A DNA stretch of 64,000 nucleotides from Escherichia coli (lineage in GTDB: Bacteria > Pseudomonadota > Gammaproteobacteria > Enterobacterales > Enterobacteriaceae). Numbering within the stretch: position 1 is the stretch's first letter; the number at the start of each line of letters is the position of its first letter. The translations under genes were made by a program, and so were the position numbers. Positions 1 to 64,000 of the stretch are shown piece after piece. The notes beneath the pieces are model-generated. The model had not been told where the DNA came from and made no database searches. It worked only from the letters and a program-made list of their open reading frames with translations. The stretch lies in assembly GCF_003334765.1 (NCBI RefSeq), contig NZ_QOWT01000023.1; one strand, 5' to 3'.

Positions 1-10089: not shown

Positions 10090-10439
10090 TAACTCCTTTC
10101 GAGCACGCAGTCGCTGGTGCAGTGGCTGCGCGCTGCAAAATTATCTGCTGTTTTTAACCTTTTCTTAAAGATTATTTCACTTCTCTTGTGTCGATTTGGC
10201 TTTATCACATAGAGCAAATATGCATAAAAATTTGTTAAATACCGTTTTTTAATCCGAGCTATAGTCTCAAACCCTGGCTAAAGTTATTCTTGCGATGCTT
10301 TTATATAGCGAGCAGTGCTGGCCGGGAGAAAGTTCTCTTTTCTTACACCGCGCCGATAAAAAATATGCACGTTTATTGCATATCTTTCAGTGTGACAACT
10401 TTTGTTCGTTTGTTAACGAACTTTCAGAAGGAAAGAGAT

Positions 10440-11552
10440 ATGACCGCCTTAAATAAAAAATGGCTATCGGGTCTGGTTGCGGGTGCTCTGATGGCCGTCT
10501 CTGTCGGCACGCTCGCGGCTGAACAAAAAACACTCCACATTTATAACTGGTCTGATTATATCGCCCCGGACACGGTGGCCAATTTTGAAAAAGAAACCGG
10601 TATTAAAGTCGTCTACGATGTTTTCGACTCTAACGAAGTACTGGAAGGCAAATTAATGGCCGGGAGTACCGGCTTTGATCTGGTGGTTCCATCTGCCAGC
10701 TTTCTGGAGCGCCAGTTGACTGCGGGAGTTTTCCAGCCGCTGGACAAAAGCAAATTGCCGGAGTGGAAGAATCTCGACCCGGAACTGCTGAAGCTGGTCG
10801 CCAAACACGATCCCGACAATAAATTTGCTATGCCCTATATGTGGGCGACGACCGGGATTGGCTATAACGTTGATAAAGTTAAAGCGGTGCTGGGCGAAAA
10901 CGCGCCCGTCGATAGCTGGGACTTGATCCTCAAACCTGAAAATCTGGAAAAACTGAAAAGCTGCGGTGTCTCTTTCCTGGATGCGCCAGAAGAAGTTTTT
11001 GCTACCGTGTTGAATTATCTCGGCAAAGATCCCAACAGCACTAAAGCGGATGATTACACCGGACCGGCAACAGATCTGCTGTTAAAGCTGCGCCCGAACA
11101 TTCGTTATTTCCATTCATCTCAATACATTAACGACCTGGCAAACGGCGATATTTGCGTCGCTATCGGCTGGGCAGGTGATGTCTGGCAGGCGTCAAACCG
11201 CGCGAAGGAAGCGAAGAATGGCGTGAATGTCTCGTTCTCGATTCCAAAAGAAGGGGCGATGGCGTTCTTTGATGTATTCGCCATGCCTGCGGATGCCAAA
11301 AACAAAGACGAAGCCTATCAGTTCCTGAATTACCTGCTGCGCCCGGATGTAGTAGCGCATATTTCCGACCATGTGTTCTATGCCAACGCCAATAAAGCAG
11401 CCACGCCGCTGGTGAGTGCGGAAGTCCGTGAGAACCCAGGTATTTATCCGCCTGCGGATGTTCGTGCGAAGCTGTTCACTCTGAAAGTGCAGGATCCGAA
11501 AATCGACCGTGTGCGCACCCGCGCGTGGACCAAAGTGAAGAGCGGAAAATAA
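10440..11552 (+). CDS. potF: putrescine ABC transporter periplasmic binding protein
   Basis: 370 aa from the internal ATG: MTALNKKWLSGLVAGALMAVSVGTLAAEQKTLHIYNW... with a signal peptide. Confidence 0.95.
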   Translation: MTALNKKWLSGLVAGALMAVSVGTLAAEQKTLHIYNWSDYIAPDTVANFEKETGIKVVYDVFDSNEVLEGKLMAGSTGFDLVVPSASFLERQLTAGVFQPLDKSKLPEWKNLDPELLKLVAKHDPDNKFAMPYMWATTGIGYNVDKVKAVLGENAPVDSWDLILKPENLEKLKSCGVSFLDAPEEVFATVLNYLGKDPNSTKADDYTGPATDLLLKLRPNIRYFHSSQYINDLANGDICVAIGWAGDVWQASNRAKEAKNGVNVSFSIPKEGAMAFFDVFAMPADAKNKDEAYQFLNYLLRPDVVAHISDHVFYANANKAATPLVSAEVRENPGIYPPADVRAKLFTLKVQDPKIDRVRTRAWTKVKSGK

Positions 11553-11646
11553 TCCGCAGTCGTAGATGCCGGAGGGGCGCACCACACCCGCCGGCAATTC
11601 GCACCATTATGGTGCGCTTGCACACATTCAATGCCGGAGAGCAGCC

Positions 11647-12780
11647 GTGAATGACGCTATCCCTCGCCCGCAGGCGAAAACCCGTAAGGCGCTGACGCCG
11701 CTATTAGAAATCCGCAACCTGACCAAATCCTACGATGGTCAACATGCGGTGGATGATGTCAGCCTGACCATCTACAAAGGTGAAATCTTCGCGCTGCTGG
11801 GCGCATCCGGCTGTGGCAAGTCCACGCTGCTGCGTATGCTGGCAGGTTTCGAACAACCTTCTGCCGGACAGATAATGCTTGATGGCGTCGATTTGTCACA
11901 GGTTCCGCCTTACCTGCGCCCCATCAATATGATGTTTCAGTCTTACGCGCTGTTTCCGCATATGACCGTGGAACAGAACATCGCTTTTGGCCTGAAACAG
12001 GACAAACTACCGAAAGCGGAAATTGCCAGCCGGGTCAATGAGATGCTCGGCCTGGTGCATATGCAGGAGTTCGCCAAACGCAAACCGCATCAGCTTTCCG
12101 GTGGTCAGCGACAACGTGTGGCCCTGGCCCGAAGCCTTGCGAAGCGCCCGAAACTATTACTGCTCGATGAGCCGATGGGCGCGCTGGATAAAAAGCTGCG
12201 TGACCGGATGCAGCTTGAAGTGGTGGATATTCTGGAGCGCGTCGGTGTGACTTGTGTGATGGTCACCCACGATCAGGAAGAGGCGATGACCATGGCGGGG
12301 CGCATCGCCATTATGAATCGTGGGAAATTTGTCCAGATTGGCGAACCGGAAGAGATCTACGAGCATCCGACTACCCGCTATAGCGCCGAATTTATTGGCT
12401 CGGTAAACGTCTTTGAAGGCGTACTCAAAGAGCGTCAGGAAGATGGCCTGGTGCTTGATTCGCCGGGGCTGGTGCATCCACTGAAAGTCGACGCGGATGC
12501 CTCGGTGGTCGATAACGTGCCGGTACATGTGGCGCTGCGCCCGGAAAAAATCATGCTTTGCGAAGAGCCGCCCGCCAATGGTTGTAACTTCGCGGTGGGG
12601 GAGGTGATACACATTGCCTATCTCGGCGATCTTTCGGTGTATCACGTTCGTCTGAAAAGTGGGCAGATGATTAGCGCCCAGCTACAAAACGCCCATCGTC
12701 ATCGTAAAGGGTTACCGACCTGGGGCGACGAAGTGCGTTTGTGCTGGGAAGTGGACAGCTGTGTGGTGCTGACGGTTTAA
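11647..12780 (+). CDS. potG: putrescine ABC transporter ATP-binding protein
   Basis: 377 aa from GTG: (M)NDAIPRPQAKTRKALTPLLEIRNLTKSYDG. Walker A is GASGCGKST, the signature is LSGGQRQR, and Walker B is LLLLDEP. Confidence 0.93.
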   Translation: MNDAIPRPQAKTRKALTPLLEIRNLTKSYDGQHAVDDVSLTIYKGEIFALLGASGCGKSTLLRMLAGFEQPSAGQIMLDGVDLSQVPPYLRPINMMFQSYALFPHMTVEQNIAFGLKQDKLPKAEIASRVNEMLGLVHMQEFAKRKPHQLSGGQRQRVALARSLAKRPKLLLLDEPMGALDKKLRDRMQLEVVDILERVGVTCVMVTHDQEEAMTMAGRIAIMNRGKFVQIGEPEEIYEHPTTRYSAEFIGSVNVFEGVLKERQEDGLVLDSPGLVHPLKVDADASVVDNVPVHVALRPEKIMLCEEPPANGCNFAVGEVIHIAYLGDLSVYHVRLKSGQMISAQLQNAHRHRKGLPTWGDEVRLCWEVDSCVVLTV

Positions 12781-12789
12781 GGAGCAAAG

Positions 12790-13743
12790 ATGAGTACACT
12801 TGAACCTGCTGCCCAGTCGAAACCGCCGGGCGGATTTAAGCTGTGGTTGTCGCAGCTGCAAATGAAGCATGGGCGCAAACTGGTCATTGCGTTGCCATAT
12901 ATCTGGTTGATCTTGCTGTTTCTGCTGCCATTTCTGATTGTCTTTAAAATAAGCCTGGCGGAGATGGCGCGCGCTATTCCACCTTATACCGAACTGATGG
13001 AGTGGGCTGACGGGCAACTGTCCATCACTCTTAATCTCGGTAATTTTCTGCAACTGACCGACGATCCGCTCTATTTCGATGCTTATCTCCAGTCGCTACA
13101 GGTGGCTGCGATTTCGACATTTTGCTGTTTACTGATCGGCTATCCGCTGGCGTGGGCGGTGGCGCACAGTAAGCCTTCGACCCGTAATATTTTATTACTA
13201 CTGGTGATCCTGCCGTCGTGGACCTCGTTTCTGATCCGCGTTTATGCCTGGATGGGAATATTAAAAAACAACGGTGTGCTGAATAATTTTCTGCTGTGGC
13301 TGGGGGTTATCGATCAACCGCTGACCATTCTGCATACCAATCTGGCCGTTTATATCGGCATTGTTTACGCTTACGTGCCGTTTATGGTACTGCCGATTTA
13401 TACCGCGTTGATTCGTATTGATTATTCGCTGGTGGAAGCAGCGCTGGATCTCGGTGCACGACCGCTGAAAACGTTCTTTACTGTGATCGTGCCGCTGACT
13501 AAAGGTGGGATTATTGCCGGATCGATGCTGGTGTTTATCCCGGCTGTGGGCGAGTTTGTGATCCCGGAACTGCTCGGTGGCCCGGACAGCATCATGATCG
13601 GGCGCGTGCTATGGCAAGAGTTTTTCAATAACCGCGACTGGCCGGTGGCCTCGGCGGTAGCGATCATCATGTTGCTGCTGCTAATTGTGCCGATAATGTG
13701 GTTCCACAAACACCAGCAAAAAAGCGTGGGAGAACACGGATGA
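12790..13743 (+). CDS. potH: putrescine ABC transporter permease
   Basis: 317-aa polytopic ORF in pot operon order. Confidence 0.93.
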   Translation: MSTLEPAAQSKPPGGFKLWLSQLQMKHGRKLVIALPYIWLILLFLLPFLIVFKISLAEMARAIPPYTELMEWADGQLSITLNLGNFLQLTDDPLYFDAYLQSLQVAAISTFCCLLIGYPLAWAVAHSKPSTRNILLLLVILPSWTSFLIRVYAWMGILKNNGVLNNFLLWLGVIDQPLTILHTNLAVYIGIVYAYVPFMVLPIYTALIRIDYSLVEAALDLGARPLKTFFTVIVPLTKGGIIAGSMLVFIPAVGEFVIPELLGGPDSIMIGRVLWQEFFNNRDWPVASAVAIIMLLLLIVPIMWFHKHQQKSVGEHG

Positions 13744-14585
13744 ATAATTTACCGGTAGTTCGTTCGCCCTGGCGGATTGTGATTTTGCTGCTGGGCTTTA
13801 CCTTTCTCTACGCGCCAATGCTGATGCTGGTTATCTATTCGTTTAACAGCTCGAAGCTGGTGACGGTGTGGGCCGGCTGGTCAACGCGCTGGTATGGTGA
13901 GTTATTGCGCGATGACGCGATGATGAGTGCGGTTGGTTTAAGTCTGACAATTGCGGCCTGTGCGGCGACGGCGGCGGCGATCCTCGGAACTATTGCGGCG
14001 GTGGTGCTGGTGCGCTTTGGCAGGTTTCGCGGATCAAATGGCTTTGCCTTTATGATCACCGCGCCGCTGGTAATGCCAGATGTCATCACGGGCTTGTCGC
14101 TGTTGTTATTATTCGTCGCGCTTGCTCATGCCATTGGCTGGCCTGCGGACCGCGGTATGCTCACCATCTGGCTGGCGCATGTCACTTTTTGTACGGCTTA
14201 TGTGGCGGTCGTTATTTCTTCAAGATTGCGGGAACTGGATCGCTCGATAGAAGAAGCAGCGATGGATCTCGGTGCGACGCCGCTGAAAGTGTTTTTCGTC
14301 ATTACGCTACCGATGATCATGCCCGCGATCATTTCTGGCTGGTTACTGGCTTTTACTTTGTCGCTTGATGATCTGGTGATCGCCAGCTTTGTTTCCGGGC
14401 CGGGAGCCACCACGTTACCGATGCTGGTCTTTTCCAGCGTGCGGATGGGGGTGAATCCGGAAATCAACGCCCTGGCAACATTGATCCTCGGCGCGGTCGG
14501 AATTGTCGGATTTATCGCCTGGTATCTGATGGCTCGCGCAGAAAAACAGCGGATACGCGACATCCAGCGTGCAAGACGTGGCTGA
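13740..14585 (+). CDS. potI: putrescine ABC transporter permease
   Basis: 281 aa from the internal ATG, MNNLPVVRSPWRIVILLLGF. It overlaps potH by 4 bp (ATGA). Confidence 0.93.
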   Translation: MNNLPVVRSPWRIVILLLGFTFLYAPMLMLVIYSFNSSKLVTVWAGWSTRWYGELLRDDAMMSAVGLSLTIAACAATAAAILGTIAAVVLVRFGRFRGSNGFAFMITAPLVMPDVITGLSLLLLFVALAHAIGWPADRGMLTIWLAHVTFCTAYVAVVISSRLRELDRSIEEAAMDLGATPLKVFFVITLPMIMPAIISGWLLAFTLSLDDLVIASFVSGPGATTLPMLVFSSVRMGVNPEINALATLILGAVGIVGFIAWYLMARAEKQRIRDIQRARRG

Positions 14586-14644
14586 AGACACTAAAATTTG
14601 CCAACCTGGCTACATAATGCCGCGCATGTCGCGGCATTGTTTTC

Positions 14645-15133
14645 ATGGAAGACGAAACGTTGGGATTTTTTAAGAAAACATCTTCATCTCATGCTCGCCT
14701 GAATGTGCCTGCGCTGGTGCAGGTGGCGGCGCTCGCCATTATTATGATCCGTGGCCTCGACGTGCTGATGATTTTCAATACGCTGGGCGTGCGCGGTATT
14801 GGCGAGTTCATTCATCGCAGCGTACAAACCTGGAGTTTAACGCTGGTCTTTTTAAGCAGTCTGGTGCTGGTTTTCATTGAGATCTGGTGTGCGTTTTCAC
14901 TGGTGAAAGGGCGTCGCTGGGCGCGCTGGCTATATCTGCTGACACAAATCACCGCCGCAAGTTACTTGTGGGCGGCTTCGCTGGGGTACGGTTATCCGGA
15001 GCTGTTCAGCATTCCCGGTGAATCAAAACGTGAAATCTTCCATAGCCTGATGCTGCAGAAGCTGCCGGATATGCTCATCCTGATGCTGCTGTTCGTTCCC
15101 TCGACCAGTCGGCGGTTCTTCCAGTTGCAATAA
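14645..15133 (+). CDS. ybjO: inner membrane protein YbjO
   Basis: 162-aa ORF MEDETLGFFKKTSSSHARLNVPALVQ... Confidence 0.88.
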   Translation: MEDETLGFFKKTSSSHARLNVPALVQVAALAIIMIRGLDVLMIFNTLGVRGIGEFIHRSVQTWSLTLVFLSSLVLVFIEIWCAFSLVKGRRWARWLYLLTQITAASYLWAASLGYGYPELFSIPGESKREIFHSLMLQKLPDMLILMLLFVPSTSRRFFQLQ

Positions 15134-15173
15134 TGTGTATAATCGTCGCCCCTGATGATGTGAAGGTCAATGT

Positions 15174-16301
15174 ATGCAGTGCGCACTTTACGACGCGGGT
15201 CGCTGTCGTTCCTGTCAGTGGATAATGCAGCCGATTCCAGAGCAACTCTCCGCTAAAACCGCCGATCTTAAAAATCTGCTCGCCGACTTTCCGGTTGAGG
15301 AATGGTGCGCGCCGGTGTCAGGCCCGGAACAAGGGTTTCGTAATAAAGCCAAAATGGTGGTGAGTGGTAGCGTTGAAAAACCACTGCTCGGTATGCTGCA
15401 TCGCGATGGCACACCAGAAGACCTTTGTGACTGCCCGCTTTATCCTGCCTCATTTGCGCCCGTTTTTGCGGCGCTAAAACCGTTTATCGCCCGAGCGGGG
15501 TTAACGCCCTACAACGTGGCGCGTAAGCGTGGCGAACTGAAATACATTCTGCTGACTGAAAGCCAGAGTGATGGAGGCATGATGCTGCGCTTTGTACTGC
15601 GTTCTGATACCAAGCTGGCGCAACTGCGTAAGGCGCTGCCGTGGTTACACGAACAACTACCGCAGCTGAAAGTTATTACCGTCAATATTCAGCCGGTACA
15701 TATGGCGATTATGGAAGGGGAGACGGAGATCTACCTGACCGAACAACAGGCACTGGCGGAGCGTTTTAATGACGTACCGCTGTGGATCCGTCCGCAAAGT
15801 TTCTTCCAGACTAATCCGGCGGTCGCCAGCCAGTTGTACGCCACCGCGCGCGACTGGGTACGACAGCTGCCGGTTAAACATATGTGGGATCTGTTCTGCG
15901 GTGTGGGGGGCTTTGGTTTACACTGCGCGACGCCTGACATGCAGTTAACCGGGATCGAAATTGCATCAGAGGCCATTGCCTGTGCAAAGCAGTCAGCCGC
16001 TGAACTGGGCTTAACGCGTTTGCAATTTCAGGCGCTGGACTCCACTCAGTTTGCCACCGCTCAGGGGGATGTGCCGGAGCTGGTGCTGGTTAACCCGCCG
16101 CGCCGCGGCATTGGTAAACCGCTGTGTGATTATCTCTCAACGATGGCACCGCGTTTTATCATCTACTCCAGCTGTAACGCCCAAACTATGGCGAAAGATA
16201 TCCGCGAACTGCCTGGGTTTCGTATTGAACGGGTGCAGCTTTTCGATATGTTCCCGCATACCGCGCACTATGAAGTGCTGACGCTGCTGGTGAAGCAATA
16301 A
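15174..16301 (+). CDS. rlmC: 23S rRNA m5U747 methyltransferase
   Basis: 375-aa [28 protein letters not shown]... with an N-terminal Cys cluster and a SAM-MTase C-terminus (RumB/YbjF). Confidence 0.93.
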
Positions 16302-16350
16302 AAAAGCCGCATGTGCGGCTTCAGATTGCTGACAAAGTGCGCGTTGTTTA

Positions 16351-16450
<100 letters not shown>

Positions 16451-16499
16451 ATTTTACCTTTGTCATCAGTCTCAAGCCGCGGTTGCGGCTTTCTGAATC

Positions 16500-17231
16500 T
16501 TACTGTGGGAACCACTGGTCACTGATTTTTTGATAAGTACCGTCAGCTTTAATTGCTGCCAGCGCGTTATTCAGTTTTTCCAGCAGGGCTTTGTTATCCG
16601 GACGTACAGCGATGCCCAGGCCGGTGCCAAAATATTGCGGATCGGTCACTTTCTCAGTAGCAACACCAAGTTGTGGATTGGTTTTCAGCCATTCGTTTAC
16701 CACCGCTGTGTCACCAAATACCCCATCAATACGACCATTTTTCAGATCGATAAAGGCATTCTGATAACTGTCATAAGAGACAGTTTTCACTTCCGGGTGC
16801 TGATCCTGAATATATTTCTGGTGCGTAGTACCGTTTTCCATCCCAATACGTTTGCCTTTCAGATCGGCAAACGTTTTGTAGGTATCTTTTTTGGCAATCA
16901 CGACGGCTGAGTTTTCATAGTAGGGCGTGGTAAACGATACCTGTTTGCTACGCTCCGGGGTGATATCCATACCGGAGATTACGGCGTCATATTTTCTGAA
17001 TTTCAGGGACGGGATCAGGCTGTCGAACGCGTGATTAGTAAAAGTACATTCTGCCTGCATTTGTTTGCACAAGGCTTTTGCCAGATCGATATCAAAGCCG
17101 ACAATCTCATTATTAGCACCTATAGATTCAAAGGGTGGATAGGTGGCTGAAACGCCAAAATTGATTTTCTCTGCGGCAGAAGCACCGAAAGTAAAGGAAG
17201 CAAGTAAAGCGGCAAGAACTAACTTTTTCAT
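16500..17231 (-). CDS. artJ: arginine ABC transporter periplasmic binding protein
   Basis: 243 aa from the internal ATG: MKKLVLAALLASFTFGASAAEKINFGVSATYPPFES... Confidence 0.95.
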   Translation of the reverse strand: MKKLVLAALLASFTFGASAAEKINFGVSATYPPFESIGANNEIVGFDIDLAKALCKQMQAECTFTNHAFDSLIPSLKFRKYDAVISGMDITPERSKQVSFTTPYYENSAVVIAKKDTYKTFADLKGKRIGMENGTTHQKYIQDQHPEVKTVSYDSYQNAFIDLKNGRIDGVFGDTAVVNEWLKTNPQLGVATEKVTDPQYFGTGLGIAVRPDNKALLEKLNNALAAIKADGTYQKISDQWFPQ

Positions 17232-17300
17232 GATGGAACTCCCGTCTGTCAATCTTATGATTTTTGGCCGTGTCTGCGGCATGGGATAACAATGCCATCA

Positions 17301-17339
17301 AGTGAATTTATATGCAATAAACATGATTAAATAATTTAA
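17301..17339 (-). promoter_or_regulatory. candidate tandem ARG boxes (ArgR operator) upstream of artJ
   Basis: AGTGAATTTATATGCAAT, then 3 bp, then CATGATTAAATAATTTAA. The first half fits the TGAAT-N4-ATkCA consensus and the second is weaker. artJ is known to be ArgR-repressed. Confidence 0.45.
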
Positions 17340-17405
17340 ATGAAATAAAAAAGACGGACAACTTAGTGGGTTGTCCGTCTTCATTATAAGAATTTATGCA
17401 CTATG

Positions 17406-17491
17406 TAGGCCGGATAAGGCGTCCCCGCCGCATCCGGCACAGGCACCGTGCTGATGTCTGATGCGACGCTGGCGCGTCTTATCAGACCTAC
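17406..17491. repeat. BIME (two REP units)
   Basis: GTAGGCCGGATAAGGCGTCCCCGCCGCATCCGGCA and TGATGTCTGATGCGACGCTGGCGCGTCTTATCAGACCTAC. Confidence 0.85.
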
Positions 17492-17521
17492 AAAACCCCC
17501 CGGCGAATGTACGCAGCCACA

Positions 17522-18190
17522 TTAATTTCGCCGTTCGAATGCCAGCGCTTTGCGCTCGATCAGACGCATCATCAGCGTCAGCAGGCCGTTAACGACCAGG
17601 TAAATAATCCCTGCCGCACCGAACACCATTACATCGTAGGTGCGTCCGTACAACAACTGGCTGTATCCCATCACTTCCATCAGCGTAATGGTGTATGCCA
17701 GAGAGGTACTTTTGAATACCAGCACCACTTCGTTGGAATAAGAAGAGAGCGAGCGTTTAAAGGCATACGGCAGCAGGATCGCCAGCGTATCTTTTTTGCT
17801 CATTCCCAGGGCGCTACAGGACTGCCACTGACCTTCCGGGATCGCACGAATTGCACCGTAAAACAGCTGCGTGGTATACGCCGCACTATTCAGCGACAAC
17901 GCAATCAGCGCACATAACCACGGTTCTGACAACAAATGCCACAGTGCCGGATACTCCTGCAAAGTCGGAAACTGGCCCGGCCCGTAATAAATCAGGAAGA
18001 TCTGCACCAGCAGCGGCGTACCGGTAAACAGCGTGATATAACCCCGCACCAGCCACACCAGCACCGGCGTTTTCAGCGTCAGGATGATGGTAAAAATCAA
18101 TGCCAGAATCAGTGCCACAATCAGCGAGGCAACGGTTAGCGTCAGGCTGGTGTGTAGCCCTTTCATCAGTTCGGGTAAATACTCAAACAT
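17522..18190 (-). CDS. artM: arginine ABC transporter permease
   Basis: 222-aa polytopic ORF in the artPIQM order. Confidence 0.93.
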   Translation of the reverse strand: MFEYLPELMKGLHTSLTLTVASLIVALILALIFTIILTLKTPVLVWLVRGYITLFTGTPLLVQIFLIYYGPGQFPTLQEYPALWHLLSEPWLCALIALSLNSAAYTTQLFYGAIRAIPEGQWQSCSALGMSKKDTLAILLPYAFKRSLSSYSNEVVLVFKSTSLAYTITLMEVMGYSQLLYGRTYDVMVFGAAGIIYLVVNGLLTLMMRLIERKALAFERRN

Positions 18191-18906
18191 TAGCTGGGCC
18201 TCCGCTCAAAACGTGTCGCGCGCAGGTCAATGCGTTTGAGAATGTACTGACTGAGCAGGGTGATCACCAGGTAAATCGCCGCCGCCACAATGTACCAGGT
18301 AAATGGTTCCTGGGTACGAGTAGCGATGCTTTTTGTTTGCAGCATTAAATCATTCACACTAATCAAACTGACCAGCGCGGTATCTTTCAGCAGCACCAGC
18401 CACTGGTTACCGAGGCCAGGCAGCGCATGACGCCACATCTGCGGCATCACCAGACGGAAAAAGATAGCCGATTTCGACAGCCCCAGCGCCTGACCAGACT
18501 CCCACTGACCCACCGGCACCGCTTTCAACGCGCCCCGAAGCGTTTGCGAGGCATAGGCGGCATACAGCAGTGACAGAGCGATGACACCACAAAGGAACGG
18601 GCTAACGTCGAAGTTCTCAATGTCCATCTGCACTGGGATCTGCACGAACCCAAGATTGATAGTGAAGCCATCCGAAAGCGTCAGCAGCAGCTGCGAGGAG
18701 CCAAAATAGATAAACAGCACCACCAGAATTTCTGGCAGGCCACGCAGAATGGTTACCAGCGCTGAACCTGCCCACGCGACAGGACGCCATTTTGCCGACT
18801 CCCATACCGCAAAGAACATCGCCAGCGCCAGCCCGACAATCAATGCACAAACGGCAAGGCCGACGGTCATCCCGGCGGCGCTTGCTAAAGGAAAAAATTC
18901 ATTCAT
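18190..18906 (-). CDS. artQ: arginine ABC transporter permease
   Basis: 238-aa polytopic ORF abutting artM. Confidence 0.93.
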
Positions 18907-18912
18907 CAGGAA

Positions 18913-19644
18913 TTACTTCTGGAACCATTTGTTGTAGATGGTTTCGTAAGTGCCATCTTTCTTCACTTTTTCCAGCGCAGTGTTGAGTTTCTGCTGCAGC
19001 TCAGTGTTGCCCTGACGTACCGCGATGCCGAGGCCAGTGCCGAAGTAATCTTTATCGGTCACTTTGTCGCCCACCGCCGCCAGTTTCGGGTTATCTTTCA
19101 GCCACTCAGTGACCACTGCGGTGTCACCGAAGACGCCGTCGATACGCCCGTTTTGCAGATCCAGTTTTGCGTTCTGGTAGCTGTCATACGGAACGGTAGT
19201 GATTTCCGGGTGCTTATCCATAATGAATTTCTGGTGTGTCGTCCCGTTCTGTACGCCGACTTTTTTGCCTTTCAGCTGATCAACACTGGTGTATTTGCCT
19301 TGCTGACCCACAAACAGGGCAGAGTTGTCATAGTACGGGGTGGTAAACAGCACCTGCTTTTCACGCTCCGGAGTGATATCCATGCCCGCCATCACGGCTT
19401 CTACGCGACGGAATTTCAGGCTTGGGATCAGGCTGTCAAACGCCTGGTTAGAGAAAGTGCAGGTTGCATCAATCTCTTTACACAGCGCTTGTGCCAGGTC
19501 GACGTCAAAACCAACGATCTGGTTGTTTGCATCAATCGATTCAAACGGAGGATAGGAGGCTTCGGTAGCAAAACGAATGGTTTCGGCAGCTGTGGCGGAA
19601 AGACTAAAACCTGCAATTAACGCGGCAATCAGAACTTTTTTCAT
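18913..19644 (-). CDS. artI: arginine-binding periplasmic protein
   Basis: 243-aa ORF MKKVLIAALIAGFSLSATAAETIRFATEASYPPFES..., a paralog of artJ. Confidence 0.95.
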   Translation of the reverse strand: MKKVLIAALIAGFSLSATAAETIRFATEASYPPFESIDANNQIVGFDVDLAQALCKEIDATCTFSNQAFDSLIPSLKFRRVEAVMAGMDITPEREKQVLFTTPYYDNSALFVGQQGKYTSVDQLKGKKVGVQNGTTHQKFIMDKHPEITTVPYDSYQNAKLDLQNGRIDGVFGDTAVVTEWLKDNPKLAAVGDKVTDKDYFGTGLGIAVRQGNTELQQKLNTALEKVKKDGTYETIYNKWFQK

Positions 19645-19661
19645 TGTTGTTATCCCGAATC

Positions 19662-20390
19662 TTAGTGAGAGAGATAGTTTTTAAATGCTTCGGTTTGCGG
19701 CTCGGTAAAGCAGCTCGCGTCGCCTTGTTCTACGATATGACCATTTTCCATATACACCACTCGGCTGGCGGTTTTACGCGCCACTTCAACTTCGTGGGTG
19801 ACGATCACCTGGGTAATATTCGTTTCTGCCAGCTCACGAATGATGCTGACGATTTGTGCCGTAATTTCCGGGTCCAGTGCGGCGGTCGGTTCATCGAACA
19901 GCAGTACCTGCGGTTCCATCATCAACGCACGGGCAATAGCAACACGCTGCTGCTGACCACCAGAAAGATGCAGCGGGTAACGATCGCTATAAGGTTTGAG
20001 ACGCAGACGTTCCAGCAGTTTTTCTGCACGGGCCAGCGCCTGATCTTTACTCAACCCCAGTACACGGCAGGGCGCTTCAATCAGGTTTTGCTGCACGGTC
20101 AGATGCGGCCACAGGTTGTATTGCTGAAACACCATGCCAACGTTACGACGCAAATCGCGAATCGCTTTGTCAGAGGGTGTTTTGGTGAAATCGAAATGGT
20201 TGCCTGCAATGTTGAGCGTACCGGAGCGCGGCATCTCAAGCAGATTGAGTACACGCAGCAGCGAGCTTTTACCCGCGCCGCTGGGGCCAAGTAACACCAG
20301 CGTTTCGCCCTGTGGGCAATCCAGCGTGATATCGAACAGCGCCTGATGCGCGCCGTAGAAGCAATTAATGCCGTTTAATTGAATACTCAT
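19662..20390 (-). CDS. artP: arginine ABC transporter ATP-binding protein
   Basis: 242 aa from the internal [26 protein letters not shown]. Walker A is GPSGAGKSS, the signature is LSGGQQQR, and Walker B is VLLFDEP. Confidence 0.95.
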
Positions 20391-20607
20391 TGACACTCGT
20401 ATACTGGCAGTCTGATAGCTATTGAGGTCGAAGATAGTACCTTTGACAGAATAATTATGCAATATTTCTGCTTTAAAAGTTAAAAGCAAAGCGCATTATT
20501 CAATAAACATAGCACAAAATAACGGGGGCGGTGGTCGGCGAGCATAAATGTCGGCATTCCTCACGAAATGCCGGACAATTTACGGGGTTTATTGGTTGAT
20601 CAAGGCG

Positions 20608-21123
20608 TTAGCGATTCTCGATGGACTGACGGAGCGTACCCGCCGTGGCATGAACGCTACCGCCTAAGTAACGCACATCGTCGATGACCCAACACTGGCC
20701 TTCCTGAATCATTAACACTTCATCCTGCCAACCCTGGTCACCCTGTTTGAGATCCACGCGCAATGGAATGTTACGGGCATCACGATTAGGGATAGTCGAT
20801 GCACTGGCAACGTGGGCGCTATCTGGCAAGGTGGTTCGACTGGAGAATGGATCGTTGGTCAGTAGTTCCCGATGGTTATTATCCCGGGAGGCATCGCTAA
20901 GCAGTGTCGCCAGTTTGTCGCTCAGATAAGGGCGCAAGGCGGTGATGTCGTTGCTGCGGTGCAAAATGCGGTAGTCATAAAATTGCTGGGCCACGTTATC
21001 CGGGCCTCCTTCAACGCAAGGACCACTGCGTGTGCCGTTATCTTTATAAGCTGGAGTGACTGTGGTGCAGGCACTGAGGAGCAGTGCGCAGGGGATAAGC
21101 ATTGTCAATTTGCTGTAGCGCAT
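20608..21123 (-). CDS. ybjP: lipoprotein YbjP
   Basis: 171-aa ORF with the lipobox LLLSAC. Confidence 0.9.
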   Translation of the reverse strand: MRYSKLTMLIPCALLLSACTTVTPAYKDNGTRSGPCVEGGPDNVAQQFYDYRILHRSNDITALRPYLSDKLATLLSDASRDNNHRELLTNDPFSSRTTLPDSAHVASASTIPNRDARNIPLRVDLKQGDQGWQDEVLMIQEGQCWVIDDVRYLGGSVHATAGTLRQSIENR

Positions 21124-21248
21124 AATGATTTCCTTATAAGCGATCGCTCTGAAAGCGTTCTACGATAATAATGATATCCTTTCAATAATAGCGTATCAGT
21201 CTGATAATGCTTTTGAGATCGAAGGCTTAGCAAACAAGGAGATCGATC

Positions 21249-21572
21249 ATGCAATTTTCTACAACCCCAACTCTGGAAGGCCAGACCATCGTTGAATATT
21301 GCGGTGTGGTGACCGGCGAAGCGATTTTAGGTGCCAATATTTTCCGTGATTTCTTTGCCGGTATCCGCGATATCGTTGGCGGACGTTCCGGTGCGTATGA
21401 AAAAGAACTGCGTAAAGCACGGGAGATCGCCTTTGAGGAATTAGGCTCCCAGGCGCGGGCGCTGGGGGCCGATGCCGTCGTCGGTATTGATATCGACTAC
21501 GAAACGGTCGGGCAAAACGGCAGTATGCTGATGGTTAGCGTCAGCGGTACGGCGGTGAAAACGCGTCGATGA
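21249..21572 (+). CDS. ybjQ: UPF0145 protein YbjQ
   Basis: 107-aa [35 protein letters not shown]... Confidence 0.9.
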
Positions 21573-22399
21573 GAAGATTCTTCTGGCTGGTCGCTGCCGC
21601 TCTGTTATTGGCAGGGTGTGCAGGCGAAAAAGGCATTGTCGAGAAAGAGGGATATCAGCTTGATACCCGACGCCAGGCGCAGGCGGCGTATCCGCGCATT
21701 AAAGTGCTGGTGATCCACTACACCGCAGATGATTTTGATAGCTCGCTGGCGACACTGACCGATAAGCAGGTCAGCTCGCATTATCTGGTCCCTGCGGTAC
21801 CACCGCGATACAACGGTAAACCGCGCATCTGGCAACTGGTGCCGGAACAAGAACTGGCCTGGCATGCGGGGATTAGCGCCTGGCGCGGGGCAACGCGCCT
21901 TAACGACACCTCTATTGGCATTGAGCTGGAAAACCGTGGCTGGCAAAAATCGGCCGGAGTGAAATATTTTGCCCCGTTTGAACCGGCACAGATTCAGGCG
22001 CTTATTCCACTGGCGAAAGATATTATTGCCCGTTATCACATCAAGCCGGAAAACGTAGTGGCACATGCGGATATCGCACCGCAGCGCAAAGACGATCCGG
22101 GGCCATTATTTCCCTGGCAGCAACTGGCGCAGCAGGGGATTGGTGCCTGGCCGGATGCGCAGCGGGTTAACTTTTACCTTGCCGGGCGCGCGCCGCACAC
22201 ACCGGTAGATACCGCGTCATTGCTGGAGCTTTTGGCGCGCTACGGTTATGACGTTAAACCTGATATGACACCGCGCGAGCAGCGGCGCGTGATTATGGCA
22301 TTCCAGATGCATTTCCGCCCGACGTTATATAACGGCGAAGCGGATGCAGAAACTCAGGCGATTGCCGAAGCATTGCTGGAGAAATACGGGCAGGATTAG
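21569..22399 (+). CDS. amiD: N-acetylmuramoyl-L-alanine amidase lipoprotein
   Basis: 276-aa ORF with the lipobox LLLAGC, an Amidase_2-type core (HYTA...), and a C-terminal PG-binding region. It overlaps ybjQ by 4 bp. Confidence 0.92.
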
Positions 22400-23409
22400 C
22401 GCGGCAGTTTTCCGTGGTCGCGTAGCCAGGCGGCAGTTTTCTCGATACCTTCATCCAGGGTGATGACCGGCTGATAACCTAACTCTTCCTGCGCACGCGT
22501 AATATCCAGCGTAAAGTCAAAATTCAACTTGGAGACGCCGTAGTGGGTCAGCGGCGGCTCTTTTGCTGACTTGCGGCCTAAACGCTCCATGCTGCGGGCG
22601 ATCATATCCAGCATCGGGTAGGGGACGGAACGAATACGACAGTCAATATTCAACTCGTCGATCAGCTTCTGCACGATGCTGCGCAGTGTGCGATGCTCGC
22701 CGTTGGTGATGTTGTACACACGCCCGGAAGGTAGCTTATCGCAGGCTTCCTGGCTTGCCAGCCACATTGCGTGCACGGCATTTTCATAGTAGGTCATATC
22801 GACCAGCGCACTGCCGCCATGCGGTAACAGAATACTGCCGTAGTGGTGCATCATATGCGCCAGACGGGGAATAAAGACTTTATCGTGCGGTCCGAACAGA
22901 CTTTGTGGGCGCAGAATAGTAAAGCGCGTTTGTGGATTCGCCTGCGAAAGCATATTGATCACTTCTTCGCTGGCTGCTTTGCTGCGGGCAAACTCGTTGG
23001 CGAAGCGGTGAGGGCGAAAATCTTCTTTAATATCGCGATGGTGGTGATAATCGAAGTACAGGGAGGGGGAAGAGATATGAATAAAGTTACGCACACCCCA
23101 GGCGACAGCCCATTCACCCAGGCGGCGAGTGGCGCGAACGTTAGCCAGATCGAAAGCCTGTTGTGTCCCCCAGGGTGAGGTAAAGCTGGAGCAGTGCCAC
23201 AGCGTATCAATGCCCGCGAGCATCACTTTAGCTTGTGATGAAACCAGCTCGGTCAGATCCGCCGGAACAAACTCTGCGCCCATTTTTTCCAGCAATTTGC
23301 CCATTGCCTCGTTGCGACCGGTCGCTCGCACGCTGATGCCTTTCTGGCATAAAAACTCTACCGCGTTTCGACCTAAGCCGCTGGTGGCGCCGGTAACCAG
23401 TACCTTCAT
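22396..23409 (-). CDS. ybjS: NAD(P)-dependent epimerase/dehydratase family protein
   Basis: 337 aa from the internal [23 protein letters not shown], with the Rossmann motif GATSGLG. Confidence 0.9.
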
Positions 23410-23507
23410 ATCAATCCACTGTTGTTGAGAAAATAACGTGCGCATTCTTCCGTGATTTCCCCCATGATGCAATGGGAAACATGAAAGAATAACGCAGGTT
23501 TTGTCGA

Positions 23508-24938
23508 TTAATCTGTGCTTTGTTCTGCCAGTCTGGCGATTTGTTTTGCCATTCCGCGAAAAATAAACAGATGCGCGGGGATCATCAATAACCAGTAAAA
23601 CAGCCCCGGCATACCGTGCGGATGCCAGAAAGCGCGGACATCGATAGTACGATAGTCGCCTTTATCTTCCAGGCTAAAACACAGTCGTCCCAGCCCCGGC
23701 GCTTTCATGCCAAATAACAACGTAAGTTGTTTTTCCGGTTCAACGACAATCACTTTCCAGCTATCCACCGCATCGCCAGTCTGTAAATATTCGCGCTCCG
23801 GGCGGCCTTTCGCCAGCTTATGACCGATCGCGCGGTCCATCAACGCCCGTGTCTGCCACAAAATATTGCCAAAGAAATAACGCTCTTTACCGCCGATTTG
23901 GTTCACTACCTGCCATAAAGCAGCAAGGCTGGCGGACGTTTTAACGGTAAACCCCGCCTGTTTGGCAAAATAACCGTACTCCGGTCGCCAGCGGGCAAAG
24001 GCCTGAGCGTCGTAGCCCCAGTCGCTGGAGTTGACCAGTTTTTCCTCCTCTTTCAACGTGCTACGTACCGCGTCATCGAAAGCGATCAGCCGTTGTGGGA
24101 TGAGTGCACGTAGCGCGGTATCATCCGCCAGCAGATCGTGTTTCAGCCCCTGAATCAACGCCCTGGCGGTGGTGGGCGGTACGGAAGTAATCACATTGAG
24201 AAACCACACCGAAATCCAGCGGGTGGGGAGGGGGATGGGGATCAACCAGCGGCGCTTACCGCTCACCGCCATAAAATGTTCAAACTGTTGCTGATAACTG
24301 AGCACCTCTGGTCCGGCGGCTTCGAAGATGCGGTGTTCGCTGGCCGGATGATCTAACAACGCAACCAGATAGTGCAGCAAGTTTTCCAGCGCAATGGGCG
24401 TGGTGCGTGAACGAACCCAGCGCGGAGGCGTTAAGACTGGCAGGTTGTAGACCATATCGCGCATGACTTCGAACGCCGCGGAACCTGCGCCAACGATAAT
24501 TCCGGCCCGCAGTTCGGTCACGGGTACATTCGCTTCACGCAGAATGTCCGCCGTAGCCTGACGAGCACGCAGATGATCCGACTGCTCATGTGGCGGGGCC
24601 TGCAACGAACTAAGAAAGATTAATTGCTTAACTGGTACTTCACGTAGCGCATCGCGGACGTTGAGAGCCACCTGGCGCTCCTGAGCGATAAAATCGCCGC
24701 CTTCGCCCATGCTGTGCACCAGAAAATAGACCGTATCGATATCCTGCAACAGGGCCGGTAGGTTATCCGGCCAGCTGAGATCGACTTTATGGCAACTGAC
24801 GTTTGCCAGTTGCAGCTTTGCAAGCCTGTCGACATGACGTGCCGCCGCCAGGATCTGATGCCCTTGCTGGCTGAGTGTGCGCACCAGATGCTGACCAATG
24901 TAGCCACTGGCACCGAGAACTAAAATGCGTTGCGGCAC
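23508..24938 (-). CDS. ybjT: NAD(P)-binding / DUF2867 protein YbjT
   Basis: 476 aa from GTG: (M)[21 protein letters not shown]... Confidence 0.88.
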
Positions 24939-24948
24939 GTCTCTCTCC

Positions 24949-25950
24949 TTAACGCGCCAGGAATGCACGCCAGTGGGCGGCGACTTCCGCCAGTTGTTCG
25001 CGCGAGACGTCAAGATGCGTCACCAGGCGGACAATCGGCGAGGCGTTAATCAGCACGTTTCTCGCTTTCATGTATTCGCCTAACGCGGCAGCATTTTCTT
25101 CCCCGACGCGAACAAACAGCATATTGGTGTCCTGACGCATCACATCCGCGCCTGCTTCACGCAGCTGCTCCGCCATCCAGGCAGCGTTGTCGTGGTCTTC
25201 CTGCAAGCGCGCAACGTTATTTTTCAGGGCATATATCCCGGCGGCAGCCAGAATGCCGGACTGGCGCATCCCGCCACCTGTCATTTTCCGCCAGCGAATG
25301 GCACGTTTAATGTAATCACGATTACCGACGAGTAATGAACCGACTGGCGTCCCAAGACCTTTCGACAGGCAAATGGTGAACGAATCACAATATTGCGTGA
25401 TCTCTTTCAGTTCGCAGCCGTAAGCCACCACGGCATTAAAGATGCGCGCACCGTCAACATGCAGCGCCAGATTGCGCTCGCGGGTAAATTCCCATGCTTC
25501 TTTCAGGTATTCCCGCGGCAACACTTTGCCGTTGTGGGTGTTTTCCAGACTGAGTAATTTGGTGCGGGCGAAATGGATATCGTCGGGTTTGATTTTCATC
25601 GCCACTTTATCCAGCGGTAGCGTGCCGTCGGCAGCCGCGTCTATGGGTTGCGGTTGAATACTGCCCAGCACCGCCGCGCCACCGGCTTCAAACAGATAGT
25701 TATGCGCGGCCTGACCGACAATATACTCTTCGCCGCGTTCGCAGTGACTGAGCAGAGCGACCAGGTTGGCCTGAGTGCCGGTAGGCAGAAAAATGGCGGC
25801 TTCTTTACCGGAAAGCTCTGCTGCGTAGTCCTGCAGAGCATTAACGGTAGGGTCGTCTCCGTAAACGTCGTCCCCAACCGGGGCGGCCATCATCGCTTCG
25901 AGCATGGCGCGGCTTGGTCGGGTAACGGTATCACTGCGTAAATCAATCAT
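24949..25950 (-). CDS. ltaE: low-specificity L-threonine aldolase
   Basis: 333-aa [40 protein letters not shown]... Confidence 0.95.
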
Positions 25951-25986
25951 GGCATGTCCTTATTATGACGGGAAATGCCACCCTTT

Positions 25987-27705
25987 TTACCTTAGCCAGT
26001 TTGTTTTCGCCAGTTCGATCACTTCATCACCGCGTCCGCTGATGATTGCGCGCAGCATATACAGGCTGAAACCTTTGGCCTGTTCGAGTTTGATCTGCGG
26101 TGGAATGGCTAACTCTTCTTTGGCGACCACCACATCCACCAACACCGGACCGTCGATGGAGAAGGCGCGTTGCAGGGCTTCATCAACTTCAGACGCTTTT
26201 TCTACACGGATACCCGTAATGCCGCACGCTTCGGCAATGCGGGCAAAGTTTGTGTCGTGTAGTTCGGTGCCGTCAGTCAAATAGCCACCAGCTTTCATCT
26301 CCATCGCCACAAAGCCCAGCACGCTGTTGTTAAAGACGACAATTTTCACTGGCAGTTTCATCTGCACTACTGAGAGGAAATCGCCCATCAACATGCTAAA
26401 ACCGCCATCGCCGCACATGGCGACCACCTGACGTTCTGGCTCTGTCGCCTGCGCACCCAGCGCCTGCGGCATGGCGTTAGCCATCGAACCGTGGTTAAAC
26501 GAACCTAACAGGCGACGCTTGCCGTTCATTTTTAGATAACGTGCCGCCCACACCGTTGGCGTACCAACGTCACAGGTGAAAATAGCGTCATCGGCGGCAA
26601 AATGACTAATTTGCTGCGCCAGATATTGCGGGTGAATGGCTTTCTCGCTCGGTTTAGCTAAATCGTCCAGCCCTTTGCGGGCGTCGCGGTAATCTTCCAG
26701 CGCTTTATCCAGAAACTTGCGATCGGCTTTTTCTTCCACCAATGGAAGCAATGCACGCAGAGTCGACTTGATATCGCCGACCAGTGCCATATCCACCTTG
26801 CTGTGAGCGCCGATGCTGGCTGGGTTGATATCAATCTGAATGATTTTGGCATCGGTCGGGTAGAAGGCGCGGTAGGGAAATTGCGTGCCGAGTAGCACTA
26901 ACGTGTCGGCGTTCATCATGGTATGGAAACCTGACGAGAAGCCGATTAACCCGGTCATTCCAACATCATACGGATTATCGTATTCGACATGTTCTTTACC
27001 GCGCAGGGCATGAACAATAGGCGCTTTAATTTTCCCGGCAAACTCAACTAACTCTTTATGCGCCCCCGCGCAGCCGCTGCCACACATCAGGGCGATATTG
27101 CTGGAATAACGCAGCAGTTGCGCCAGTTTGCGTAACTCTTCTTCTTCCGGCGTCACGACTGGTTGTGGCGCATGATACCAGTGCATGGTTGCCCCTTCTG
27201 GCGCAGGTTTTAACGCCACGTCGCCTGGTAACACGACAACCGAAACGCCACGGTTAAGCACCGCTTTGCGCATGGCAATCGCCAGTACTTGTGGGATCTG
27301 CTCCGGGCTGGAAACCAGCTCGCAATAGTGACTACATTCGCGGAATAGCTCTTGTGGGTGGGTTTCCTGGAAATAGCCGCTGCCAATTTCGCTGGAGGGA
27401 ATATGAGCGGCAATCGCCAGTACCGGAACGTGATTGCGGTGGCAATCGAACAGGCCGTTGATTAAGTGCAGGTTGCCGGGGCCGCACGATCCGGCGCAGA
27501 CCGCCAGTTCTCCGCTAAGTTGTGCTTCAGCGCCAGCGGCAAAGGCCGCCACTTCTTCGTGGCGGGTGGACATCCACTCGATGGTGCCCATGCGATTAAG
27601 ACTGTCACTAAGACCGTTCAGAGAGTCGCCTGTGACTCCCCAGATGCGTTTCACCCCTGCCGATTCGAGTGTTTTGGCGATATAAGCTGCAACCGTTTGT
27701 TTCAT
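25987..27705 (-). CDS. poxB: pyruvate:ubiquinone oxidoreductase (pyruvate oxidase)
   Basis: 572-aa [35 protein letters not shown]..., a ThDP/FAD enzyme. Confidence 0.96.
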
Positions 27706-27837
27706 GGTTCTCCATCTCCTGAATGTGATAACGGTAACAAGTTTAGTTCATCTGACGGAGGGGGAAGGGATGGGAGAGAAAGGAGGCACTAACGGTTAAA
27801 TAGCCCGATGAAAGGAATATCATCGGGCATAAGGCGA

Positions 27838-28806
27838 TTATGCGAGAACCAAATCCCCCTGCGGATGGCAGGAGCAGGCCAGTACGTAACCTTCAGCGAT
27901 TTCGGCGTCGGTCAGCGTCATTGTGCTGCTCACCGTATATTCACCGGAAACCACTTTTGTCTTACAGCAGCCGCAAACACCCGCACGGCAGGCAGCGACA
28001 ACCGGAACGTTATTGCTTTCCAGCGCCTCCAGTAGCGTGGTGCCAACCGGGGCGTAAAATTCTCGTGCCGGTTGCAGTTTGGTGAATTTCAGACCGCTGG
28101 TCGCCGCTTCTGCTACTGGGGTGAAGAATTTCTCTTTAAAGAAACGCGTCACGCCGAGCGCTTTCACTTCCTGCTCTACCCAATCCATATACGGAGCCGG
28201 GCCGCAGGTCATCACGGTACGTGAAGCTAAGTCAGGTACACCTGCCAGCAGTTCGCGAGTGAGACGACCAGCGATAAAGCCTTCGGTAACGTTATTTTCT
28301 GCCACCAGCGTTACCGGATAGTTACGCCACTCATCGGCGAAAATAACATCCTGCGGCGTACGCACGTTGTAGATCACCCGCACATCGGCCTGTGGACGGT
28401 TCTTCGCAAGCCAGCGACGCATCGACATAATCGGCGTGACGCCGCAGCCTGCCGCCAGCAACAGGAATTTATCTTCTGCTTTATCGTCGCAGGTAAATTC
28501 CCCCATCGCGTCCGAAAGCCAGAGATAATCACCGCGTTTTACATCGCGCGTCAGCCACTGGGAGCCGACACCGTCATCAATCCGCCGCACGGTCAGGGTG
28601 ATATATTCACTCACGCCTGGCGTGGAGGAAATGGTGTAAGCACGCAGCGTTTCCGCTGAGTTTCGCACGCTGACCAGTGCATATTGCCCGGCGCGATATG
28701 GGTAGTAATCGTGGCAAATCAGGGAAATCGTCCACACATCCGGCGTTTCTTGCGTAATGTGATGAACCTGCATCCGCCACGGGCATTGATTCGTTGGCAT
28801 CGTCAT
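27838..28806 (-). CDS. hcr: NADH oxidoreductase for hybrid-cluster protein
   Basis: 322 aa from the internal ATG, MTMPTNQCPWRMQVHHITQETPDVW, with a C-terminal 2Fe-2S ferredoxin motif CRAGVCGCC. Confidence 0.94.
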   Translation of the reverse strand: MTMPTNQCPWRMQVHHITQETPDVWTISLICHDYYPYRAGQYALVSVRNSAETLRAYTISSTPGVSEYITLTVRRIDDGVGSQWLTRDVKRGDYLWLSDAMGEFTCDDKAEDKFLLLAAGCGVTPIMSMRRWLAKNRPQADVRVIYNVRTPQDVIFADEWRNYPVTLVAENNVTEGFIAGRLTRELLAGVPDLASRTVMTCGPAPYMDWVEQEVKALGVTRFFKEKFFTPVAEAATSGLKFTKLQPAREFYAPVGTTLLEALESNNVPVVAACRAGVCGCCKTKVVSGEYTVSSTMTLTDAEIAEGYVLACSCHPQGDLVLA

Positions 28807-28817
28807 CGACAAACTCC

Positions 28818-30470
28818 TTACGCGCTCAACAGTTGCTTCATGTCTTCTTCAACAGTGGTGATAGAACGCAGGCCGAATTTCTCGTTCAGCACCGCCAGCA
28901 GGTCTGGTGTCAGGAAACCAGGTGCAGTCGGGCCGGTGACGATATTTTTCACGCCCAGAGAAAGCAGCGTCAGCAGAATGACGATCGCTTTCTGTTCAAA
29001 CCAGGAGAGCACCAGCGACAGCGGCAGATCGTTGACACCGCAGCCCAGTTTCTCTGCCAGAGTGACAGCCAGAATAATCGCTGAGTAAGCATCGTTACAT
29101 TGACCTGCATCTACCAGACGCGGCAGACCTTCGATATCGCCAAACTCAAGTTTGTTAAAGCGATATTTACCACAGGCGAGGGTCAGGATCAGGCAGTCAT
29201 CCGGCACGCTGGTGGCGAAATCGGTGAAGTAGTGGCGCTCGCCGCGTGCGCCGTCACAGCCACCAAGCAGGAAGATATGACGCAGTTTTTCACGGCTCAC
29301 CAGATCAATCAGCGTATCAGCAGCGCCAAGCAGCGTCTGGCGACCAAAACCCACGGTGATAAGGTGCGGAATTTCGCTGTACGGGAAGCCTGCCATCTGT
29401 TGCGCCTGGGTGATAACCGCAGAGAAATCATCACCGTCCAGATGACGCACGCCAGGCCAGCCAACAATGCTGCGGGTCCAGATACGATCGTCATAAGCGC
29501 CTACGGTTGGGTCGATGATGCAGTTCGAGGTCATCACGATGGGGCCAGGGAAACGAGCGAACTCCACTTGCTGATTCTGCCAGCCGCTGCCGTAGTTACC
29601 GACCAGATGCTTGAATTTACGCAGCTCCGGGTAGCCATGCGCAGGCAGCATTTCGCCGTGGGTGTAGACATTAACGCCCGTGCCTTCGGTCTGTTCCAGC
29701 AGGTTGTAGAGATCTTTGAGATCGTGACCGGAAATCAGAATGCATTTACCCGCCGTCGCTTTGACGTTGACCTGGGTTGGCGTCGGGTGACCGTATTTAC
29801 CGGTTTCGCCTGCATCCAGAATGCTCATCACTTTGAAGTTCATCTGGCCGATTTCCATTGAACACTCAAGAAGCGCGTTCATATCGGCAGGCCAGGTCCC
29901 CAGCCACGCCATGATTTTATGGTACTGGGCATAAATATCGTTGTCGTATTGACCGAGAACATGCGCGTGTTCCATATAGGCCGCCGCACCTTTCAGGCCA
30001 TACAGGCACAGCAGACGCAGGCCGAGAATGTTTTCGCCAATCGCCGCTTTATCTTTGTTAGGGGTAAATTCTGCTGCCTGACGTTGCAGCTCGCCGAGAT
30101 CGTCGCTCACCAGTTGCAGGTCAGCCATCGGGTTATCGACGCGCGCGTTGGCATCTACAGCCAGGCATTGCGCTTTCAGCGCCTCGCGCAGGGCAATCGC
30201 TTCACGAGCGTAGCCGACAATACGCGGAGAATCGAAGTTAACGTTGGTCAGGGTTGAGAAAAAGGCACGTGGCGCGAAGCTGTCAACATCGTGGTTGATG
30301 ATGCCGTATTCACGCGCTTTTACCGCCCAGGCAGAAAGCCCTTGCAGCGCCGCGATGAGTAAATCCTGAAGGTCAGAAGTTTCCGCCGTTTTACCACACA
30401 TCCCCTGCGCGTATGAGCAGCCGTTTCCTGCCGGAGTACGGATAGTTTGTTCACATTGCACACAAAACAT
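28818..30470 (-). CDS. hcp: hybrid-cluster protein (hydroxylamine/NO reductase)
   Basis: 550 aa from the internal [30 protein letters not shown], with an N-terminal Cys cluster. Confidence 0.95.
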
Positions 30471-30566
30471 GATCACACCTTTTAAAGTTATATTTAATAT
30501 ACATGTTTAAGGTTAAGACGCTTAACGCGGGGATAAAAGGGATTTTTCATGCAACTTTAAGGGAGA

Positions 30567-30580
30567 TTGATTTAGCGCAA
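30567..30580 (-). promoter_or_regulatory. candidate FNR half-consensus site upstream of hcp
   Basis: TTGATTTAGCGCAA compared with the consensus TTGAT-N4-ATCAA, about 100 bp upstream of the hcp ATG. hcp is known to be FNR-activated. Confidence 0.45.
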
Positions 30581-30613
30581 TTTTGGCGGCAGGGATCTAC
30601 CGCCAGAGAGGTA

Positions 30614-31513
30614 TTACGCAGAGAAAAAGGCGATGAGGATCGGCACTAACAGGCTAAGAATAAAACCGTGAACAATTGCCGCCGGGACCATATCCAGCCC
30701 GCCAGTACGTTGAAGAACGGGCAGGGTGAAATCCATTGATGTGGCACCGCATAAGCCCAGTGCAGTAGAGCGGCTGCGGCGAATCAGCCCAGGGATCAAC
30801 ATAATAGCAATCAGTTCACGGGCCAGATCATTAAAAAACGCCGCGCTCCCGATTACCGGACCAAAAGATTCGGTCAATAAAATACCGGAAAGAGAATACC
30901 AGCCGAAACCGGAGGCCATTGCCAGCGCGGTATTGATGGGGAGATCAAGAATAAAGGCGTTAATTAAACCACCAATTAATGAACTGACAACCACCACCAC
31001 GGCGACAATCATTCCCCGGCGATTAAGGACAATCTGCTTTAAGGTCATGCCATTATTGCGCAACTGAATACCAACGAGGAAAAGTAGCAAAATTAACGTG
31101 TATTCACTGGCTTCGGTTGCGTGTTGTAAGAAAGCCAGTCCACTTAGACCAATGGCAAAACCAATCACTACTACGCCGCACAGTTTTAGCGACTCCAGCG
31201 CCATCGCAATACGCGACGGGAGTTTTTCTTGCTGATGGTGGTTGCGCCACGGCAGGCCTCGCTCCAGCCACATCAGGGCGGCAATATTACACAGTAAAAT
31301 AACGGTAATACTGACGGCAGAATAATGCAGAATCGCCAACAGGTTACTGGCGAGGTTATCGAGAAACGCCAGACTGATACCCATAAAAAAGAGAATAAGG
31401 TAAACCATCCAGCTTAATAGCTGATTAATAACTTTTAACGCAGCTTGTTGGCGAAGCGGAATGAGGTAACCCACAATCAGGGGAACCAGAATGATTAACA
31501 GCCCAGAAAACAT
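30614..31513 (-). CDS. lysO: lysine exporter LysO (YbjE)
   Basis: 299 aa from the internal ATG, MFSGLLIILVPLIVGYLIPLRQQAALKV, polytopic. Confidence 0.92.
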   Translation of the reverse strand: MFSGLLIILVPLIVGYLIPLRQQAALKVINQLLSWMVYLILFFMGISLAFLDNLASNLLAILHYSAVSITVILLCNIAALMWLERGLPWRNHHQQEKLPSRIAMALESLKLCGVVVIGFAIGLSGLAFLQHATEASEYTLILLLFLVGIQLRNNGMTLKQIVLNRRGMIVAVVVVVSSLIGGLINAFILDLPINTALAMASGFGWYSLSGILLTESFGPVIGSAAFFNDLARELIAIMLIPGLIRRSRSTALGLCGATSMDFTLPVLQRTGGLDMVPAAIVHGFILSLLVPILIAFFSA

Positions 31514-31968
31514 GAAAACCCAGTCCTTGCAAAGATGAAGTCGAAATGCGCGATGACACACTACTGAAAGCGGAAGGACGAGTAAAGTTGCAATTAAAAG
31601 GAAATGTTATGCATAAGGAGCAGTAGAGTATTCGTTTTCATTTAAAGATATTCTTGCGCTTTAATTACAAACTGCACCGATGTTGGTGGCGTCAAAATCG
31701 CCGAGGCGTTCCCTGAAGGCCGGGGCAGCCCACATGGATGTGGGCTGAGGGCGCGTTTTACAGGGATGTTACCTCGCGCCCGACCCGGTAGCCGTAAGGG
31801 ATAAGTCGAGGGCACCGCGCAGCGGCGATTTTGTTCGCCAGAGCCCGGGGGTGCAGGGGGCGGCGGCGATTGGCCGCCCCCTGCGCGCTCCTTGCGCCAG
31901 TGGCAATATGTTGCTTAGCTCATGAAAGGAGCGCAACAAGATGATGAATCAACATATAACAACATCTT

Positions 31969-31998
31969 AAAAAAAGGCCTGACATTACGCCAGGCCTT
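31969..31998 (-). terminator. rho-independent terminator of aqpZ
   Basis: Stem AGGCCTG/CAGGCCT (31975-31981 / 31991-31997), followed on the minus strand by a T7 run. Confidence 0.75.
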
Positions 31999-32007
31999 CT
32001 GCGTTAA

Positions 32008-32703
32008 TTAATCACGCTTTTCCAGCAGGGTCCGGTAAATCAGACCACCGATAATGCCGCCGACAATTGGCACCACCCAGAAGAACCACAGTTGTTCTAA
32101 TGCCCAGCCGCCCTGGAAGATAGCAACCGCGGTGCTGCGCGCCGGGTTAACAGAAGTGTTAGTCACCGGAATACTAATTAAGTGAATCAGGGTTAAGGCC
32201 AGACCAATAGCGATCGGCGCAAAACCTGCCGGCGCGAATTTGTCGGTTGCGCCGTGGATCACCAACAGGAAACCTGCACTCAATACCAGTTCAACTACCA
32301 GCGCGGAAAGCATGGAATAACCGCCTGGTGAATGCTCGCCATAACCGTTAGAAGCAAAACCGCTGGCTGCCGCGTCAAAACCCGTTTTACCACTGGCAAT
32401 TAAATACAGCAGCGCCGCTGCAACAATACCGCCGACAACCTGGGCAATTACGTAGCCAACGACTTCTTTTGCCGGAAAACGTCCGCCAGCCCATAAACCA
32501 ATAGTGACCGCCGGGTTAAAATGACCACCAGAAATATGACCAACAGCAAAGGCCATCGTCAGAACGGTCAGACCGAACGCCAACGCCACGCCGGCAAAAC
32601 CAATGCCTAATTCCGGGAAGCCTGCGGCCAGTACAGCACTACCACAGCCACCAAAAACAAGCCAGAAAGTACCAAAACATTCAGCTGCTAATTTTCTGAA
32701 CAT
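32008..32703 (-). CDS. aqpZ: aquaporin Z
   Basis: 231 aa from the internal [27 protein letters not shown], with two NPA motifs ([14 protein letters not shown]). Confidence 0.96.
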
Positions 32704-33128
32704 ATCCACCTCAATTAAAAATTGACCCTGTGAAAAATATGGTCGTTTTATAGGGTCGTCGTAAAAAAGTGACGACGGAAATAATGCGCGGCTATTTTAA
32801 AAACGAAGGCGAGTCATTCACCAGATAAATAAATCCAGTAAATTTGATTTAGGGCAACAGCGGGTTGCCCCATATAGTCATTTGTCTGATTGACAGTGTA
32901 GTGCACGCAAAAGATTTAATCCTTTAGGCGTAATAAAAAATAATTTATCATGCTAATTATTTGATTTTGTTGTTTTTGCAGACTTATCAGCAAGAGGGAG
33001 TATAACGCGATTATTCGCTCATTTTTCAGACATTTGCCATGCTTAAATGTGATGTCATCACGTATTAGCAAGGCCTTTCCCGTTATACTGCCAGCGTAAA
33101 GGATAAGTCACATATTTCTGGAGGGGAT

Positions 33129-34787
33129 ATGATTCTTGAGCGCGTTGAAATTGTGGGTTTTCGCGGTATCAACCGTTTGTCGTTGATGCTGGAACAAAAC
33201 AACGTCCTGATTGGGGAGAACGCGTGGGGTAAATCCAGCTTGCTGGACGCCTTAACTCTGCTGCTATCGCCAGAATCAGATCTCTACCATTTTGAGCGCG
33301 ACGATTTCTGGTTCCCGCCGGGAGATATCAACGGGCGAGAACATCATCTGCATATTATTTTGACCTTCCGCGAATCGCTGCCAGGCCGACATCGGGTTCG
33401 CCGTTATCGGCCGCTGGAAGCGTGCTGGACGCCATGCACCGATGGCTATCACCGTATTTTTTATCGTCTGGAAGGGGAGAGTGCGGAAGACGGCAGCGTG
33501 ATGACACTGCGCAGTTTTCTCGATAAAGACGGACATCCGATTGATGTCGAGGATATTAACGATCAGGCACGCCATCTGGTGCGTTTAATGCCGGTGCTGC
33601 GCTTGCGTGATGCCCGTTTTATGCGCCGTATTCGTAACGGCACGGTGCCAAATGTCCCTAATGTGGAAGTCACCGCGCGCCAGCTCGATTTCCTCGCCCG
33701 TGAGTTATCCTCACATCCGCAAAATCTCTCTGATGGGCAGATTCGTCAGGGACTTTCCGCAATGGTACAGCTGCTTGAGCATTATTTCTCTGAGCAGGGG
33801 GCCGGACAGGCGCGATATCGTTTAATGCGGCGGCGAGCCAGCAATGAGCAACGAAGCTGGCGCTATCTGGATATCATCAACCGGATGATTGACCGACCTG
33901 GTGGGCGCTCGTATCGGGTTATTTTGCTCGGCCTATTTGCTACTTTGTTGCAGGCAAAAGGCACATTGCGACTGGATAAAGACGCCCGTCCATTGTTGCT
34001 GATCGAAGATCCAGAAACCCGTTTACACCCCATTATGCTTTCAGTTGCCTGGCATCTGTTGAATCTTCTGCCATTGCAGCGCATTGCCACCACCAACTCG
34101 GGTGAGTTGCTTTCGTTAACGCCGGTAGAGCATGTTTGCCGACTGGTACGTGAGTCCTCGCGCGTTGCCGCCTGGCGTCTGGGGCCGAGTGGCTTGAGTA
34201 CCGAAGATAGCCGACGCATATCCTTTCACATTCGTTTTAACCGTCCGTCATCGCTGTTTGCACGCTGCTGGTTGCTGGTGGAAGGGGAAACGGAAACCTG
34301 GGTTATCAATGAACTGGCGCGTCAGTGCGGACATCATTTTGATGCCGAAGGGATCAAGGTCATTGAGTTTGCCCAGTCCGGGCTAAAGCCACTGGTTAAA
34401 TTTGCCCGCCGAATGGGGATTGAATGGCATGTACTGGTCGATGGCGATGAAGCAGGGAAGAAATATGCCGCTACGGTACGCAGCCTGTTGAATAACGATC
34501 GGGAAGCCGAACGAGAACATTTAACGGCGTTACCGGCGCTGGATATGGAACATTTTATGTATCGCCAGGGATTTTCCGATGTGTTCCACCGCATGGCGCA
34601 AATCCCGGAAAATGTACCGATGAATCTACGCAAAATTATCTCGAAAGCGATCCATCGCTCTTCCAAACCCGATCTTGCCATTGAAGTGGCAATGGAGGCA
34701 GGACGTCGTGGTGTGGACTCCGTACCGACGCTGCTGAAAAAAATGTTCTCACGCGTGCTGTGGCTGGCGCGCGGTCGCGCGGATTAA
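33129..34787 (+). CDS. ybjD: OLD-family ATP-dependent endonuclease-like protein YbjD (ABC-type ATPase + Toprim)
   Basis: 552-aa ORF with N-terminal P-loop GENAWGKSS, Walker B-like LLLIEDPETRLH, and a C-terminal Toprim-like LLVEGETE...DGDEAG. Confidence 0.9.
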   Translation: MILERVEIVGFRGINRLSLMLEQNNVLIGENAWGKSSLLDALTLLLSPESDLYHFERDDFWFPPGDINGREHHLHIILTFRESLPGRHRVRRYRPLEACWTPCTDGYHRIFYRLEGESAEDGSVMTLRSFLDKDGHPIDVEDINDQARHLVRLMPVLRLRDARFMRRIRNGTVPNVPNVEVTARQLDFLARELSSHPQNLSDGQIRQGLSAMVQLLEHYFSEQGAGQARYRLMRRRASNEQRSWRYLDIINRMIDRPGGRSYRVILLGLFATLLQAKGTLRLDKDARPLLLIEDPETRLHPIMLSVAWHLLNLLPLQRIATTNSGELLSLTPVEHVCRLVRESSRVAAWRLGPSGLSTEDSRRISFHIRFNRPSSLFARCWLLVEGETETWVINELARQCGHHFDAEGIKVIEFAQSGLKPLVKFARRMGIEWHVLVDGDEAGKKYAATVRSLLNNDREAEREHLTALPALDMEHFMYRQGFSDVFHRMAQIPENVPMNLRKIISKAIHRSSKPDLAIEVAMEAGRRGVDSVPTLLKKMFSRVLWLARGRAD

Positions 34788-35776
34788 CCGCGAAACATCG
34801 TGGCCATTTGTGGCTGAATAGCGTCGAGCATCTCATAGCGCCGACGGTATTCAGCCCGTTTTTTACTGGCGATTTCGGCAATCTCTTTTCGTGCTATCTG
34901 TGCTGGAAGGCGGTAATGGCGTTCAGCATCACATACGCCGCCAACCGATTCCCAGAAAGCGTTGTAATCAGCGTGGATCTTGCCTTCTTTATCGCGATAA
35001 CGCAGGCTGCGGTAAATATGCGTTTCATTGCTGACGGCAATAATCTGCTCTACCTGCAAACGTTGGGCAAACAGACAGGCCGCTTCCATCACGAGGCGTT
35101 TGGGAAATAGCCCGTGGCAGGCTTTCGTCGCATTCTGGATTTCCTGATGTGGAATTTCCCATTTTGCGCCTTGCAGTCCGCCAATAAACATCGTTCTTTT
35201 CCCCTGATATTCACACAGGGTAAACGTGATCTCTGCCAGAGGAATACCTTCGCTGTTGCGGAACAGGATTGTGCTGTCACCTTCTTTATCCATTGAGATC
35301 ATCATGGTCAGCTCAAGCGTGAACTGCTCGCCGTTTTTGCCTTCCAGCTTCGCCAGTTGCAGCCCGGGGGTATTCAAATATAAGCTGAATTCTTCCGCCG
35401 ACATACATTCGCGGAGTAACGCATAATGGTAACGTAACGCCTCCAGCAATTGCTTACGGCTAAGATTCGCCGCAAGGTAAGGGCGATGCAGACGCACAGG
35501 CAGTCGCGGCTGGCGCGTTAACAATACATTGAGATTAGGCCAGTGGGAAAGTTCGTTCATCCACTCAACGCTTAAACGCGGCATAATCAACGAGCGCAGC
35601 AAAAATTTCTGGCGAAAACTACGGCGATGCCAGAATTTACCCGGCCGACACTGTCCACGTGCCAGACTAAGAAAAAGTGACAGGCTGCTGAGAGATTCAG
35701 ATGGCGTAAAGGTCCGTTCAGTTAGCTGCGACATATTCATGAAATCAATGGTTATACATGGCGTCGATTTCACCAT
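34784..35776 (-). CDS. ybjX: VirK/DUF535 family protein YbjX
   Basis: 330-aa ORF. The true start may be the internal MNMSQLTERTF. Position matches K-12 ybjX. Confidence 0.85.
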   Translation of the reverse strand: MVKSTPCITIDFMNMSQLTERTFTPSESLSSLSLFLSLARGQCRPGKFWHRRSFRQKFLLRSLIMPRLSVEWMNELSHWPNLNVLLTRQPRLPVRLHRPYLAANLSRKQLLEALRYHYALLRECMSAEEFSLYLNTPGLQLAKLEGKNGEQFTLELTMMISMDKEGDSTILFRNSEGIPLAEITFTLCEYQGKRTMFIGGLQGAKWEIPHQEIQNATKACHGLFPKRLVMEAACLFAQRLQVEQIIAVSNETHIYRSLRYRDKEGKIHADYNAFWESVGGVCDAERHYRLPAQIARKEIAEIASKKRAEYRRRYEMLDAIQPQMATMFRG

Positions 35777-35890
35777 TGCGTATCTTAACCAAACATCAAT
35801 AGTGTGATTACTAACGTAAATTTTAGGGTTTTGTTGATATTTCGTTGAAGTTAATGACCCGGATTGGCATATGGAGTATTCAGAAAATTT

Positions 35891-37006
35891 ATGAAAAAGC
35901 GGAAAACCGTGAAGAAGCGTTACGTTATTGCGCTGGTGATAGTCATCGCCGGACTGATTACGTTATGGAGAATTCTTAACGCACCCGTGCCGACTTATCA
36001 GACGCTGATTGTGCGCCCCGGTGATTTACAGCAAAGCGTGCTGGCGACCGGAAAGCTGGACGCGCTGCGTAAGGTTGATGTGGGCGCGCAGGTCAGCGGT
36101 CAGTTGAAAACTCTGTCGGTGGCGATTGGCGATAAAGTAAAAAAAGACCAGCTTTTAGGGGTTATTGATCCTGAACAGGCTGAAAACCAGATTAAGGAGG
36201 TCGAAGCAACGCTGATGGAGCTACGTGCGCAGCGGCAGCAGGCGGAAGCGGAGCTGAAACTGGCGCGGGTGACGTATTCCCGTCAGCAACGTCTGGCACA
36301 AACGAAGGCTGTTTCACAGCAGGATCTCGACACCGCCGCGACGGAGATGGCTGTGAAACAGGCGCAAATTGGCACCATTGACGCGCAAATCAAGCGCAAT
36401 CAGGCTTCTCTCGATACGGCTAAAACCAATCTCGATTACACTCGCATCGTTGCCCCGATGGCCGGGGAAGTCACGCAAATCACCACTCTGCAAGGCCAGA
36501 CGGTGATTGCCGCACAACAAGCACCGAACATTCTGACGCTGGCAGATATGAGCACCATGCTGGTAAAAGCGCAGGTTTCTGAAGCGGATGTAATCCACCT
36601 GAAGCCGGGGCAAAAAGCCTGGTTTACGGTGCTTGGCGATCCACTGACGCGCTACGAGGGGCAAATCAAGGATGTACTACCGACGCCGGAAAAGGTTAAC
36701 GACGCTATTTTCTATTACGCCCGTTTTGAAGTCCCCAACCCCAATGGTTTGCTGCGGCTGGATATGACTGCGCAAGTGCATATTCAGCTCACCGATGTGA
36801 AAAATGTGCTGACGATCCCTCTGTCGGCGTTAGGCGATCCGGTTGGCGATAATCGTTATAAAGTCAAATTGTTGCGTAATGGTGAAACACGCGAGCGTGA
36901 AGTGACGATTGGCGCACGTAACGATACCGATGTTGAGATTGTCAAAGGGCTTGAAGCGGGCGATGAAGTGGTGATTGGTGAGGCCAAACCAGGAGCTGCA
37001 CAATGA
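35891..37006 (+). CDS. macA: macrolide efflux membrane fusion protein
   Basis: 371 aa from the internal [29 protein letters not shown], with a coiled-coil hairpin region. Confidence 0.94.
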
Positions 37007-38949
37007 CGCCTTTGCTCGAATTAAAGGATATTCGTCGCAGCTATCCTGCCGGTGATGAGCAGGTTGAGGTGCTGAAGGGCATCAGCCTCGATATTTATGC
37101 GGGTGAGATGGTCGCGATTGTTGGCGCTTCGGGTTCCGGTAAATCGACCCTGATGAATATTCTCGGCTGTCTGGATAAGGCCACCAGCGGCACCTATCGC
37201 GTCGCCGGTCAGGATGTTGCCACGCTGGACGCCGATGCGCTGGCGCAACTGCGCCGCGAGCATTTCGGCTTTATTTTCCAGCGTTACCATTTGCTTTCGC
37301 ATTTAACCGCCGAGCAGAACGTTGAAGTACCCGCCGTCTATGCTGGTCTTGAGCGGAAACAGCGACTGCTTCGTGCCCAGGAGTTGCTGCAACGGCTGGG
37401 GCTGGAAGACCGTACAGAGTATTATCCGGCACAGCTTTCGGGTGGTCAGCAACAGCGCGTCAGCATCGCGCGGGCATTGATGAACGGTGGTCAGGTAATT
37501 CTTGCCGATGAACCAACCGGCGCACTGGACAGCCATTCTGGCGAAGAGGTGATGGCGATCCTGCATCAGCTGCGCGATCGTGGGCATACGGTGATTATCG
37601 TCACCCACGATCCGCAGGTCGCTGCTCAGGCCGAGCGGGTGATCGAAATTCGCGACGGCGAAATTGTGCGCAATCCTCCCGCCATTGAAAAAGTGAATGT
37701 TACTGGCGGGACGGAACCTGTTGTCAACACGGTGTCTGGCTGGCGGCAGTTTGTCAGCGGTTTTAACGAGGCGCTGACGATGGCATGGCGGGCGCTGGCA
37801 GCGAATAAAATGCGTACTTTACTGACCATGCTGGGGATTATTATCGGTATTGCGTCGGTGGTTTCCATTGTCGTGGTGGGTGACGCCGCCAAACAAATGG
37901 TGCTGGCGGATATTCGTTCTATTGGTACGAATACTATTGATGTCTATCCCGGGAAAGATTTTGGCGATGACGATCCGCAATATCAGCAGGCGCTGAAGTA
38001 CGACGACTTAATCGCCATCCAAAAACAACCGTGGGTCGCCTCAGCCACACCTGCCGTCTCGCAAAACCTGCGCCTGCGTTATAACAATGTTGATGTTGCT
38101 GCCAGTGCCAATGGCGTGAGCGGCGATTATTTTAATGTCTATGGCATGACCTTCAGTGAAGGAAACACCTTTAATCAGGAGCAGCTGAACGGTCGTGCGC
38201 AGGTCGTGGTTCTCGACAGTAATACTCGCCGCCAGCTTTTCCCCCATAAAGCAGATGTGGTTGGCGAGGTGATTCTGGTCGGCAATATGCCCGCCAGAGT
38301 CATTGGTGTGGCGGAAGAAAAACAGTCGATGTTTGGTAGCAGTAAAGTGCTGCGTGTCTGGCTACCTTACAGCACGATGTCCGGGCGAGTTATGGGCCAG
38401 TCGTGGCTTAACTCCATTACTGTCAGGGTGAAAGAAGGATTTGACAGCGCCGAGGCGGAACAGCAACTCACGCGTTTACTTTCACTGCGCCACGGAAAGA
38501 AGGATTTCTTTACCTGGAACATGGACGGCGTCTTGAAAACTGTTGAAAAGACCACACGTACTTTACAACTGTTTCTGACGCTGGTGGCGGTGATTTCGCT
38601 GGTGGTGGGCGGTATTGGTGTAATGAATATTATGCTGGTGTCAGTGACCGAGCGGACGCGGGAAATTGGCATTCGCATGGCTGTAGGTGCGCGAGCAAGC
38701 GATGTTTTGCAACAGTTCCTGATCGAAGCCGTACTGGTTTGCCTGGTCGGTGGCGCGTTGGGAATAACACTGTCACTGTTAATTGCTTTCACCTTGCAGC
38801 TTTTCTTACCCGGCTGGGAGATTGGTTTTTCACCGTTGGCGCTGCTGCTGGCGTTTCTCTGCTCGACGGTCACCGGGATTTTATTTGGCTGGTTACCCGC
38901 ACGAAATGCGGCACGACTGGATCCAGTAGATGCTCTGGCACGAGAGTAA
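37003..38949 (+). CDS. macB: macrolide efflux ABC transporter ATPase/permease
   Basis: 648-aa ORF with Walker [10 protein letters not shown], signature LSGGQQQR, and a C-terminal FtsX-type permease. It overlaps macA by 4 bp. Confidence 0.95.
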
Positions 38950-38960
38950 TTTTTGAGATA

Positions 38961-38990
38961 AAAATGCCAGCCGATCGGGCTGGCATTTTG
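38961..38990. terminator. bidirectional terminator between macB and cspD
   Basis: AAAATGCCAGCC-GATC-GGGCTGGCATTTT, a perfect stem flanked by A- and T-runs. Confidence 0.75.
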
Positions 38991-39021
38991 CCTTTAGGAT
39001 GTACACAATGAGACAGAAGAG

Positions 39022-39246
39022 CTATGCGACTGCCGCTTCTACTTCGACGGGCACAATAACACTGGCGTGATTGCCTTTTGGCCCCTGGTGGACATCAAAC
39101 TGAACGGATTGTCCAGCTTTTAGCGTTCTGTAACCATCCATCTGAATGGTGGAATAATGAGCGAAAATATCTTCGCCGCCGCCTTCAGGGCAGATGAAAC
39201 CAAACCCTTTGGCATTGTTGAACCACTTAACAGTACCCTTTTCCAT
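39022..39246 (-). CDS. cspD: stationary-phase cold-shock-domain protein / replication inhibitor
   Basis: 74 aa from the internal ATG, MEKGTVKWFNNAKGFGFICPEGGGEDIFAHY. Confidence 0.95.
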   Translation of the reverse strand: MEKGTVKWFNNAKGFGFICPEGGGEDIFAHYSTIQMDGYRTLKAGQSVQFDVHQGPKGNHASVIVPVEVEAAVA

Positions 39247-39568
39247 GCTTCGACATCCTTCGCAAATCTTATACAAGTAAGATGGAATAAACCGGGGTCA
39301 GAGAGGGGGCTGTTCAAAACCTCGCCAACTCTAGAAATACAATTTAGAGAATTAGGGCGAGCCGTCAAGCATTTGACAGGGGACAAGGGGCAGGTATGAA
39401 TCAAAAATTTGAAGCAGTTAACGCTATTGACAGGAATGTGACAGATGTCGCTGATGCCAACGATAGATGATAGTTATCTATCATGTGGAGTAGATTGGTC
39501 AGGCAAATAAGCTCTTGTCAGCGGCAGGGCGTTCTGCCGATAACCGTAACCGAAGATGATAACTGACA

Positions 39569-39889
39569 ATGGGTAAAACGAACGACTGGCTGGACTTTGA
39601 TCAACTGGCGGAAGAAAAAGTTCGCGACGCGCTAAAACCGCCATCTATGTATAAAGTGATATTAGTCAATGATGATTACACTCCGATGGAGTTTGTTATT
39701 GACGTGTTACAAAAATTCTTTTCTTATGATGTAGAACGTGCAACGCAATTGATGCTCGCTGTTCACTACCAGGGGAAGGCCATTTGCGGAGTCTTTACCG
39801 CCGAGGTTGCAGAAACCAAAGTGGCGATGGTGAACAAGTACGCGAGGGAGAATGAGCATCCATTGCTGTGTACGCTAGAAAAAGCCTGA
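39569..39889 (+). CDS. clpS: ClpAP N-degron adaptor
   Basis: 106-aa [46 protein letters not shown]... Confidence 0.96.
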
Positions 39890-39919
39890 ATGCAGGCATA
39901 AAAATTGGGGGAGGTGCCT

Positions 39920-42196
39920 ATGCTCAATCAAGAACTGGAACTCAGTTTAAATATGGCTTTCGCCAGAGCGCGCGAGCACCGTCATGAGTTTATGACCGTC
40001 GAGCACTTGTTACTGGCGCTGCTCAGTAACCCATCTGCCCGGGAGGCGCTGGAAGCGTGTTCTGTGGATTTGGTTGCGCTCCGTCAGGAACTGGAAGCCT
40101 TTATTGAACAAACCACACCCGTTCTGCCTGCCAGTGAAGAGGAGCGCGACACACAGCCGACGCTGAGTTTTCAGCGTGTACTGCAACGTGCGGTCTTCCA
40201 TGTCCAGTCCTCCGGTCGCAATGAGGTTACCGGTGCAAACGTTCTGGTCGCTATCTTTAGCGAACAGGAGTCGCAGGCGGCATATCTGTTGCGTAAACAT
40301 GAAGTCAGCCGTCTCGATGTGGTGAACTTTATCTCTCATGGCACGCGTAAAGACGAGCCGACACAGTCTTCTGATCCTGGCAGCCAGCCAAACAGCGAAG
40401 AACAAGCTGGTGGGGAGGAACGTATGGAGAATTTCACGACGAACCTGAATCAGCTTGCGCGCGTGGGCGGAATCGACCCACTGATTGGTCGTGAGAAGGA
40501 GCTGGAGCGTGCTATTCAGGTTCTCTGCCGTCGCCGTAAAAACAACCCGCTGCTGGTGGGGGAATCTGGTGTCGGTAAAACCGCGATTGCGGAAGGTCTT
40601 GCCTGGCGAATTGTTCAGGGCGATGTGCCGGAAGTGATGGCTGACTGTACGATTTACTCTCTCGATATCGGTTCTCTGTTAGCGGGCACAAAATATCGCG
40701 GCGACTTTGAAAAACGTTTTAAAGCGTTGCTCAAGCAGCTGGAGCAGGACACTAACAGCATCCTGTTTATTGATGAGATCCACACCATTATCGGTGCGGG
40801 TGCAGCGTCTGGTGGTCAGGTCGATGCGGCTAACCTAATCAAACCGTTGCTCTCCAGCGGTAAAATTCGTGTAATTGGTTCGACAACCTATCAGGAGTTC
40901 AGCAACATTTTCGAGAAAGACCGTGCTCTGGCGCGTCGCTTCCAGAAAATTGATATTACTGAACCGTCGATCGAAGAAACTGTTCAAATCATCAATGGCC
41001 TGAAACCGAAGTATGAAGCGCACCACGACGTGCGTTATACCGCAAAAGCGGTGCGTGCGGCGGTAGAGCTGGCGGTGAAATACATTAACGATCGTCATCT
41101 GCCGGATAAAGCCATTGATGTTATCGACGAAGCGGGCGCTCGCGCACGCCTGATGCCGGTAAGCAAACGCAAGAAAACCGTTAATGTGGCGGATATTGAG
41201 TCCGTGGTGGCCCGTATTGCACGCATTCCAGAGAAGAGTGTTTCTCAGAGTGATCGTGATACCCTGAAAAACCTCGGCGATCGCTTGAAAATGCTGGTCT
41301 TCGGTCAGGATAAAGCCATTGAGGCGCTGACTGAAGCCATTAAGATGGCGCGTGCAGGTTTAGGTCACGAACATAAACCGGTTGGTTCGTTCCTGTTTGC
41401 CGGCCCTACCGGGGTCGGGAAAACAGAGGTGACGGTACAGCTTTCGAAAGCTTTGGGCATTGAGCTTCTGCGCTTTGATATGTCCGAGTATATGGAACGC
41501 CATACCGTCAGCCGTCTTATTGGTGCGCCTCCGGGATACGTTGGTTTTGATCAGGGCGGTTTGCTGACTGATGCGGTCATCAAGCATCCACATGCGGTGC
41601 TGCTGCTGGACGAAATCGAGAAAGCGCACCCGGACGTGTTCAATATTCTGTTGCAGGTGATGGATAACGGTACGCTGACCGATAACAACGGACGCAAAGC
41701 AGACTTCCGTAACGTGGTGCTGGTGATGACCACCAACGCCGGGGTACGGGAAACTGAGCGCAAATCCATTGGTCTTATCCACCAGGATAACAGCACCGAT
41801 GCGATGGAAGAGATCAAGAAGATCTTTACACCGGAATTCCGTAACCGTCTCGACAACATTATCTGGTTTGATCATCTGTCAACCGACGTGATCCATCAGG
41901 TGGTGGATAAATTCATCGTCGAGTTGCAGGTTCAGCTGGATCAGAAAGGTGTTTCTCTGGAAGTGAGCCAGGAAGCGCGTAACTGGCTGGCCGAGAAAGG
42001 TTACGACCGGGCAATGGGCGCTCGTCCGATGGCGCGTGTCATCCAGGACAACCTGAAAAAACCGCTCGCCAACGAACTGCTGTTTGGTTCGCTGGTGGAC
42101 GGCGGTCAGGTCACCGTCGCGCTGGATAAAGAGAAAAATGAGCTGACTTACGGATTCCAGAGTGCACAAAAGCACAAGGCGGAAGCAGCGCATTAA
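39920..42196 (+). CDS. clpA: ATP-dependent Clp protease unfoldase subunit
   Basis: 758 aa from the internal [38 protein letters not shown], with two AAA+ modules ([16 protein letters not shown]). Confidence 0.97.
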
Positions 42197-42220
42197 TCTG
42201 ATTGTTAGGTAGGTTGGTCA

Positions 42221-42256
42221 AGTCCGTAATCTCGAAAGAGGTTACGGACTTTTTGT
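42221..42256 (+). terminator. clpA rho-independent terminator
   Basis: AGTCCGTAATCTC-GAAA-GAGGTTACGGACT followed by TTTTTG. Confidence 0.8.
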
Positions 42257-42408
42257 TTATGGGGTGGAGGAGGTTCAGACCCTTTTTTTAATGATGATGG
42301 TAAGTTGTTGATAATTAGTGCTGCGGGAAGGTAAGGATAAAAAAGGGTGCTGCAGGAGAATGGGATGGTTTTGCTTTATTAACAACGGGCTAAACGTGTA
42401 GTATTTGA

Positions 42409-42496
42409 GTTCACTGCCGTACAGGCAGCTTAGAAATTCACAGGTAACATACTCCACCCGCCCACCATGTTCACTGCCGTACAGACAGATAAAATG
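42409..42496 (+). CRISPR. orphan type I-F CRISPR mini-array (2 repeats, 1 spacer), no cas genes in window
   Basis: Repeat 1 is GTTCACTGCCGTACAGGCAGCTTAGAAA (42409-42436), the canonical I-F repeat. The 32-nt spacer is TTCACAGGTAACATACTCCACCCGCCCACCAT (42437-42468). Repeat 2 is GTTCACTGCCGTACAGACAGATAAAATG (42469-42496), degenerate in its 3' half. An AT-rich leader-like stretch lies upstream. Confidence 0.85.
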
Positions 42497-42498
42497 CG

Positions 42499-42528
42499 AA
42501 AAAAAAGCTCGCACTTTCGTACGAGCTC
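42499..42528 (-). terminator. orphaned tRNA-Ser (serW) terminator
   Basis: The minus strand reads AGCTCG-TACGAAAGTG-CGAGCT followed by T8. It lies directly 3' of the tRNA 3' fragment. Confidence 0.6.
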
Positions 42529-42539
42529 TTCTTTAAATA

Positions 42540-42553
42540 TGGCGGTGAGGGGG
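42540..42553 (-). other. 14-nt 3'-terminal fragment of tRNA-Ser(GGA) serW (att-type core/duplication); no tRNA body present
   Basis: TGGCGGTGAGGGGG is the reverse complement of ...CCCCCTCACCGCCA, the acceptor/T-arm 3' end of serW as I recall it. The sequence diverges immediately after it (ACCGCCTGAAATAAATC). Confidence 0.6.
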
Positions 42554-42713
42554 ACCGCCTGAAATAAATCTGACTTAATCCGGGGGTGTTATATAATTTC
42601 ATTATAAACAATGTATTATACTTTTTTCTGTCCGATATTATCTAATGTATTCTTAGTGAAGCGAGAGACTAATGGCATACTGGATGGCATACTAGAGTAA
42701 CAGGAATTAGCGT

Positions 42714-43931
42714 ATGGCAGTTTTGACGGATACTAAAGCAAGGCATATCAAACCTGATGACAAACCATTGCCCCATGGGGGAATTACAGGACTGACTCTT
42801 CATCCTTCTTCAGTAAAAGGGCGGGGTAAATGGGTTTTTCGTTATGTAAGTCCGGTGACACAAAAAAGGCGTAATGCTGGATTGGGAACTTATCCTGAGG
42901 TCAGTATTGCTGAAGCTGCACGTGCTGCCCGGATAATGCGAGAGCAACTTGCTGCAGGTGATGACCCACTGGAGATTAAAAAGGCTGAAGCTGAAAAAGT
43001 TGTTATCCCAACATTTGCCGATGCAGCCAGGCGTGTACATGCTGAATTGTCACCGGGATGGGAAAATCCAAAGCATGTCAGGCAGTGGTTATCGACGCTT
43101 GAAAATTACGCGTTTCCTCAACTGGGAGCAAAAACGCTGGATTCGATTACGGCTGCGGACGTGGCAGAAACACTGCGTCCAGTCTGGTTAACCTTGTCAG
43201 AAACGGCAAGCCGGGTTAAACAGCGCATTCATGTTGTTATGCAGTGGGGATGGGCGCACGGTTTTTGTGTGGCAAACCCTGTTGATGTGGTTGGCCATTT
43301 GCTTCCTCAGCAGACAAGAGGACGTGATGAACACCAACCCGCAATGCCCTGGAGGCAGTTACCGCTTTTTGTGGCGACCAGTGTGTATACAGATGAACCT
43401 TATAATGTTACCCGGGCACTGTTATTAATGGTGATACTTACAGCAACCCGCTCGGGCGAAGCCAGGGGAATGCGCTGGGCTGAAATTGATTTTCATAAGC
43501 GGATATGGACTATACCCGCAGAAAGAATGAAAGCCAGGATACAGCATCGTGTTCCTTTATCCCGGCAGGCCATTCACATTCTGGAAAATATACGTGGTTT
43601 GCATGATGAACTAGTGTTTCCTTCTCCCAGAAAGCAGCAGATCCTTTCAGATATGGTGTTGACGAGTTTTCTGCGTAAAAAGAAAGCCATCAGTGATATA
43701 CCGGGGCGAGTTGCCACGGCACATGGTTTTCGCTCAACATTCAGGGACTGGTGTAGTGAACAGGGGTATTCGCGGGATCTGGCGGAAAGGGCGCTCGCTC
43801 ATACGCTGAAAAATAAGGTTGAGGCGGCATATCATCGTACTGATCTACTGGAGCAGCGTGTACCGATGATGCAGGCATGGGCGGATTATGTGATGTCTCA
43901 ACTTGCTAAAAACACTAAGGAATTCGCTTAG
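42714..43931 (+). CDS. P4-family tyrosine integrase (DUF4102 arm-binding N-terminus)
   Basis: 405-aa ORF. The N-terminus is MAVLTDTKARHIKPDDKPLPHGGITGLTLHPSSVKGRGKWVFRY. Catalytic residues are in context: ATRSGEARGMRW (R), HGFRSTFRDW (HxxR), LAHTLKNKVEAAYHRTD (H...Y). Confidence 0.92.
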   Translation: MAVLTDTKARHIKPDDKPLPHGGITGLTLHPSSVKGRGKWVFRYVSPVTQKRRNAGLGTYPEVSIAEAARAARIMREQLAAGDDPLEIKKAEAEKVVIPTFADAARRVHAELSPGWENPKHVRQWLSTLENYAFPQLGAKTLDSITAADVAETLRPVWLTLSETASRVKQRIHVVMQWGWAHGFCVANPVDVVGHLLPQQTRGRDEHQPAMPWRQLPLFVATSVYTDEPYNVTRALLLMVILTATRSGEARGMRWAEIDFHKRIWTIPAERMKARIQHRVPLSRQAIHILENIRGLHDELVFPSPRKQQILSDMVLTSFLRKKKAISDIPGRVATAHGFRSTFRDWCSEQGYSRDLAERALAHTLKNKVEAAYHRTDLLEQRVPMMQAWADYVMSQLAKNTKEFA

Positions 43932-43993
43932 TTTCATGGACTGGCATACTCAGAGTAGCCAAATGGTTACTGCTTTCTTTTTTGAAAAATAAA

Positions 43994-44029
43994 TGCAATG
44001 CCAGTTCGTAATGAAAACCTGGCATTGCA
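43994..44029. terminator. hairpin between convergent int and DUF3987 genes
   Basis: TGCAATGCCAG, a 14-nt loop, then CTGGCATTGCA, giving an 11-bp perfect stem. It is preceded by a T-rich run. Confidence 0.45.
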
Positions 44030-44100
44030 CTCAGCTAACGATTATTCATTATTATAACGAATAATACACTTGTGATAATTTATTTTTTGTCCGATAGTAT

Positions 44101-45630
44101 CTATAGTCTGTTTCGGTGATACTTCAGTATGTTTTGATGATCACAAATGAAAACTCCGGCATCGAATGCAGGAATATTTAGTTTTTTTGCCAGTTCGGAT
44201 GGTGTAATCGTGTTTCCTATATAAACAACCAGGTTATCATCAATCCTTATTTTCCTTTGTTCCGCCAGTATGTCAAGTGCTTCATCCAGAACACATTTTT
44301 TCCTGAGAGCATATGGGGCATATTGTAAAATATAACTTTTCTGGAATATGTAACCTGCTGTTGTGATAATTCTTTTCTGAAGCCATTTATCAAGTTTCTC
44401 AGCCGGGGATATTTCCCGAAGGGATTCAAGTTTATATATAAGATGCTTGAAATAAAATTCAATGAGATAAATGGCGCTATTAGTACTTTCCAGCGTTATT
44501 ACTGTCGAGTCTGGATCTTTCTCCAGTTCCAGAAGTGCTGCTATCCTGACAACCTGCTCTCTTTTTCTGACAATAATGTCTTCAAAAGTACCCATATGAG
44601 GATTCTGTCTGACAGTATCCATATTTTCTTTGTGAAAGCGCTCCAGTGCGCGGGATGCTGCATTTGATAATGTCATGCAGATGCGCTCTTTACTTTTTGC
44701 ACGTCTTTCTCTGGATGCTCTCAGAGAGTCTCTGATCTGACTGCCAAAACTTTTCTTACGAAAACAGCTTGCACATTGTTGCGTCACAACAGGAATGGCA
44801 GTATGCGGTTCTGTCGTCATTATTTTAATTGCTCCGGGTTCGCAAAATAGCAACCGGGCCAGAAAGCCATTGCCCCGGATCTGATCGCCAGTGAGAGTAA
44901 AAAACTTATTAAATATTACCGGTTGAGTCAGTATAAGTATAGTGAGACGGACATCATTCAGCCGGAATCCGGGTCTGGATGCTCGTTCAACGTTGACGGG
45001 TTGCCCACTCCATAATGTGTTGTACAGTGCCGATTTGCGTTCGAAACGCTTATCCAGAATAGTACCTCCTTCGTCAGACAGCAACAGAAGAGAGGGGGAC
45101 TGGCTGAGTTTCAAAGCTATCCCTTCTGGTGTCGCGTCATTAACGATGAGAACCTGTTGTGTGGGAGGTACGGGTTTATTTGCTATACACTTTTCAAGTG
45201 CTGCTCGTGCAGCAGCAGCATTTTCCGGGGATCTTTCCATTTCCTTTTTATATCTCCGCTCCAGTATTTTTTTATCTGTTGTCCACATCTCCATCATTCG
45301 GTCATAGTTTTTCTTATCGTCGATATATGCCTGATGTAGTTCTTCTTCTGTTTCATGAACAGGAGCGATTAATTTTGCACAGGCAGAGGTTTTTCCACTG
45401 CCTGATGCTGATGAAAGACACATAAATATCTGAAGGCTGGTACGCTGTCCTCCGGAAAGTTCAACTTCATGCGTATCCTGGACTGAGGCAGCCTTGACCG
45501 TCAGCATAACAGACAGCAGTATTTCACGGCTTATTCCCGTTTCTTCATGCATTTCATTAAGTAATGCCTGGCTCCTGTCAGGCAGTTTAGTTATGTCAAG
45601 TTCAGGGAGTGATAGTTTTGTCGTCATCAT
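44101..45630 (-). CDS. YfjI-like DUF3987 protein (putative P-loop helicase/replication protein)
   Basis: 509-aa ORF with Walker A-like SSASGSGKTS and Walker B-like LLLLSDEGG. It sits downstream of alpA and overlaps it, as in CP4-57 alpA-yfjI. Confidence 0.65.
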   Translation of the reverse strand: MMTTKLSLPELDITKLPDRSQALLNEMHEETGISREILLSVMLTVKAASVQDTHEVELSGGQRTSLQIFMCLSSASGSGKTSACAKLIAPVHETEEELHQAYIDDKKNYDRMMEMWTTDKKILERRYKKEMERSPENAAAARAALEKCIANKPVPPTQQVLIVNDATPEGIALKLSQSPSLLLLSDEGGTILDKRFERKSALYNTLWSGQPVNVERASRPGFRLNDVRLTILILTQPVIFNKFFTLTGDQIRGNGFLARLLFCEPGAIKIMTTEPHTAIPVVTQQCASCFRKKSFGSQIRDSLRASRERRAKSKERICMTLSNAASRALERFHKENMDTVRQNPHMGTFEDIIVRKREQVVRIAALLELEKDPDSTVITLESTNSAIYLIEFYFKHLIYKLESLREISPAEKLDKWLQKRIITTAGYIFQKSYILQYAPYALRKKCVLDEALDILAEQRKIRIDDNLVVYIGNTITPSELAKKLNIPAFDAGVFICDHQNILKYHRNRL

Positions 45631-45889
45631 TAAGTTCCTTTTGTTTGTTTTCAGGTTCAGACCAGGCTGGTGCCGTATGTAACGTCAGCCACTCATCGAT
45701 GGCAGATGCCCGCCAGCCAACGGATGCACTTCCAAGCCTTATCGGTTTGGGAAAGGTAGGGTCGTGGTATTTCGAGGCCGGATTTATTTTCACGTAAATC
45801 GTGGACCTGGATATACCCAGCAGCCGGGTAAGTTCAGCCATACGCAGGATGCGTGAAGGTGTGTCAAGCTGTCCGGTTTGATTTGACAT
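45602..45889 (-). CDS. alpA: AlpA-family (MerR-type HTH) excision/transcription regulator
   Basis: ILRMAELTRLLGISRSTIYVKINPASKYHDPTFPKPIRLGSASVGWRASAIDEWL is the AlpA/Phage_AlpA signature. The start is chosen at the ATG preceded by GGAGA (M7 of the ORF). The 3' end overlaps the next gene by 29 bp. Confidence 0.85.
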   Translation of the reverse strand: MSNQTGQLDTPSRILRMAELTRLLGISRSTIYVKINPASKYHDPTFPKPIRLGSASVGWRASAIDEWLTLHTAPAWSEPENKQKELNDDDKTITP

Positions 45890-45962
45890 ATTGTTCTCCA
45901 TATGCATTGCACGTTGTGGTATCAGTTTGATAGCTTAAGGTCGGAATGTCCCCTGCGATAAA

Positions 45963-47825
45963 ATGCAAACCAACCGGAGAGCACAGCATATGCGCACATT
46001 TACAAATCTGTTGTATGATATTTGTACTGTTCTGGGGTTGTTCAGGGAAGGCGAGAACCCGGCACACAAGCGGAAGAGCACTAATTTCGAAATGCATCAA
46101 AAATTCTGGGATCAACGTTACAATGCGATCAGTCGTATTATTGATGCTGAAGGGGTGTATAGTCAGGAGCAACGGCGGATCATATATGCCCGGTATGAAC
46201 ATTTTTATTACATGATGAATTCTTATCCAGTTCATTCCACACTAAAATCTGAATTCCTTCGCAGCTATTGTCTGCGCACTTTTGGGGTTATTTTTCTTGT
46301 TGTAGATATTTATAATACATACAGACCAGAGAATGACTCTGCTTTTTATTATCATATTTATAATTTTTTACAGAAGTCGTATTGTCCTTGTCTTGATCAC
46401 TCTGATACAGAAAGCGATGAAGCTGCTGTTAAACGTTATCTTCGGGAATATCTGGCAGAACTGGGATTCAACAAGGAAGATTTTCATGAAAATGGAAAGT
46501 TGTATGCTCTGGGGAAATATACAGGAACTATTCGGAGGGATAACGGGAAAAGCAAGAGTCTGATGAAACAATATATCATGTCTATCAAAAATGAATATAA
46601 AAAGGATTATCGGGAGAAGAAACTGGATAAGGATGAACTGGAGAAATTACTCAGGAATATTGATAAATTCTATAATGCATTTTATTCATTAAGTGTCTTA
46701 CTTGATATACAACGAAAGACGAAGATACTTCAAAGCCTTGCATATTATCTCAGAGTGTTGGTGAGAAAGGGGCTCTGGACTCATGGTTTATATGGTTACG
46801 CTGAGCAATATCTTTATGACTTTACCAGCTTGGATACAACGCCTTATGCAAAAAAATTACTGGAAATGTTTTATAAGTTTGAAAACAGTGCAGAAGGGAC
46901 ATTGGCTCGTTATAATGTATCACTTGATGATAAATCTCAGGAATATATTGCCCGTCTGAAAGATCTTGTATTTAATATTAATGAGAAGAATGGTTGTGAT
47001 GACGCATATCTGAAAATGATTATAAGTCATTTTGGGCAGTTGCAGAATGAGGCTGTTCATGTGACCAGCTGCTACGGAACACTTGCGGTGTACATTTGTC
47101 TGATAAGGAAAAATAAAATTAATGATGTGCTGCATCATTATGATGACATGGAAAGAAAAGGATTGTTTGCTGAATTACCTTCAGGATATATCAGGGGGGC
47201 ATTATCGTTGCTTCGGACAGCACTGGAGGTTAAAGTAAATAGAAAAAATATAAAGTATGGCTCGTTGTTTTATTGGCTTGACCATGTAAAAGCTCATCAG
47301 GATGCATTTATTGAATCAATACCACTTATTGATCCTGTATATAAGGAGGGTGAAATACAGTATGATGCGAACAATTTTACCCTGATGCGTGTTATTAAGA
47401 TGTATAATTGTATGCTTGAAAAGATCAGTACGAAACCATATATAGCTCCCCCATATATTACAGGTTTGCTTGATGACGTAGAGAAGGTGCTGGATAAGAT
47501 AAATATTCTGATAGATAAAGAGTATGTTTATGATGGTAAGACACTGGCTGAAGTCATTATAGAGAACAAAGTATTATCCAGTCGCGAGCGTAAAGATACT
47601 ATGATAGGGCTTTTCACAGGCAGTAAGAAATATACTTTACTGCAATGTGTTGAGAAGCTTGGTGTATTAGTTCACTACGTGAAATCACCGGTCGATGAAA
47701 TTAAAAATGTGATGATGTTGTATGGCGATAAGGCCGAAAACAGGAACAGACGCAGAATGATATATGATGCGTTAACCATTATTTGTGAGGATGATAACAG
47801 GGCTAAACACCCTGATCTGTCGTGA
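45963..47825 (+). CDS. hypothetical protein, AT-rich orphan (620 aa; likely start at 45990 preceded by GGAG)
   Basis: Long uninterrupted ORF in very AT-rich DNA, divergent from alpA. It is rich in K/Y/N/E/L and probably all-helical. I recognise no catalytic motif. Confidence 0.7.
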   Translation: MQTNRRAQHMRTFTNLLYDICTVLGLFREGENPAHKRKSTNFEMHQKFWDQRYNAISRIIDAEGVYSQEQRRIIYARYEHFYYMMNSYPVHSTLKSEFLRSYCLRTFGVIFLVVDIYNTYRPENDSAFYYHIYNFLQKSYCPCLDHSDTESDEAAVKRYLREYLAELGFNKEDFHENGKLYALGKYTGTIRRDNGKSKSLMKQYIMSIKNEYKKDYREKKLDKDELEKLLRNIDKFYNAFYSLSVLLDIQRKTKILQSLAYYLRVLVRKGLWTHGLYGYAEQYLYDFTSLDTTPYAKKLLEMFYKFENSAEGTLARYNVSLDDKSQEYIARLKDLVFNINEKNGCDDAYLKMIISHFGQLQNEAVHVTSCYGTLAVYICLIRKNKINDVLHHYDDMERKGLFAELPSGYIRGALSLLRTALEVKVNRKNIKYGSLFYWLDHVKAHQDAFIESIPLIDPVYKEGEIQYDANNFTLMRVIKMYNCMLEKISTKPYIAPPYITGLLDDVEKVLDKINILIDKEYVYDGKTLAEVIIENKVLSSRERKDTMIGLFTGSKKYTLLQCVEKLGVLVHYVKSPVDEIKNVMMLYGDKAENRNRRRMIYDALTIICEDDNRAKHPDLS

Positions 47826-47861
47826 ACTCATCTGAGTGTGTTTTGAGTCAATAATCTTTAT

Positions 47862-47908
47862 ATCCCCCTGCTAATTTTGCTAACCATTAGCAAAATTAGC
47901 AGGGGGAT
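47862..47908. other. perfect 21-bp-stem hairpin 3' of the 620-aa ORF
   Basis: ATCCCCCTGCTAATTTTGCTA-ACCAT-TAGCAAAATTAGCAGGGGGAT. No U-tract follows on the plus strand. Confidence 0.7.
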
Positions 47909-48184
47909 TATCTATGTCTGGCAAGAGAAAATTCTATAATAGTATGATTTCTTTGTTTATTTTGTTTTTCAATTAGAATGGTGTGTTTTTGTGATCTATG
48001 TCTAATTGTTTTGTATTCTTAGCGCCATCCCATTCATGGGCAGATGTACATACCGCCCCTATTAGATTGATGGGTTGCATGTTCATTGTATCTGTAAAAT
48101 ATGCCAGTTTTGACATTAATACATAATCTGTAATTCGGTGTAAGCTCTTGTCTGGTGAATTATGTTGCGTATTCCGCTCTATTC

Positions 48185-48247
48185 GATCACGGATTGGGCC
48201 AAATCATGATCGATTCGAATGCCAAACTGCGATCGATTCAGATGCCA
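48185..48247 (+). repeat. three direct iteron-like repeats at 23-bp phasing, each starting with GATC
   Basis: GATCACGGATTGGGCCA (48185), GATCGATTCGAATGCCA (48208) and GATCGATTCAGATGCCA (48231). Confidence 0.7.
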
Positions 48248-49200
48248 TTTTGCATTATGTTAGTGGCTTATTCTTCTTGTTCTTTTTTACAGGTTATGTA
48301 AGTGTGATTATCCTGATTACTGGTCACTCATTATATACTGAGTCGACAAAACAAATGAGTATTAACTGAAGTTTTTATACAGTGATCATCTGTCTGGTTA
48401 GGTTAGTTAGTTCTGGGAGAATCACATTTATTTCATATACCATGAATAATTAAGGTTAATTAGTATTATTAGTTGGAGTTATGGTATTGTGTGTCTGTGC
48501 CGTATTGTTTGTATATTTGTTGTATAACTTATCTCTTTACGTGGTAATGTCACTCCTCTTTATGCTAAGTATTCTGTATGTGTGTAATGCATATATCTCC
48601 ATACACTACGCAGTGAAGCATATGGGGGAAGCTGTATGGTGAATTATGTGTGTAATGTTGTCCTGTACGTACTTAACACTGGTTACGTATCGGAACACTA
48701 TTAGAGCGTGTTATGACTCCGTTACAGTTTATAGGTATAGGTAAATATGATCTTTTCTGTATGGAACAATCTTCTTATGGTGTGTGGGTATGTTCTGTAT
48801 ACCATTATTCTTTTATGCTAATGATTAAATACCCGTGGTCTCTCTCGGCTTTACTTAATGGTTCGACAATATTAATAGCGATGTTGCCTGTAGCTAGCCG
48901 ATACTGAGTTTTGTGAATGTCAGATTACTTCCTGTAAAGAATTTAGTGGTGCTTCCTGAAACTCAATTCTATGAGGTGTGTTTTTCCATTGTAATTCGTA
49001 CTGGTTCTCAGTTTAAGAGAGTCTCACTGTATTCTGAAGTATTACCTCATCACAGTAATGCGGTAATACAAAACAGTTTTATCAGGTTGTCTGTGCTGCT
49101 GGTTTACTTCGTTTATTAATGCCGTGGTACGGCGTTTCTCTACTCTCAGTATTTACGTAAGTCTCTCTTCCTGTGAGTTTTATAAAGTAAGGACTATAAA

Positions 49201-49764
49201 ATGTATAATGCCAATCCCAATTACAAAATGGATTTCATGATTCTGAAAGACGTGAATGAACACATGGATGGTATGTTTCAACGTTTTTCTAAACTGTTAC
49301 CTTTCAGAATTGATTTTGCTTACAGGAAAGACACGCCCAGTTTCGGTCATTCCTGTAAGCACAGTATGTGTATGGAAATATACCGTTTACTTTGCGAAAC
49401 CCAGACGATGTTGGCGGGATATTACTGGGTAATGGAATATACACCAGACAAAGGGCTTCATATTCATTTTGTCGGCTACCTGGATGGGCAACGTCACAAG
49501 AACTCTTATCAGATATCCAGGCAACTGGGAGATATCTGGAGGCGGATCACGGAAGGGGAGGGTTACTTTCACCTTTGCCGGGCTAAAGACAAATACCCGG
49601 TGCGTATCGATCACGTGATGCACTATAGTGATAAGTCCGCGGTAGACAACTTACGTTACGCCCTTAGCTATCTGGCTAAACAGGATCAGAAAGAACACGG
49701 TATTATTCTGGGCCGTAGCAGGCTTCCCGAAAAAAGCAACCGGGGCCGACCACGACATAACTGA
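49201..49764 (+). CDS. YfjJ/YagK-type (inovirus Gp2-like) protein with HUH-type motif
   Basis: 187-aa ORF. It shares the family pattern of K-12 YfjJ as I recall it: FRIDFAY (RVDLHF), YYWVMEYTPDKGLHIHFVGYLDG (YIWVREF...HYHMILLLN), and LSYLAKQDQK (ASYLAKEKTK). HIH forms an HUH triad. Confidence 0.7.
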   Translation: MYNANPNYKMDFMILKDVNEHMDGMFQRFSKLLPFRIDFAYRKDTPSFGHSCKHSMCMEIYRLLCETQTMLAGYYWVMEYTPDKGLHIHFVGYLDGQRHKNSYQISRQLGDIWRRITEGEGYFHLCRAKDKYPVRIDHVMHYSDKSAVDNLRYALSYLAKQDQKEHGIILGRSRLPEKSNRGRPRHN

Positions 49765-49840
49765 ATTACAGTTGTATTAGGTATTAGAATTAAGTTTCTG
49801 TAAGTTGTTGGGAGGTGCTTGAGTTAATAGGCAGAAGAGG

Positions 49841-52279
49841 GTGGGGCGCTTTGTCATCAGTGTAGGGGACCCGAATTTCTGCCGTGGTGCCTCAGTGGAT
49901 CGGATACAGGTAACGAATATGGTTCATAAATCTGACAGTGATGAATTAGCTGCATTGAGGGCAGAAAATGCCCGTCTGGTCTCATTACTTGAAGCTCATG
50001 GGATTGAATGGCGACGTAAACCGCCGATCTCTGTGCAGCGCGTTTCTGTATTATCCACCAATGAGAAGGTTGCATTATTTCGTCGGTTGTTTCGCGGGCG
50101 TGATGATGTATGGGCACTTAGATGGGAAAGTAAAACCAGCGGCAAATCAGGGTACTCTCCTGCCTGCGCTAACGAATGGCAGGCGAGAATATGCGGTAAG
50201 CCCCGGATAAAATGTGGGGACTGCGCTCACCGTCAGTTGATTCCTGTATCTGATCTCGTCATCTACTACCATCTGGCAGGTACCCATACTGCCGGGATGT
50301 ATCCGTTGCTGGAAGATGATTCCTGTTATTTTCTGGCTGTTGATTTTGATGAAGCTGAATGGCAGAAGGATGCATCCGCATTCATGCGATCCTGTGATGA
50401 GCTGGGTGTACCCGCTGCGCTGGAAATATCCCGTTCACGTCAGGGAGCGCATGTCTGGATATTTTTTGCTTCACGAGTTTCGGCCCGCGAAGCTCGCCGT
50501 CTGGGGACTGCTATTATTAGTTATACGTGTAATCGAACTCGACAGCTGCGATTGGGTTCTTATGACCGATTATTTCCTAATCAGGATACGATGCCAAAAG
50601 GGGGATTTGGTAATCTCATAGCATTACCTCTGCAAAAAAGACCGCGTGAATCGGGGGGAAGTGTTTTTGTTGATATGAATTTCCAGCCTTATTCTGATCA
50701 ATGGGCTTTTCTTGCATCGGTGATCCCGATGAATGTGCAGAATATTGAACCGACGATATTACGGGCTACAGGAAGTATCCATCCTCTGGATGTGAACTTT
50801 ATCAACGAAGAAGACCTGGGTACGCCATGGGAAGGGAAAAAATCATCAGGAAACAGACTGAATATTTCTATTGCAGAACCGCTGAAAATCACGCTGGCAA
50901 ACCAGATCTATTTCGAAAAAGCGCAATTACCTCAGGTGCTGATTAACCGACTTATTCGGCTGGCAGCATTTCCGAACCCTGAGTTTTATAAGGCTCAGGC
51001 AATGCGTATGTCAGTCTGGAATAAGCCCCGTGTTATAGGTTGTGCGGAGAATTACCCGCAACACATTGCGTTGCCCCAGGGATGTCTGGACAGCGTATTA
51101 TCTTTCCTTAGGGACAACAATATTGCTGCAGAATTAATCGATAAACGATTTGTCGGGACGGAATGTAATGCCGTTTTTATGGGAAACCTCAGAGCGGAGC
51201 AGGAAGAGGCCGTTTCGGCATTACTCCGTTATGACACTGGTGTGCTTTGTGCGCCAACGGCTTTTGGTAAGACAGTTACCGCAGCGGCAGTGATTGCCAG
51301 ACGGAAAGTGAATACACTGATACTGGTACACCGGACTGAATTGCTGAAGCAGTGGCAGGAGCGTCTCGAGGTGTTTCTGCAGGTTGGTGACAATATTGGT
51401 ATTATCGGGGGAGGTAAACATAAACCCTGTGGCAATATTGATATTGCGGTGGTGCAGTCCATATCCAGACACGGAGAAGTTGAACCTCTGGTCAGGAATT
51501 ATGGGCAAATCATTGTGGATGAGTGCCATCATATTGGCGCGGTTTCATTTTCTGCGATTCTGAAGGAAACGAATGCCAGATATCTGCTTGGCCTGACGGC
51601 AACACCAATCCGACGGGATGGTCTGCATCCCATTATTTTTATGTACTGTGGTGCCATTCGCCATACAGCGGTCCGCCCGAAGGAAAGCCCACATAATCTG
51701 GAGGTACTGACCCGTTCCCGTTTTACATCTGGTCATTTACCATCGGATGCGAGAATCCAGGATATTTTCAGAGAAATTGCTCTGGATCATGACAGAACGG
51801 TGGCGATAGCTGAAGAAGCCATGAAAGCTTTCGGGCAGGGGCGAAAAGTTCTGGTACTGACTGAACGTACAGATCATCTGGATGAGATAGCATCAGTGAT
51901 GAATTCACTGAAATTGTCCCCCTTTATTCTCCATGGACGACTATCGAAAAAAAAGCGTGCGATGCTGATATCCGGGCTGAATGCTCTTCCTCCTGATTCT
52001 CCCCGTATTTTGTTGTCAACAGGCAGACTTATTGGTGAGGGATTTGACCACCCTCCGCTGGATACGCTGATTCTTGCCATGCCTGTGTCATGGAAAGGGA
52101 CATTACAGCAGTATGCGGGACGTCTACACAGAGAGCATACCGGTAAAAGCGATGTCAGGATCATTGATTTTGTGGATACCGCGTATCCAGTGCTGCTCAG
52201 AATGTGGGATAAACGCCAGCGGGGTTATAAGGCGATGGGGTACAGGATTGTGGCTGATGGTGAAGGGCTTTCATTTTAA
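49841..52279 (+). CDS. archaeo-eukaryotic primase (AEP/PrimPol)-like domain fused to DEAD/DEAH-box SF2 helicase (probable start ATG 49919)
   Basis: The N-terminal half has AEP-like motifs: FLAVDFDE (DxD, 50342-50350), SRQGAHVWIFF (sGxH), and YDRLFPNQD...GGFGNLIALPL. The C-terminal half has Walker A APTAFGKTV, motif II IIVDECHH (51514-51531), LGLTATP, and motif VI QYAGRLHR. Confidence 0.8.
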   Translation: MGRFVISVGDPNFCRGASVDRIQVTNMVHKSDSDELAALRAENARLVSLLEAHGIEWRRKPPISVQRVSVLSTNEKVALFRRLFRGRDDVWALRWESKTSGKSGYSPACANEWQARICGKPRIKCGDCAHRQLIPVSDLVIYYHLAGTHTAGMYPLLEDDSCYFLAVDFDEAEWQKDASAFMRSCDELGVPAALEISRSRQGAHVWIFFASRVSAREARRLGTAIISYTCNRTRQLRLGSYDRLFPNQDTMPKGGFGNLIALPLQKRPRESGGSVFVDMNFQPYSDQWAFLASVIPMNVQNIEPTILRATGSIHPLDVNFINEEDLGTPWEGKKSSGNRLNISIAEPLKITLANQIYFEKAQLPQVLINRLIRLAAFPNPEFYKAQAMRMSVWNKPRVIGCAENYPQHIALPQGCLDSVLSFLRDNNIAAELIDKRFVGTECNAVFMGNLRAEQEEAVSALLRYDTGVLCAPTAFGKTVTAAAVIARRKVNTLILVHRTELLKQWQERLEVFLQVGDNIGIIGGGKHKPCGNIDIAVVQSISRHGEVEPLVRNYGQIIVDECHHIGAVSFSAILKETNARYLLGLTATPIRRDGLHPIIFMYCGAIRHTAVRPKESPHNLEVLTRSRFTSGHLPSDARIQDIFREIALDHDRTVAIAEEAMKAFGQGRKVLVLTERTDHLDEIASVMNSLKLSPFILHGRLSKKKRAMLISGLNALPPDSPRILLSTGRLIGEGFDHPPLDTLILAMPVSWKGTLQQYAGRLHREHTGKSDVRIIDFVDTAYPVLLRMWDKRQRGYKAMGYRIVADGEGLSF

Positions 52280-52296
52280 GGAGTACTTTACCCTTT

Positions 52297-52514
52297 TTAA
52301 ATAATTTGAGCTCCCCGGGTTGTTCGGGCAACAAAGAGTCCCAGTATACAGGCTTCAGGAATATGTTGTAGTATCAGGCTTTTCATCGCTTTAAAATGGC
52401 TACCGGCAGTAAGAACGTCATCAAAAATAACAATCCAGGGCCTGCATCCCTCCAGTAATTGTTCATTCAGTTGGTAGTTTGCCATAATCGCTTCTGGTGA
52501 GGGCCGGTTTGTTG
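52297..52514 (-). pseudogene. ComF-type phosphoribosyltransferase, C-terminal third only (5'-truncated by IS66-family end)
   Basis: The frame is open up to the IS terminus: ...PTNRPSPEAIMANYQLNEQLLEGCRPWIVIFDDVLTAGSHFKAMK... with the PRPP-binding loop VIFDDVLTAGSH. The roughly 150 N-terminal residues expected for this family are absent. Confidence 0.7.
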
Positions 52515-52551
52515 GTAAGCGTGCAGCAAGAACCGTATTGACGGGGATGTG

Positions 52552-52925
52552 TTATTCAGTCGGCAGTGCTACGCGCCAGGGGAGCAGTTCGCCGACCCGG
52601 TTTATCGGCCAGTCGGCTATGACGTCAAGGACATAGCGGAGGTAGCTTTCTGGCTCCACTCCGTTCAGTTTGCACGTCCCGATCAGGCTGTACAGCAGCG
52701 CTCCCCGCTCTCCTCCATGATCCGAACCGAAGAACAGGTAATTTTTGCGGCCCAGACTGACCATCCGCAGCGCATTCTCAGCTATGTTGTTATCAGCCTC
52801 GGCCCAGCCGTCGTCAGTATAGTAAGCCAGCGCTGGCCACTGGTTCAGTACGTACGTGAACGCTTTCGCCAGTTCTGAGTGTCGCGACAGGGTTTTCACC
52901 TTTTCACGTAGCCAGCCTTCCAGGG
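52552..52925 (-). pseudogene. IS66 TnpC (orf3) C-terminal fragment
   Basis: ...LEGWLREKVKTLSRHSELAKAFTYVLNQWPALAYYTDDGWAEADNNIAENALRMVSLGRKNYLFFGSDHGGERGA... Confidence 0.85.
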
Positions 52926-52928
52926 ATT

Positions 52929-53192
52929 TCAGTCGCCTTTGTCATCGCGGGCCGACGGCCAGGCGAAGCGGCCACGCTCCAGCCGTTTGGTCAGCAGACA
53001 CAGTCCATCGCCGGTAGACCAGAGGAGCTTTACCTGACTGCCATTACGCCCACGGAAGATAAAAACGTGACCTGACATCGGATCGTCTTTCAGCGTCGTC
53101 TGCACCTTTGCCGCCAGGCCGTTGAAGCCGTTTCTCATATCGGTGATGCCAGCGACGAGCCAGATCTTTGTCCCTGATGGTAATGGGATCAA
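52929..53192 (-). pseudogene. IS66 TnpB (orf2), C-terminally truncated
   Basis: MIPLPSGTKIWLVAGITDMRNGFNGLAAKVQTTLKDDPMSGHVFIFRGRNGSQVKLLWSTGDGLCLLTKRLERGRF..., 87 aa against about 115 expected. Confidence 0.8.
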
Positions 53193-53593
53193 CGTTTGAG
53201 CTCCCTTATCAGCAGGTTCAGGATATTTTCGCTGATGGTACCATTCAAGCGGAGTGAGCCATGCCGGAACGTCACTTCACAGCTGATATTGAGTGATTCA
53301 GGTGCCGCAGCAGCTACAGGTTGTGACCGGGAGGAGGTTGTAGGAACAACATCTTCGGTATCAAGTGTTATGGGGAGCAGCTCAGGCACGCTGTTTTCTG
53401 TTGTTGAAGGAGGGCGTAGTTTTCCTTCGCGCCAGTACTGGCACCACTTGAACAGCAGATTATCGTTGATCTCATGCTCACGAGCGAGTTGCGCTACGGA
53501 GATATCTGGTCGATGCGAGAGTTCAACCATTTTGATTTTGAACTCAACGGGATAATTAGGGCTTTTTTTACGCACTGTGGTTAATGATTTCAT
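53189..53593 (-). CDS. IS66 orf1 (TnpA, HTH)
   Basis: MKSLTTVRKKSPNYPVEFKIKMVELSHRPDISVAQLAREHEINDNLLFKWCQYWREGKL... It overlaps orf2 by 4 bp. Confidence 0.8.
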   Translation of the reverse strand: MKSLTTVRKKSPNYPVEFKIKMVELSHRPDISVAQLAREHEINDNLLFKWCQYWREGKLRPPSTTENSVPELLPITLDTEDVVPTTSSRSQPVAAAAPESLNISCEVTFRHGSLRLNGTISENILNLLIRELKR

Positions 53594-53616
53594 GGATAGT
53601 GTCCACCATATTGAAG

Positions 53617-55026
53617 TGCGCCCCAAAGGTTAGACACCAGACCAAAAACTGAGGATGCATGGAAAAGTTTTCATTGGAGTTCAAAAAGGTAGTATCAGAA
53701 AAGTACCTGGAGGGAGAGTTGAGTCTGAAATCTGTAGCAAGGATGTACGGTATCAGTCCCTGCACAGTAAGAAAATGGGCTTATGCCTATCGGGAACATG
53801 GGATAAGCATACTTACGGGTAAAAAAGGACGCTATTCTGCTGAGTTAAAACTCACAGTAGTAAAAGAAGTCGTGGATGACGGTTTTTCTGTTCGTGAAGT
53901 AACGGTAAAGCACGGAATACCAGCCTTTGGTACTGTATGCAACTGGCTTGAAAAATATAGAAAATATATAGCGAAGATGCTTTCATTCGAAAAAATAAAA
54001 ATAGTATTCCTGTGCCGGATAAAAGCGCCATTTCAGCACCACCACTACCAACATTAACCAAAGATGAGAGAGAAGAACTTGAACAACTCAGGGTCGAGAA
54101 TGCCTACTGAAAAAAGCTGAAAGCCTTGGTTCAGCAGAAAACATGCTCAACGTTCAGGAAAAAGTGAGCATTGTGAATGAACTAAGGCAGGAATGGTCAT
54201 TGTCCCGATTGTTAATTGTTTCCGGGCTTTCCGGAGTACATTTTACTATCATGTCAGACGGCTTGCTGCTCCTGACCGGTATCAGTCTGCCAGAGCGCTT
54301 GTGCTGAAAATTTATCACCAGCACAAAGGCCGCTATGGTTACAGACGCATCAGGCTGGCATGTCGTAACGCGGGGGTTTTACTTAATGGTAAAACCGTCA
54401 GAAAACTGATGAAGGAACTGGGTATTAGCAGCCTGATCCGCGTTAAAAAATACCGTTCATATAAAGGAGAACAAGGACGAATTTGCGATAATCTCCTGAA
54501 ACGCAATTTTGATGCAAAACGCCCTAACGAGAAGTGGGTTACAGATGTCACTGAATTTAAAGTCAATGGCAAGAAGCTGTATTTATCGCCCATCATGGAT
54601 CTTTATAATGGGGAAATAATTTCCTATAACCTCGCTACTCGTCCTCAACCTTCAATGGTGCAGACTATGCTTACGGATGCGCTGAAACAGCTGTCGAAAG
54701 ATGAACACCCCATACTGCACAGCGATCAAGGTTGGCAATATCAGATGTCCCGGTGGCAACGATGATTAAAGGATAGCGGTATAGTCCAGAGTATGTCTCG
54801 TCGGGGAAATTGTCTTGATAATGCAGCAATGGAAAGCTTTTTTAGTACTTTAAAATCAGAATGTTACTATCTAAATAAAAACAATAACTTACATCATCTA
54901 AAGCAAGATATAATTGATTACATTGAATACTACAATCACCATTGCATTAAAGAGAAACTCGATGGCATGAGTCCGGTTCAATATCGACTTAAACATTTTT
55001 CATAGGATGTCCAAGATTTGGGGCGC
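53617..55026 (+). mobile_element. degenerate IS3-family element (1410 bp) with terminal inverted repeats
   Basis: IRL is TGCGCCCCAAAGGTTAGAC (53617-) and IRR is GTCCAAGATTTGGGGCGCA (-55026), with TG...CA termini. The orfA HTH region (53659-) and the DDE orfB are broken into at least 3 pieces (54193-54765, 54793-55005) by stops and frameshifts, for example ENAY*KKLKAL. Confidence 0.8.
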
Positions 55027-55052
55027 AGATCATCAACTAGTGGACGCCTGTT

Positions 55053-55250
55053 ATGAAGCAAAAAACATTATCCGCAGAACCCCGCAGATCATTTTCAAAT
55101 AATTTTAAACTTCAAATGGTTAAACTGGCTTTGCAACCAGGAGCCTCTGTTGCCCGTATCGCCCGGGAACACGATATCAATGTTAACCTCCTGTTCAAAT
55201 GGCTCAGGCTCTGGCAGAACGAAGGGCGTGTTTCGCGGGGATCTGGCTGA
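55053..55250 (+). pseudogene. IS66-family orf1 N-terminal fragment (different family member)
   Basis: MKQKTLSAEPRRSFSNNFKLQMVKLALQPGASVARIAREHDINVNLLFKWLRLWQNEG. It is head-to-head with copy A orf1 and has no downstream orf2/orf3. Confidence 0.7.
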
Positions 55251-55544
55251 TAGCTGGGGTTGTGGGTGTGGTCTTCCTATTGATGAAAAAAACAAGCAAT
55301 TACTTGGCATATTATCTGTAACACTTTAAAACTGTTAAGAAGATCACAATTCATTATGTTTATTATTGTCTGGCCGGAGGGATATTTGTTAAAAAGTGCG
55401 CCGTGTGGTGAATCCCCCTGTGCGGTGGGGCGACTGGTGTACATAGCATTTATTATGTTATGAGCGAAGCCTACGCGGGTTCAGTGACACCGACTGAATT
55501 CACCGGGAGGCACCCGGCACCATGCAACAGACGCAAGTTAGGCT

Positions 55545-56296
55545 AAGCCTTATACCCCTGTAAGTTTTTTACAGGGGTTTTTTGTGCACAGAAAACCCCC
55601 AGCTAGGCTGGGGGTTCCGGAAAGCTTTCAGCTTTGAGCCAGTTATTAAAACCCCTTTTGATTTGTTAAAACACCTTGCGGTCTGGCAACTGCAAGAGTC
55701 AAACAAGAAATCAAAAGGGGTTCCAATGGGGAACGAAAAGAGCTTAGCGCACACCCGATGGAACTGTAAATATCACATAGTTTTTGCGCCAAAATACCGA
55801 AGACAGGTGTTCTACAGAGAGAAGCGTAGAGCAACAGGCAGTATTTTGAGAAAGCTGTGTGAGTGGAAAAGTGTACGGATTCTGGAAGCTGAATGCTGTG
55901 CAGATCATATCCATATGCTTGTGGAGATCCCGCCCAAAATGAGCGTATCCGGCTTTATGGGATATCTGAAAGGGAAAAGCAGTCTGATGCTTTACGAGCA
56001 GTTTGGTGATTTGAAATTCAAATACAGGAACAGGGCGTTCTGGTGCAGGGGGGACTACGTCGATACGGTGGATAAGAATACGGCGAAGATACAGGATTAC
56101 ATAAAGCACCAGCTTGAAGAGGATAAAATGGGAGAGCAGTTATCGATTCCCTATCCGGGCAGCCCGTTTACGGGCCGTAAGTAACGAAGTTGGATGCAAA
56201 TGTCAGATCGTGTGCGCCTGTTAGGGCGCGGCTGGTAAGAGAGTCTTATAGGCGCATTTGAAAAACCTCCGGCCATGCCGGAGGATATTTATTTAT
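55545..56296 (+). mobile_element. IS200-type (IS200/IS605 family) element; boundaries approximate
   Basis: There is a left-end terminator-like hairpin CCCCTGT-N9-ACAGGGG plus T6 (55555-55583), the tnpA gene, and a right-end hairpin CCTCCGGCCATGCCGGAGG (about 56267-56285). Confidence 0.75.
55726..56184 (+). CDS. tnpA: IS200 Y1 (HUH) transposase TnpA
   Basis: 152 aa from the internal ATG, MGNEKSLAHTRWNCKYHIVFAPKYRRQVFY...ADHIHMLVEIPPKMSVSGFMGYLKGKSS, with the HUH motif HIH and the catalytic Y region. Confidence 0.9.
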   Translation: MGNEKSLAHTRWNCKYHIVFAPKYRRQVFYREKRRATGSILRKLCEWKSVRILEAECCADHIHMLVEIPPKMSVSGFMGYLKGKSSLMLYEQFGDLKFKYRNRAFWCRGDYVDTVDKNTAKIQDYIKHQLEEDKMGEQLSIPYPGSPFTGRK

Positions 56297-56700
56297 GTGC
56301 GTCGGGCATGGTGCGTAGCGCCGTGACTGGCGATGTTCTTCAACTCTGGTGGCTGAAGAACGACTAAAAGATGAAAGTCCTTCACTCACCCGGTGAGGGG
56401 AAGTAATAGCGGAAGGCAAGGGGGCATCGCGAGGTGAAATCTGAAGGAAGTCGGATGCAAAATGTTGGCCTGACGAACAGGAAGCGGTTAAGGCGGCGCA
56501 GCGGAGTCAGGTGGTGTAAATCACCAAAGCCCGATACTCACACGGAACGCTGTGACGTACTACCGGCAGGCATAAGCAGGAAAGTCGCGCGAATTACCCC
56601 AGAAGATCTGCAACTCTGCCAGTGTGCTACCGTCCCTGTAACAGCCTGAAGTTGGCCAGGGTAATCAAATACCGGTGTGGTGATTAGGATACAGGGTTCA
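56297..56700 (+). mobile_element. group II intron 5' fragment (domain I; IIC-like), no RT ORF or domain V recognisable
   Basis: It starts with GTGCG. The string GTGCGTCGGGCATGGTGCG...GAAAGTCC...GAAGTAATAGCGGAAGGCAAGGGGGCATCGCGAGGTGAAATCTGAAGGAAGTCGGATGCAAA...CTGACGAACAGGAAGCGG parallels block by block the Oceanobacillus iheyensis IIC intron 5' region as I recall it. The 3' limit is uncertain. Confidence 0.55.
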
Positions 56701-57004
56701 GATGACATCATGGCGCAAGTCATTGAACCTACTAACGACGCCGGATATATGGTCGAAAAGCGCATCGAACAGTATTTGCATCACCCGTGGCGCCCATATA
56801 TGGTCAAGTAATATTGGCCACGGTTTTGCATCATCCATATGGTGTCAGTAGCGTGAGTATTGAGAAGATATCTGGTGAGTATGTCCATACAGTACGGGCA
56901 CGAGCCTTTAGCCGTTTGACTGTTTTGTTTGTACTCATGATCACTTTGGTGATGCCTCTAATTAGTTGAATCTGATGTATAATACGGGCTTTTGAGGTTA
57001 TCTC

Positions 57005-57277
57005 ATGGCCAGCGTTAATATTCATTGTCCCCGTTGTCAGTCAGCTCAGGTTTACCGCCACGGTCAGAGCCCTAAAGGCCATGACAGATTTCGCTGCCGT
57101 GACTGCCATCGTGTGTTTCAGCTCACTTATACTTATCAAGCACGTAAGCCGGGTATGAAAGAGCTGATCACTGAAATGGCCTTTAATGGCGCCGGGGTTC
57201 GCGATACCGCCAGGACACTGAAAATTGGTATTAACACCGTTATCCGGACTTTAAAAAACTCGCGCCAAAGCGAATAA
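57005..57277 (+). CDS. insA: IS1 InsA
   Basis: MASVNIHCPRCQSAQVYRHGQSPKGHDRFRCRDCHRVFQLTYTY..., with a zinc finger and HTH. Confidence 0.9.
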   Translation: MASVNIHCPRCQSAQVYRHGQSPKGHDRFRCRDCHRVFQLTYTYQARKPGMKELITEMAFNGAGVRDTARTLKIGINTVIRTLKNSRQSE

Positions 57278-57699
57278 CGTCTTCGCCTGTTGCCCATGCT
57301 GATGTAGCGCTTATCTGCGAACTTGATGAGCAATGGAGCTACGTTGGCAGTAAAGCCCGGCAGCACTGGCTCTGGTACGCGTACAACACCAAAACAGGCG
57401 GTGTACTGGCCTACACTTTTGGCCCCCGAACCGATGAAACGTGCCGGGAGCTACTGGCGCTGCTTACCCCCTTCAACATCGGCATGCTCACCAGCGACGA
57501 CTGGGGCAGCTATGGCTGGGTGGTGCCGAAGGATAAGCATCTGACCGGCAAAATATTCACCCAACGCATTGAGCGTAATAATCTGACGCTACGCACCCGT
57601 ATTAAGCGGTTGGCTCGTAAAACAATCTGCTTCTCACGCTCAGTTGAGATCCACGAAAAAGTGATCGGAGCGTTTATCGAAAAACACATGTTCTACTAA
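57241..57699 (+). CDS. insB: IS1 InsB' frame (expressed as InsAB' by -1 frameshift)
   Basis: The frame is open through ...KKLAPKRITSSPVAHADVALICELDEQWSYVGSKARQHWLWYAY...RIERNNLTLRTRIKRLARKTICFSRSVEIHEKVIGAFIEKHMFY. Confidence 0.85.
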   Translation, partial: YPDFKKLAPKRITSSPVAHADVALICELDEQWSYVGSKARQHWLWYAYNTKTGGVLAYTFGPRTDETCRELLALLTPFNIGMLTSDDWGSYGWVVPKDKHLTGKIFTQRIERNNLTLRTRIKRLARKTICFSRSVEIHEKVIGAFIEKHMFY

Positions 57700-57717
57700 T
57701 TGGAGGCACTACCTATC

Positions 57718-58597
57718 TTAAGTTAACATTACCCGCTGACGTCGATATTCTCGCGGAGAGCGATAACCCAACGCACTATGCGGATGCCATTCGTTATAAT
57801 AGCTCGAACGCCTCTGTAAGGTTCTTTGCTGCCGTTAACCCGTCTGGTTTGGGCATGATACTGATGTAGTCACGCTTTATCGTTTTCACGAAGCTCTCTG
57901 TTATGCCGTTACTCTCCGGACTCCGCACCGCCGTGTTCTTCGGTTCAAGTCCCAACATCCGGGCGAACTGGCGTGTTTCATTAGCCCGGTAGCATGAACC
58001 ATTATCCGTCAGCCACTCTACTGGAGACGCCGGAAGCTCGTTGCGGAAGCGGCGTTCCACCGCTCCCAGCATGACGTCCTGTACTGTTTCACTGTCGAAG
58101 CCGCCCGTAGTGACCGCCCAGTGCAGTGCCTCACGGTCACAGCAGTCCAGCGCGAACGTGACTCGCAGTTTTTCTCCGTTATCACAGCGGAACTCGAACC
58201 CGTCAGAGCACCATCGCTGATTGCTTTCTTTCACGGCCACTTTGCCAGTATGTGCCCGTTTCGATGGCGGTACAGCGGTTTTTCGCTCAAGCAACAGCGC
58301 ATTCTGGCGCATGATCCGGTAAACACGTTTGGCATTGATCGCAGGCATACCATCAAGTTCGGCCTGTCTGCGAAGCAGCGCCCATACCCGACGATAACCA
58401 TACGTGGGCAGCTCTCCGATAACATGGTATATACGGAGAAGCACATCCGTATCATCTGAGTGACGGCTGCGGCGACCATCTTTCCAGTCATCGGTTCGTC
58501 TGAGAATGACGTGCAACTGCGCACGCGACACCCGGAGACAACGGCTGACTAAGCTTACTCCCCATCCCCGGGCAATAAGGGCGCGTGCGCTATCCAC
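57718..58597 (-). pseudogene. insD: IS2 orfB (InsD) with 3'-proximal frameshift
   Basis: The DDE transposase frame ends early at ...NLTEAFELL* (57794). The conserved tail [18 protein letters not shown] is encoded just downstream in another frame. Confidence 0.75.
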
Positions 58598-58920
58598 TTT
58601 TTTGCACGCCCATATTCAACGGCTTCTTTAAGGATTTCATTTTCCATCGTTTTTTTGCCGAGCAGGCGCTGGAGTTCTTTAATCTGCTTCATGGCAGCAG
58701 CAAGTTCAGAAGCAGGAACGACCTGTTCTCCTGCGGCCACAGCAGTAAGACTTCCCTCCTGGTATTGCTTGCGCCAGAGAAATAACTGGCTGGCTGCCAC
58801 ACCGTGTTGCCGGGCAACAAGGGAGACCGTCATTCCCGGTTCAAAGCTCTGCTGAACAATAGCGATCTTTTCCTGTGTAGTACGCCGTCTGCGTTTCTCC
58901 GGTCCTAAGACATCAATCAT
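58555..58920 (-). CDS. insC: IS2 orfA (InsC)
   Basis: 121 aa from the internal [56 protein letters not shown]... Confidence 0.9.
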
Positions 58921-59516
58921 CTGTTCTCCAATGACTAGTCTAAAAACTAGTATTAAGACTATCACTTATTTAAGTGATATTGGTTGTCTGGAGATTCTGG
59001 GGGCTAGTCTACTCAGTGTGTGAATAATAAATTACACTTTGAAGTGAACGCCAGTCAGGACCATGTCGTATTTCCGGGTGGATGAGCATATATCAGAAAC
59101 TACAATAACTACAGATAACGGTTTTCAGTAATTCTGTCATAACTTGCTGGAATGTAATGTTTTTGTGACATGGTTCTTATTTTTATACACAGGCAGGTTT
59201 TGTCTGGATGGAATGGATAATGAACTCTTATCATTATAAGGCGGTAACCTCTTTTTTATGTGATTAACTTTCATTATTACCACTTCTGTTTATCGATTCA
59301 GCTCTGGAGATACAGAAAAATTCAGTGCAGGTGTATAAATCATCACCATGCGAAATACATAAAATATGTTAACGTTTGTTTTTCGCAGGAAAAATCTTAA
59401 GTGTGGACAGGTATTTCTGATGCCATTTAAAATAGATTCAGAGTGAGTGCCCAGCACTCACTCTTTCCGGATAGACAATACATTTTAATACCATGTAATT
59501 ATATAGCGGGAATTAT

Positions 59517-62500
59517 ATGAATAAAATATACGCGCTTAAATATAGCTCCCTTACTGGTGGGCTTATAGCTGTGTCAGAATTAAGTAAGAAGGTCACAGGA
59601 AAAACCGGCAGAAGATTAATGACGGTTTCCCTGGTATTATCAGTGACTCTTTCTGCTTTACCGGGTAAAGCATCAACGGTCAGCGCAGAAATACCATATC
59701 AGACTTTTCGTGACTTTGCTGAAAATAAAGGTGTGTTTACCCCCGGAGTGACAGGAATTGAAATAAACGACAACAATGGAAATAAAGTTGGGGTTCTTGA
59801 TGTTCCCATGCTTGATTTTTCCAGTCTTTCTCGTGATGGTCATACCACATTGATTCATCCTGGTTATGTTGTATCGGCTAAACATAGTGGTTTACAAAGT
59901 GTTTCATCAGCAACTTTTGGTTATGACCAGATATATAAAATAGTTGATAATAATCTTGCTGGTATAGATTTTTCTGCCCCACGATTAAATAAGCTTGTTA
60001 CAGAAGTAATTCCCGCAGATATACAGGGAAAGGATAAATTTAATAATAACCGTTATACGGCTTTTTACCGTGCGGGCGTTGGCTCTCAATATATCCGTTA
60101 TGCAAATGGCACAGATAAACTACTGCAGGCTTACACTCCAGACAAGGCTTATCTGACCGGCGGAACAGTGGGAAAACCTTATTATACTCACTATAACGGT
60201 ATGAAGATGATTTCAGCAAACCCGGGAAATACCTTTGATAAAAACCAGGGACCTCTTGCCAGTTATGGACAGATTGGAGACAGTGGTTCGCCGTTATATG
60301 CCTGGGATAACATTGACAAAAAATGGGTATTAACTGGAGTTACTCTGCATAATTATGGAGTAAAAGGTGCACGAAATGACTGGCTCCTGATACCTCATGA
60401 CTTTATCAGTCAAAAATTACAGGATGACCTTAAACCAATTATTGTTGCTTCTCCGGAGGAGAATATCTTACGCTGGGAATTTGATCGTTCCAGAGGTACA
60501 GGTACTCTCAGTCAGGGAGAGAAGATTTTTTCCATGACTGGTAGTGTAAACGGAAATGCAAATACCGGGAACAATCTTGTGTTCTCAGGTAATGAAGGGA
60601 AAATCGAACTGGTATCCAGTGTGGAGCAGGGAGCCGGATATCTTCAGTTTGATAAAGACTACACTGTACTGACAAATAATAACAGTACATGGACTGGTGC
60701 CGGAATTATTGTCGGTGACGAGGCAAATGTCAAATGGGGAGTTAATGGCATTGCCGGTGATTATCTGCATAAAGTTGGTTCCGGGACATTAACTGTTAAT
60801 GGTCATGGTGAGAATAAAGGTGGCCTTAAAGTTGGGGACGGCGTTGTTGTTCTTGAGCAACAGCCAGATGCAAACCAGAAACAACAGGCGTTTAGCCATA
60901 TCAATATAGCCAGTGGTCGGGCAACAGTTAAACTTAACGGGGCAAACCAGGTAGATGCAGATAATATCAGTTGGGGATATCGGGGTGGGAAACTGGATTT
61001 AAATGGGTATGATTTTACCTTTTCCCGTCTTCAGGCTGCAGATTATGGTGCTGAAATCAGCAACGATAATCAGACAGATAAATCCATAGTCACACTTTCG
61101 TTATCTCCTCTGAAAGCAGAAGAAATAAATGTGGTTGTTAATAATATAAATATAATGGGGGGGGCAGGCAAACCAGGTGATCTGTATTATACGACCTTTG
61201 ACGGAAATTATTATCTGTTGAAAAGTAACCGATATGGCAGCGCTTTGTTTGGCGCGCTGAATAATCAGAGCGAATGGCAAAGGCTGGGTAAGAATAAAGA
61301 AAAAGCAATTGGGTTATATACACAGATGAAAATGCAGGAAAGCGATCTTTTATCATATATATATCATGGAAAAATAACCGGTAATACCAGTGTGGAAATA
61401 CCCAAACTGGCAGGCAATGATATTTTAACGCTTGATGGCTCTGTCAGTATATCAGGAGATATGTCAAAACAGGACGGTGCTCTTATCTTCCAGGGACACC
61501 CGGTTATTCATGCAGGGCAAACTGTTTCTGCATCGCAGAGTGACTGGGAGAACAGGGAGTTCTCACTCAACAATCTGAATCTTAATAATGCGGACTTCAG
61601 TCTGTCCCGTAATGCATTTATGAACGGGAATATCAGGGCCGTTAACCAGAGCACTGTTATTATCGGCGGAGATACAGTCTTTACTGATAAAAATGACGGA
61701 ACAGGTAATGATGTCATCAGTGTTGAAGGGAAATCTGCTGCCGCAGGAACATCCTCCTATACAGGGCATATCACTCTGGAGCAAAAATCAGCACTGGATA
61801 TCCGCGATAATTTTCGTGGCGGGGTTACGTCTGAAGACAGTCATATCAATGTTTCTTCATCTTCAGTCTTGTTCTCAGATGCATCGTCATTTATAAACAG
61901 CTCCCTGAATATTCATAAAGGAGGTGCGCTGACCGCTCAGGGAGGGCTGTTTACAAGTGGAAGCATTGATATTGGTGACGCTTCCCTTCTGCTTACCGGT
62001 ACACCAGTGAATTCAGATGATGCTGCTTTTTTACCGACCATCAATATGGCTGATGGCGGATTTAAACTGATGTCTGATTCATCAGTACTGAAAGCCAGAG
62101 ACCAGGCATCTGTTGTTGGTGATATTATTTCTGATAAACAGGCCACAATCAGCTTCGGAACTGAATCAGGTAAAGAGGGCATATTGTCTGAGAAGGCATC
62201 CCGGGGACTCGCGGTAGGATTACTGAGTGGTTTTAATACGGCATACCGCGGTGCAATTCATGCCCCGTCAGCATCTGCCACTATGAACAACACCTGGTGG
62301 CAACTGACAGGAGACTCCTCACTTCGCTCGTTAAAAAATACCGGAAGCATGACATATTTTACAGGAAGTGCAGCGAATAAAGCATTCCATACACTGACGG
62401 TTGATGAGCTGACGACGAATGGCACTGCGTATGCCATGCGTACGGACCTGAAAAATGCGGATAAGCTGGTAGTAAACCAAAAGCTGTCAGGTAAGGATAA

Positions 62501-63608
62501 TATTCTGCTGGTTGATTTTCTGAACAAACCCACCGGAGAAAAACTGGATATTGAACTGGTGAGTGCACCGGGGAACAGCAGTAAGGATGTTTTTAAAGGA
62601 AGTGAACAGGCAATAGGTTTCAGCAATGTCACACCTGTTATTACAGCTATAGACGCCGGAGATAAAACAACATGGAACCTGACCGGGTACAGGATGGCAG
62701 AAAATCCTGCCGCAACCCAAAGTGCCTCAGGCCTTGCATCTGTGGGGTACAAATCATTTTTGAGTGAGGTCAACAACCTGAATAAACGTATGGGTGACCT
62801 GCGTGACATCAATGGTGAAGCTGGCGCATGGGCACGTATCATGAGCGGAACCGGCTCTGCCGGTGGTGGTTTCAGTGACAACCACACACATGTTCAGGTC
62901 GGTGTCGACAAAAAACATGAGCTGGACGGACTGGATTTGTTTACCGGCTTCACTGTCACACACACTGACAGCAGTGCCTCCGCCGATGCTTTCAAAGGTA
63001 AAACAAAATCTGTGGGGGCCGGACTCTATGCTTCCGCCATGTTTGATTCCGGTGCCTATATCGACCTGATTGGTAAGTATGTTCATCATGATAATGAGTA
63101 CACCGCAACCTTTGCCGGACTCGGAACCCGTAATTACAGTACGCATTCATGGTATGCCGGTGCTGAAGCAGGCTACCGCTGTCATGTCACTGAGGATACC
63201 TGGATTGAGCCACAGGCAGAACTGGTCTACGGTGCTGTATCCGGTAAACAGTTTGCATGGAAGGACCAGGGGATGCATCTGTCCATGAAGGACAGGGACT
63301 ACAATCCGCTGATTGGTCGTACCGGTGTGGATGTGGGTAAATCCTTCTCAGGTAAGGACTGGAAAGTGACAGCCCGTGCCGGTCTGGGCTACCAGTTCGA
63401 CCTGCTGGCTAACGGCGAAACCGTATTGCGGGACGCATCTGGTGAAAAACGCATCAAAGGTGAAAAGGACAGCCGTATGCTGATGTCCGTTGGCCTGAAT
63501 GCAGAAATCAGGGATAACGTCCGCTTTGGACTGGAGTTTGAGAAATCCGCCTTTGGTAAGTACAACGTTGATAATGCTGTCAACGCTAACTTCCGTTACT
63601 CGTTCTGA
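59517..63608 (+). CDS. SPATE serine protease autotransporter (class-2, Pic/SepA/EspI-like)
   Basis: 1363 aa. It has the extended signal peptide MNKIYALKYSSLTGGLIAVSELSKKV and catalytic contexts VVSAKHSG, IDFSAPRLNKLVTEV and GDSGSPLYAW (Ser codon 60282-60284). The passenger/beta cleavage motif is FLSEVNNLNKRMGDLRD (about 62760-62810). The C-terminal beta-barrel ends NANFRYSF. Confidence 0.93.
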   Translation: MNKIYALKYSSLTGGLIAVSELSKKVTGKTGRRLMTVSLVLSVTLSALPGKASTVSAEIPYQTFRDFAENKGVFTPGVTGIEINDNNGNKVGVLDVPMLDFSSLSRDGHTTLIHPGYVVSAKHSGLQSVSSATFGYDQIYKIVDNNLAGIDFSAPRLNKLVTEVIPADIQGKDKFNNNRYTAFYRAGVGSQYIRYANGTDKLLQAYTPDKAYLTGGTVGKPYYTHYNGMKMISANPGNTFDKNQGPLASYGQIGDSGSPLYAWDNIDKKWVLTGVTLHNYGVKGARNDWLLIPHDFISQKLQDDLKPIIVASPEENILRWEFDRSRGTGTLSQGEKIFSMTGSVNGNANTGNNLVFSGNEGKIELVSSVEQGAGYLQFDKDYTVLTNNNSTWTGAGIIVGDEANVKWGVNGIAGDYLHKVGSGTLTVNGHGENKGGLKVGDGVVVLEQQPDANQKQQAFSHINIASGRATVKLNGANQVDADNISWGYRGGKLDLNGYDFTFSRLQAADYGAEISNDNQTDKSIVTLSLSPLKAEEINVVVNNINIMGGAGKPGDLYYTTFDGNYYLLKSNRYGSALFGALNNQSEWQRLGKNKEKAIGLYTQMKMQESDLLSYIYHGKITGNTSVEIPKLAGNDILTLDGSVSISGDMSKQDGALIFQGHPVIHAGQTVSASQSDWENREFSLNNLNLNNADFSLSRNAFMNGNIRAVNQSTVIIGGDTVFTDKNDGTGNDVISVEGKSAAAGTSSYTGHITLEQKSALDIRDNFRGGVTSEDSHINVSSSSVLFSDASSFINSSLNIHKGGALTAQGGLFTSGSIDIGDASLLLTGTPVNSDDAAFLPTINMADGGFKLMSDSSVLKARDQASVVGDIISDKQATISFGTESGKEGILSEKASRGLAVGLLSGFNTAYRGAIHAPSASATMNNTWWQLTGDSSLRSLKNTGSMTYFTGSAANKAFHTLTVDELTTNGTAYAMRTDLKNADKLVVNQKLSGKDNILLVDFLNKPTGEKLDIELVSAPGNSSKDVFKGSEQAIGFSNVTPVITAIDAGDKTTWNLTGYRMAENPAATQSASGLASVGYKSFLSEVNNLNKRMGDLRDINGEAGAWARIMSGTGSAGGGFSDNHTHVQVGVDKKHELDGLDLFTGFTVTHTDSSASADAFKGKTKSVGAGLYASAMFDSGAYIDLIGKYVHHDNEYTATFAGLGTRNYSTHSWYAGAEAGYRCHVTEDTWIEPQAELVYGAVSGKQFAWKDQGMHLSMKDRDYNPLIGRTGVDVGKSFSGKDWKVTARAGLGYQFDLLANGETVLRDASGEKRIKGEKDSRMLMSVGLNAEIRDNVRFGLEFEKSAFGKYNVDNAVNANFRYSF

Positions 63609-63619
63609 TACTCCGTATT

Positions 63620-63642
63620 CAAAAGGGCCTGAGGGCCCTTTA
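63620..63642 (+). terminator. hairpin terminator after the SPATE gene
   Basis: AAAGGGCC-TGAG-GGCCCTTT, 12 nt after the stop codon. Confidence 0.6.
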
Positions 63643-63684
63643 TGCTCAGGACCTGCCGCCCAGGTATACATTTCCGGGGTATCA

Positions 63685-63871
63685 GTGAGGTGTACTGGCA
63701 ATAGCGGACACTACCATTTGTTCTTTTTTTAAGCAGCCATCTGATGATATTTTTCCCTGAAGGCTGCCGGGGAGATATTCCCCAGACGAGAGTGACGACG
63801 CTGACGATTGTAGAAAATCTCAATGTATTCCCGTATTACTGATATGGCTTCATCCCGGTTATTAAAACGAT
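63685..63871 (-). mobile_element. IS3-family right-end fragment (last ~47 codons of orfB plus terminal IR)
   Basis: The minus strand encodes ...RFNNRDEAISVIREYIEIFYNRQRRHSRLGNISPAAFREKYHQMAA* (stop at 63729-63731). The terminal TGAGGTGTACTGGCAATAGCGGACAC resembles the IS3 IR. Confidence 0.7.
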
Positions 63872-63887
63872 GTAAGCGTCAACGGAG
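63872..63887. other. 16-bp stub beginning with an IS66-type terminus (GTAAGCGTCAACGGAG)
   Basis: It shares GTAAGCGT with the adjacent IS66 end. It could be a remnant of another IS66-family IR into which copy B inserted. Confidence 0.35.
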
Positions 63888-64000
63888 GTAAGCGTGCAGC
63901 AAGAACCGTATTGACGGGGATGTGTTATTCAGTCGGCAGTGCTACGCGCCAGGGGAGCAGTTCGCCGACCCGGTTTATCGGCCAGTCGGCTATGACGTCA
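63888..64000 (-). mobile_element. IS66-family element right end, copy B (continues beyond window)
   Basis: 63887-64000 is identical base for base to 52514-52627, covering the IR GTAAGCGTGCAGCAAGAACCGTATTGACGGGG and the 3' end of tnpC. Confidence 0.9.

Follow-up and report, generated by a model that had tools for sequence, protein, structure and literature searches.

The closest described systems are the genomic islands OI-43 and OI-48 of Escherichia coli O157:H7 EDL933 and the SRL-PAI of Shigella. Both OI-43 and OI-48 lie between perfect 14-bp direct repeats, TGGCGGTGAGGGGG, that correspond to the final 14 bp of serW and serX and are reported to be identical to those of the SRL-PAI (Bielaszewska et al. 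2011, PMC3064760). [quoted passage not shown] Both islands excise precisely, at ~1e-3 to 1e-4 per cell (one measured value being 1.8e-3), and both the islands and their flanks are also known to undergo partial deletion (PMC3064760). The SRL-PAI Int is described in two reports as mediating integration at serX and serW (PMC2297512, PMC7545054), and serX is an identical paralogue of serW (PMC2297512). For the integrase genes themselves, int of OI-43/48 has been reported to be 15 bp shorter than int of SRL-PAI.

Here we compare this family with a junction located in a 64-kb window (i.e., the whole stretch of E. coli DNA that was analyzed, 64,000 nucleotides), at which a sequence-only reading had described an anomalous arrangement, with serW reduced to a 14-nt 3' fragment and a P4-type integrase lying beside that fragment. 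With high confidence, we interpret this junction as the ordinary, published integrase-proximal end of an SRL-PAI/OI-43/OI-48 serW/serX island, formed by site-specific insertion into the serW 3' end. Two of the features that place an element in this family are found here, namely a boundary at TGGCGGTGAGGGGG and the family-specific integrase next to it. The junction type is already known, and an integrase beside the fragment is the norm in the SRL-PAI/OI-43/OI-48 family. The comparative genomes, EDL933 and the published description (PMC3064760) all present this arrangement as an ordinary integrase-proximal end, and the suggestion of an anomaly falls away on these grounds.

On the chromosomal side, an alignment showed positions 42180–42553 of the window to be base-for-base identical to the clpA–serW spacer of E. 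coli K-12 MG1655, a 374-bp perfect match that takes in the end of clpA, the serW terminator, and the final 14 nt of serW, which is a tRNA-Ser(GGA) gene annotated at NC_000913 925884–925971 in K-12. These 14 nt (42540–42553) lie on the minus strand and read CCCCCTCACCGCCA on the tRNA strand. The corresponding plus-strand sequence TGGCGGTGAGGGGG matches the 3'-terminal 14 nt of K-12 serW in reverse complement and occurs as a single copy in the 64-kb window. It represents the chromosomal copy of the 14-bp direct repeat of the island, i.e., the identity block common to attB and attP. From position 42554 onward the two sequences diverge fully, K-12 reading GGATTCGAACCCCC (the tRNA body) and the window ACCGCCTGAAATAAATC; the G+C content drops from ~0.52 before the junction to 0.36–0.48 after it, and foreign DNA continues to the window end. 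No tRNA genes were detected by ARAGORN across the 64-kb window. Hence, the core observations of the sequence-only reading were sound: the 374-bp K-12 identity bears out a 14-nt serW 3' fragment with its native terminator at the junction, a check against the K-12 reference confirms that the 14-mer does correspond to the serW 3' end, and both the abrupt switch to island DNA (at 42554) and the P4-type integrase 160 bp further on (at 42714, supported by Pfam) were recovered.

The native intrinsic terminator of serW (42499–42534, minus strand) is K-12-identical and was recognized in a terminator scan by its hairpin and T-run; the island now splits it from the tRNA body. Rfam matches to MicC and Thr_leader in the same region (42490–42582) scored far under the gathering scores and were rejected as reflecting merely the terminator hairpin. 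Of the 14 nt of serW left at this junction, 3 nt belong to the T-stem and 7 nt to the acceptor stem, and the remainder is the discriminator base plus CCA. The identity block stays within the acceptor-stem 3' strand/CCA side and reaches neither the T-loop nor the anticodon loop, which places this integration in the 3'-terminal sublocation of a three-sublocation scheme for integration in tRNA genes reportedly introduced by Williams in 2002. Separately, an orphan CRISPR remnant, also K-12-identical, was observed between clpA and the serW terminator (42409–42496), with one good repeat (42409–42436, matching Rfam CRISPR-DR4 at 50 bits), a 32-bp spacer, and a degenerate repeat (42469–42496). We take it to be the known type I-F-associated array remnant of the clpA–infA locus.

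On the island side, the integrase gene (42714–43931, plus strand) starts exactly 160 bp past the serW fragment and reads into the island, so the geometry given in the sequence-only reading, with the integrase beside the fragment and transcribed into the island, was right. Its 405-aa product was assigned from Pfam and sequence identities as a P4-type tyrosine integrase of the SRL-PAI/OI-43 type, with Arm-DNA-bind_3 (PF13356), Phage_int_M (PF22022), and Phage_integrase (PF00589) domains all above the gathering score, along with a match to NF007246 below the cut-off of that model. The predicted catalytic residues R246, H337, R340, H363, and Y373, assigned by motif reading, are present and invariant in the integrase alignment. 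At the amino acid level, this integrase is identical to the one of NCTC9082 (100%) and nearly so to those of EC2 (99.3%) and EDL933 OI-43 (97.3%); a 405-aa S. flexneri protein that falls in the same 90% cluster matches it at 98% identity. Identity to the K-12 P4-type integrases is far lower (IntA 35%, IntB 31%, IntS 26%).

The layout itself differs from that of several K-12 elements which share the integrase family and domain architecture of the window, as well as a core at most a few hundred bp upstream of int. In CP4-57 (ssrA–intA), PR-Y (leuX–intB), and CPS-53 (argW–intS), the intact tRNA is followed by a colinear int, whereas in the window int lies beside the fragment and the core is antisense to int; the usual P4-type arrangement, with int directly 3' of an intact tRNA and colinear with it, is thus not the one found here. 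The sequence-only reading had treated this arrangement as the P4 standard, which is accurate for the K-12 pairs ssrA→intA, leuX→intB, and argW→intS but does not extend to SRL-PAI/OI-43/OI-48 or to CP4-6, and an integrase 3' of an intact tRNA is a family habit, not a criterion of membership. CP4-6 of K-12, inserted at thrW, has the same geometry as the window, with the intact tRNA at one end by a toxin-antitoxin/RadC/antirestriction module and, at the opposite end, intF starting 110 bp from a displaced thrW 3' fragment and reading into the element. The thrW fragment is 49 bp long (L010 35207–35255) and extends back into the anticodon arm, versus 14 bp at the extreme 3' end for serW in the window. 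IntF was considered as a relative that might explain the shared geometry, and was rejected since its BLASTP match was marginal and restricted to the catalytic domain. The CP4-6 geometry is a parallel and does not amount to evidence of homology.

The resemblance to OI-43 of EDL933, also at serW, extends well beyond the integrase. Both loci share the clpA/island/serW–infA site, the terminator, the 14-mer, the ACCGCCTGAAATAAATC arm, the 160 bp separating the core from int, both copies of ATGGCATAC, and, close to the head, genes for a Gp2-like protein and an AEP-TOTE primase. They differ in that the OI-43 integrase is 400 aa long versus 405 aa in the window, that the junction DNA (from the clpA end to the int start) is 93.5% identical, and that the window carries espI and IS remnants instead of the OI-43 head genes. 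OI-43/OI-48 is the tellurite-resistance/adherence island of EDL933, corresponding to SpLE1 in Sakai. For the Shigella SRL-PAI, the link runs through the literature and through the Shigella protein in the same 90% cluster: the direct repeats are reported as identical, and the 405-aa length of the window integrase, compared with the 400-aa OI-43/48 form, fits the published 15-bp difference in int length. The SRL-PAI cargo (the resistance locus and fec) is absent from the part of the island that lies within the window.

The island body (42554–64000) continues past the window end and includes a Gp2-like gene, an AEP-TOTE primase-helicase, IS remnants, and an espI autotransporter. Next to the integrase lie two minus-strand genes, one for a DUF3987 (YfjI-like) protein of the P4-like core module (44101–45630; Pfam PF13148, E = 1.6e-62) and one for an AlpA-family HTH protein with an uncertain start codon (45602–45907; Pfam Phage_AlpA, E = 1.6e-17), annotated as an HTH regulator in relatives and a candidate excisionase or recombination directionality factor. 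CP4-57 carries the same pairing of AlpA and DUF3987 as the window island. Further in, a 620-aa ORF (45963–47825, plus strand; start at 45990 in relatives) sits in the stretch of the island with the lowest G+C content (~0.36), is without a Pfam domain, and is labeled “hypothetical protein” in all relatives. Beyond it lies a plus-strand gene (49201–49764) without a Pfam match, which the annotation of relatives gives as inovirus-type Gp2, and then by a gene for an 812-aa protein (49841–52279, plus strand) combining an AEP-TOTE archaeo-eukaryotic primase domain with a ResIII/DEAD helicase. This Gp2 and primase pair is kept near the head of SRL-PAI/OI-43/OI-48 islands, including OI-43 of EDL933, in which the primase gene is frameshifted. 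The autotransporter gene (59517–63608, plus strand), named espI in relatives, encodes a full-length serine protease with Peptidase_S6 and Autotransporter domains, and is surrounded by IS3, IS1, IS200, and IS66 remnants.

Next, we evaluated how widespread each end of the island is. Across 5,426 complete E. coli genomes, the left junction (clpA–fragment–integrase) was found in 275 and the right junction (island end, whole serW, and infA flank) in 282, the latter being counted as genomes that cover the island end–serW–infA query at ≥80%. None of the complete E. coli genomes was identical to the window; the best match reached 99.6% for the junction and 99.8% for the island. A species-representative collection with one genome per species yielded no match to a 35-mer across the junction, and a 20-mer scan of the same collection matched only seven unrelated GC-rich MAGs; no enterobacterial representative in that collection carries the junction.

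Three relatives were walked from end to end, two with the island at serW (EC2 and AF58) and one with the island at serX (NCTC9082), and an intact tRNA-Ser(GGA) was found at the island far end in all three, behind an island-supplied terminator and with infA or ghrA next. In EC2, the junction is 99.6% identical to that of the window and the island spans ~90 kb before ending at an intact tRNA-Ser(GGA) by infA; in AF58, the island head is 98.1% identical and the island, ~49 kb long, has the same ending. In NCTC9082, the integrase side is flanked by ycdU, and an intact serX lies by ghrA at the far end. The three far ends are near-identical to one another and follow the same order: the end of a DUF4942 gene, two copies of ATGGCATAC, an intrinsic terminator, TGGCGGTGAGGGGG, and the tRNA body. 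The second copy of the 14-nt core, which the sequence-only reading had proposed to look for, was thereby located in these relatives. The far-end island terminator is strong and directly follows the supplied 14 bp (L004 31838–31920; L009 27840–27924). Taken together, these relatives indicate that the far end of the island, beyond the window, should have an intact serW beside infA. Deeper in the island, relatives that share this head carry iha, aerobactin genes, and Ag43-type autotransporter genes as well. Over 21.5 kb, the same island head was observed at serW in the window and, with an unchanged geometry, at serX in both NCTC9082 (99.8% nucleotide identity) and 20AR0300 (99.5%), which suggests recent movement between the two identical tRNA-Ser genes or independent capture by them.

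To describe the attachment site, attP was reconstructed from the far end of a relative placed next to the near end of the window, and the attP details given here are those of that reconstruction. At the core, GGCGGT-GAGGGGG-ACCGCC (42541–42559; read from the sequence and also present in EDL933) forms a perfect 6-bp inverted repeat that has a 7-bp spacer and spans the chromosome/island boundary, and GGCGGT/ACCGCC are putative core-type integrase sites bordering the crossover (overlap) region. Between the core and int, the island arm (42554–42713, plus strand) is marked by repeats and a promoter-like site: it contains two direct copies of ATGGCATAC (42672–42680 and 42684–42692), one TGTCCGATA (42629–42637), and the promoter-like site at 42570–42597, and may correspond to a P' arm with arm-type integrase sites and the int promoter. 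The ATGGCATAC motif has three occurrences in the whole window, two of them being this adjacent pair (42672–42692). The pair is conserved in EDL933, and both the pair and the single TGTCCGATA recur at the far end of relatives. Each arm of the reconstructed attP thus has two direct ATGGCATAC copies 12 bp apart and one TGTCCGATA, and one additional ATGGCATAC copy is present in inverted orientation. Core- and arm-type sites would be expected in this layout for a tyrosine integrase that has an arm-binding domain.

In the mechanism that we propose, the tyrosine recombinase would join attP and attB through the shared 14 bp, TGGCGGTGAGGGGG. Crossover probably occurs within the 7-bp GAGGGGG, between the inverted GGCGGT/ACCGCC, because the attB identity stops exactly at the right edge of GAGGGGG. 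The attP core lies ~160 bp upstream of int and is oriented antisense to it. Such a core, inverted relative to int when compared with CP4-57-like elements, would leave int beside the displaced 3' fragment and the old terminator. At the other end, the tRNA body would be re-completed by the island copy of the 14 bp and receive a new island terminator, so that serW would not be destroyed and, since the far end of the island brings its own terminator, would swap terminators on integration. The far end here would then read ...GCGCATGTTAAACAATAACATGCGCTTATAATC-TGGCGGTGAGGGGG, followed by an intact tRNA-Ser(GGA) directly upstream of infA. Excision and integration by Int between the direct repeats are reported in the literature for OI-43/48 and SRL-PAI; the window shows an intact int ORF with the predicted catalytic residues.

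The sequence-only reading had left three alternatives for the arrangement, i.e., an intact serW at the distal end, an inversion or tandem-island history, or outright loss of the tRNA body. The first of these is supported, as an intact tRNA gene occupies the distal end in all walked relatives and the counts of the two junctions are similar (282 vs 275); inversion, tandem history, and tRNA loss, and with them the description of serW as reduced to a 14-nt fragment, are unsupported by comparative genomes and the literature. A true deletion of the serW body in this strain, leaving a 14-nt stub and reliance on the identical paralogue serX, is highly improbable. The window, which ends inside the island, includes no tRNA, serX is identical and could compensate (PMC2297512), and partial deletions of such islands and flanks are on record (PMC3064760). 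However, the break falls exactly at the published direct repeat boundary with the attP-arm sequence and int intact, the tRNA is kept in 3/3 walked relatives, and genomes with a right junction that includes an intact serW are no fewer than those with a left junction. More broadly, it is very unlikely that the distal end in this strain is abnormal, whether through deletion of the serW body and part of the island or through a second element in tandem, with serX alone serving.

We also considered whether the layout could be secondary, resulting either from inversion of an island whose int was originally by the tRNA or from a tandem or composite of two elements. An IS-rich mosaic island makes rearrangement plausible in principle, and int is by the tRNA in most of the familiar P4-type islands; yet the same int–fragment junction is found at both serW and serX, in distant island variants of 48–90 kb, and in EDL933, and an inversion would have left inverted repeats where the two copies are direct. 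In addition, the far end has matching arm-type repeats and its own tRNA terminator, which implies that the whole attP is built for an orientation with int beside the fragment, and we judge a secondary layout to be extremely unlikely. Finally, the 14-mer could be a chance match at a junction unrelated to serW, since it is only 14 nt long, 14-mers recur in large data, and even a 20-mer matched unrelated GC-rich MAGs. But this 14-mer terminates the 374-bp perfect match to the K-12 clpA–serW region, terminator included, and is unique in the window, and the match refutes this option. An ordinary integrase-proximal end of an SRL-PAI/OI-43/OI-48 island is the reading that we retain.

Overall, the significance of this junction goes little beyond correct annotation. 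“Integrase by intact tRNA” describes many P4-type islands without being a rule, and island-finding heuristics should therefore accept an integrase beside a tRNA fragment, as seen in SRL-PAI/OI-43/48 and in CP4-6 of K-12. In this strain, a mobile virulence/fitness island with espI in its visible part has one of its ends at this junction, and islands of the SRL-PAI/OI-43/OI-48 type are able to excise and to insert at either of the two identical tRNA-Ser genes.

Follow-up and report, generated by a model that had tools for sequence, protein, structure and literature searches.

In position, the closest described counterpart of the gene presented here is yfjH of the CP4-57 island of K-12. Next to the integrase end of an island associated with a tRNA or tmRNA gene, it is divergent from the alpA-yfjI(DUF3987)-yfjJ genes; a YfjH homologue occupies the same position in another island (L026). 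The module around the gene presented here, with tyrosine integrase, AlpA, DUF3987 and Gp2/YfjJ-like Rep, is the one known from PICMI/PICI-like elements with their int-alpA-prim core and from tmRNA-associated Pseudomonas IntY-AlpA-Gp2 islands. The role of int, alpA and prim in PICMI satellites is treated in PMC10803314, and two descriptions report that such elements carry defence cargo nearby (PMC10803314, PMC12595487).

A similar layout exists in SaPIs, where a short control region separates the gene for Stl from the divergently transcribed excision/replication operon. Stl proteins are the master repressors of SaPIs and possess an N-terminal HTH. SaPIs have, to our knowledge, no AlpA, while the islands considered here use it. 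Sensors of the RRNPP type with TPR architecture (NprR, Rap including RapI of ICEBs1, PlcR and AimR) are proteins of Bacillota. As far as we know, the quiescence of CP4-57-like islands and the triggers of their AlpA-dependent excision and replication are poorly understood.

The window, by which we mean the whole analysed stretch of 64,000 nucleotides of Escherichia coli DNA, contains the following features of such an island:

42540..42553, minus strand: displaced 14-nt 3' end of tRNA-Ser serW, the island junction
42714..43931, plus strand: P4-type tyrosine integrase (Pfam Arm-DNA-bind_3, Phage_int_M, Phage_integrase)
44101..45630, minus strand: DUF3987 (YfjI-type) gene (Pfam PF13148, E 1.6e-62)
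45602..45889, minus strand: alpA (Phage_AlpA, Pfam PF05930, E 1.6e-17; annotated by PGAP in E2348/69)
45890..45989, no strand: divergent control region common to the orphan gene and alpA (from sequence and alignment)
45990..47825, plus strand: orphan gene for a predicted 611-aa soluble all-alpha protein of an uncharacterised family
47862..47908, no strand: perfect palindrome with 22-nt arms and two TGCTA pentamers per arm, 9 nt apart (TGCTAATTTTGCTA)
47909..49200, no strand: AT-rich non-coding tract, its 3' part (about 48641-49200) conserved
49201..49764, plus strand: Inovirus-Gp2 / YagK-YfjJ-like (rolling-circle Rep-like) gene (PGAP 'inovirus-type Gp2 protein')

The window is 100% identical to K-12 through position 42553, 14 nt into the 3' end of serW, which confirms the junction of the tRNA-associated island. 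ARAGORN finds no intact tRNA in the window because the junction lies 14 nt into serW and the remainder of that gene is beyond the window. Within the divergent operon, alpA is the first gene and overlaps the DUF3987 gene by 29 nt. Its product is a predicted Xis/Vis-like wHTH regulator, and the DUF3987 gene is what int-alpA-prim elements have as their core gene 'prim'. The Gp2-like gene gives weak Pfam matches (REP_ORF2-G2P, E 0.001; YagK_YfjJ_C, E 0.006); in relatives it lies 3' of DUF3987, whereas here it is displaced across the orphan ORF. The island is large (more than 21 kb within the window) and includes a SPATE virulence gene, differing in this from the PICMI/PICI-like and Pseudomonas elements.

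Comparison of the orphan with the described proteins gives likenesses of arrangement rather than of sequence. YfjH has 318 aa and a 43-bp spacer to alpA, against 611 aa for the orphan, and alignment of the family profile with YfjH detected no homology (hhalign probability 0.1%, E 0.64). With Stl, the orphan shares the divergent placement across a short control region (82-100 bp here, in 11 locus types), high divergence between related islands and a largely helical structure, predicted in the case of the orphan; there is no sequence similarity or significant fold similarity between them, and the HTH of Stl has no detectable equivalent in the orphan. To RRNPP sensors, about 150 of the 611 residues can be aligned at 7% identity. 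Pfam finds neither TPR nor HTH in the 600-aa members, no cognate peptide gene is evident, no small conserved ORF accompanies the gene, and the orphan family belongs to Enterobacterales, not Bacillota. A divergent alpA partner of about 600 aa is absent from the core genes named in the consulted passages of the PICMI/PICI-like and Pseudomonas island descriptions (PMC10803314, PMC12595487).

The orphan gene and its predicted protein

The ORF list confirms an intact ORF of 620 aa at 45963..47825 on the plus strand. The conserved start is ATG 45990 (MRTFTNLL) and not 45963: all homologue alignments begin there, GGAG precedes this ATG by 8-10 nt, and the PGAP start of the E2348/69 homologue is its equivalent. 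The in-frame upstream ATG at 45963 is probably not used. The coding frame is conserved in relatives and dN/dS is 0.17 (0.168 against a clade with 71% identical protein, the 71% clade below); no homologous housekeeping or structural family was found. The gene is a genuine, selected and conserved coding orphan.

It is also AT-rich, as had been noticed, with 36.8% GC compared with 49.6% for the window, 42.5% for DUF3987, 48.6% for the integrase and 52.7% for clpA, and the homologous gene is AT-richer than its own locus in every case. GC3 is close to that of DUF3987 (0.36 and 0.37); the AT excess lies in codon positions 1 and 2 and thus follows from the high K, N, I, Y and L content of the protein. 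The original prediction ranked the ORF as the longest of the island backbone apart from the helicase. This rank is not correct, since the SPATE autotransporter at 59517-63608 (1363 aa) is longer and the ORF is not the second-longest.

No enzymatic or DNA-binding motif is recognisable in the 611-aa protein by Pfam or profile searches, in agreement with the first impression of the sequence. More specifically, neither an HTH nor another DNA-binding domain was detectable by Pfam in the 600-aa family members, no nuclease, NTPase, protease, TM or other effector domain was detected, and no enzyme family matched by sequence or fold. The absence of a TM segment accords with a maximum Kyte-Doolittle value of 1.48. 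An AF2 model computed from an input of 17 diverse sequences reaches pLDDT 85.5 and pTM 0.83 and contains 28 helices, while a shallow input confined to E. coli gave an unusable model (pLDDT 42). Foldseek searches of PDB and BFVD with this model returned no significant match. The model thus depicts a predicted all-helical, TPR/solenoid-like protein resembling no known protein. A literature search on the protein accession, yfjH and TOTE brought nothing relevant.

Conservation is uneven along the protein. Residues 240-360 are the most variable, and the N- and C-terminal parts are better conserved; a variable centre between conserved ends is the pattern that would be expected of a specificity or sensor region. 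About 40 polar residues are conserved (e.g. H36, Q37, D52, E70, D106, H122, R182, N461, N462, R467, N473, K503), and these could equally mark an active site. The weak HEPN-like motif VRKGLWTHG ('Rx5H'), on which the defence idea had partly leaned, falls within a poorly conserved stretch. Neither its R nor its H is conserved in the alignment of 17 family sequences, and the motif is missing from homologues of 20-39% identity; there is no R-x4-6-H pair among the 75%-conserved family columns and no HEPN match in Pfam. The HEPN reading was ruled out on these grounds. Two long, deep-branching relatives, P0107 and P0113 (933 aa), both adjoin alpA, and in both a weak rve/DDE-like region is joined to the family domain. 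An N-terminal fragment of P0113 matches HTH_29 (E 1e-7), and P0107 gave no HTH match.

Position and evolution of the family

In each of the 11 independent locus types read, alpA-DUF3987 has a family member as its divergent neighbour, usually at a distance of about 100 bp. These comprise the window together with E2348/69, the 71% clade, L007, L008/L011 (Edwardsiella hoshinae), L014, L017, L018, L019, L020, L023 and L024, and the placement is kept down to relatives of 25% identity. All of these contexts were found via the protein itself; "always beside alpA" therefore describes where the family lives and not what alpA needs. The alpA-divergent slot is not universally occupied by this family: unrelated proteins fill it in other islands, namely YfjH in CP4-57 and L026 and an Xre-type HTH protein in L035.

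In complete E. coli genomes the ORF occurs in 233 of 5426 and alpA plus DUF3987 in 231 of 5426, a ratio of about 1:1. The lineage of at least 95% identity has 75 ORFs and 77 modules, and the diverged lineage 158 and 154. The idea that the gene sits in a cargo slot is largely contradicted by this linkage and by the fixed position. Instead, the conservation of gene order suggests that the family belongs to the backbone of CP4-57-like integrative islands of Enterobacterales, in a fixed divergent pairing with the alpA-DUF3987(-YfjJ) excision/replication operon.

The family was found in Enterobacterales by a word-index protein search excluding E. coli, and a scan of a genome collection with a 7-sequence alignment yielded two loci only. 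No relatives exist among 50,697 phage records, and matches in a plasmid collection are confined to five E. coli records, one of which was inspected and proved to contain chromosomal genes. The gene is present in EPEC E2348/69 and in O104:H4. Recognisable defence systems lie beyond it in relatives: type I and type III RM, GAP1/DO-GTPase, SLATT and TOTE. Membership of the neighbouring TOTE system was ruled out by co-occurrence, as the gene is carried without TOTE in the 71% clade, L007, L011, L014, L017, L018 and L024, and in E2348/69 the ORF is intact and the TOTE gene degraded.

The protein changes faster than its neighbours. Between the window and the 71% clade, the integrase is 97% and DUF3987 84% identical. 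In L014 and L017, proteins of only 39% identity are flanked by sequences 92-93% identical; the gene body was replaced or diverged between like flanks, which marks a fast-evolving, conflict-type locus. We agree that this is a mobile-element setting where genetic conflict is to be expected. Pairwise identities of the ORF correlate with those of AlpA (Spearman 0.84) and DUF3987 (0.70).

Control region and TGCTA palindrome

The short control region shared with alpA-DUF3987 is real and measures 82-100 bp, depending on the alpA start. When 8 intergenic regions are aligned, a conserved element stands out at 45947-45981 (TGTCCCCTGCGATAAAATGCAAACCAACCGGAGAG), made up of a -10-like A-rich box, a 5' leader and the SD. 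It is kept even where the proteins of two loci are only about 30% identical. In five loci the motif AACCAACYRSAG is found once per locus, directly 5' of the start; in L019, where the ORF is 1.1 kb away, the TGTCTGCGTAAAAAAA box remains beside alpA. A scan of the spacer with the sigma-70 consensus revealed no convincing promoter.

The AlpA protein studied in Pseudomonas is a larger Q-like antiterminator, which has only its name in common with Phage_AlpA/Vis-type proteins of about 70-95 aa. Its binding element is GGGACG (PMC9371919). The likeness of the conserved intergenic box (GGGGACA on the alpA strand) to this hexamer was set aside for this difference between the proteins, and a match of 5/6 positions carries no weight.

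The hairpin behind the gene is stronger than the 21 bp originally claimed. Its arms (47862-47883 and 47887-47908) are 100% complementary and enclose a 3-nt loop; folded as DNA, it has -24.7 kcal/mol (z = -8.9 against shuffles). Within the window, TGCTA-N4-TGCTA occurs only here, once in each of the two arms, with 0.08 occurrences expected by chance. Related palindromes lie 16-135 nt 3' of the homologous gene in 9/11 locus types. Their TGCTA pentamers are conserved from locus to locus, with spacers that differ; in L019 and L020 the gene is present and no such palindrome accompanies it. In L014 and L017 the palindrome is 100% conserved though the gene between it and alpA has diverged. The same palindrome is present in islands which do not have the gene, between alpA and DUF3987 in L026, L028 and L033 and 5' of alpA in L035, and a degenerate form is present in K-12 CP4-57. 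These gene-less palindromes come from a pattern scan of viral contigs, in which 8/12 matches were non-palindromic in their spacers.

Since the palindrome occurs without the gene, it must be independent of the orphan protein and is part of the alpA-yfjI-yfjJ module; its interpretation as an ORF-specific terminator or binding site was ruled out for the same reason. As an intrinsic terminator it has the stem and no T-run (tail ATTATCTATG). It is, judging from sequence, a conserved DNA element of the alpA-yfjI-yfjJ module and not an ordinary intrinsic terminator. The long non-coding tract that had been noticed behind the gene is confirmed as well: 47826-49200 (1375 bp, 35.8% GC) has only short unconserved ORFs. 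It includes a 23-bp tandem repeat at 48198-48247, and its part at about 48641-49200 is a widely conserved leader 5' of Gp2/YagK-like genes.

Possible roles of the orphan protein

We suggest that the orphan is an island-encoded sensor/regulator of the alpA operon, a tentative reading to which we assign a probability of about 0.35 and which is the best of those considered. It draws on the constant divergent placement, the linkage in E. coli, the correlated identities of the ORF, AlpA and DUF3987, the conserved intergenic element, purifying selection combined with fast divergence, the HTH_29 of P0113 and the failure to find an enzymatic, TM or known defence domain. The lack of a detectable DNA-binding domain in the 600-aa forms, the conserved polar residues and the filling of the slot by unrelated proteins elsewhere speak against it. 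We infer the regulation itself, as well as its direction and the type of signal. In this model, the gene would be expressed from a promoter overlapping the alpA promoter in the bidirectional control region of 82-100 bp. The protein would keep the alpA operon in one state, most probably off, either by binding to another protein (AlpA, RNA polymerase or one involved in replication) or by a cryptic DNA-binding surface. Release would follow when the variable central helical region binds a signal, e.g. a protein of a phage or of the host. Such a switch would be like SaPI Stl or the TPR sensors of Rap/Aim/NprR type in its position and logic, although non-homologous to them.

The original prediction favoured a stand-alone anti-phage or abortive-infection protein, which would sense a phage component and block infection from the edge of an island defence hotspot. 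This is possible and part of the evidence speaks for it: the gene borders the variable region that holds defence systems in relatives, it is AT-rich relative to each of its loci and evolves fast, many polar residues are conserved, and islands of this kind are known carriers of defence systems according to PMC12595487 and PMC10803314. Of the original arguments, those from the HEPN-like motif and the cargo slot are not supported; the cassette-like replacement between conserved flanks in L014 and L017 partly favours the proposal. On the other hand, no family among the 5027 models of PADLOC-DB v2 matched the protein at E <= 1, in a search that evidently worked because the neighbouring TOTE AEP-helicase was matched (PrimPol, E 1e-143), and no effector domain was detected. 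Defence cargo turns over, whereas this family keeps its alpA-side position and orientation to 25% identity and is linked to the module about 1:1; its relatives are lacking in the phage records and are restricted in the plasmid collection to the five E. coli records. On balance, the gene looks more like island control machinery than like a swapped-in anti-phage gene, and the original interpretation as a whole is partly supported.

Two further roles appear unlikely. An accessory factor of island replication, maintenance or transfer could act on the TGCTA palindrome together with DUF3987 and the Gp2/YfjJ-type Rep, for example as a protein binding an origin- or centromere-like site or as an oriT accessory protein. 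The proximity of the palindrome to the gene, its conserved pentamers and its full conservation in L014/L017 despite gene divergence would fit such a function, as would the AT-rich tract and Rep-like gene which come after it in the window. The islands having either the palindrome or the gene alone argue against it, and so does the TGCTA core, which does not co-vary with very divergent proteins. Slightly less probable still is a new all-helical enzyme acting on a small molecule or nucleic acid, whose island position would be incidental. The conserved polar residues leave room for an active site, but they form no known catalytic motif, and the searches by sequence and fold disclosed no enzyme family.

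Should the orphan be a sensor/regulator, the family might in its most far-reaching form be a new class of island sensor in Gram-negative CP4-57-like islands, among them those of EPEC E2348/69 and O104:H4. A unique helical fold with a variable centre would recognise proteins of phages or competitor elements and switch the AlpA-primase-Rep operon as a counterpart of Stl, with the TGCTA palindrome as companion origin or operator. We regard this extended proposal as rather doubtful.

Much of the cargo that serves Enterobacterales in defence and virulence resides in CP4-57-like islands at tRNA/tmRNA genes. The fixed position facing alpA, the fast evolution and the confidently predicted fold without relatives make the orphan a concrete candidate for a missing control or sensor component of these islands. 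If it is a defence protein instead, both the single-gene system and its fold would be new. A second testable handle on the module is the TGCTA palindrome, which may be an origin or operator, and the occurrence of the gene in pathogens as well studied as E2348/69 and O104:H4 makes it directly tractable by genetics.

The reading frame and its family

The uninterrupted frame recognised at 45963-47825 (+) is present and intact in the ORF list; only its start has to be moved. The second in-frame ATG, at 45990 (MRTFTNLL...), is where the alignment begins for every homologue, both those of two E. coli lineages and those of distant relatives; a GGAG lies 8-10 nt 5´ of this codon, and the NCBI annotation of the copy in EPEC E2348/69 (99.6% identical; WP_001258871.1, "hypothetical protein") uses the same start. 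Because all three point to 45990, the protein is most likely 611 aa long. It was thought to be the longest in the island apart from the helicase, but a 1363-aa SPATE gene in the window deprives it of second rank. When the ORF is compared with the diverged E. coli lineage whose protein is 71% identical, the frame is kept with a single 4-codon indel, and dN = 0.168, dS = 1.00 and dN/dS = 0.17 (0.09 for int, 0.23 for DUF3987 and 0.11 for alpA by the same measure). Neither frameshifted relatives nor a ratio near 1 was seen and, judged by these comparisons of sequence, the ORF is a real gene.

The predicted AT-richness holds: GC content is 36.8% in the ORF against 49.6% in the window, 42.5% in DUF3987, 48.6% in int and 52.7% in clpA. 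Third-position GC is the same in the ORF (0.36) and DUF3987 (0.37). The surplus AT of the ORF sits in codon positions 1 and 2 and thus stems from the abundance of Lys, Asn, Ile, Tyr and Leu in the protein. The family is AT-rich at every locus (27.6-39.3% GC, 4.6-12.6 points under locus GC), and given this it is notable that the island of P0107, a long deep-branching member, carries two H-NS-like proteins between int and yfjJ (L020 3363-4404).

The orphan status of the protein was borne out. Neither the single protein nor any member of a 17-sequence alignment matched Pfam, NCBIfam, PADLOC, PHROGs or PDB sequences. When 1.84 billion representative proteins were searched exhaustively with HMMER, only 47 matched at E <= 1e-3, about 16 of them full-length relatives of 20-32% identity. 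Relatives with a source name all come from Enterobacterales (Escherichia, Cronobacter, Klebsiella, Citrobacter, Enterobacter, Lelliottia, Leclercia, Yersinia, Pectobacterium, Pantoea, Erwinia, Edwardsiella) and are all called "hypothetical". No match was found among 50,697 phage records, and the plasmid collection gave only five, all E. coli records; one of these, on inspection, was seen to contain pgaA and other chromosomal genes, and a second measures 4.8 Mb.

AlphaFold reached pLDDT 42 on a shallow alignment; the model used, run on 17 diverse sequences, is a confident one, with pLDDT 85.5, pTM 0.83, 28 helices and zero strands. No transmembrane segment was found in the protein. About 40 polar residues are well conserved in the family, among them H36, Q37, D52, R62, E70, D106, H122 and R182 in the N-terminal half and K415, Q437, N461, N462, R467, N473 and K503 in the C-terminal half, while residues 240-360 form the least conserved segment. 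The HEPN-like Rx5H motif VRKGLWTHG lies in this poorly conserved part and is not retained by distant members. Two long forms, P0113 (933 aa; L018 2938-5739) and P0107 (865 aa; L020 8001-10598), are homologous to each other over their full length and have an N-terminal extension in common. A helix-turn-helix of HTH_29/HTH_23 type was found in that of P0113 (E 1e-7; HTH_29 in P0113 only), and DDE/rve similarity is sub-threshold in P0113 and P0107 (E 0.05 and 0.2). The extension resembles the N-terminus of a domesticated transposase that has been joined to the family domain. It is a weak but consistent hint that the domain may work in a DNA-associated context.

Partnership with alpA and DUF3987

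In every context that could be read, all of them located via the ORF protein itself and hence sampled on its presence, the ORF is divergent from alpA-DUF3987 and is usually followed by a YagK/YfjJ gene of the inovirus Gp2 type:

Window: int 42714-43931 (+), DUF3987 44101-45630 (-), alpA 45602-45889 (-), ORF 45990-47825 (+), Gp2/YagK-like gene 49201-49764 (+)
E2348/69: same module elsewhere on the chromosome, beside phoH and adjoining the lifA/nleE/nleB island
71%-identical E. coli lineage: at clpA/serW
tmRNA-associated island from a metagenome source
Edwardsiella hoshinae and related contigs
L014, L017 and L024: three AT-rich lineages
L023: a further locus
L019: E. coli record beside ycdU and pgaA
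Loci of P0113 and P0107: two long deep-branching forms

Of 5426 complete E. coli genomes, 233 have the ORF and 231 have alpA+DUF3987; split by lineage, the counts are 75 versus 77 at a minimum of 95% identity and, in the diverged type, 158 versus 154. Other islands with a related module have an Xre-type HTH protein (L035) or YfjH (K-12, L026) in the alpA-facing position; K-12 CP4-57 YfjH is unrelated to the ORF protein. Recognisable defence systems are found beyond the ORF (type I RM with an SMC-like protein, type III RM with DUF4391/helicase, SLATT with GAP1/DO-GTPase, TOTE AEP-helicase) or between int and yfjJ (CHAT, Abi_alpha/Abi_C, DUF4062). With defence cargo outside the core and the layout fixed, the ORF is not one of many alternative hotspot occupants in these islands. 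The original prediction had placed it in a cargo slot; it is instead a fixed partner of alpA, near 1:1 with alpA+DUF3987 in E. coli, and it travels with the excision/replication module. All told, this protein family is truly uncharacterised and stands alone in structure, and its association with alpA is unusually strict.

The module matches the int-alpA-prim core that PICMI satellites were shown to need in order to excise and replicate (PMC10803314), as well as the IntY-AlpA-Gp2-like core described for Pseudomonas islands that are tmRNA-associated and carry defence genes (PMC12595487); among the core genes named in the passages retrieved from the two papers, a partner of the ORF kind is absent. 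Literature searches for the protein accession, yfjH or TOTE returned nothing relevant.

As far as 42553, 14 nt into the serW 3´ end, the window shows 100% identity to K-12; there the island begins. The integrase adjoins the displaced 14-nt serW fragment (42540-42554); the rest of serW, with infA, is outside the window, so the island exceeds 21 kb. As the window holds no intact tRNA, the island extends past position 64000. Two type I-F CRISPR repeats (42409-42436 and about 42461-42488; Rfam CRISPR-DR4, 50 bits) between clpA and serW lie in sequence 100% identical to K-12 and are therefore a residual core-genome array. The gene at 49841-52279 is intact and encodes an 812-aa protein in which a TOTE-type AEP primase is joined to a ResIII/DEAD helicase (PADLOC PrimPol, E 1e-143); its E2348/69 orthologue is frameshifted and truncated by an IS. 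Debris of IS3, IS200 and IS1 type and then the SPATE autotransporter (Peptidase_S6 plus autotransporter beta-domain) occupy 52500-63608; the latter makes this a pathogenicity island.

Control region, palindrome and non-coding tract

A 35-bp element at 45947-45981, just 5´ of the start, comprises TGTCCCC, an A-rich -10-like box and AAACCAACCGGAG with the SD, and is kept between loci whose ORF proteins are only ~30% identical. In L019 its first half remains beside alpA with the ORF 1.1 kb away, which suggests that the element is part of a shared bidirectional promoter region. Since no good -35 was found in the ORF-alpA spacer of the window (82-100 bp, by the alpA start chosen; ~100 bp is typical across loci), an activator-dependent promoter is possible. 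The alpA and DUF3987 genes overlap by 29 nt (45602-45630), suggesting translational coupling; in CP4-57-type islands a palindrome separates them instead.

The hairpin predicted 3´ of the ORF is a perfect palindrome with 22-nt arms, one more than reported, and a 3-nt loop (-24.7 kcal/mol folded as DNA, z = -8.9). Long perfect palindromes (10-24-bp arms) lie 16-135 nt 3´ of the ORF homologue in 9 of 11 locus types; each arm consists of two (C/T)TGCTA pentamers 9-10 nt apart, and the spacers vary. In the window, TGCTA-N4-TGCTA is confined to the two arms (0.08 expected by chance); at loci with a match it lies 3´ of the ORF homologue, with one additional copy in L007. The double pattern had 12 matches in IMG/VR, three of which (L026/L028/L033) are the exact L018 palindrome between alpA and DUF3987 in CP4-57-like islands without the ORF. 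Representative positions are:

Window 47862-47908: 3´ of the ORF
L026 4351-4382: between alpA and DUF3987
L035 13081-13112: a further IMG/VR match, 138 nt upstream of alpA, in an island without the ORF
L013 (K-12 CP4-57) about 3909-3945: degenerate copy in the alpA-yfjI spacer

Its presence in islands without the ORF assigns the palindrome to the alpA-yfjI-yfjJ module. Because of its sequence constraint and the missing U-tract in the window, it is less likely to be a simple terminator than a site bound by a protein, with an origin, an operator or a transfer site as candidates.

The long non-coding tract was also confirmed, with 1.3 kb after the palindrome devoid of a credible gene. Its last ~560 bp (48641-49200), a leader upstream of the Gp2/YagK-like gene, are conserved, with 80-90% identity, in some 2000 of the 5426 complete E. 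coli genomes; the leader carries no annotation and no Rfam family reaches gathering score. It could be a regulatory region or RNA. A GATC-containing 23-bp tandem repeat (2.2 copies, 48198-48257) lies inside a ~57-nt segment with matches at many sites in chromosomes and plasmids (the query as a whole hits as many as 45 per genome) and may be a short dispersed repeat or IS end.

Evolution and possible role

Across loci, ORF identity follows AlpA identity (Spearman 0.84) and DUF3987 identity (0.70), and the ORF is always more diverged than its partners (71% versus 97% for int and 84% for DUF3987 between the two E. coli lineages). L014 10001-11960 and L017 10001-12054 are 92% identical in DNA from yfjJ through alpA into the ORF start, entering the gene by its first ~50-100 nt (~97 nt in L014, 52 nt in L017). 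The ORF bodies are unalignable as DNA and 39% identical as protein; a 36-bp palindrome right after the stop is 100% identical, and beyond it the cargo differs. This amounts to replacement of the gene in the manner of a cassette, or to its extreme diversification.

Genes that determine specificity in genetic conflicts look like this: they are under purifying selection, undergo rapid or allelic replacement, and have a variable middle segment. The pattern fits a sensor or regulator and likewise a defence protein. We suggest, with a probability of roughly 0.35, that the protein is an island-encoded sensor or regulator of the alpA operon. Its position and proposed logic resemble those of SaPI Stl and of the TPR sensors RapI and AimR, although it is a member of neither family. 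The originally favoured stand-alone defence protein draws equally on the conflict-type evolution but has lost both its HEPN motif and its hotspot position; it finds partial support at best, and we hold it to be possible, if rather doubtful. An accessory factor acting on the palindrome seems improbable, weakened as it is by palindromes that occur without the ORF, and a novel helical enzyme slightly more so; what probability remains goes to something else. The main value of the family is that it offers a testable candidate for control of CP4-57-like islands.

Follow-up and report, generated by a model that had tools for sequence, protein, structure and literature searches.

What role, if any, is played by a long tract without genes that lies directly before the gene of a putative nicking enzyme in a CP4-57-like genomic island of Escherichia coli? 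The tract spans positions 47826-49200 of the window, i.e. the whole 64-kb stretch of DNA that was analysed. It is non-coding and composite, and most of it is filler that drifts freely, at a near-neutral rate, before the nicking-enzyme gene. Evidence of function is confined to a box of 24-36 nt (48448-48483), and the remainder drifts at approximately the synonymous rate with frequent indels. The box is probably either the transcription start or the nicking site of the Gp2-type gene that follows. As the tract illustrates, a region that is long, free of ORFs and odd in composition can consist mostly of unconstrained spacer surrounding one small functional site.

The initial annotation described the tract as gene-free, with a plus strand rich in T and G and poor in C, and both descriptions hold. 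The stretch 47823-49185 (1363 nt) has no stop-free frame of at least 100 codons and is the longest of its kind in the window, the runner-up measuring 957 nt. The plus strand contains 24.9% A, 15.8% C, 20.0% G and 39.3% T, which corresponds to an AT content of 64%. Its T+G content of 59.3% is at the top among all 1375-nt windows on both strands, 0.08% of which reach that value. The skew is a trait of the E. coli lineage and is missing from the equivalent gaps in the Erwinia, Citrobacter and Yersinia relatives. The small ORFs of the tract, already suspected of being driven by composition, are at chance level because their longest stop-free run (80 codons) matches the expectation from shuffled sequences (83 +/- 19). 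The recurring motifs reported earlier are all present: TATGTGTGTAATG in two copies (48577 and 48645), TTCTGTAT at 48572, 48755 and 48793 (three of the six copies in the window, with 1.6 expected) and GGTTAGGTTAGTTAGTT at 48396-48412. Because the second copy of ATGTGTGTAATG and the third of TTCTGTAT fall in segments that are missing or altered in related islands, the motifs are not conserved as repeats. The k-mer enrichment of the tract is modest (z ~4-5).

One element and its immediate flank depart from this pattern:

48448-48471, plus strand: conserved box AATTAAGGTTAATTAGTATTATTA, 24 nt, AT-rich, the sole deeply conserved element of the tract
48472-48484, plus strand: semi-conserved 3' flank of the box, consensus rtRGRAGTtaT

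The box includes a 7-2-7 palindrome, TAATTAA-GG-TTAATTA, and a TAnnnT hexamer (TAGTAT). It is deeply conserved, single-copy and fixed in orientation: the window has one copy (0 expected), and each related locus has one, always on the plus strand and upstream of a Gp2-type gene, at a distance of 84-1164 nt. It persists where the Gp2-type proteins are only 34-62% identical and the flanks cannot be aligned. Its divergence tracks that of the protein, with 1-2 mismatches at 42-62% protein identity and 4-9 at 34-45%. Box copies were found in 68 of the 69 metagenome loci that have enough flank and in 2108 of 5426 complete E. coli genomes. The search of genome contigs with the Gp2 protein returned two close Escherichia loci only and the metagenome scan close relatives only; the distant relatives were gathered via protein matches. 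In these distant relatives, represented by the Erwinia, Citrobacter and Yersinia gaps, homologous sequence is limited to the box. The hexamer, at box positions 13-18, reads T-A-n-n-n-T in all variants (TAGTAT, TAATAT, TAATGT, TAACAT and TACTGT), its variation being concentrated in the middle three bases. The 3' flank recurs as GTGGAAGT, ATAGAAGT and AAAGAAGT amid unrelated flank contexts. In addition, the box is the least stable 30-nt duplex of the tract (-28.4 kcal/mol, against a mean of -36.0 +/- 2.7). Some relatives have a compact layout, taken to be ancestral, with a divergent intergenic region in which only 84-190 nt separate the box from the ATG. A scan of viral contigs gave 53 matches; all but two are due to chance in AT-rich viruses, and the two genuine ones are E. 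coli islands. The sequence of the box was not found in the literature searched, which also holds no description of a box and long leader for these islands.

The gene that accompanies the box lies directly after the tract:

49201-49764, plus strand: gene of a Gp2-type (YagK/YfjJ family) HUH endonuclease, 187 aa

The Rep-like character first assigned to this gene is borne out by the HUH (H87, H89) and YxxK (Y157, K160) motifs of its product. These motifs and a C-terminal RGRPR are invariant or nearly so in 12 homologues. Pfam gives weak matches to REP_ORF2-G2P and YagK_YfjJ_C. The AlphaFold model has a pLDDT of 89.6, and the nearest solved structures of known function, also weak matches, are HUH nuclease domains. 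The invariant RGRPR is disordered in the model and may be an AT-hook-like element. The neighbour said to be a primase-helicase is indeed an AEP primase joined to an SF2 helicase (812 aa), and is named TOTE conflict system by NCBI and Pfam. Gene order here is Gp2 followed by the AEP primase-helicase, while in distant relatives Gp2 is followed by AlpA. The window has an AlpA-family gene on the minus strand (45602-45907; PF05930, E 1.6e-17), and one is present, by Pfam Phage_AlpA or AlpA-type HTH annotation, in every related island with enough flank. The tmRNA/tRNA-associated defence islands of Pseudomonas have a core of int, alpA, DUF3987/YfjI and an inovirus Gp2-like gene (bioRxiv 10.1101/2024.08.29.610337). 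The core gene set of CP4-57-like and tmRNA/tRNA-associated defence islands, K-12 CP4-57 among them, is the same as here. The cargo downstream of the Gp2-type gene is the TOTE AEP-helicase here, and comprises AbpAB, type I and type II restriction-modification, Dpd and SNF2 systems elsewhere. K-12 CP4-57 differs in that its yfjI-yfjJ gap is just 152 nt long, and no clear copy of the box was found in it.

Upstream of the box, the tract is composed of the following parts:

47862-47908, plus strand: terminator-like hairpin, a perfect 22-bp inverted repeat (100% complementary) with a 3-nt loop
47909-48447, unstranded: lineage-specific non-coding filler, common only to islands of the same layout (620-aa ORF upstream)
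48198-48254, plus strand: IS21-family (ISSso4-like) terminal-repeat scar, with 23-bp tandem GCCAAA..GATCGATTC units
48396-48412, plus strand: GGTTAGGTTAGTTAGTT, an imperfect, partial copy of the box's left half, lying 53 nt before the box

The hairpin begins 37 nt past the stop codon of the 620-aa ORF and was flagged as terminator-like in a consensus scan. This ORF had been called an orphan, but homologues of 605-627 aa exist in many related islands. The filler is 79-93% identical to that of related locus L012, cannot be aligned to L006, L008, L011 or L013-L016, and is missing from islands with YfjI upstream. The scar sits within an insertion of ~85 nt relative to L012 (48167-48250), and the segment is missing in L012. 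Its 57-62 nt agree at 98-100% identity with the end of IS21-like elements in L003 and L004, ~175 nt before istA, and with hundreds of copies on chromosomes and plasmids; L003 has further internal copies of the 23-nt unit. This multi-repeat end belongs to the terminal regions of IS21-family elements (ISSso4/IS100-like). Unlike intact elements, the window keeps these 57-62 nt only; because transposase genes are absent here, 48198-48254 is regarded as an IS21-family remnant, and L012-type islands are without it. The partial box copy GGTTAGGTTAGTTAGTT differs from the left half of the box by 2 mismatches in 12. There are four such matches in the window and 4.1 are expected, so that it is statistically indistinguishable from chance.

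Downstream of the box, a T/G-rich, C-poor leader of ~730 nt extends to the Shine-Dalgarno sequence of the Gp2-type gene:

48485-48665, plus strand: hypervariable, indel-rich, T/G-rich low-complexity segment (column conservation 0.18-0.74, gap fractions up to 0.79)
48666-48865, plus strand: moderately conserved mid-leader, with a 40-nt presence/absence segment (48786-48825)
48866-49200, plus strand: proximal leader, with ~90% column conservation within the E. coli group

The hypervariable segment carries both copies of ATGTGTGTAATG and a degenerate leader hairpin (48597-48628). Its counterpart in most E. coli relatives lies ~110 nt downstream of the box, has 13 bp (-17 to -20 kcal/mol) and is followed by TTTAGTTA. 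In the window, the inner stem of the hairpin is replaced and the T-run lost; O157-type islands are without the hairpin, and no terminator-like leader hairpin was found in distant relatives. Over 15 variants the hairpin is 94% paired, and since ~20% of the pairs are G-U, it forms on the plus strand only. The mid-leader has a small hairpin with two compensatory changes in one lineage (alignment pairs 467/478 and 468/477). The proximal leader contains a palindrome at 49039-49069, consensus TATTACCTCATTAC-A-GTAATGAGGTAATA, which is invariant only in its outer 7 bp, and a Shine-Dalgarno sequence, AAGGA (49189-49193), 7 nt upstream of the ATG. Identity of the proximal leader to relatives is 0.86-0.90 (0.96 for L011), and the third codon positions of the adjacent CDS are 0.85-0.98 identical; the leader therefore changes roughly as fast as the synonymous sites of the adjacent gene do, and it has many indels. 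Evasion of Rho was considered as an explanation of the leader composition (few windows with C > G) and discarded: the upstream ORF is equally poor in C, and distant relatives are without the property.

We favour, tentatively and at somewhat below an even chance, the reading of the box as a promoter/operator, with a long untranslated leader of the Gp2 operon after it. The tract would then span the end of one transcription unit and, for the unit after it, the control region and a long untranslated leader. The 22-bp hairpin would end the transcript of the 620-aa ORF; after ~540 nt of lineage-specific filler, including the IS21-family scar, would come the box and its short conserved 3' flank, acting as promoter/operator of the Gp2 operon, with the plus strand transcribed. 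The TAnnnT of the box would be a -10-like hexamer at the point of easiest melting, the invariant GGTTAATTA would be a regulator-binding element between -35 and -10, and the conserved RGAAGT would be the transcript start. Transcription may then cross a leader that is largely free to drift, expand and accept insertions. First, the T-A-n-n-n-T hexamer is conserved at the same box position in all variants and coincides with the melting site. Furthermore, the compact layouts, with the box so near the ATG, leave little space for another promoter. Finally, E. coli 536-type islands have hha, in the same orientation, interposed between the box and the Gp2 gene, an arrangement that a single operon would predict. 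A long 5' leader had been among the first suggestions, and it is retained here as a possibility, with functional evidence limited to 48448-48483 and near-neutral drift in the rest.

The arrangement resembles promoters subject to antitermination by Q or AlpA (lambda PR'-tR', P. aeruginosa PalpB-tB; PMC7969949), in which a sequence-specific element also lies just upstream of the -10 hexamer. In P. aeruginosa, AlpA acts as an antiterminator; it binds an element located between -35 and -10, and a terminator follows downstream (PMC7969949). As in these promoters, a strong -35 is lacking and the putative initial transcribed sequence is conserved; in most E. coli relatives a T-run hairpin follows ~100 nt downstream, and a long stretch precedes the genes that would be regulated. 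In addition, every island examined encodes an AlpA-family protein. This likeness comes from sequence comparison, and several points stand against it. The box bears no resemblance to GGGACG-N5-GGTA, the AlpA element as published. As to the terminator-like hairpin, the window has a degenerate form that lacks the T-run, O157-type islands are without it, and none was found in distant relatives. AlpA is expected to control the integrase gene, but no second box was found near that gene, its promoter included. Among the box variants compared, there is neither a conserved -35 hexamer 16-18 nt upstream of TAnnnT nor an extended -10, with TG at -15/-14. The consensus promoter scan makes no call in the TAnnnT register and finds 6 promoter-like sites in the tract, compared with 7.8 in shuffled sequence; its nearest call (-35 ATCACA, -10 AATAAT at 48445-48450) merely touches the 5' edge of the box. 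Conservation of all 18-24 bases of the box also exceeds what sigma-70 recognition needs.

The main rival to the promoter/operator reading sees the box as the site that the adjacent Gp2-type HUH nickase recognises and nicks, and thus as a rolling-circle double-strand origin of the excised island or an oriT-like site, perhaps embedded in the promoter region of the gene itself, with the rest of the tract as spacer. Judged on the sequence features at hand, this is a serious possibility, although on balance unlikely. In the neighbouring protein the HUH and YxxK motifs are intact, the predicted fold has HUH nucleases as its nearest functional matches, and the RGRPR, if AT-hook-like, might suit an AT-rich site. 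The box is the sole non-coding element that travels with the Gp2-type gene, as a single oriented copy whose divergence follows that of the protein. In rolling-circle plasmids and CRESS viruses, a short near-invariant site with flanks that cannot be aligned typifies the nick site, and the box has 18 contiguous near-invariant bases in such a setting, which is typical of nick sites and not of sigma-70 promoters. Its place at the easiest-melting site of the tract would also be suitable, and an origin could tolerate the variation in box-gene distance (84-1164 nt). Read from the sequence, TAGTATTAT and TAATATTAT agree at 8/9 positions with the nonamers of circoviruses and geminiviruses, TAGTATTAC and TAATATTAC, although a match of this quality is fairly often expected in AT-rich DNA.

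Compared with known HUH origins (the f1 gene II origin, the dso of rolling-circle plasmids, the CRESS nonanucleotide and oriT), the tract shares a long non-coding region directly upstream of a Gp2-type gene, and a short, highly conserved, oriented AT-rich box at the easiest-melting point that agrees with NANTATTAC at 8/9 positions. Many plasmid oriT and dso regions lie within promoter regions of the initiator gene, and the ancestral setting of the box, a divergent intergenic region, resembles that of plasmid oriT in divergent promoter regions. Unlike known HUH origins, the tract lacks a maintained hairpin and clear Rep-binding repeats or iterons, a single-strand origin was not identified in it, and f1 gpII is more than twice the size of the 187-aa product. 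The palindrome TAATTAA-GG-TTAATTA loses 1-2 pairs in several lineages, with mismatches in the left arm and no compensatory changes, and a stem of A/T pairs only, with a loop of just 2 nt, would be unstable. The k-mer enrichments are modest and lineage-specific: the recurring words CTGTAT, GTAATG and AGTATT, as well as TGTAAT (L022) and AGTAT (L019), reach z ~4-9, differ by lineage and are not positionally conserved. The replication origin proposed at the outset is kept in narrowed form, its functional evidence being limited to the box at 48448-48483. A stronger version, in which the box and the small, putatively AT-hook-bearing nickase form a previously unrecognised origin of rolling-circle replication or transfer, seems less likely still. 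If it were true, this origin would be common to the CP4-57-like tRNA/tmRNA-associated defence islands of ~40% of complete E. coli genomes and would occur also in Citrobacter, Erwinia, Yersinia and other Enterobacterales. Such an origin would account for any amplification after excision, and for the spread, of 'cryptic' islands that carry no conjugation or packaging genes.

Other resemblances of the box were set aside. Its likeness to the f1 gpII origin is limited to TAGTGGA, and in this comparison, as in that with SP6/T3-type phage promoters (ATTTAGG...TATAGAAG), the shared parts are unconserved among relatives or wrongly spaced. A P4/PICI-type iteron origin served by the DUF3987/YfjI helicase was also rejected, as no iterons were found and the gap is not adjacent to YfjI in the window.

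The box may also be a nucleation or architectural site for silencing proteins (H-NS/Hha, IHF) or another island regulator, in which case the tract would be silenced acquired DNA without a Gp2-specific role. We regard this as improbable. The AT content of 64%, the near-neutral evolution of the tract and the Hha-family gene inside the equivalent gap of 536-type islands agree with it, but generic sites of nucleoid proteins are degenerate, whereas the box is kept base for base across genera despite diverged flanks. Its strict single copy, orientation and linkage to the Gp2-type gene would also be left unexplained. The hha gene itself has left no trace in the tract by tblastn.

A long structured non-coding RNA had been suggested as well, and a tract that is long, ORF-free and strand-skewed, with a few local hairpins that tolerate wobble-compatible changes, invites this idea; it is now very unlikely. 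At permissive thresholds, Rfam gives over 40-56 kb only spurious mir-2300 matches on both strands, caused by the hairpin at 47862-47908, which is also the reason for the folding z of -6.2 in 47826-48445. In the region 48446-49200, shuffled sequence folds about as well as the real one (z = -0.63 for the plus strand, -1.95 for the minus), and the best leader hairpin does not exceed shuffles either. With RNAalifold on 16 relatives, the consensus reaches -46 kcal/mol over 850 columns with a negligible covariation term of just -4.4. Large indels and losses of whole segments between close relatives, and the lack of homologous sequence beyond the box in distant ones, contradict a structured RNA.

The remaining suggestion, a decayed protein-coding gene, fits the roughly gene-like size of the tract and the stop-free stretches, reaching 97 codons, that some relatives have close to the 3' end, but is hardly credible: no Pfam match was found in six frames of the tract (E up to 1), the homologous DNA in E. 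coli genomes and plasmids carries no annotated gene, phages give no match, and open frames are disrupted by 1-nt indels between near-identical relatives. A conserved small ORF was likewise discarded, since these stretches have no start codons and change frame between close relatives.

If the box is a promoter/operator or a Gp2-type nick site, it would mark the switch point of very common defence and virulence islands of E. coli. Among the islands concerned are OI-43/48 of O157:H7 and, in EPEC E2348/69, the nleB/nleE/lifA island. The box may serve as a simple 24-nt marker for finding such islands, and as an experimental target in studies of their induction, replication and mobility. Esr41 of OI-43 maps elsewhere, between z1181 and z1182.

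The region between the 620-aa ORF and the gene for the 187-aa Gp2-type HUH protein (gp2) is truly non-coding, and the finding worth keeping from it is a directly testable 24-nt AT-rich element, here called the box. The initial annotation had described this tract as poor in ORFs, rich in T and G and poor in C, which was borne out. It holds the longest run in the window without a stop-free frame of at least 100 codons (1363 nt; the runner-up has 957 nt) and tops the T+G content among 1375-nt windows on either strand (T 39.3%, C 15.8%). Its small ORFs are no more than chance predicts, the longest open frame having 80 codons against 83 +/- 19 in shuffled sequence. All three recurring motifs were found where they had been placed, and the k-mers CTGTAT, GTAATG and AGTATT are modestly enriched (z ~4-5). 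The tract is a composite of hairpin, filler, box and leader.

Features of the tract and its flanking ORFs
45963-47825, 620-aa ORF
47826-49200, tract between the 620-aa and 187-aa ORFs
47862-47908, perfect inverted repeat (22-bp arms, loop of 3 nt), 37 nt past the 620-aa ORF stop codon
47909-48447, filler, common only to islands of the same layout
48448-48471, plus strand, box
48485-49200, leader, the stretch from box to gp2 ATG
49201-49764, 187-aa ORF (gp2)

The inverted repeat looks like a terminator. It alone accounts for the folding z of -6.2 in the left part and for the sole Rfam 'hits' (mir-2300, both strands). In the filler, positions 48198-48254 share 98-100% identity with the multi-repeat terminus that IS21-family elements carry ~175 nt upstream of istA, and match hundreds of chromosomal and plasmid sites. 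Since an otherwise collinear island (L012) also lacks ~85 nt here, this segment is an insertion-sequence scar. The scar explains a GATC-rich 23-bp tandem repeat that could be mistaken for iterons. Near the 3' end of the leader, AAGGA (49189-49193) provides gp2 with a good Shine-Dalgarno sequence. Mostly, the tract is an expandable, near-neutral spacer in which low-complexity T/G-rich sequence and an IS scar have gathered.

The window is an E. coli genomic island of the CP4-57-like class, with int, alpA, DUF3987 and Gp2 as core. Its layout is integrase, DUF3987 helicase-like gene (minus strand), AlpA (minus strand), 620-aa hypothetical protein, gap, 'inovirus-type Gp2 protein' and 'TOTE conflict system archaeo-eukaryotic primase domain-containing protein'. 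In a related Pseudomonas island class, a Gp2-like gene and alpA are likewise among the core genes (bioRxiv 10.1101/2024.08.29.610337). The same tract, unannotated, is present with 97-99.8% identity in NCTC9082, EPEC E2348/69 and others. The 620-aa ORF, previously called an orphan, has homologues of 605-627 aa in many related E. coli and Citrobacter islands, on either strand relative to the island core; it matched no family in Pfam, NCBIfam, PADLOC or PHROG. The 187-aa protein has all three HUH-endonuclease hallmarks (FRIDF, H87-x-H89 and Y157-x-x-K160). Its structure was modelled confidently (pLDDT 89.6), and the closest solved structures of known function are HUH nuclease domains (AAV Rep, parvovirus NS1, SIRV1 ORF119), with weak scores. 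Residues 180-185 lie in an invariant, low-confidence (disordered) C-terminal tail, S-x-RGRPR, which resembles an AT-hook and would suit the binding of AT-rich DNA, for instance at the box. To our knowledge, this tail has no earlier description.

The box reads AATTAAGGTTAATTAGTATTATTA, followed by a semi-conserved RGRAGT. By blastn, no other part of the tract was found in relatives with 42-62% Gp2 protein identity, where the box has 1-2 mismatches; at 34-45% protein identity it has 4-9 mismatches and is still recognisable. There is one box in the window, where none is expected, and one per related locus, always on the same strand and 84-1164 nt 5' of the gp2 ATG. Of 69 metagenome loci whose flanks were long enough, 68 have it, as do about 2,100 of the 5,426 complete E. 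coli genomes. The box is also the 30-nt duplex of lowest stability in the tract. It does not belong to phages; 51 of 53 viral-contig matches are chance. Whether promoter/operator or HUH origin, the box adds a new example to a known kind of element and is very widespread in E. coli; our literature search found no paper describing the box or the long leader. Both readings fit and may coexist, not being mutually exclusive.

Our preferred reading, held tentatively, is that the box may well be a promoter/operator with a long leader. T-A-n-n-n-T is kept at one position in every variant (TAGTAT, TAATAT, TAATGT, TAACAT, TACTGT), and, as in a -10 hexamer, variation clusters in the middle three bases. 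Distant relatives have a compact layout, taken to be ancestral, in which a ~300-aa minus-strand gene, gap, Gp2 and AlpA follow each other and the box is only 84-190 nt from the ATG. The leader hairpin has ~20% G-U pairs, and so would form only on the plus strand; a T-run follows it in most relatives. Islands of the E. coli 536 type have an hha gene between box and gp2, in the same orientation. This hha/ymoA-family gene (70 aa; L087 3742-3954 in E. coli 536, also L088, and L022 5605-5766) is ~740 nt past the box and 230 nt ahead of gp2; the gap of the window holds no trace of it. Just upstream of the hexamer, GGTTAATTA is invariant; together with the missing -35 it recalls lambda Q and Pseudomonas aeruginosa AlpA, where the element bound is placed between -35 and -10, with a terminator downstream (PMC7969949). 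Every island here with sufficient flanking sequence encodes an AlpA-family protein. Against a promoter, neither a -35 nor an extended -10 was found at the box, and a consensus scan gave no call in the TAnnnT register, the nearest site only touching the 5' edge. In the window the leader hairpin is degenerate; O157-type islands lack it, and it was not detected in distant relatives. There is no second box near the integrase gene, and the box bears no resemblance to the published AlpA element.

A possible but less likely reading is that the HUH nickase uses the box as its nick site or origin. The neighbouring gene encodes an HUH enzyme that is intact and probably bears an AT-hook, the distance from box to gene is unconstrained, and 18 contiguous near-invariant bases amid unalignable flanks are the pattern of a nick site. 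At 8 of 9 positions, the core agrees with the nonamers of circoviruses and geminiviruses. However, the box palindrome shows no compensatory changes maintaining pairing, there are no clear iterons, and similarity to the f1 origin is not convincing.

The yfjI-yfjJ gap of K-12 CP4-57 (L174 5396-5547) has only 152 nt and no clear box, the nearest sequence being AAGGACTTAATTTAAG. This gap contains CTTGATA, the nick-site core of pC194/phiX174 class rolling-circle initiators, which may be chance.

The box is an exception to the conservation of the leader, which does not exceed what shared ancestry predicts; identity in the proximal 390 nt (0.86-0.90; L011 0.96) is comparable to that at third codon positions of adjacent coding sequence (0.85-0.98). 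The 3' 560 nt of the tract were found in 1,586 of 5,426 E. coli genomes at 78-88% identity, always directly 5' of a Gp2-type gene and never annotated. The upstream gene in relatives is the 620-aa ORF or YfjI, and the gap measures 0.37-1.45 kb in every relative examined. The middle part (48485-48665) is hypervariable and indel-rich, and whole leader segments were gained or lost among 28 representatives clustered at 97%. The T/G skew is common to the E. coli group and absent in the gaps of Erwinia, Citrobacter and Yersinia relatives.

The tract is not a long structured RNA, one of the options in the initial annotation. The plus strand of 48446-49200 has the same folding energy as its shuffles (z -0.63; minus strand -1.95), and the RNAalifold consensus of 16 diverse relatives reached only -46 kcal/mol across 850 columns, its covariation term being -4.4. 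The best local hairpin, ~110 nt 3' of the box, shows 94% pairing across 15 variants; its variation is nearly all wobble-compatible single changes, not above shuffles. Nor is the tract a gene or a recognisable pseudogene: a six-frame Pfam scan (E up to 1) had no match, contrary to the proposed decayed gene, no annotated gene lies beneath homologous DNA in 5,426 E. coli genomes and 72,556 plasmids, 50,697 phage records gave no match, and the stretches free of stops in some relatives, at most 97 codons long, have no start codon and shift frame through 1-nt indels between near-identical sequences.

Cargo 3' of gp2 differs by island (loci L006-L008, L011-L017, L019, L021, L024, L082-L089 and L170-L174) and includes TOTE AEP-helicase, AbpAB (K-12), type I and Eco57I-like restriction-modification, Dpd, SNF2, zinc-ribbon proteins, enterotoxin and IS elements. 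Therefore, the gap and gp2 mark the border between island core and a variable cargo slot, which behaves as a cargo or defence hotspot. In the window, the 812-aa AEP-plus-SF2-helicase protein (49841-52279) matches Pfam AEP-TOTE (E 1.6e-98) and the PADLOC model for CRISPR-associated PrimPol (E 1e-143); no paper accounting for the name 'TOTE conflict system' was found in our literature search. A minimal type I-F CRISPR remnant (42409-42496) sits just upstream of the island integrase gene (42714-43931), and in it a single perfect repeat (Rfam CRISPR-DR4, 50 bits) is separated by a 32-nt spacer from a second, degenerate one. At ~42541-42554, TGGCGGTGAGGGGG resembles a tRNA 3' end on the minus strand; ARAGORN detected no tRNA over 42000-64000. 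Two adjacent full-length Rfam sRNAs, STnc100 (138 bits) and STnc490 (146 bits), are present at 55373-55717 on the plus strand.

Follow-up and report, generated by a model that had tools for sequence, protein, structure and literature searches.

Probable independent cargo of an Escherichia coli integrative island: iee, a shosT remnant and a YagK-like HUH protein gene

Three adjacent genes were analysed in a stretch of 64,000 nucleotides of Escherichia coli DNA (contig NZ_QOWT01000023.1 of assembly GCF_003334765.1; hereafter, the window). We conclude, with a probability of about 0.92, that they are three unrelated items of island cargo, i.e., iee, which encodes an IS-excision enhancer (IEE), a stump of shosT, and a gene for a small YagK-like HUH protein. 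An earlier note on this DNA had read the same three genes as a conflict or replication module, and all three open reading frames do exist where it placed them. However, they do not form a module, because no conserved linkage of iee homologues to a phosphoribosyltransferase (PRTase) gene or a YagK-like gene was found in 80 orthologue loci and seven plasmid loci. The genes and the adjoining insertion sequence are as follows.

49201–49764, + strand: gene for a YagK/YfjJ-like ('inovirus-type Gp2') small HUH protein, 187 aa, assigned from motifs and homologues
49919–52279, + strand: iee, gene for a predicted IS-excision enhancer of 786 aa (97% identity to ECs_1305 of E. coli O157:H7 Sakai)
52297–52515, − strand: predicted 3' remnant of shosT (the Shosta PRTase toxin), about residues 139–208 of about 216, assigned from the ShosT profile and alignment
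52516–53626, − strand: internally deleted ISEc22-like IS66-family element with a terminal inverted repeat at 52516
52552–52899: C-terminal 115 aa of TnpC, IS66-family element
52929–53192: TnpB fragment, IS66-family element
53189–53626: TnpA, IS66-family element

Identity and island context of iee

Judged by its sequence, the gene in the middle is iee, whose product in E. coli has already been characterised as an IS-excision enhancer. This identification is made because the protein is 97% identical to ECs_1305 (758 of 782 residues) and equal to it in length (786 aa each), has the catalytic residues that were published, and lies in the same island context. ECs_1305 is annotated in NC_002695.2 as 'IS-excision enhancer IEE', and none of the 24 substitutions that separate this allele from the O157 protein falls in a catalytic motif. 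The domain order and the flanking genes are likewise shared with IEE/ECs_1305/Z1568.

The automatic PGAP annotation names the product "TOTE conflict system AEP domain protein". The earlier note, which missed the identity of the fusion protein with the characterised IEE, described an AEP-helicase of 812 aa with a DEAH motif. The gene is real, but two details had to be revised. The start is placed at the ATG at 49919 (786 aa), 26 codons downstream of the GTG at 49841 (812 aa), because orthologues and the literature favour the ATG, and helicase motif II reads DECH (the DExH type) rather than a literal DEAH.

Gene-order comparison places iee, as in Sakai, in an SpLE1-like element. The island is an integrative one of the SpLE1/OI-43/48 type, inserted next to clpA, and the window and Sakai SpLE1 have in common the gene order integrase, AlpA, DUF3987, hypothetical, YagK-like, iee, shosT stump. 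Three genes make up the island backbone:

42714–43931, + strand: tyrosine integrase
44101–45630, − strand: DUF3987 primase/helicase-like protein (helicase/primase-like PHROGs)
45602–45907, − strand: AlpA

Together (42714–45907), these presumably constitute the island's own integration and replication module. An unrelated CRISPR I-F repeat remnant at 42409–42436 is the sole CRISPR trace. The all-helical 620-aa neighbour (45963–47825) has no match in Pfam, NCBIfam, PADLOC, PHROG or the PDB, its single-sequence AF2 model is unusable (pLDDT 42), and it is linked to IEE orthologues at none of 80 loci. A repeat scan of the 1.4 kb that precede the YagK-like gene turned up one item only, a terminator-like hairpin behind the gene for the 620-aa protein.

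The iee gene of the window belongs to a second allele group, which is at least 99% identical across 172 complete genomes, O104:H4 included. Within E. coli, iee and the shosT stump are inherited together in about 685 complete genomes. This co-inheritance is clonal, reflecting one island with two allele groups.

Domains and catalytic motifs of IEE

IEE divides into two domains:

49919–50788, + strand: AEP domain (PrimPol, Z1568-like/PF22548), residues 1–290, with Pfam and PDB 7NQD matches
50789–52276, + strand: SF2 helicase domain (XPB/RadD/UvsW-like), residues 291–786, with Pfam and PDB matches

The AEP/PrimPol and SF2-helicase assignments made earlier are borne out by Pfam, with matches to PF22548 at 1.6e-98, DNA_primase_S (PF01896) at 2e-8, ResIII at 2e-24 and Helicase_C at 6e-8. 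PF22548 is the AEP-TOTE family, so the 'TOTE' label given in the earlier note was correct, and the profile covers the AEP domain end to end (329 bits, profile positions 1–228 of 230). The AEP motifs A (D142, D144), B (H178) and C (D216) are all present, as are the helicase motifs GKT (K451), DECH (534–537), TAT and QxxGRxxR with the arginine finger R735. The residues D142, D144, H178, D216, K451 and R735 are invariant in 75 of 75 IEE orthologues and carry identical numbers in published work on IEE, which finds all seven SF2 motifs (PMC9943667). A conserved 4-Cys cluster (C83, C92, C99, C102) lies in the AEP domain.

Among solved AEP structures, the CRISPR-associated CAPP is nearest in sequence (PDB 7NQD/7NQE; 1.2e-8 to 7NQD), and an HHpred probability of 100% between CAPP and IEE has been published (bioRxiv 10.1101/2023.06.07.543989). 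However, IEE has no cas neighbourhood and is fused to an SF2 helicase. Membership of IEE in the CAPP family was rejected, with an NCBIfam PrimPol_Msp score of 84 bits against a cut-off of 200. For the helicase (residues ~423–755), the best PDB sequence matches are to XPB/Rad25 (XPBII, 6e-21), RadD (6e-13) and T4 UvsW, whereas IEE differs from these proteins in having neither an XPB-type partner (Bax1) nor a RadD context, and in its N-terminal AEP domain.

Published function and proposed mechanism

IEE was reportedly characterised experimentally by Kusumoto in 2011 and by Calvo in 2023. The O157 protein also produces IS-adjacent deletions.

The O157 IEE raises the transposase-dependent excision of IS3-family (IS629), IS1-family and IS30-family elements; deletion of iee lowers IS629 excision, complementation restores it, an active transposase is needed, and IS4, IS5, IS26 and IS621 are not acted upon (bioRxiv 10.1101/2023.06.07.543989). 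Assayed in vitro, the AEP domain has a DNA polymerase activity that is error-prone and depends on Mn2+, and whole IEE joins 3' overhangs via microhomologies of at least 4 bp in a reaction that requires both domains (PMC9943667). For the in vivo mechanism, the literature has two competing models, a DSB/MMEJ model and a copy-out strand-switch model (PMC9943667; bioRxiv 10.1101/2023.06.07.543989). The AEP domain would realign a 3' end over a microhomology, namely the target-site duplication, and extend it, and this extension would reseal the donor without the IS. Alternatively, a double-strand break made by the transposase would be joined through microhomology.

The allele in the window, 97% identical to the O157 protein, may be expected to act as an excision enhancer as well. 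The function of IEE is a host-versus-IS conflict, which the term 'conflict' fits only loosely. Copies of IS3-family, IS2 and IS1 elements lie within 6 kb of iee in the window.

The shosT remnant and its IS66 junction

The PRTase fragment, whose predicted kinship is with ShosT, is read as what is left of a Shosta toxin-antitoxin system after decay, and not as a partner of IEE. A gap of 17 bp separates the iee stop codon from its open reading frame (52297–52485, − strand), and the frame stays open to 52515, where it abuts the IS66-family inverted repeat (GTAAGCG...) at 52516; the earlier observation that the PRTase gene is cut at an IS66 terminus is accurate. The 72-codon stump aligns with 64% identity to residues 140–208 of a 216-aa ShosT, i.e., to the C-terminal third, and retains an intact PRPP loop, IVIFDDVLTAGSH. 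The gene is truncated, and the ShosT profile is covered at positions 154–213 of 237.

This ShosT match (2.8e-15 in PADLOC) agrees with the likeness to the Shosta toxin that had been suggested, and is much stronger than that to the ComF profile, which reaches only 0.04. The likeness to ComFA/ComFC and PsyrTA is superficial and amounts to a helicase gene lying close to a gene for a PRTase or a nucleotide-binding protein. The PsyrT profile has no match to the IEE helicase (PADLOC), and what the PsyrA profile finds are the DprA-like ShosA proteins rather than a PRTase.

The 216-aa ShosT relative (8.5e-49) overlaps its ShosA gene (2.8e-102) by 4 bp, and the same DprA-then-PRTase pair occurs in a Sphingobium plasmid and a Salmonella ICE. 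Intact relatives of the stump (Enterobacter plasmid, Sphingobium plasmid, Salmonella ICE) thus all follow immediately after a gene for a DprA-like ShosA, and none of these three has an IEE homologue beside it. Hence, the helicase–PRTase pairing that had been proposed does not hold, the real partner of the PRTase being the DprA-like ShosA.

In contrast to these pairs, the locus in the window has kept only the last ~70 codons of shosT, without its 5' two-thirds and without shosA, and is a remnant rather than a system. No shosA match was found in 52200–64000 by tblastn with an E. mori ShosA as query. Nor was an intact close copy (>70% identity) of the E. coli shosT found among the database matches, all of which are stumps of 45–126 aa, the best intact relative being 64% identical. 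Two types of shosT junction exist, namely the ISEc22-like IS66 end in this allele group and a stretch annotated 'IS30 partial' in the O157 group, and the stump is shorter at the IS66 junction. In the present allele, the 5' two-thirds of shosT and the DprA-like partner gene would have been lost at the IS66-family end.

The YagK-like HUH protein

By its motifs, the 187-aa YagK-like protein is indeed a small protein of the HUH/YxxxY type. It carries the motifs H87-I-H89 (HUH), Y153-x3-Y157-LAK with K160, and a C-terminal RGRPR. The HIH triad pointed out in the earlier note proved well conserved, with H87, H89, Y153, Y157 and K160 each at least 90% conserved in a 31-member family alignment. The suggested profile search gave a mixed answer: the protein itself scores under the Pfam thresholds for PF11726 (17 against a cut-off of 25.8) and PF23343 (19.8 bits against 27.8), but more distant homologues do carry these domains. 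An AF2 model with a pLDDT of 90 shows weak matches to the HUH nuclease domains of AAV Rep and parvovirus NS1 (E ~2e-3, TM ~0.35).

The protein resembles YagK/YfjJ (PF11726) and inovirus G2P-like Rep (PF23343) proteins in its HUH and YxxxY motifs and in its predicted Rep-like fold, and differs from them in its sub-threshold scores, its length of only 187 aa and its invariant RGRPR end. HUH-YxxxY proteins of the YagK/YfjJ type are typical of enterobacterial islands.

Neighbourhoods of IEE homologues and alternative readings

We clustered the open reading frames within 6 kb on either side of 80 IEE orthologues (62–72% identity) and compared 146 immediate neighbours against the Pfam and PADLOC profiles, listing the Pfam families that occur in at least two members. 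No neighbour gene is conserved across the 80 loci. A PRTase gene within 6–8 kb and a YagK-like gene were each found at 0 of 80, and neither lies beside any of seven plasmid homologues from across phyla. The survey of homologues that had been suggested, with the PRTase as convergent neighbour, thus revealed no conserved linkage, and the module claim is not upheld.

These counts weigh heavily on the idea that the AEP-helicase and the PRTase are a two-component conflict system in the style of PsyrTA, Shosta or ComFA-ComFC, with the Rep-like protein as an accessory and the effector lost by IS insertion. We consider this extremely unlikely. In its favour, the two genes converge and their stop codons are only 17 bp apart, the fragment falls within the toxin family ShosT, and the pair is co-inherited in E. 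coli. However, that co-inheritance is clonal, PRTase genes are absent from the 80 and seven loci, the intact PRTase relatives are translationally coupled to ShosA with no IEE homologue nearby, the helicase lacks a PsyrT match, and IEE is active by itself when cloned in K-12 (bioRxiv 10.1101/2023.06.07.543989).

It is also very unlikely that the HUH protein and the primase-helicase are the replication module of the island, although HUH proteins and AEP-helicase fusions initiate replication in many plasmids and viruses, and the two genes lie side by side in one orientation, separated by 154 bp. Against this, no YagK-like gene accompanies the orthologues; the island already has its int-AlpA-DUF3987 module next to the integrase; and the helicase is of the monomeric SF2 type (XPB/RadD-like), not a hexameric SF3/SF4 replicative one. 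IEE homologues on plasmids (84–34% identity) are solitary, the plasmids having their own RepA, and in phages such homologues are virtually absent. What has been published for IEE is activity in IS excision and in MMEJ (PMC9943667; bioRxiv 10.1101/2023.06.07.543989). A phage origin of the AEP domain was rejected, with one weak partial match among 50,697 phage records.

We therefore retain the reading of three independent cargo items, in which the YagK-like gene is tied to iee only by block inheritance of a clonal E. coli island; a regulatory or mechanistic tie within E. coli may exist.

The family itself is large, with more than 6,000 clusters of AEP-helicases at 90% identity. In Proteobacteria, Bacillota and Campylobacterota, its members occur as solitary genes and are often found amid defence or TA loci. 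The flanks of the orthologues vary (AbiEi/Eii, type I R-M, McrBC, Fic, HipA, RES-Xre, TA, recombinases), and the commonest Pfam family, AbiEii, accounts for 7 of the 146 neighbours. The sole recurrent item is a 181-aa open reading frame without a Pfam match, which overlaps the orthologue start in 14 of the 80 loci.

Such surroundings, along with carriage of some orthologues within Tn3-like or recombinase cassettes, speak for a broader reading that is compatible with the preferred one, i.e., that IEE proteins are general single-gene effectors against mobile genetic elements (MGEs), with IS excision being one facet of an action on nicked or circular intermediates. The PADLOC profile for cas-associated PrimPol, which matches IEE at 1e-143, points the same way, as does PF22548, the effector domain named for a predicted conflict system: TOTE, in PMC12458937, which cites Aravind, Iyer & Burroughs 2022, stands for TPR, OB, TBP, Effector. 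However, the TPR (TPR-CSD), OB-fold (cold-shock) and TBP partners of TOTE were not detected around IEE. None of these families recurs among the 146 neighbours or is annotated beside six intact plasmid homologues, the scanned island ORFs have no TPR or CSD Pfam match, and a TBP gene was likewise not detected in the window. In addition, no phage-defence phenotype is reported in the literature searched, and island cargo of any kind commonly lies near defence genes. We regard this broader reading as possible but unlikely.

Implications

As iee is already known, the main value of the present analysis lies in correction, and the new points are minor, namely the two decay states of shosT and the conserved 4-Cys cluster in IEE. 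The RefSeq/PGAP names 'TOTE conflict system archaeo-eukaryotic primase domain-containing protein' and 'DEAD/DEAH box helicase family protein' mask the identity of iee, and genome scans for new defence systems are bound to rediscover it repeatedly. In pathogenic E. coli, IEE has been shown to take part in the excision of IS elements, in genome deletion and in the formation of operons.

More speculatively, and with rather low expectation, IEE-family proteins might be widespread single-gene immunity effectors of defence islands, which would use template switching to abort copy-out/paste-in transposition and perhaps further replication intermediates of MGEs. If so, the stepwise erosion of shosTA would be the footprint of IEE-promoted, IS-adjacent deletion beside iee. 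The solitary homologues amid defence and TA loci make a broader role against MGEs possible, and such a role would be easily testable.

Identity and domains of the long ORF

An earlier note had described three adjacent ORFs, a Rep-like gene, an AEP-helicase fusion gene and an IS-truncated PRTase gene, as a candidate conflict or replication module. All three ORFs are present in the ORF listing, and are followed by a run of IS debris:

49201-49764, + strand: YagK-like ORF, 187 aa
ending at 52279, + strand: long AEP-helicase ORF
52297-52485, - strand: PRTase fragment ORF, 62 aa, with its stop 17 bp past the stop of the long ORF
52516-58600 and 59517-63608: IS graveyard downstream of the three-ORF region, IS66 remnant included

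Judged by its sequence, the main gene is iee, the already characterised gene of the IS-excision enhancer IEE. The window protein is identical at 758 of 782 residues to ECs_1305 of O157:H7 Sakai, which lies within the 'phage-like element SpLE1' and whose curated record reads 'IS-excision enhancer IEE'. Of 5,426 complete E. coli genomes, about 685 have the iee-containing segment, and PGAP names the product there 'TOTE conflict system AEP domain-containing protein' or 'DEAD/DEAH box helicase family protein'. The published IEE has 786 aa, of which residues 1-290 form a Z1568-like AEP domain and the C-terminal part is an SF2 helicase (PMC9943667). The earlier note gave a length of 812 aa; however, conservation in our alignment begins at the ATG at 49919, and thus the window protein also has 786 aa.

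The proposed division into an AEP/PrimPol-like N-terminal half and an SF2 helicase C-terminal half is borne out by Pfam and PDB-sequence matches. PF22548, 'TOTE conflict system, AEP domain', matches at 1.6e-98 over profile positions 1-228 of 230, accompanied by DNA_primase_S (2e-8), ResIII (2e-24) and Helicase_C (6e-8). Among PDB sequences, the CRISPR-associated Prim-Pol 7NQD of Marinitoga aligns to residues 114-268 (1.2e-8), and archaeal XPB (6e-21) and RadD (6e-13) align to the helicase half. The best PADLOC match is the cas-associated PrimPol profile (1e-143), and the NCBIfam matches to CAPP, RadD and XPB are all sub-threshold. An alignment of the window IEE with 74 orthologues showed D142, D144, H178 and D216 to be invariant or nearly so, as are the helicase motifs GKT (K451), DECH (534-537), TAT and QxxGRxxR (R735); motif II is therefore DECH rather than the DEAH first read. 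These conserved residues are the catalytic residues published for IEE (PMC9943667).

The AEP domain also carries a four-cysteine cluster, C83-x8-C92-x6-C99-x2-C102 (window 50165-50224, residues 83-102), which is kept in 74 of 75 orthologues and is unmentioned in the IEE biochemistry paper (PMC9943667). This cluster is a possible Zn-binding element that could bear on priming or DNA binding.

Published function of IEE

Deletion of iee makes IS629 excision much lower, complementation restores it, and the excision requires an active DDE transposase (bioRxiv 10.1101/2023.06.07.543989). IEE boosts the excision of IS3-, IS1- and IS30-family elements, and not that of IS4, IS5, IS26 or IS621 (bioRxiv 10.1101/2023.06.07.543989). 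The IS-adjacent deletions that it produces vary in size between a few nucleotides and over 40 kb (PMC9943667). In vitro, DNA synthesis by the AEP domain depends on Mn2+ and is error-prone, and the full protein joins 3' overhangs that share at least 4 bp of homology, a reaction for which both domains are required (PMC9943667). Two models have been put forward, i.e., microhomology-mediated repair of a transposase-made break (PMC9943667), and strand switching with primer realignment in the copy-out step (bioRxiv 10.1101/2023.06.07.543989). On the literature, we favour the copy-out strand-switching model. To our knowledge, every IEE-responsive IS family transposes by copy-out/paste-in, without a donor break, which argues for strand switching over microhomology repair.

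The gene is itself a recurrent IS target, since iee is split by IS1 in several E. coli genomes and IS629 insertions have been reported in Z1568, its O157:H7 counterpart (PMC3064760). In strain cM8a, the DUF3987 gene of the island is likewise split by IS1 (locus L001, 7203-7900). In about 1,000 further E. coli genomes (the example below and ~960 other records), all that is present is a short, frameshifted piece of the N-terminal part of a divergent IEE-like gene, with 80-90% DNA identity across 8-15% of iee; in the one example viewed, E. coli 81009 (locus L094, 6950-7160), this fragment adjoins the iuc (aerobactin) genes of an ExPEC island.

Island setting

The island starts directly past clpA (39905-42196) and a two-repeat type I-F CRISPR remnant (42409-42496; one repeat is Rfam RF01317 at 42409-42436 and the other is degenerate), which sits between clpA and the island integrase. 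Its first genes encode a tyrosine integrase, a DUF3987 protein with helicase/primase-like PHROGs and AlpA, the usual integration/replication module in islands of this type. No tRNA was predicted by ARAGORN anywhere in the window, but TGGCGGTGAGGGGGA, close to 42541, looks like a tRNA-Ser 3' end and is a possible att remnant. The start of iee lies about 7.2 kb from the integrase start, in agreement with the published distance of about 8 kb between the OI-48 integrase and Z1567/Z1568 (PMC3064760).

The three-ORF region has a G+C content of 43-52%, with an AT-rich stretch (46-49 kb, 36% G+C) upstream and IS fragments in series downstream. The YagK-like gene and iee are separated by 154 bp, and the YagK-like gene is preceded by an AT-rich gap of 1.4 kb. 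Between AlpA and the YagK-like gene lies a 620-aa ORF (45963-47825, 36% G+C) without a match in Pfam, NCBIfam, PADLOC, PHROGs or PDB. A single-sequence AF2 model of it is all-helical, but its pLDDT of 42 is unusable. A perfect 22-bp hairpin stands 3' of this ORF at 47862-47908, and the Sakai counterpart is shorter (461 aa). The IS graveyard contains an IS66 with an internal deletion, an IS3-family element whose orfB is broken, an IS200 accompanied by Rfam STnc490/STnc100, a D1-D4 fragment of a group II intron (56423-56593), IS1 and IS2, and is followed by a 1,363-aa autotransporter gene.

Neighbours of IEE homologues

A scan of one genome per species gave 80 orthologous loci at 62-72% identity, mostly in Beta- and Gammaproteobacteria. 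In tblastn searches, the PRTase fragment, the YagK-like protein and the 620-aa protein were absent from all 80, so the linkage to PRTase or YagK-like genes that the earlier note had anticipated is not conserved (0/80), and the three-gene conflict or replication module is left unsupported. Clustering of the ORFs within 6 kb on either side of these orthologues yielded no conserved neighbour. The commonest, in 14 loci, is an ORF of about 181 aa without a Pfam match at the orthologue start. It stands immediately upstream of the orthologue in these beta/gamma-proteobacterial loci and abuts or overlaps that start, with a 4-nt overlap in about half of them; it is a possible lineage-specific accessory gene and has no counterpart in E. 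coli. Among the 146 immediately flanking ORFs, searched with Pfam and PADLOC, AbiEii is the most frequent family (7/146), and type I R-M, McrBC, Fic, SNF2, AbiEi and housekeeping genes are scattered.

On plasmids, the AEP domain gave tblastn matches in 187 records, spread over Proteobacteria, Bacillota and Campylobacterota. Six of the seven plasmid contexts viewed hold a solitary AEP-helicase gene of about 730-950 aa, and the seventh holds an unannotated remnant broken by an IS3 element. One such gene lies beside a serine recombinase and a Tn3-type fragment, and the plasmid that carries it has an IncFII RepA of its own; other neighbours are HigBA, RES-Xre, AbiEii and a methyltransferase with a helicase. 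A phage collection of 50,697 records gave one weak partial match to the AEP domain. Taken together, the lack of conserved neighbours and the plasmid and phage survey indicate that the IEE family behaves as an autonomous single gene moving as cargo, neither one half of a pair nor a replicon initiator.

TOTE denotes TPR, OB, TBP, Effector (PMC12458937). The window IEE has the effector AEP domain, whereas the three partners were not detected in the window, do not recur in the immediate neighbours of the orthologues and are not annotated in the plasmid loci viewed. TPR, cold-shock, TBP and Pribosyltran are not among the families with more than one member in the 146 flanking ORFs.

The PRTase fragment

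The minus-strand PRTase frame is open from 52515 to its stop at 52297. As the earlier note had seen, it directly borders an IS66 terminus, here the terminal inverted repeat GTAAGCGTGCAGC... of an ISEc22-like element of the IS66 family; only the C-terminal 115 aa of the TnpC of this element survive. The suspected resemblance to Shosta also holds, with a match of the peptide to the PADLOC ShosT profile at 2.8e-15. The peptide shares 64% identity with residues 140-208 of an Enterobacter mori plasmid protein of 216 aa. That protein is itself ShosT (8.5e-49), and its gene has a 4-bp overlap with a DprA-like gene upstream, ShosA (2.8e-102). The same DprA-then-PRTase order recurs on a Sphingobium plasmid and in a Salmonella ICE. 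The profile match and the DprA-paired intact relatives thus identify the stump, at the sequence level, as the remainder of a Shosta toxin-antitoxin/defence operon. The antitoxin gene and the 5' two-thirds of the toxin gene formerly stood where the IS now sits.

Two forms of decay were seen in E. coli. In the window type, shared by 172 complete genomes including O104:H4, the IS66 end interrupts shosT at about residue 139. In the Sakai type, found in 516 genomes (locus L093, 9024-9467), residues 60-208 remain with an in-frame stop, followed by an 'IS30 partial' stretch. IS30 is an IEE-responsive family, and this joint could be a putative IEE-type deletion. No intact close copy of shosT was found in the protein collection. 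Joint loss of both genes fits toxin-antitoxin logic and is uninformative on IEE; no IEE homologue lies near the intact ShosT/ShosA pairs of Enterobacter mori, Sphingobium or the Salmonella ICE.

The YagK-like protein

The YagK-like sequence matches PF23343 (Rep ORF2/G2P) and PF11726 (YagK/YfjJ C-terminal domain), both below the Pfam threshold. Its homologues, confined to Enterobacterales in the search made, carry these domains under names such as 'inovirus-type Gp2' and 'rolling circle replication-associated protein'. Their alignment keeps an R36-x-D38-F-x-Y41 strand, the HUH motif (H87, H89), Y153-x3-Y157-LAK and a C-terminal RGRPR motif. An AlphaFold2 model built from this alignment is confident (pLDDT 90), and its best PDB matches are the HUH nuclease domains of AAV Rep and parvovirus NS1, which are weak (E ~2e-3, TM ~0.35). 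Given the HUH/YxxxY motifs and these weak fold matches, 'HUH Rep-like' was a reasonable label. The link between this gene and iee is limited to co-inheritance within one island; the HUH gene is an island gene unrelated to iee. The RGRPR motif (window 49735-49749, residues 179-183) is nearly invariant at the C-terminal end of the family members and AT-hook-like, suggesting minor-groove DNA binding by this small HUH protein.

Implications

The observation from which this analysis started was itself accurate, and its main gene is the characterised iee. IEE-family genes are often found among defence genes, and this siting raises a testable question, i.e., whether the family has a wider anti-MGE role.
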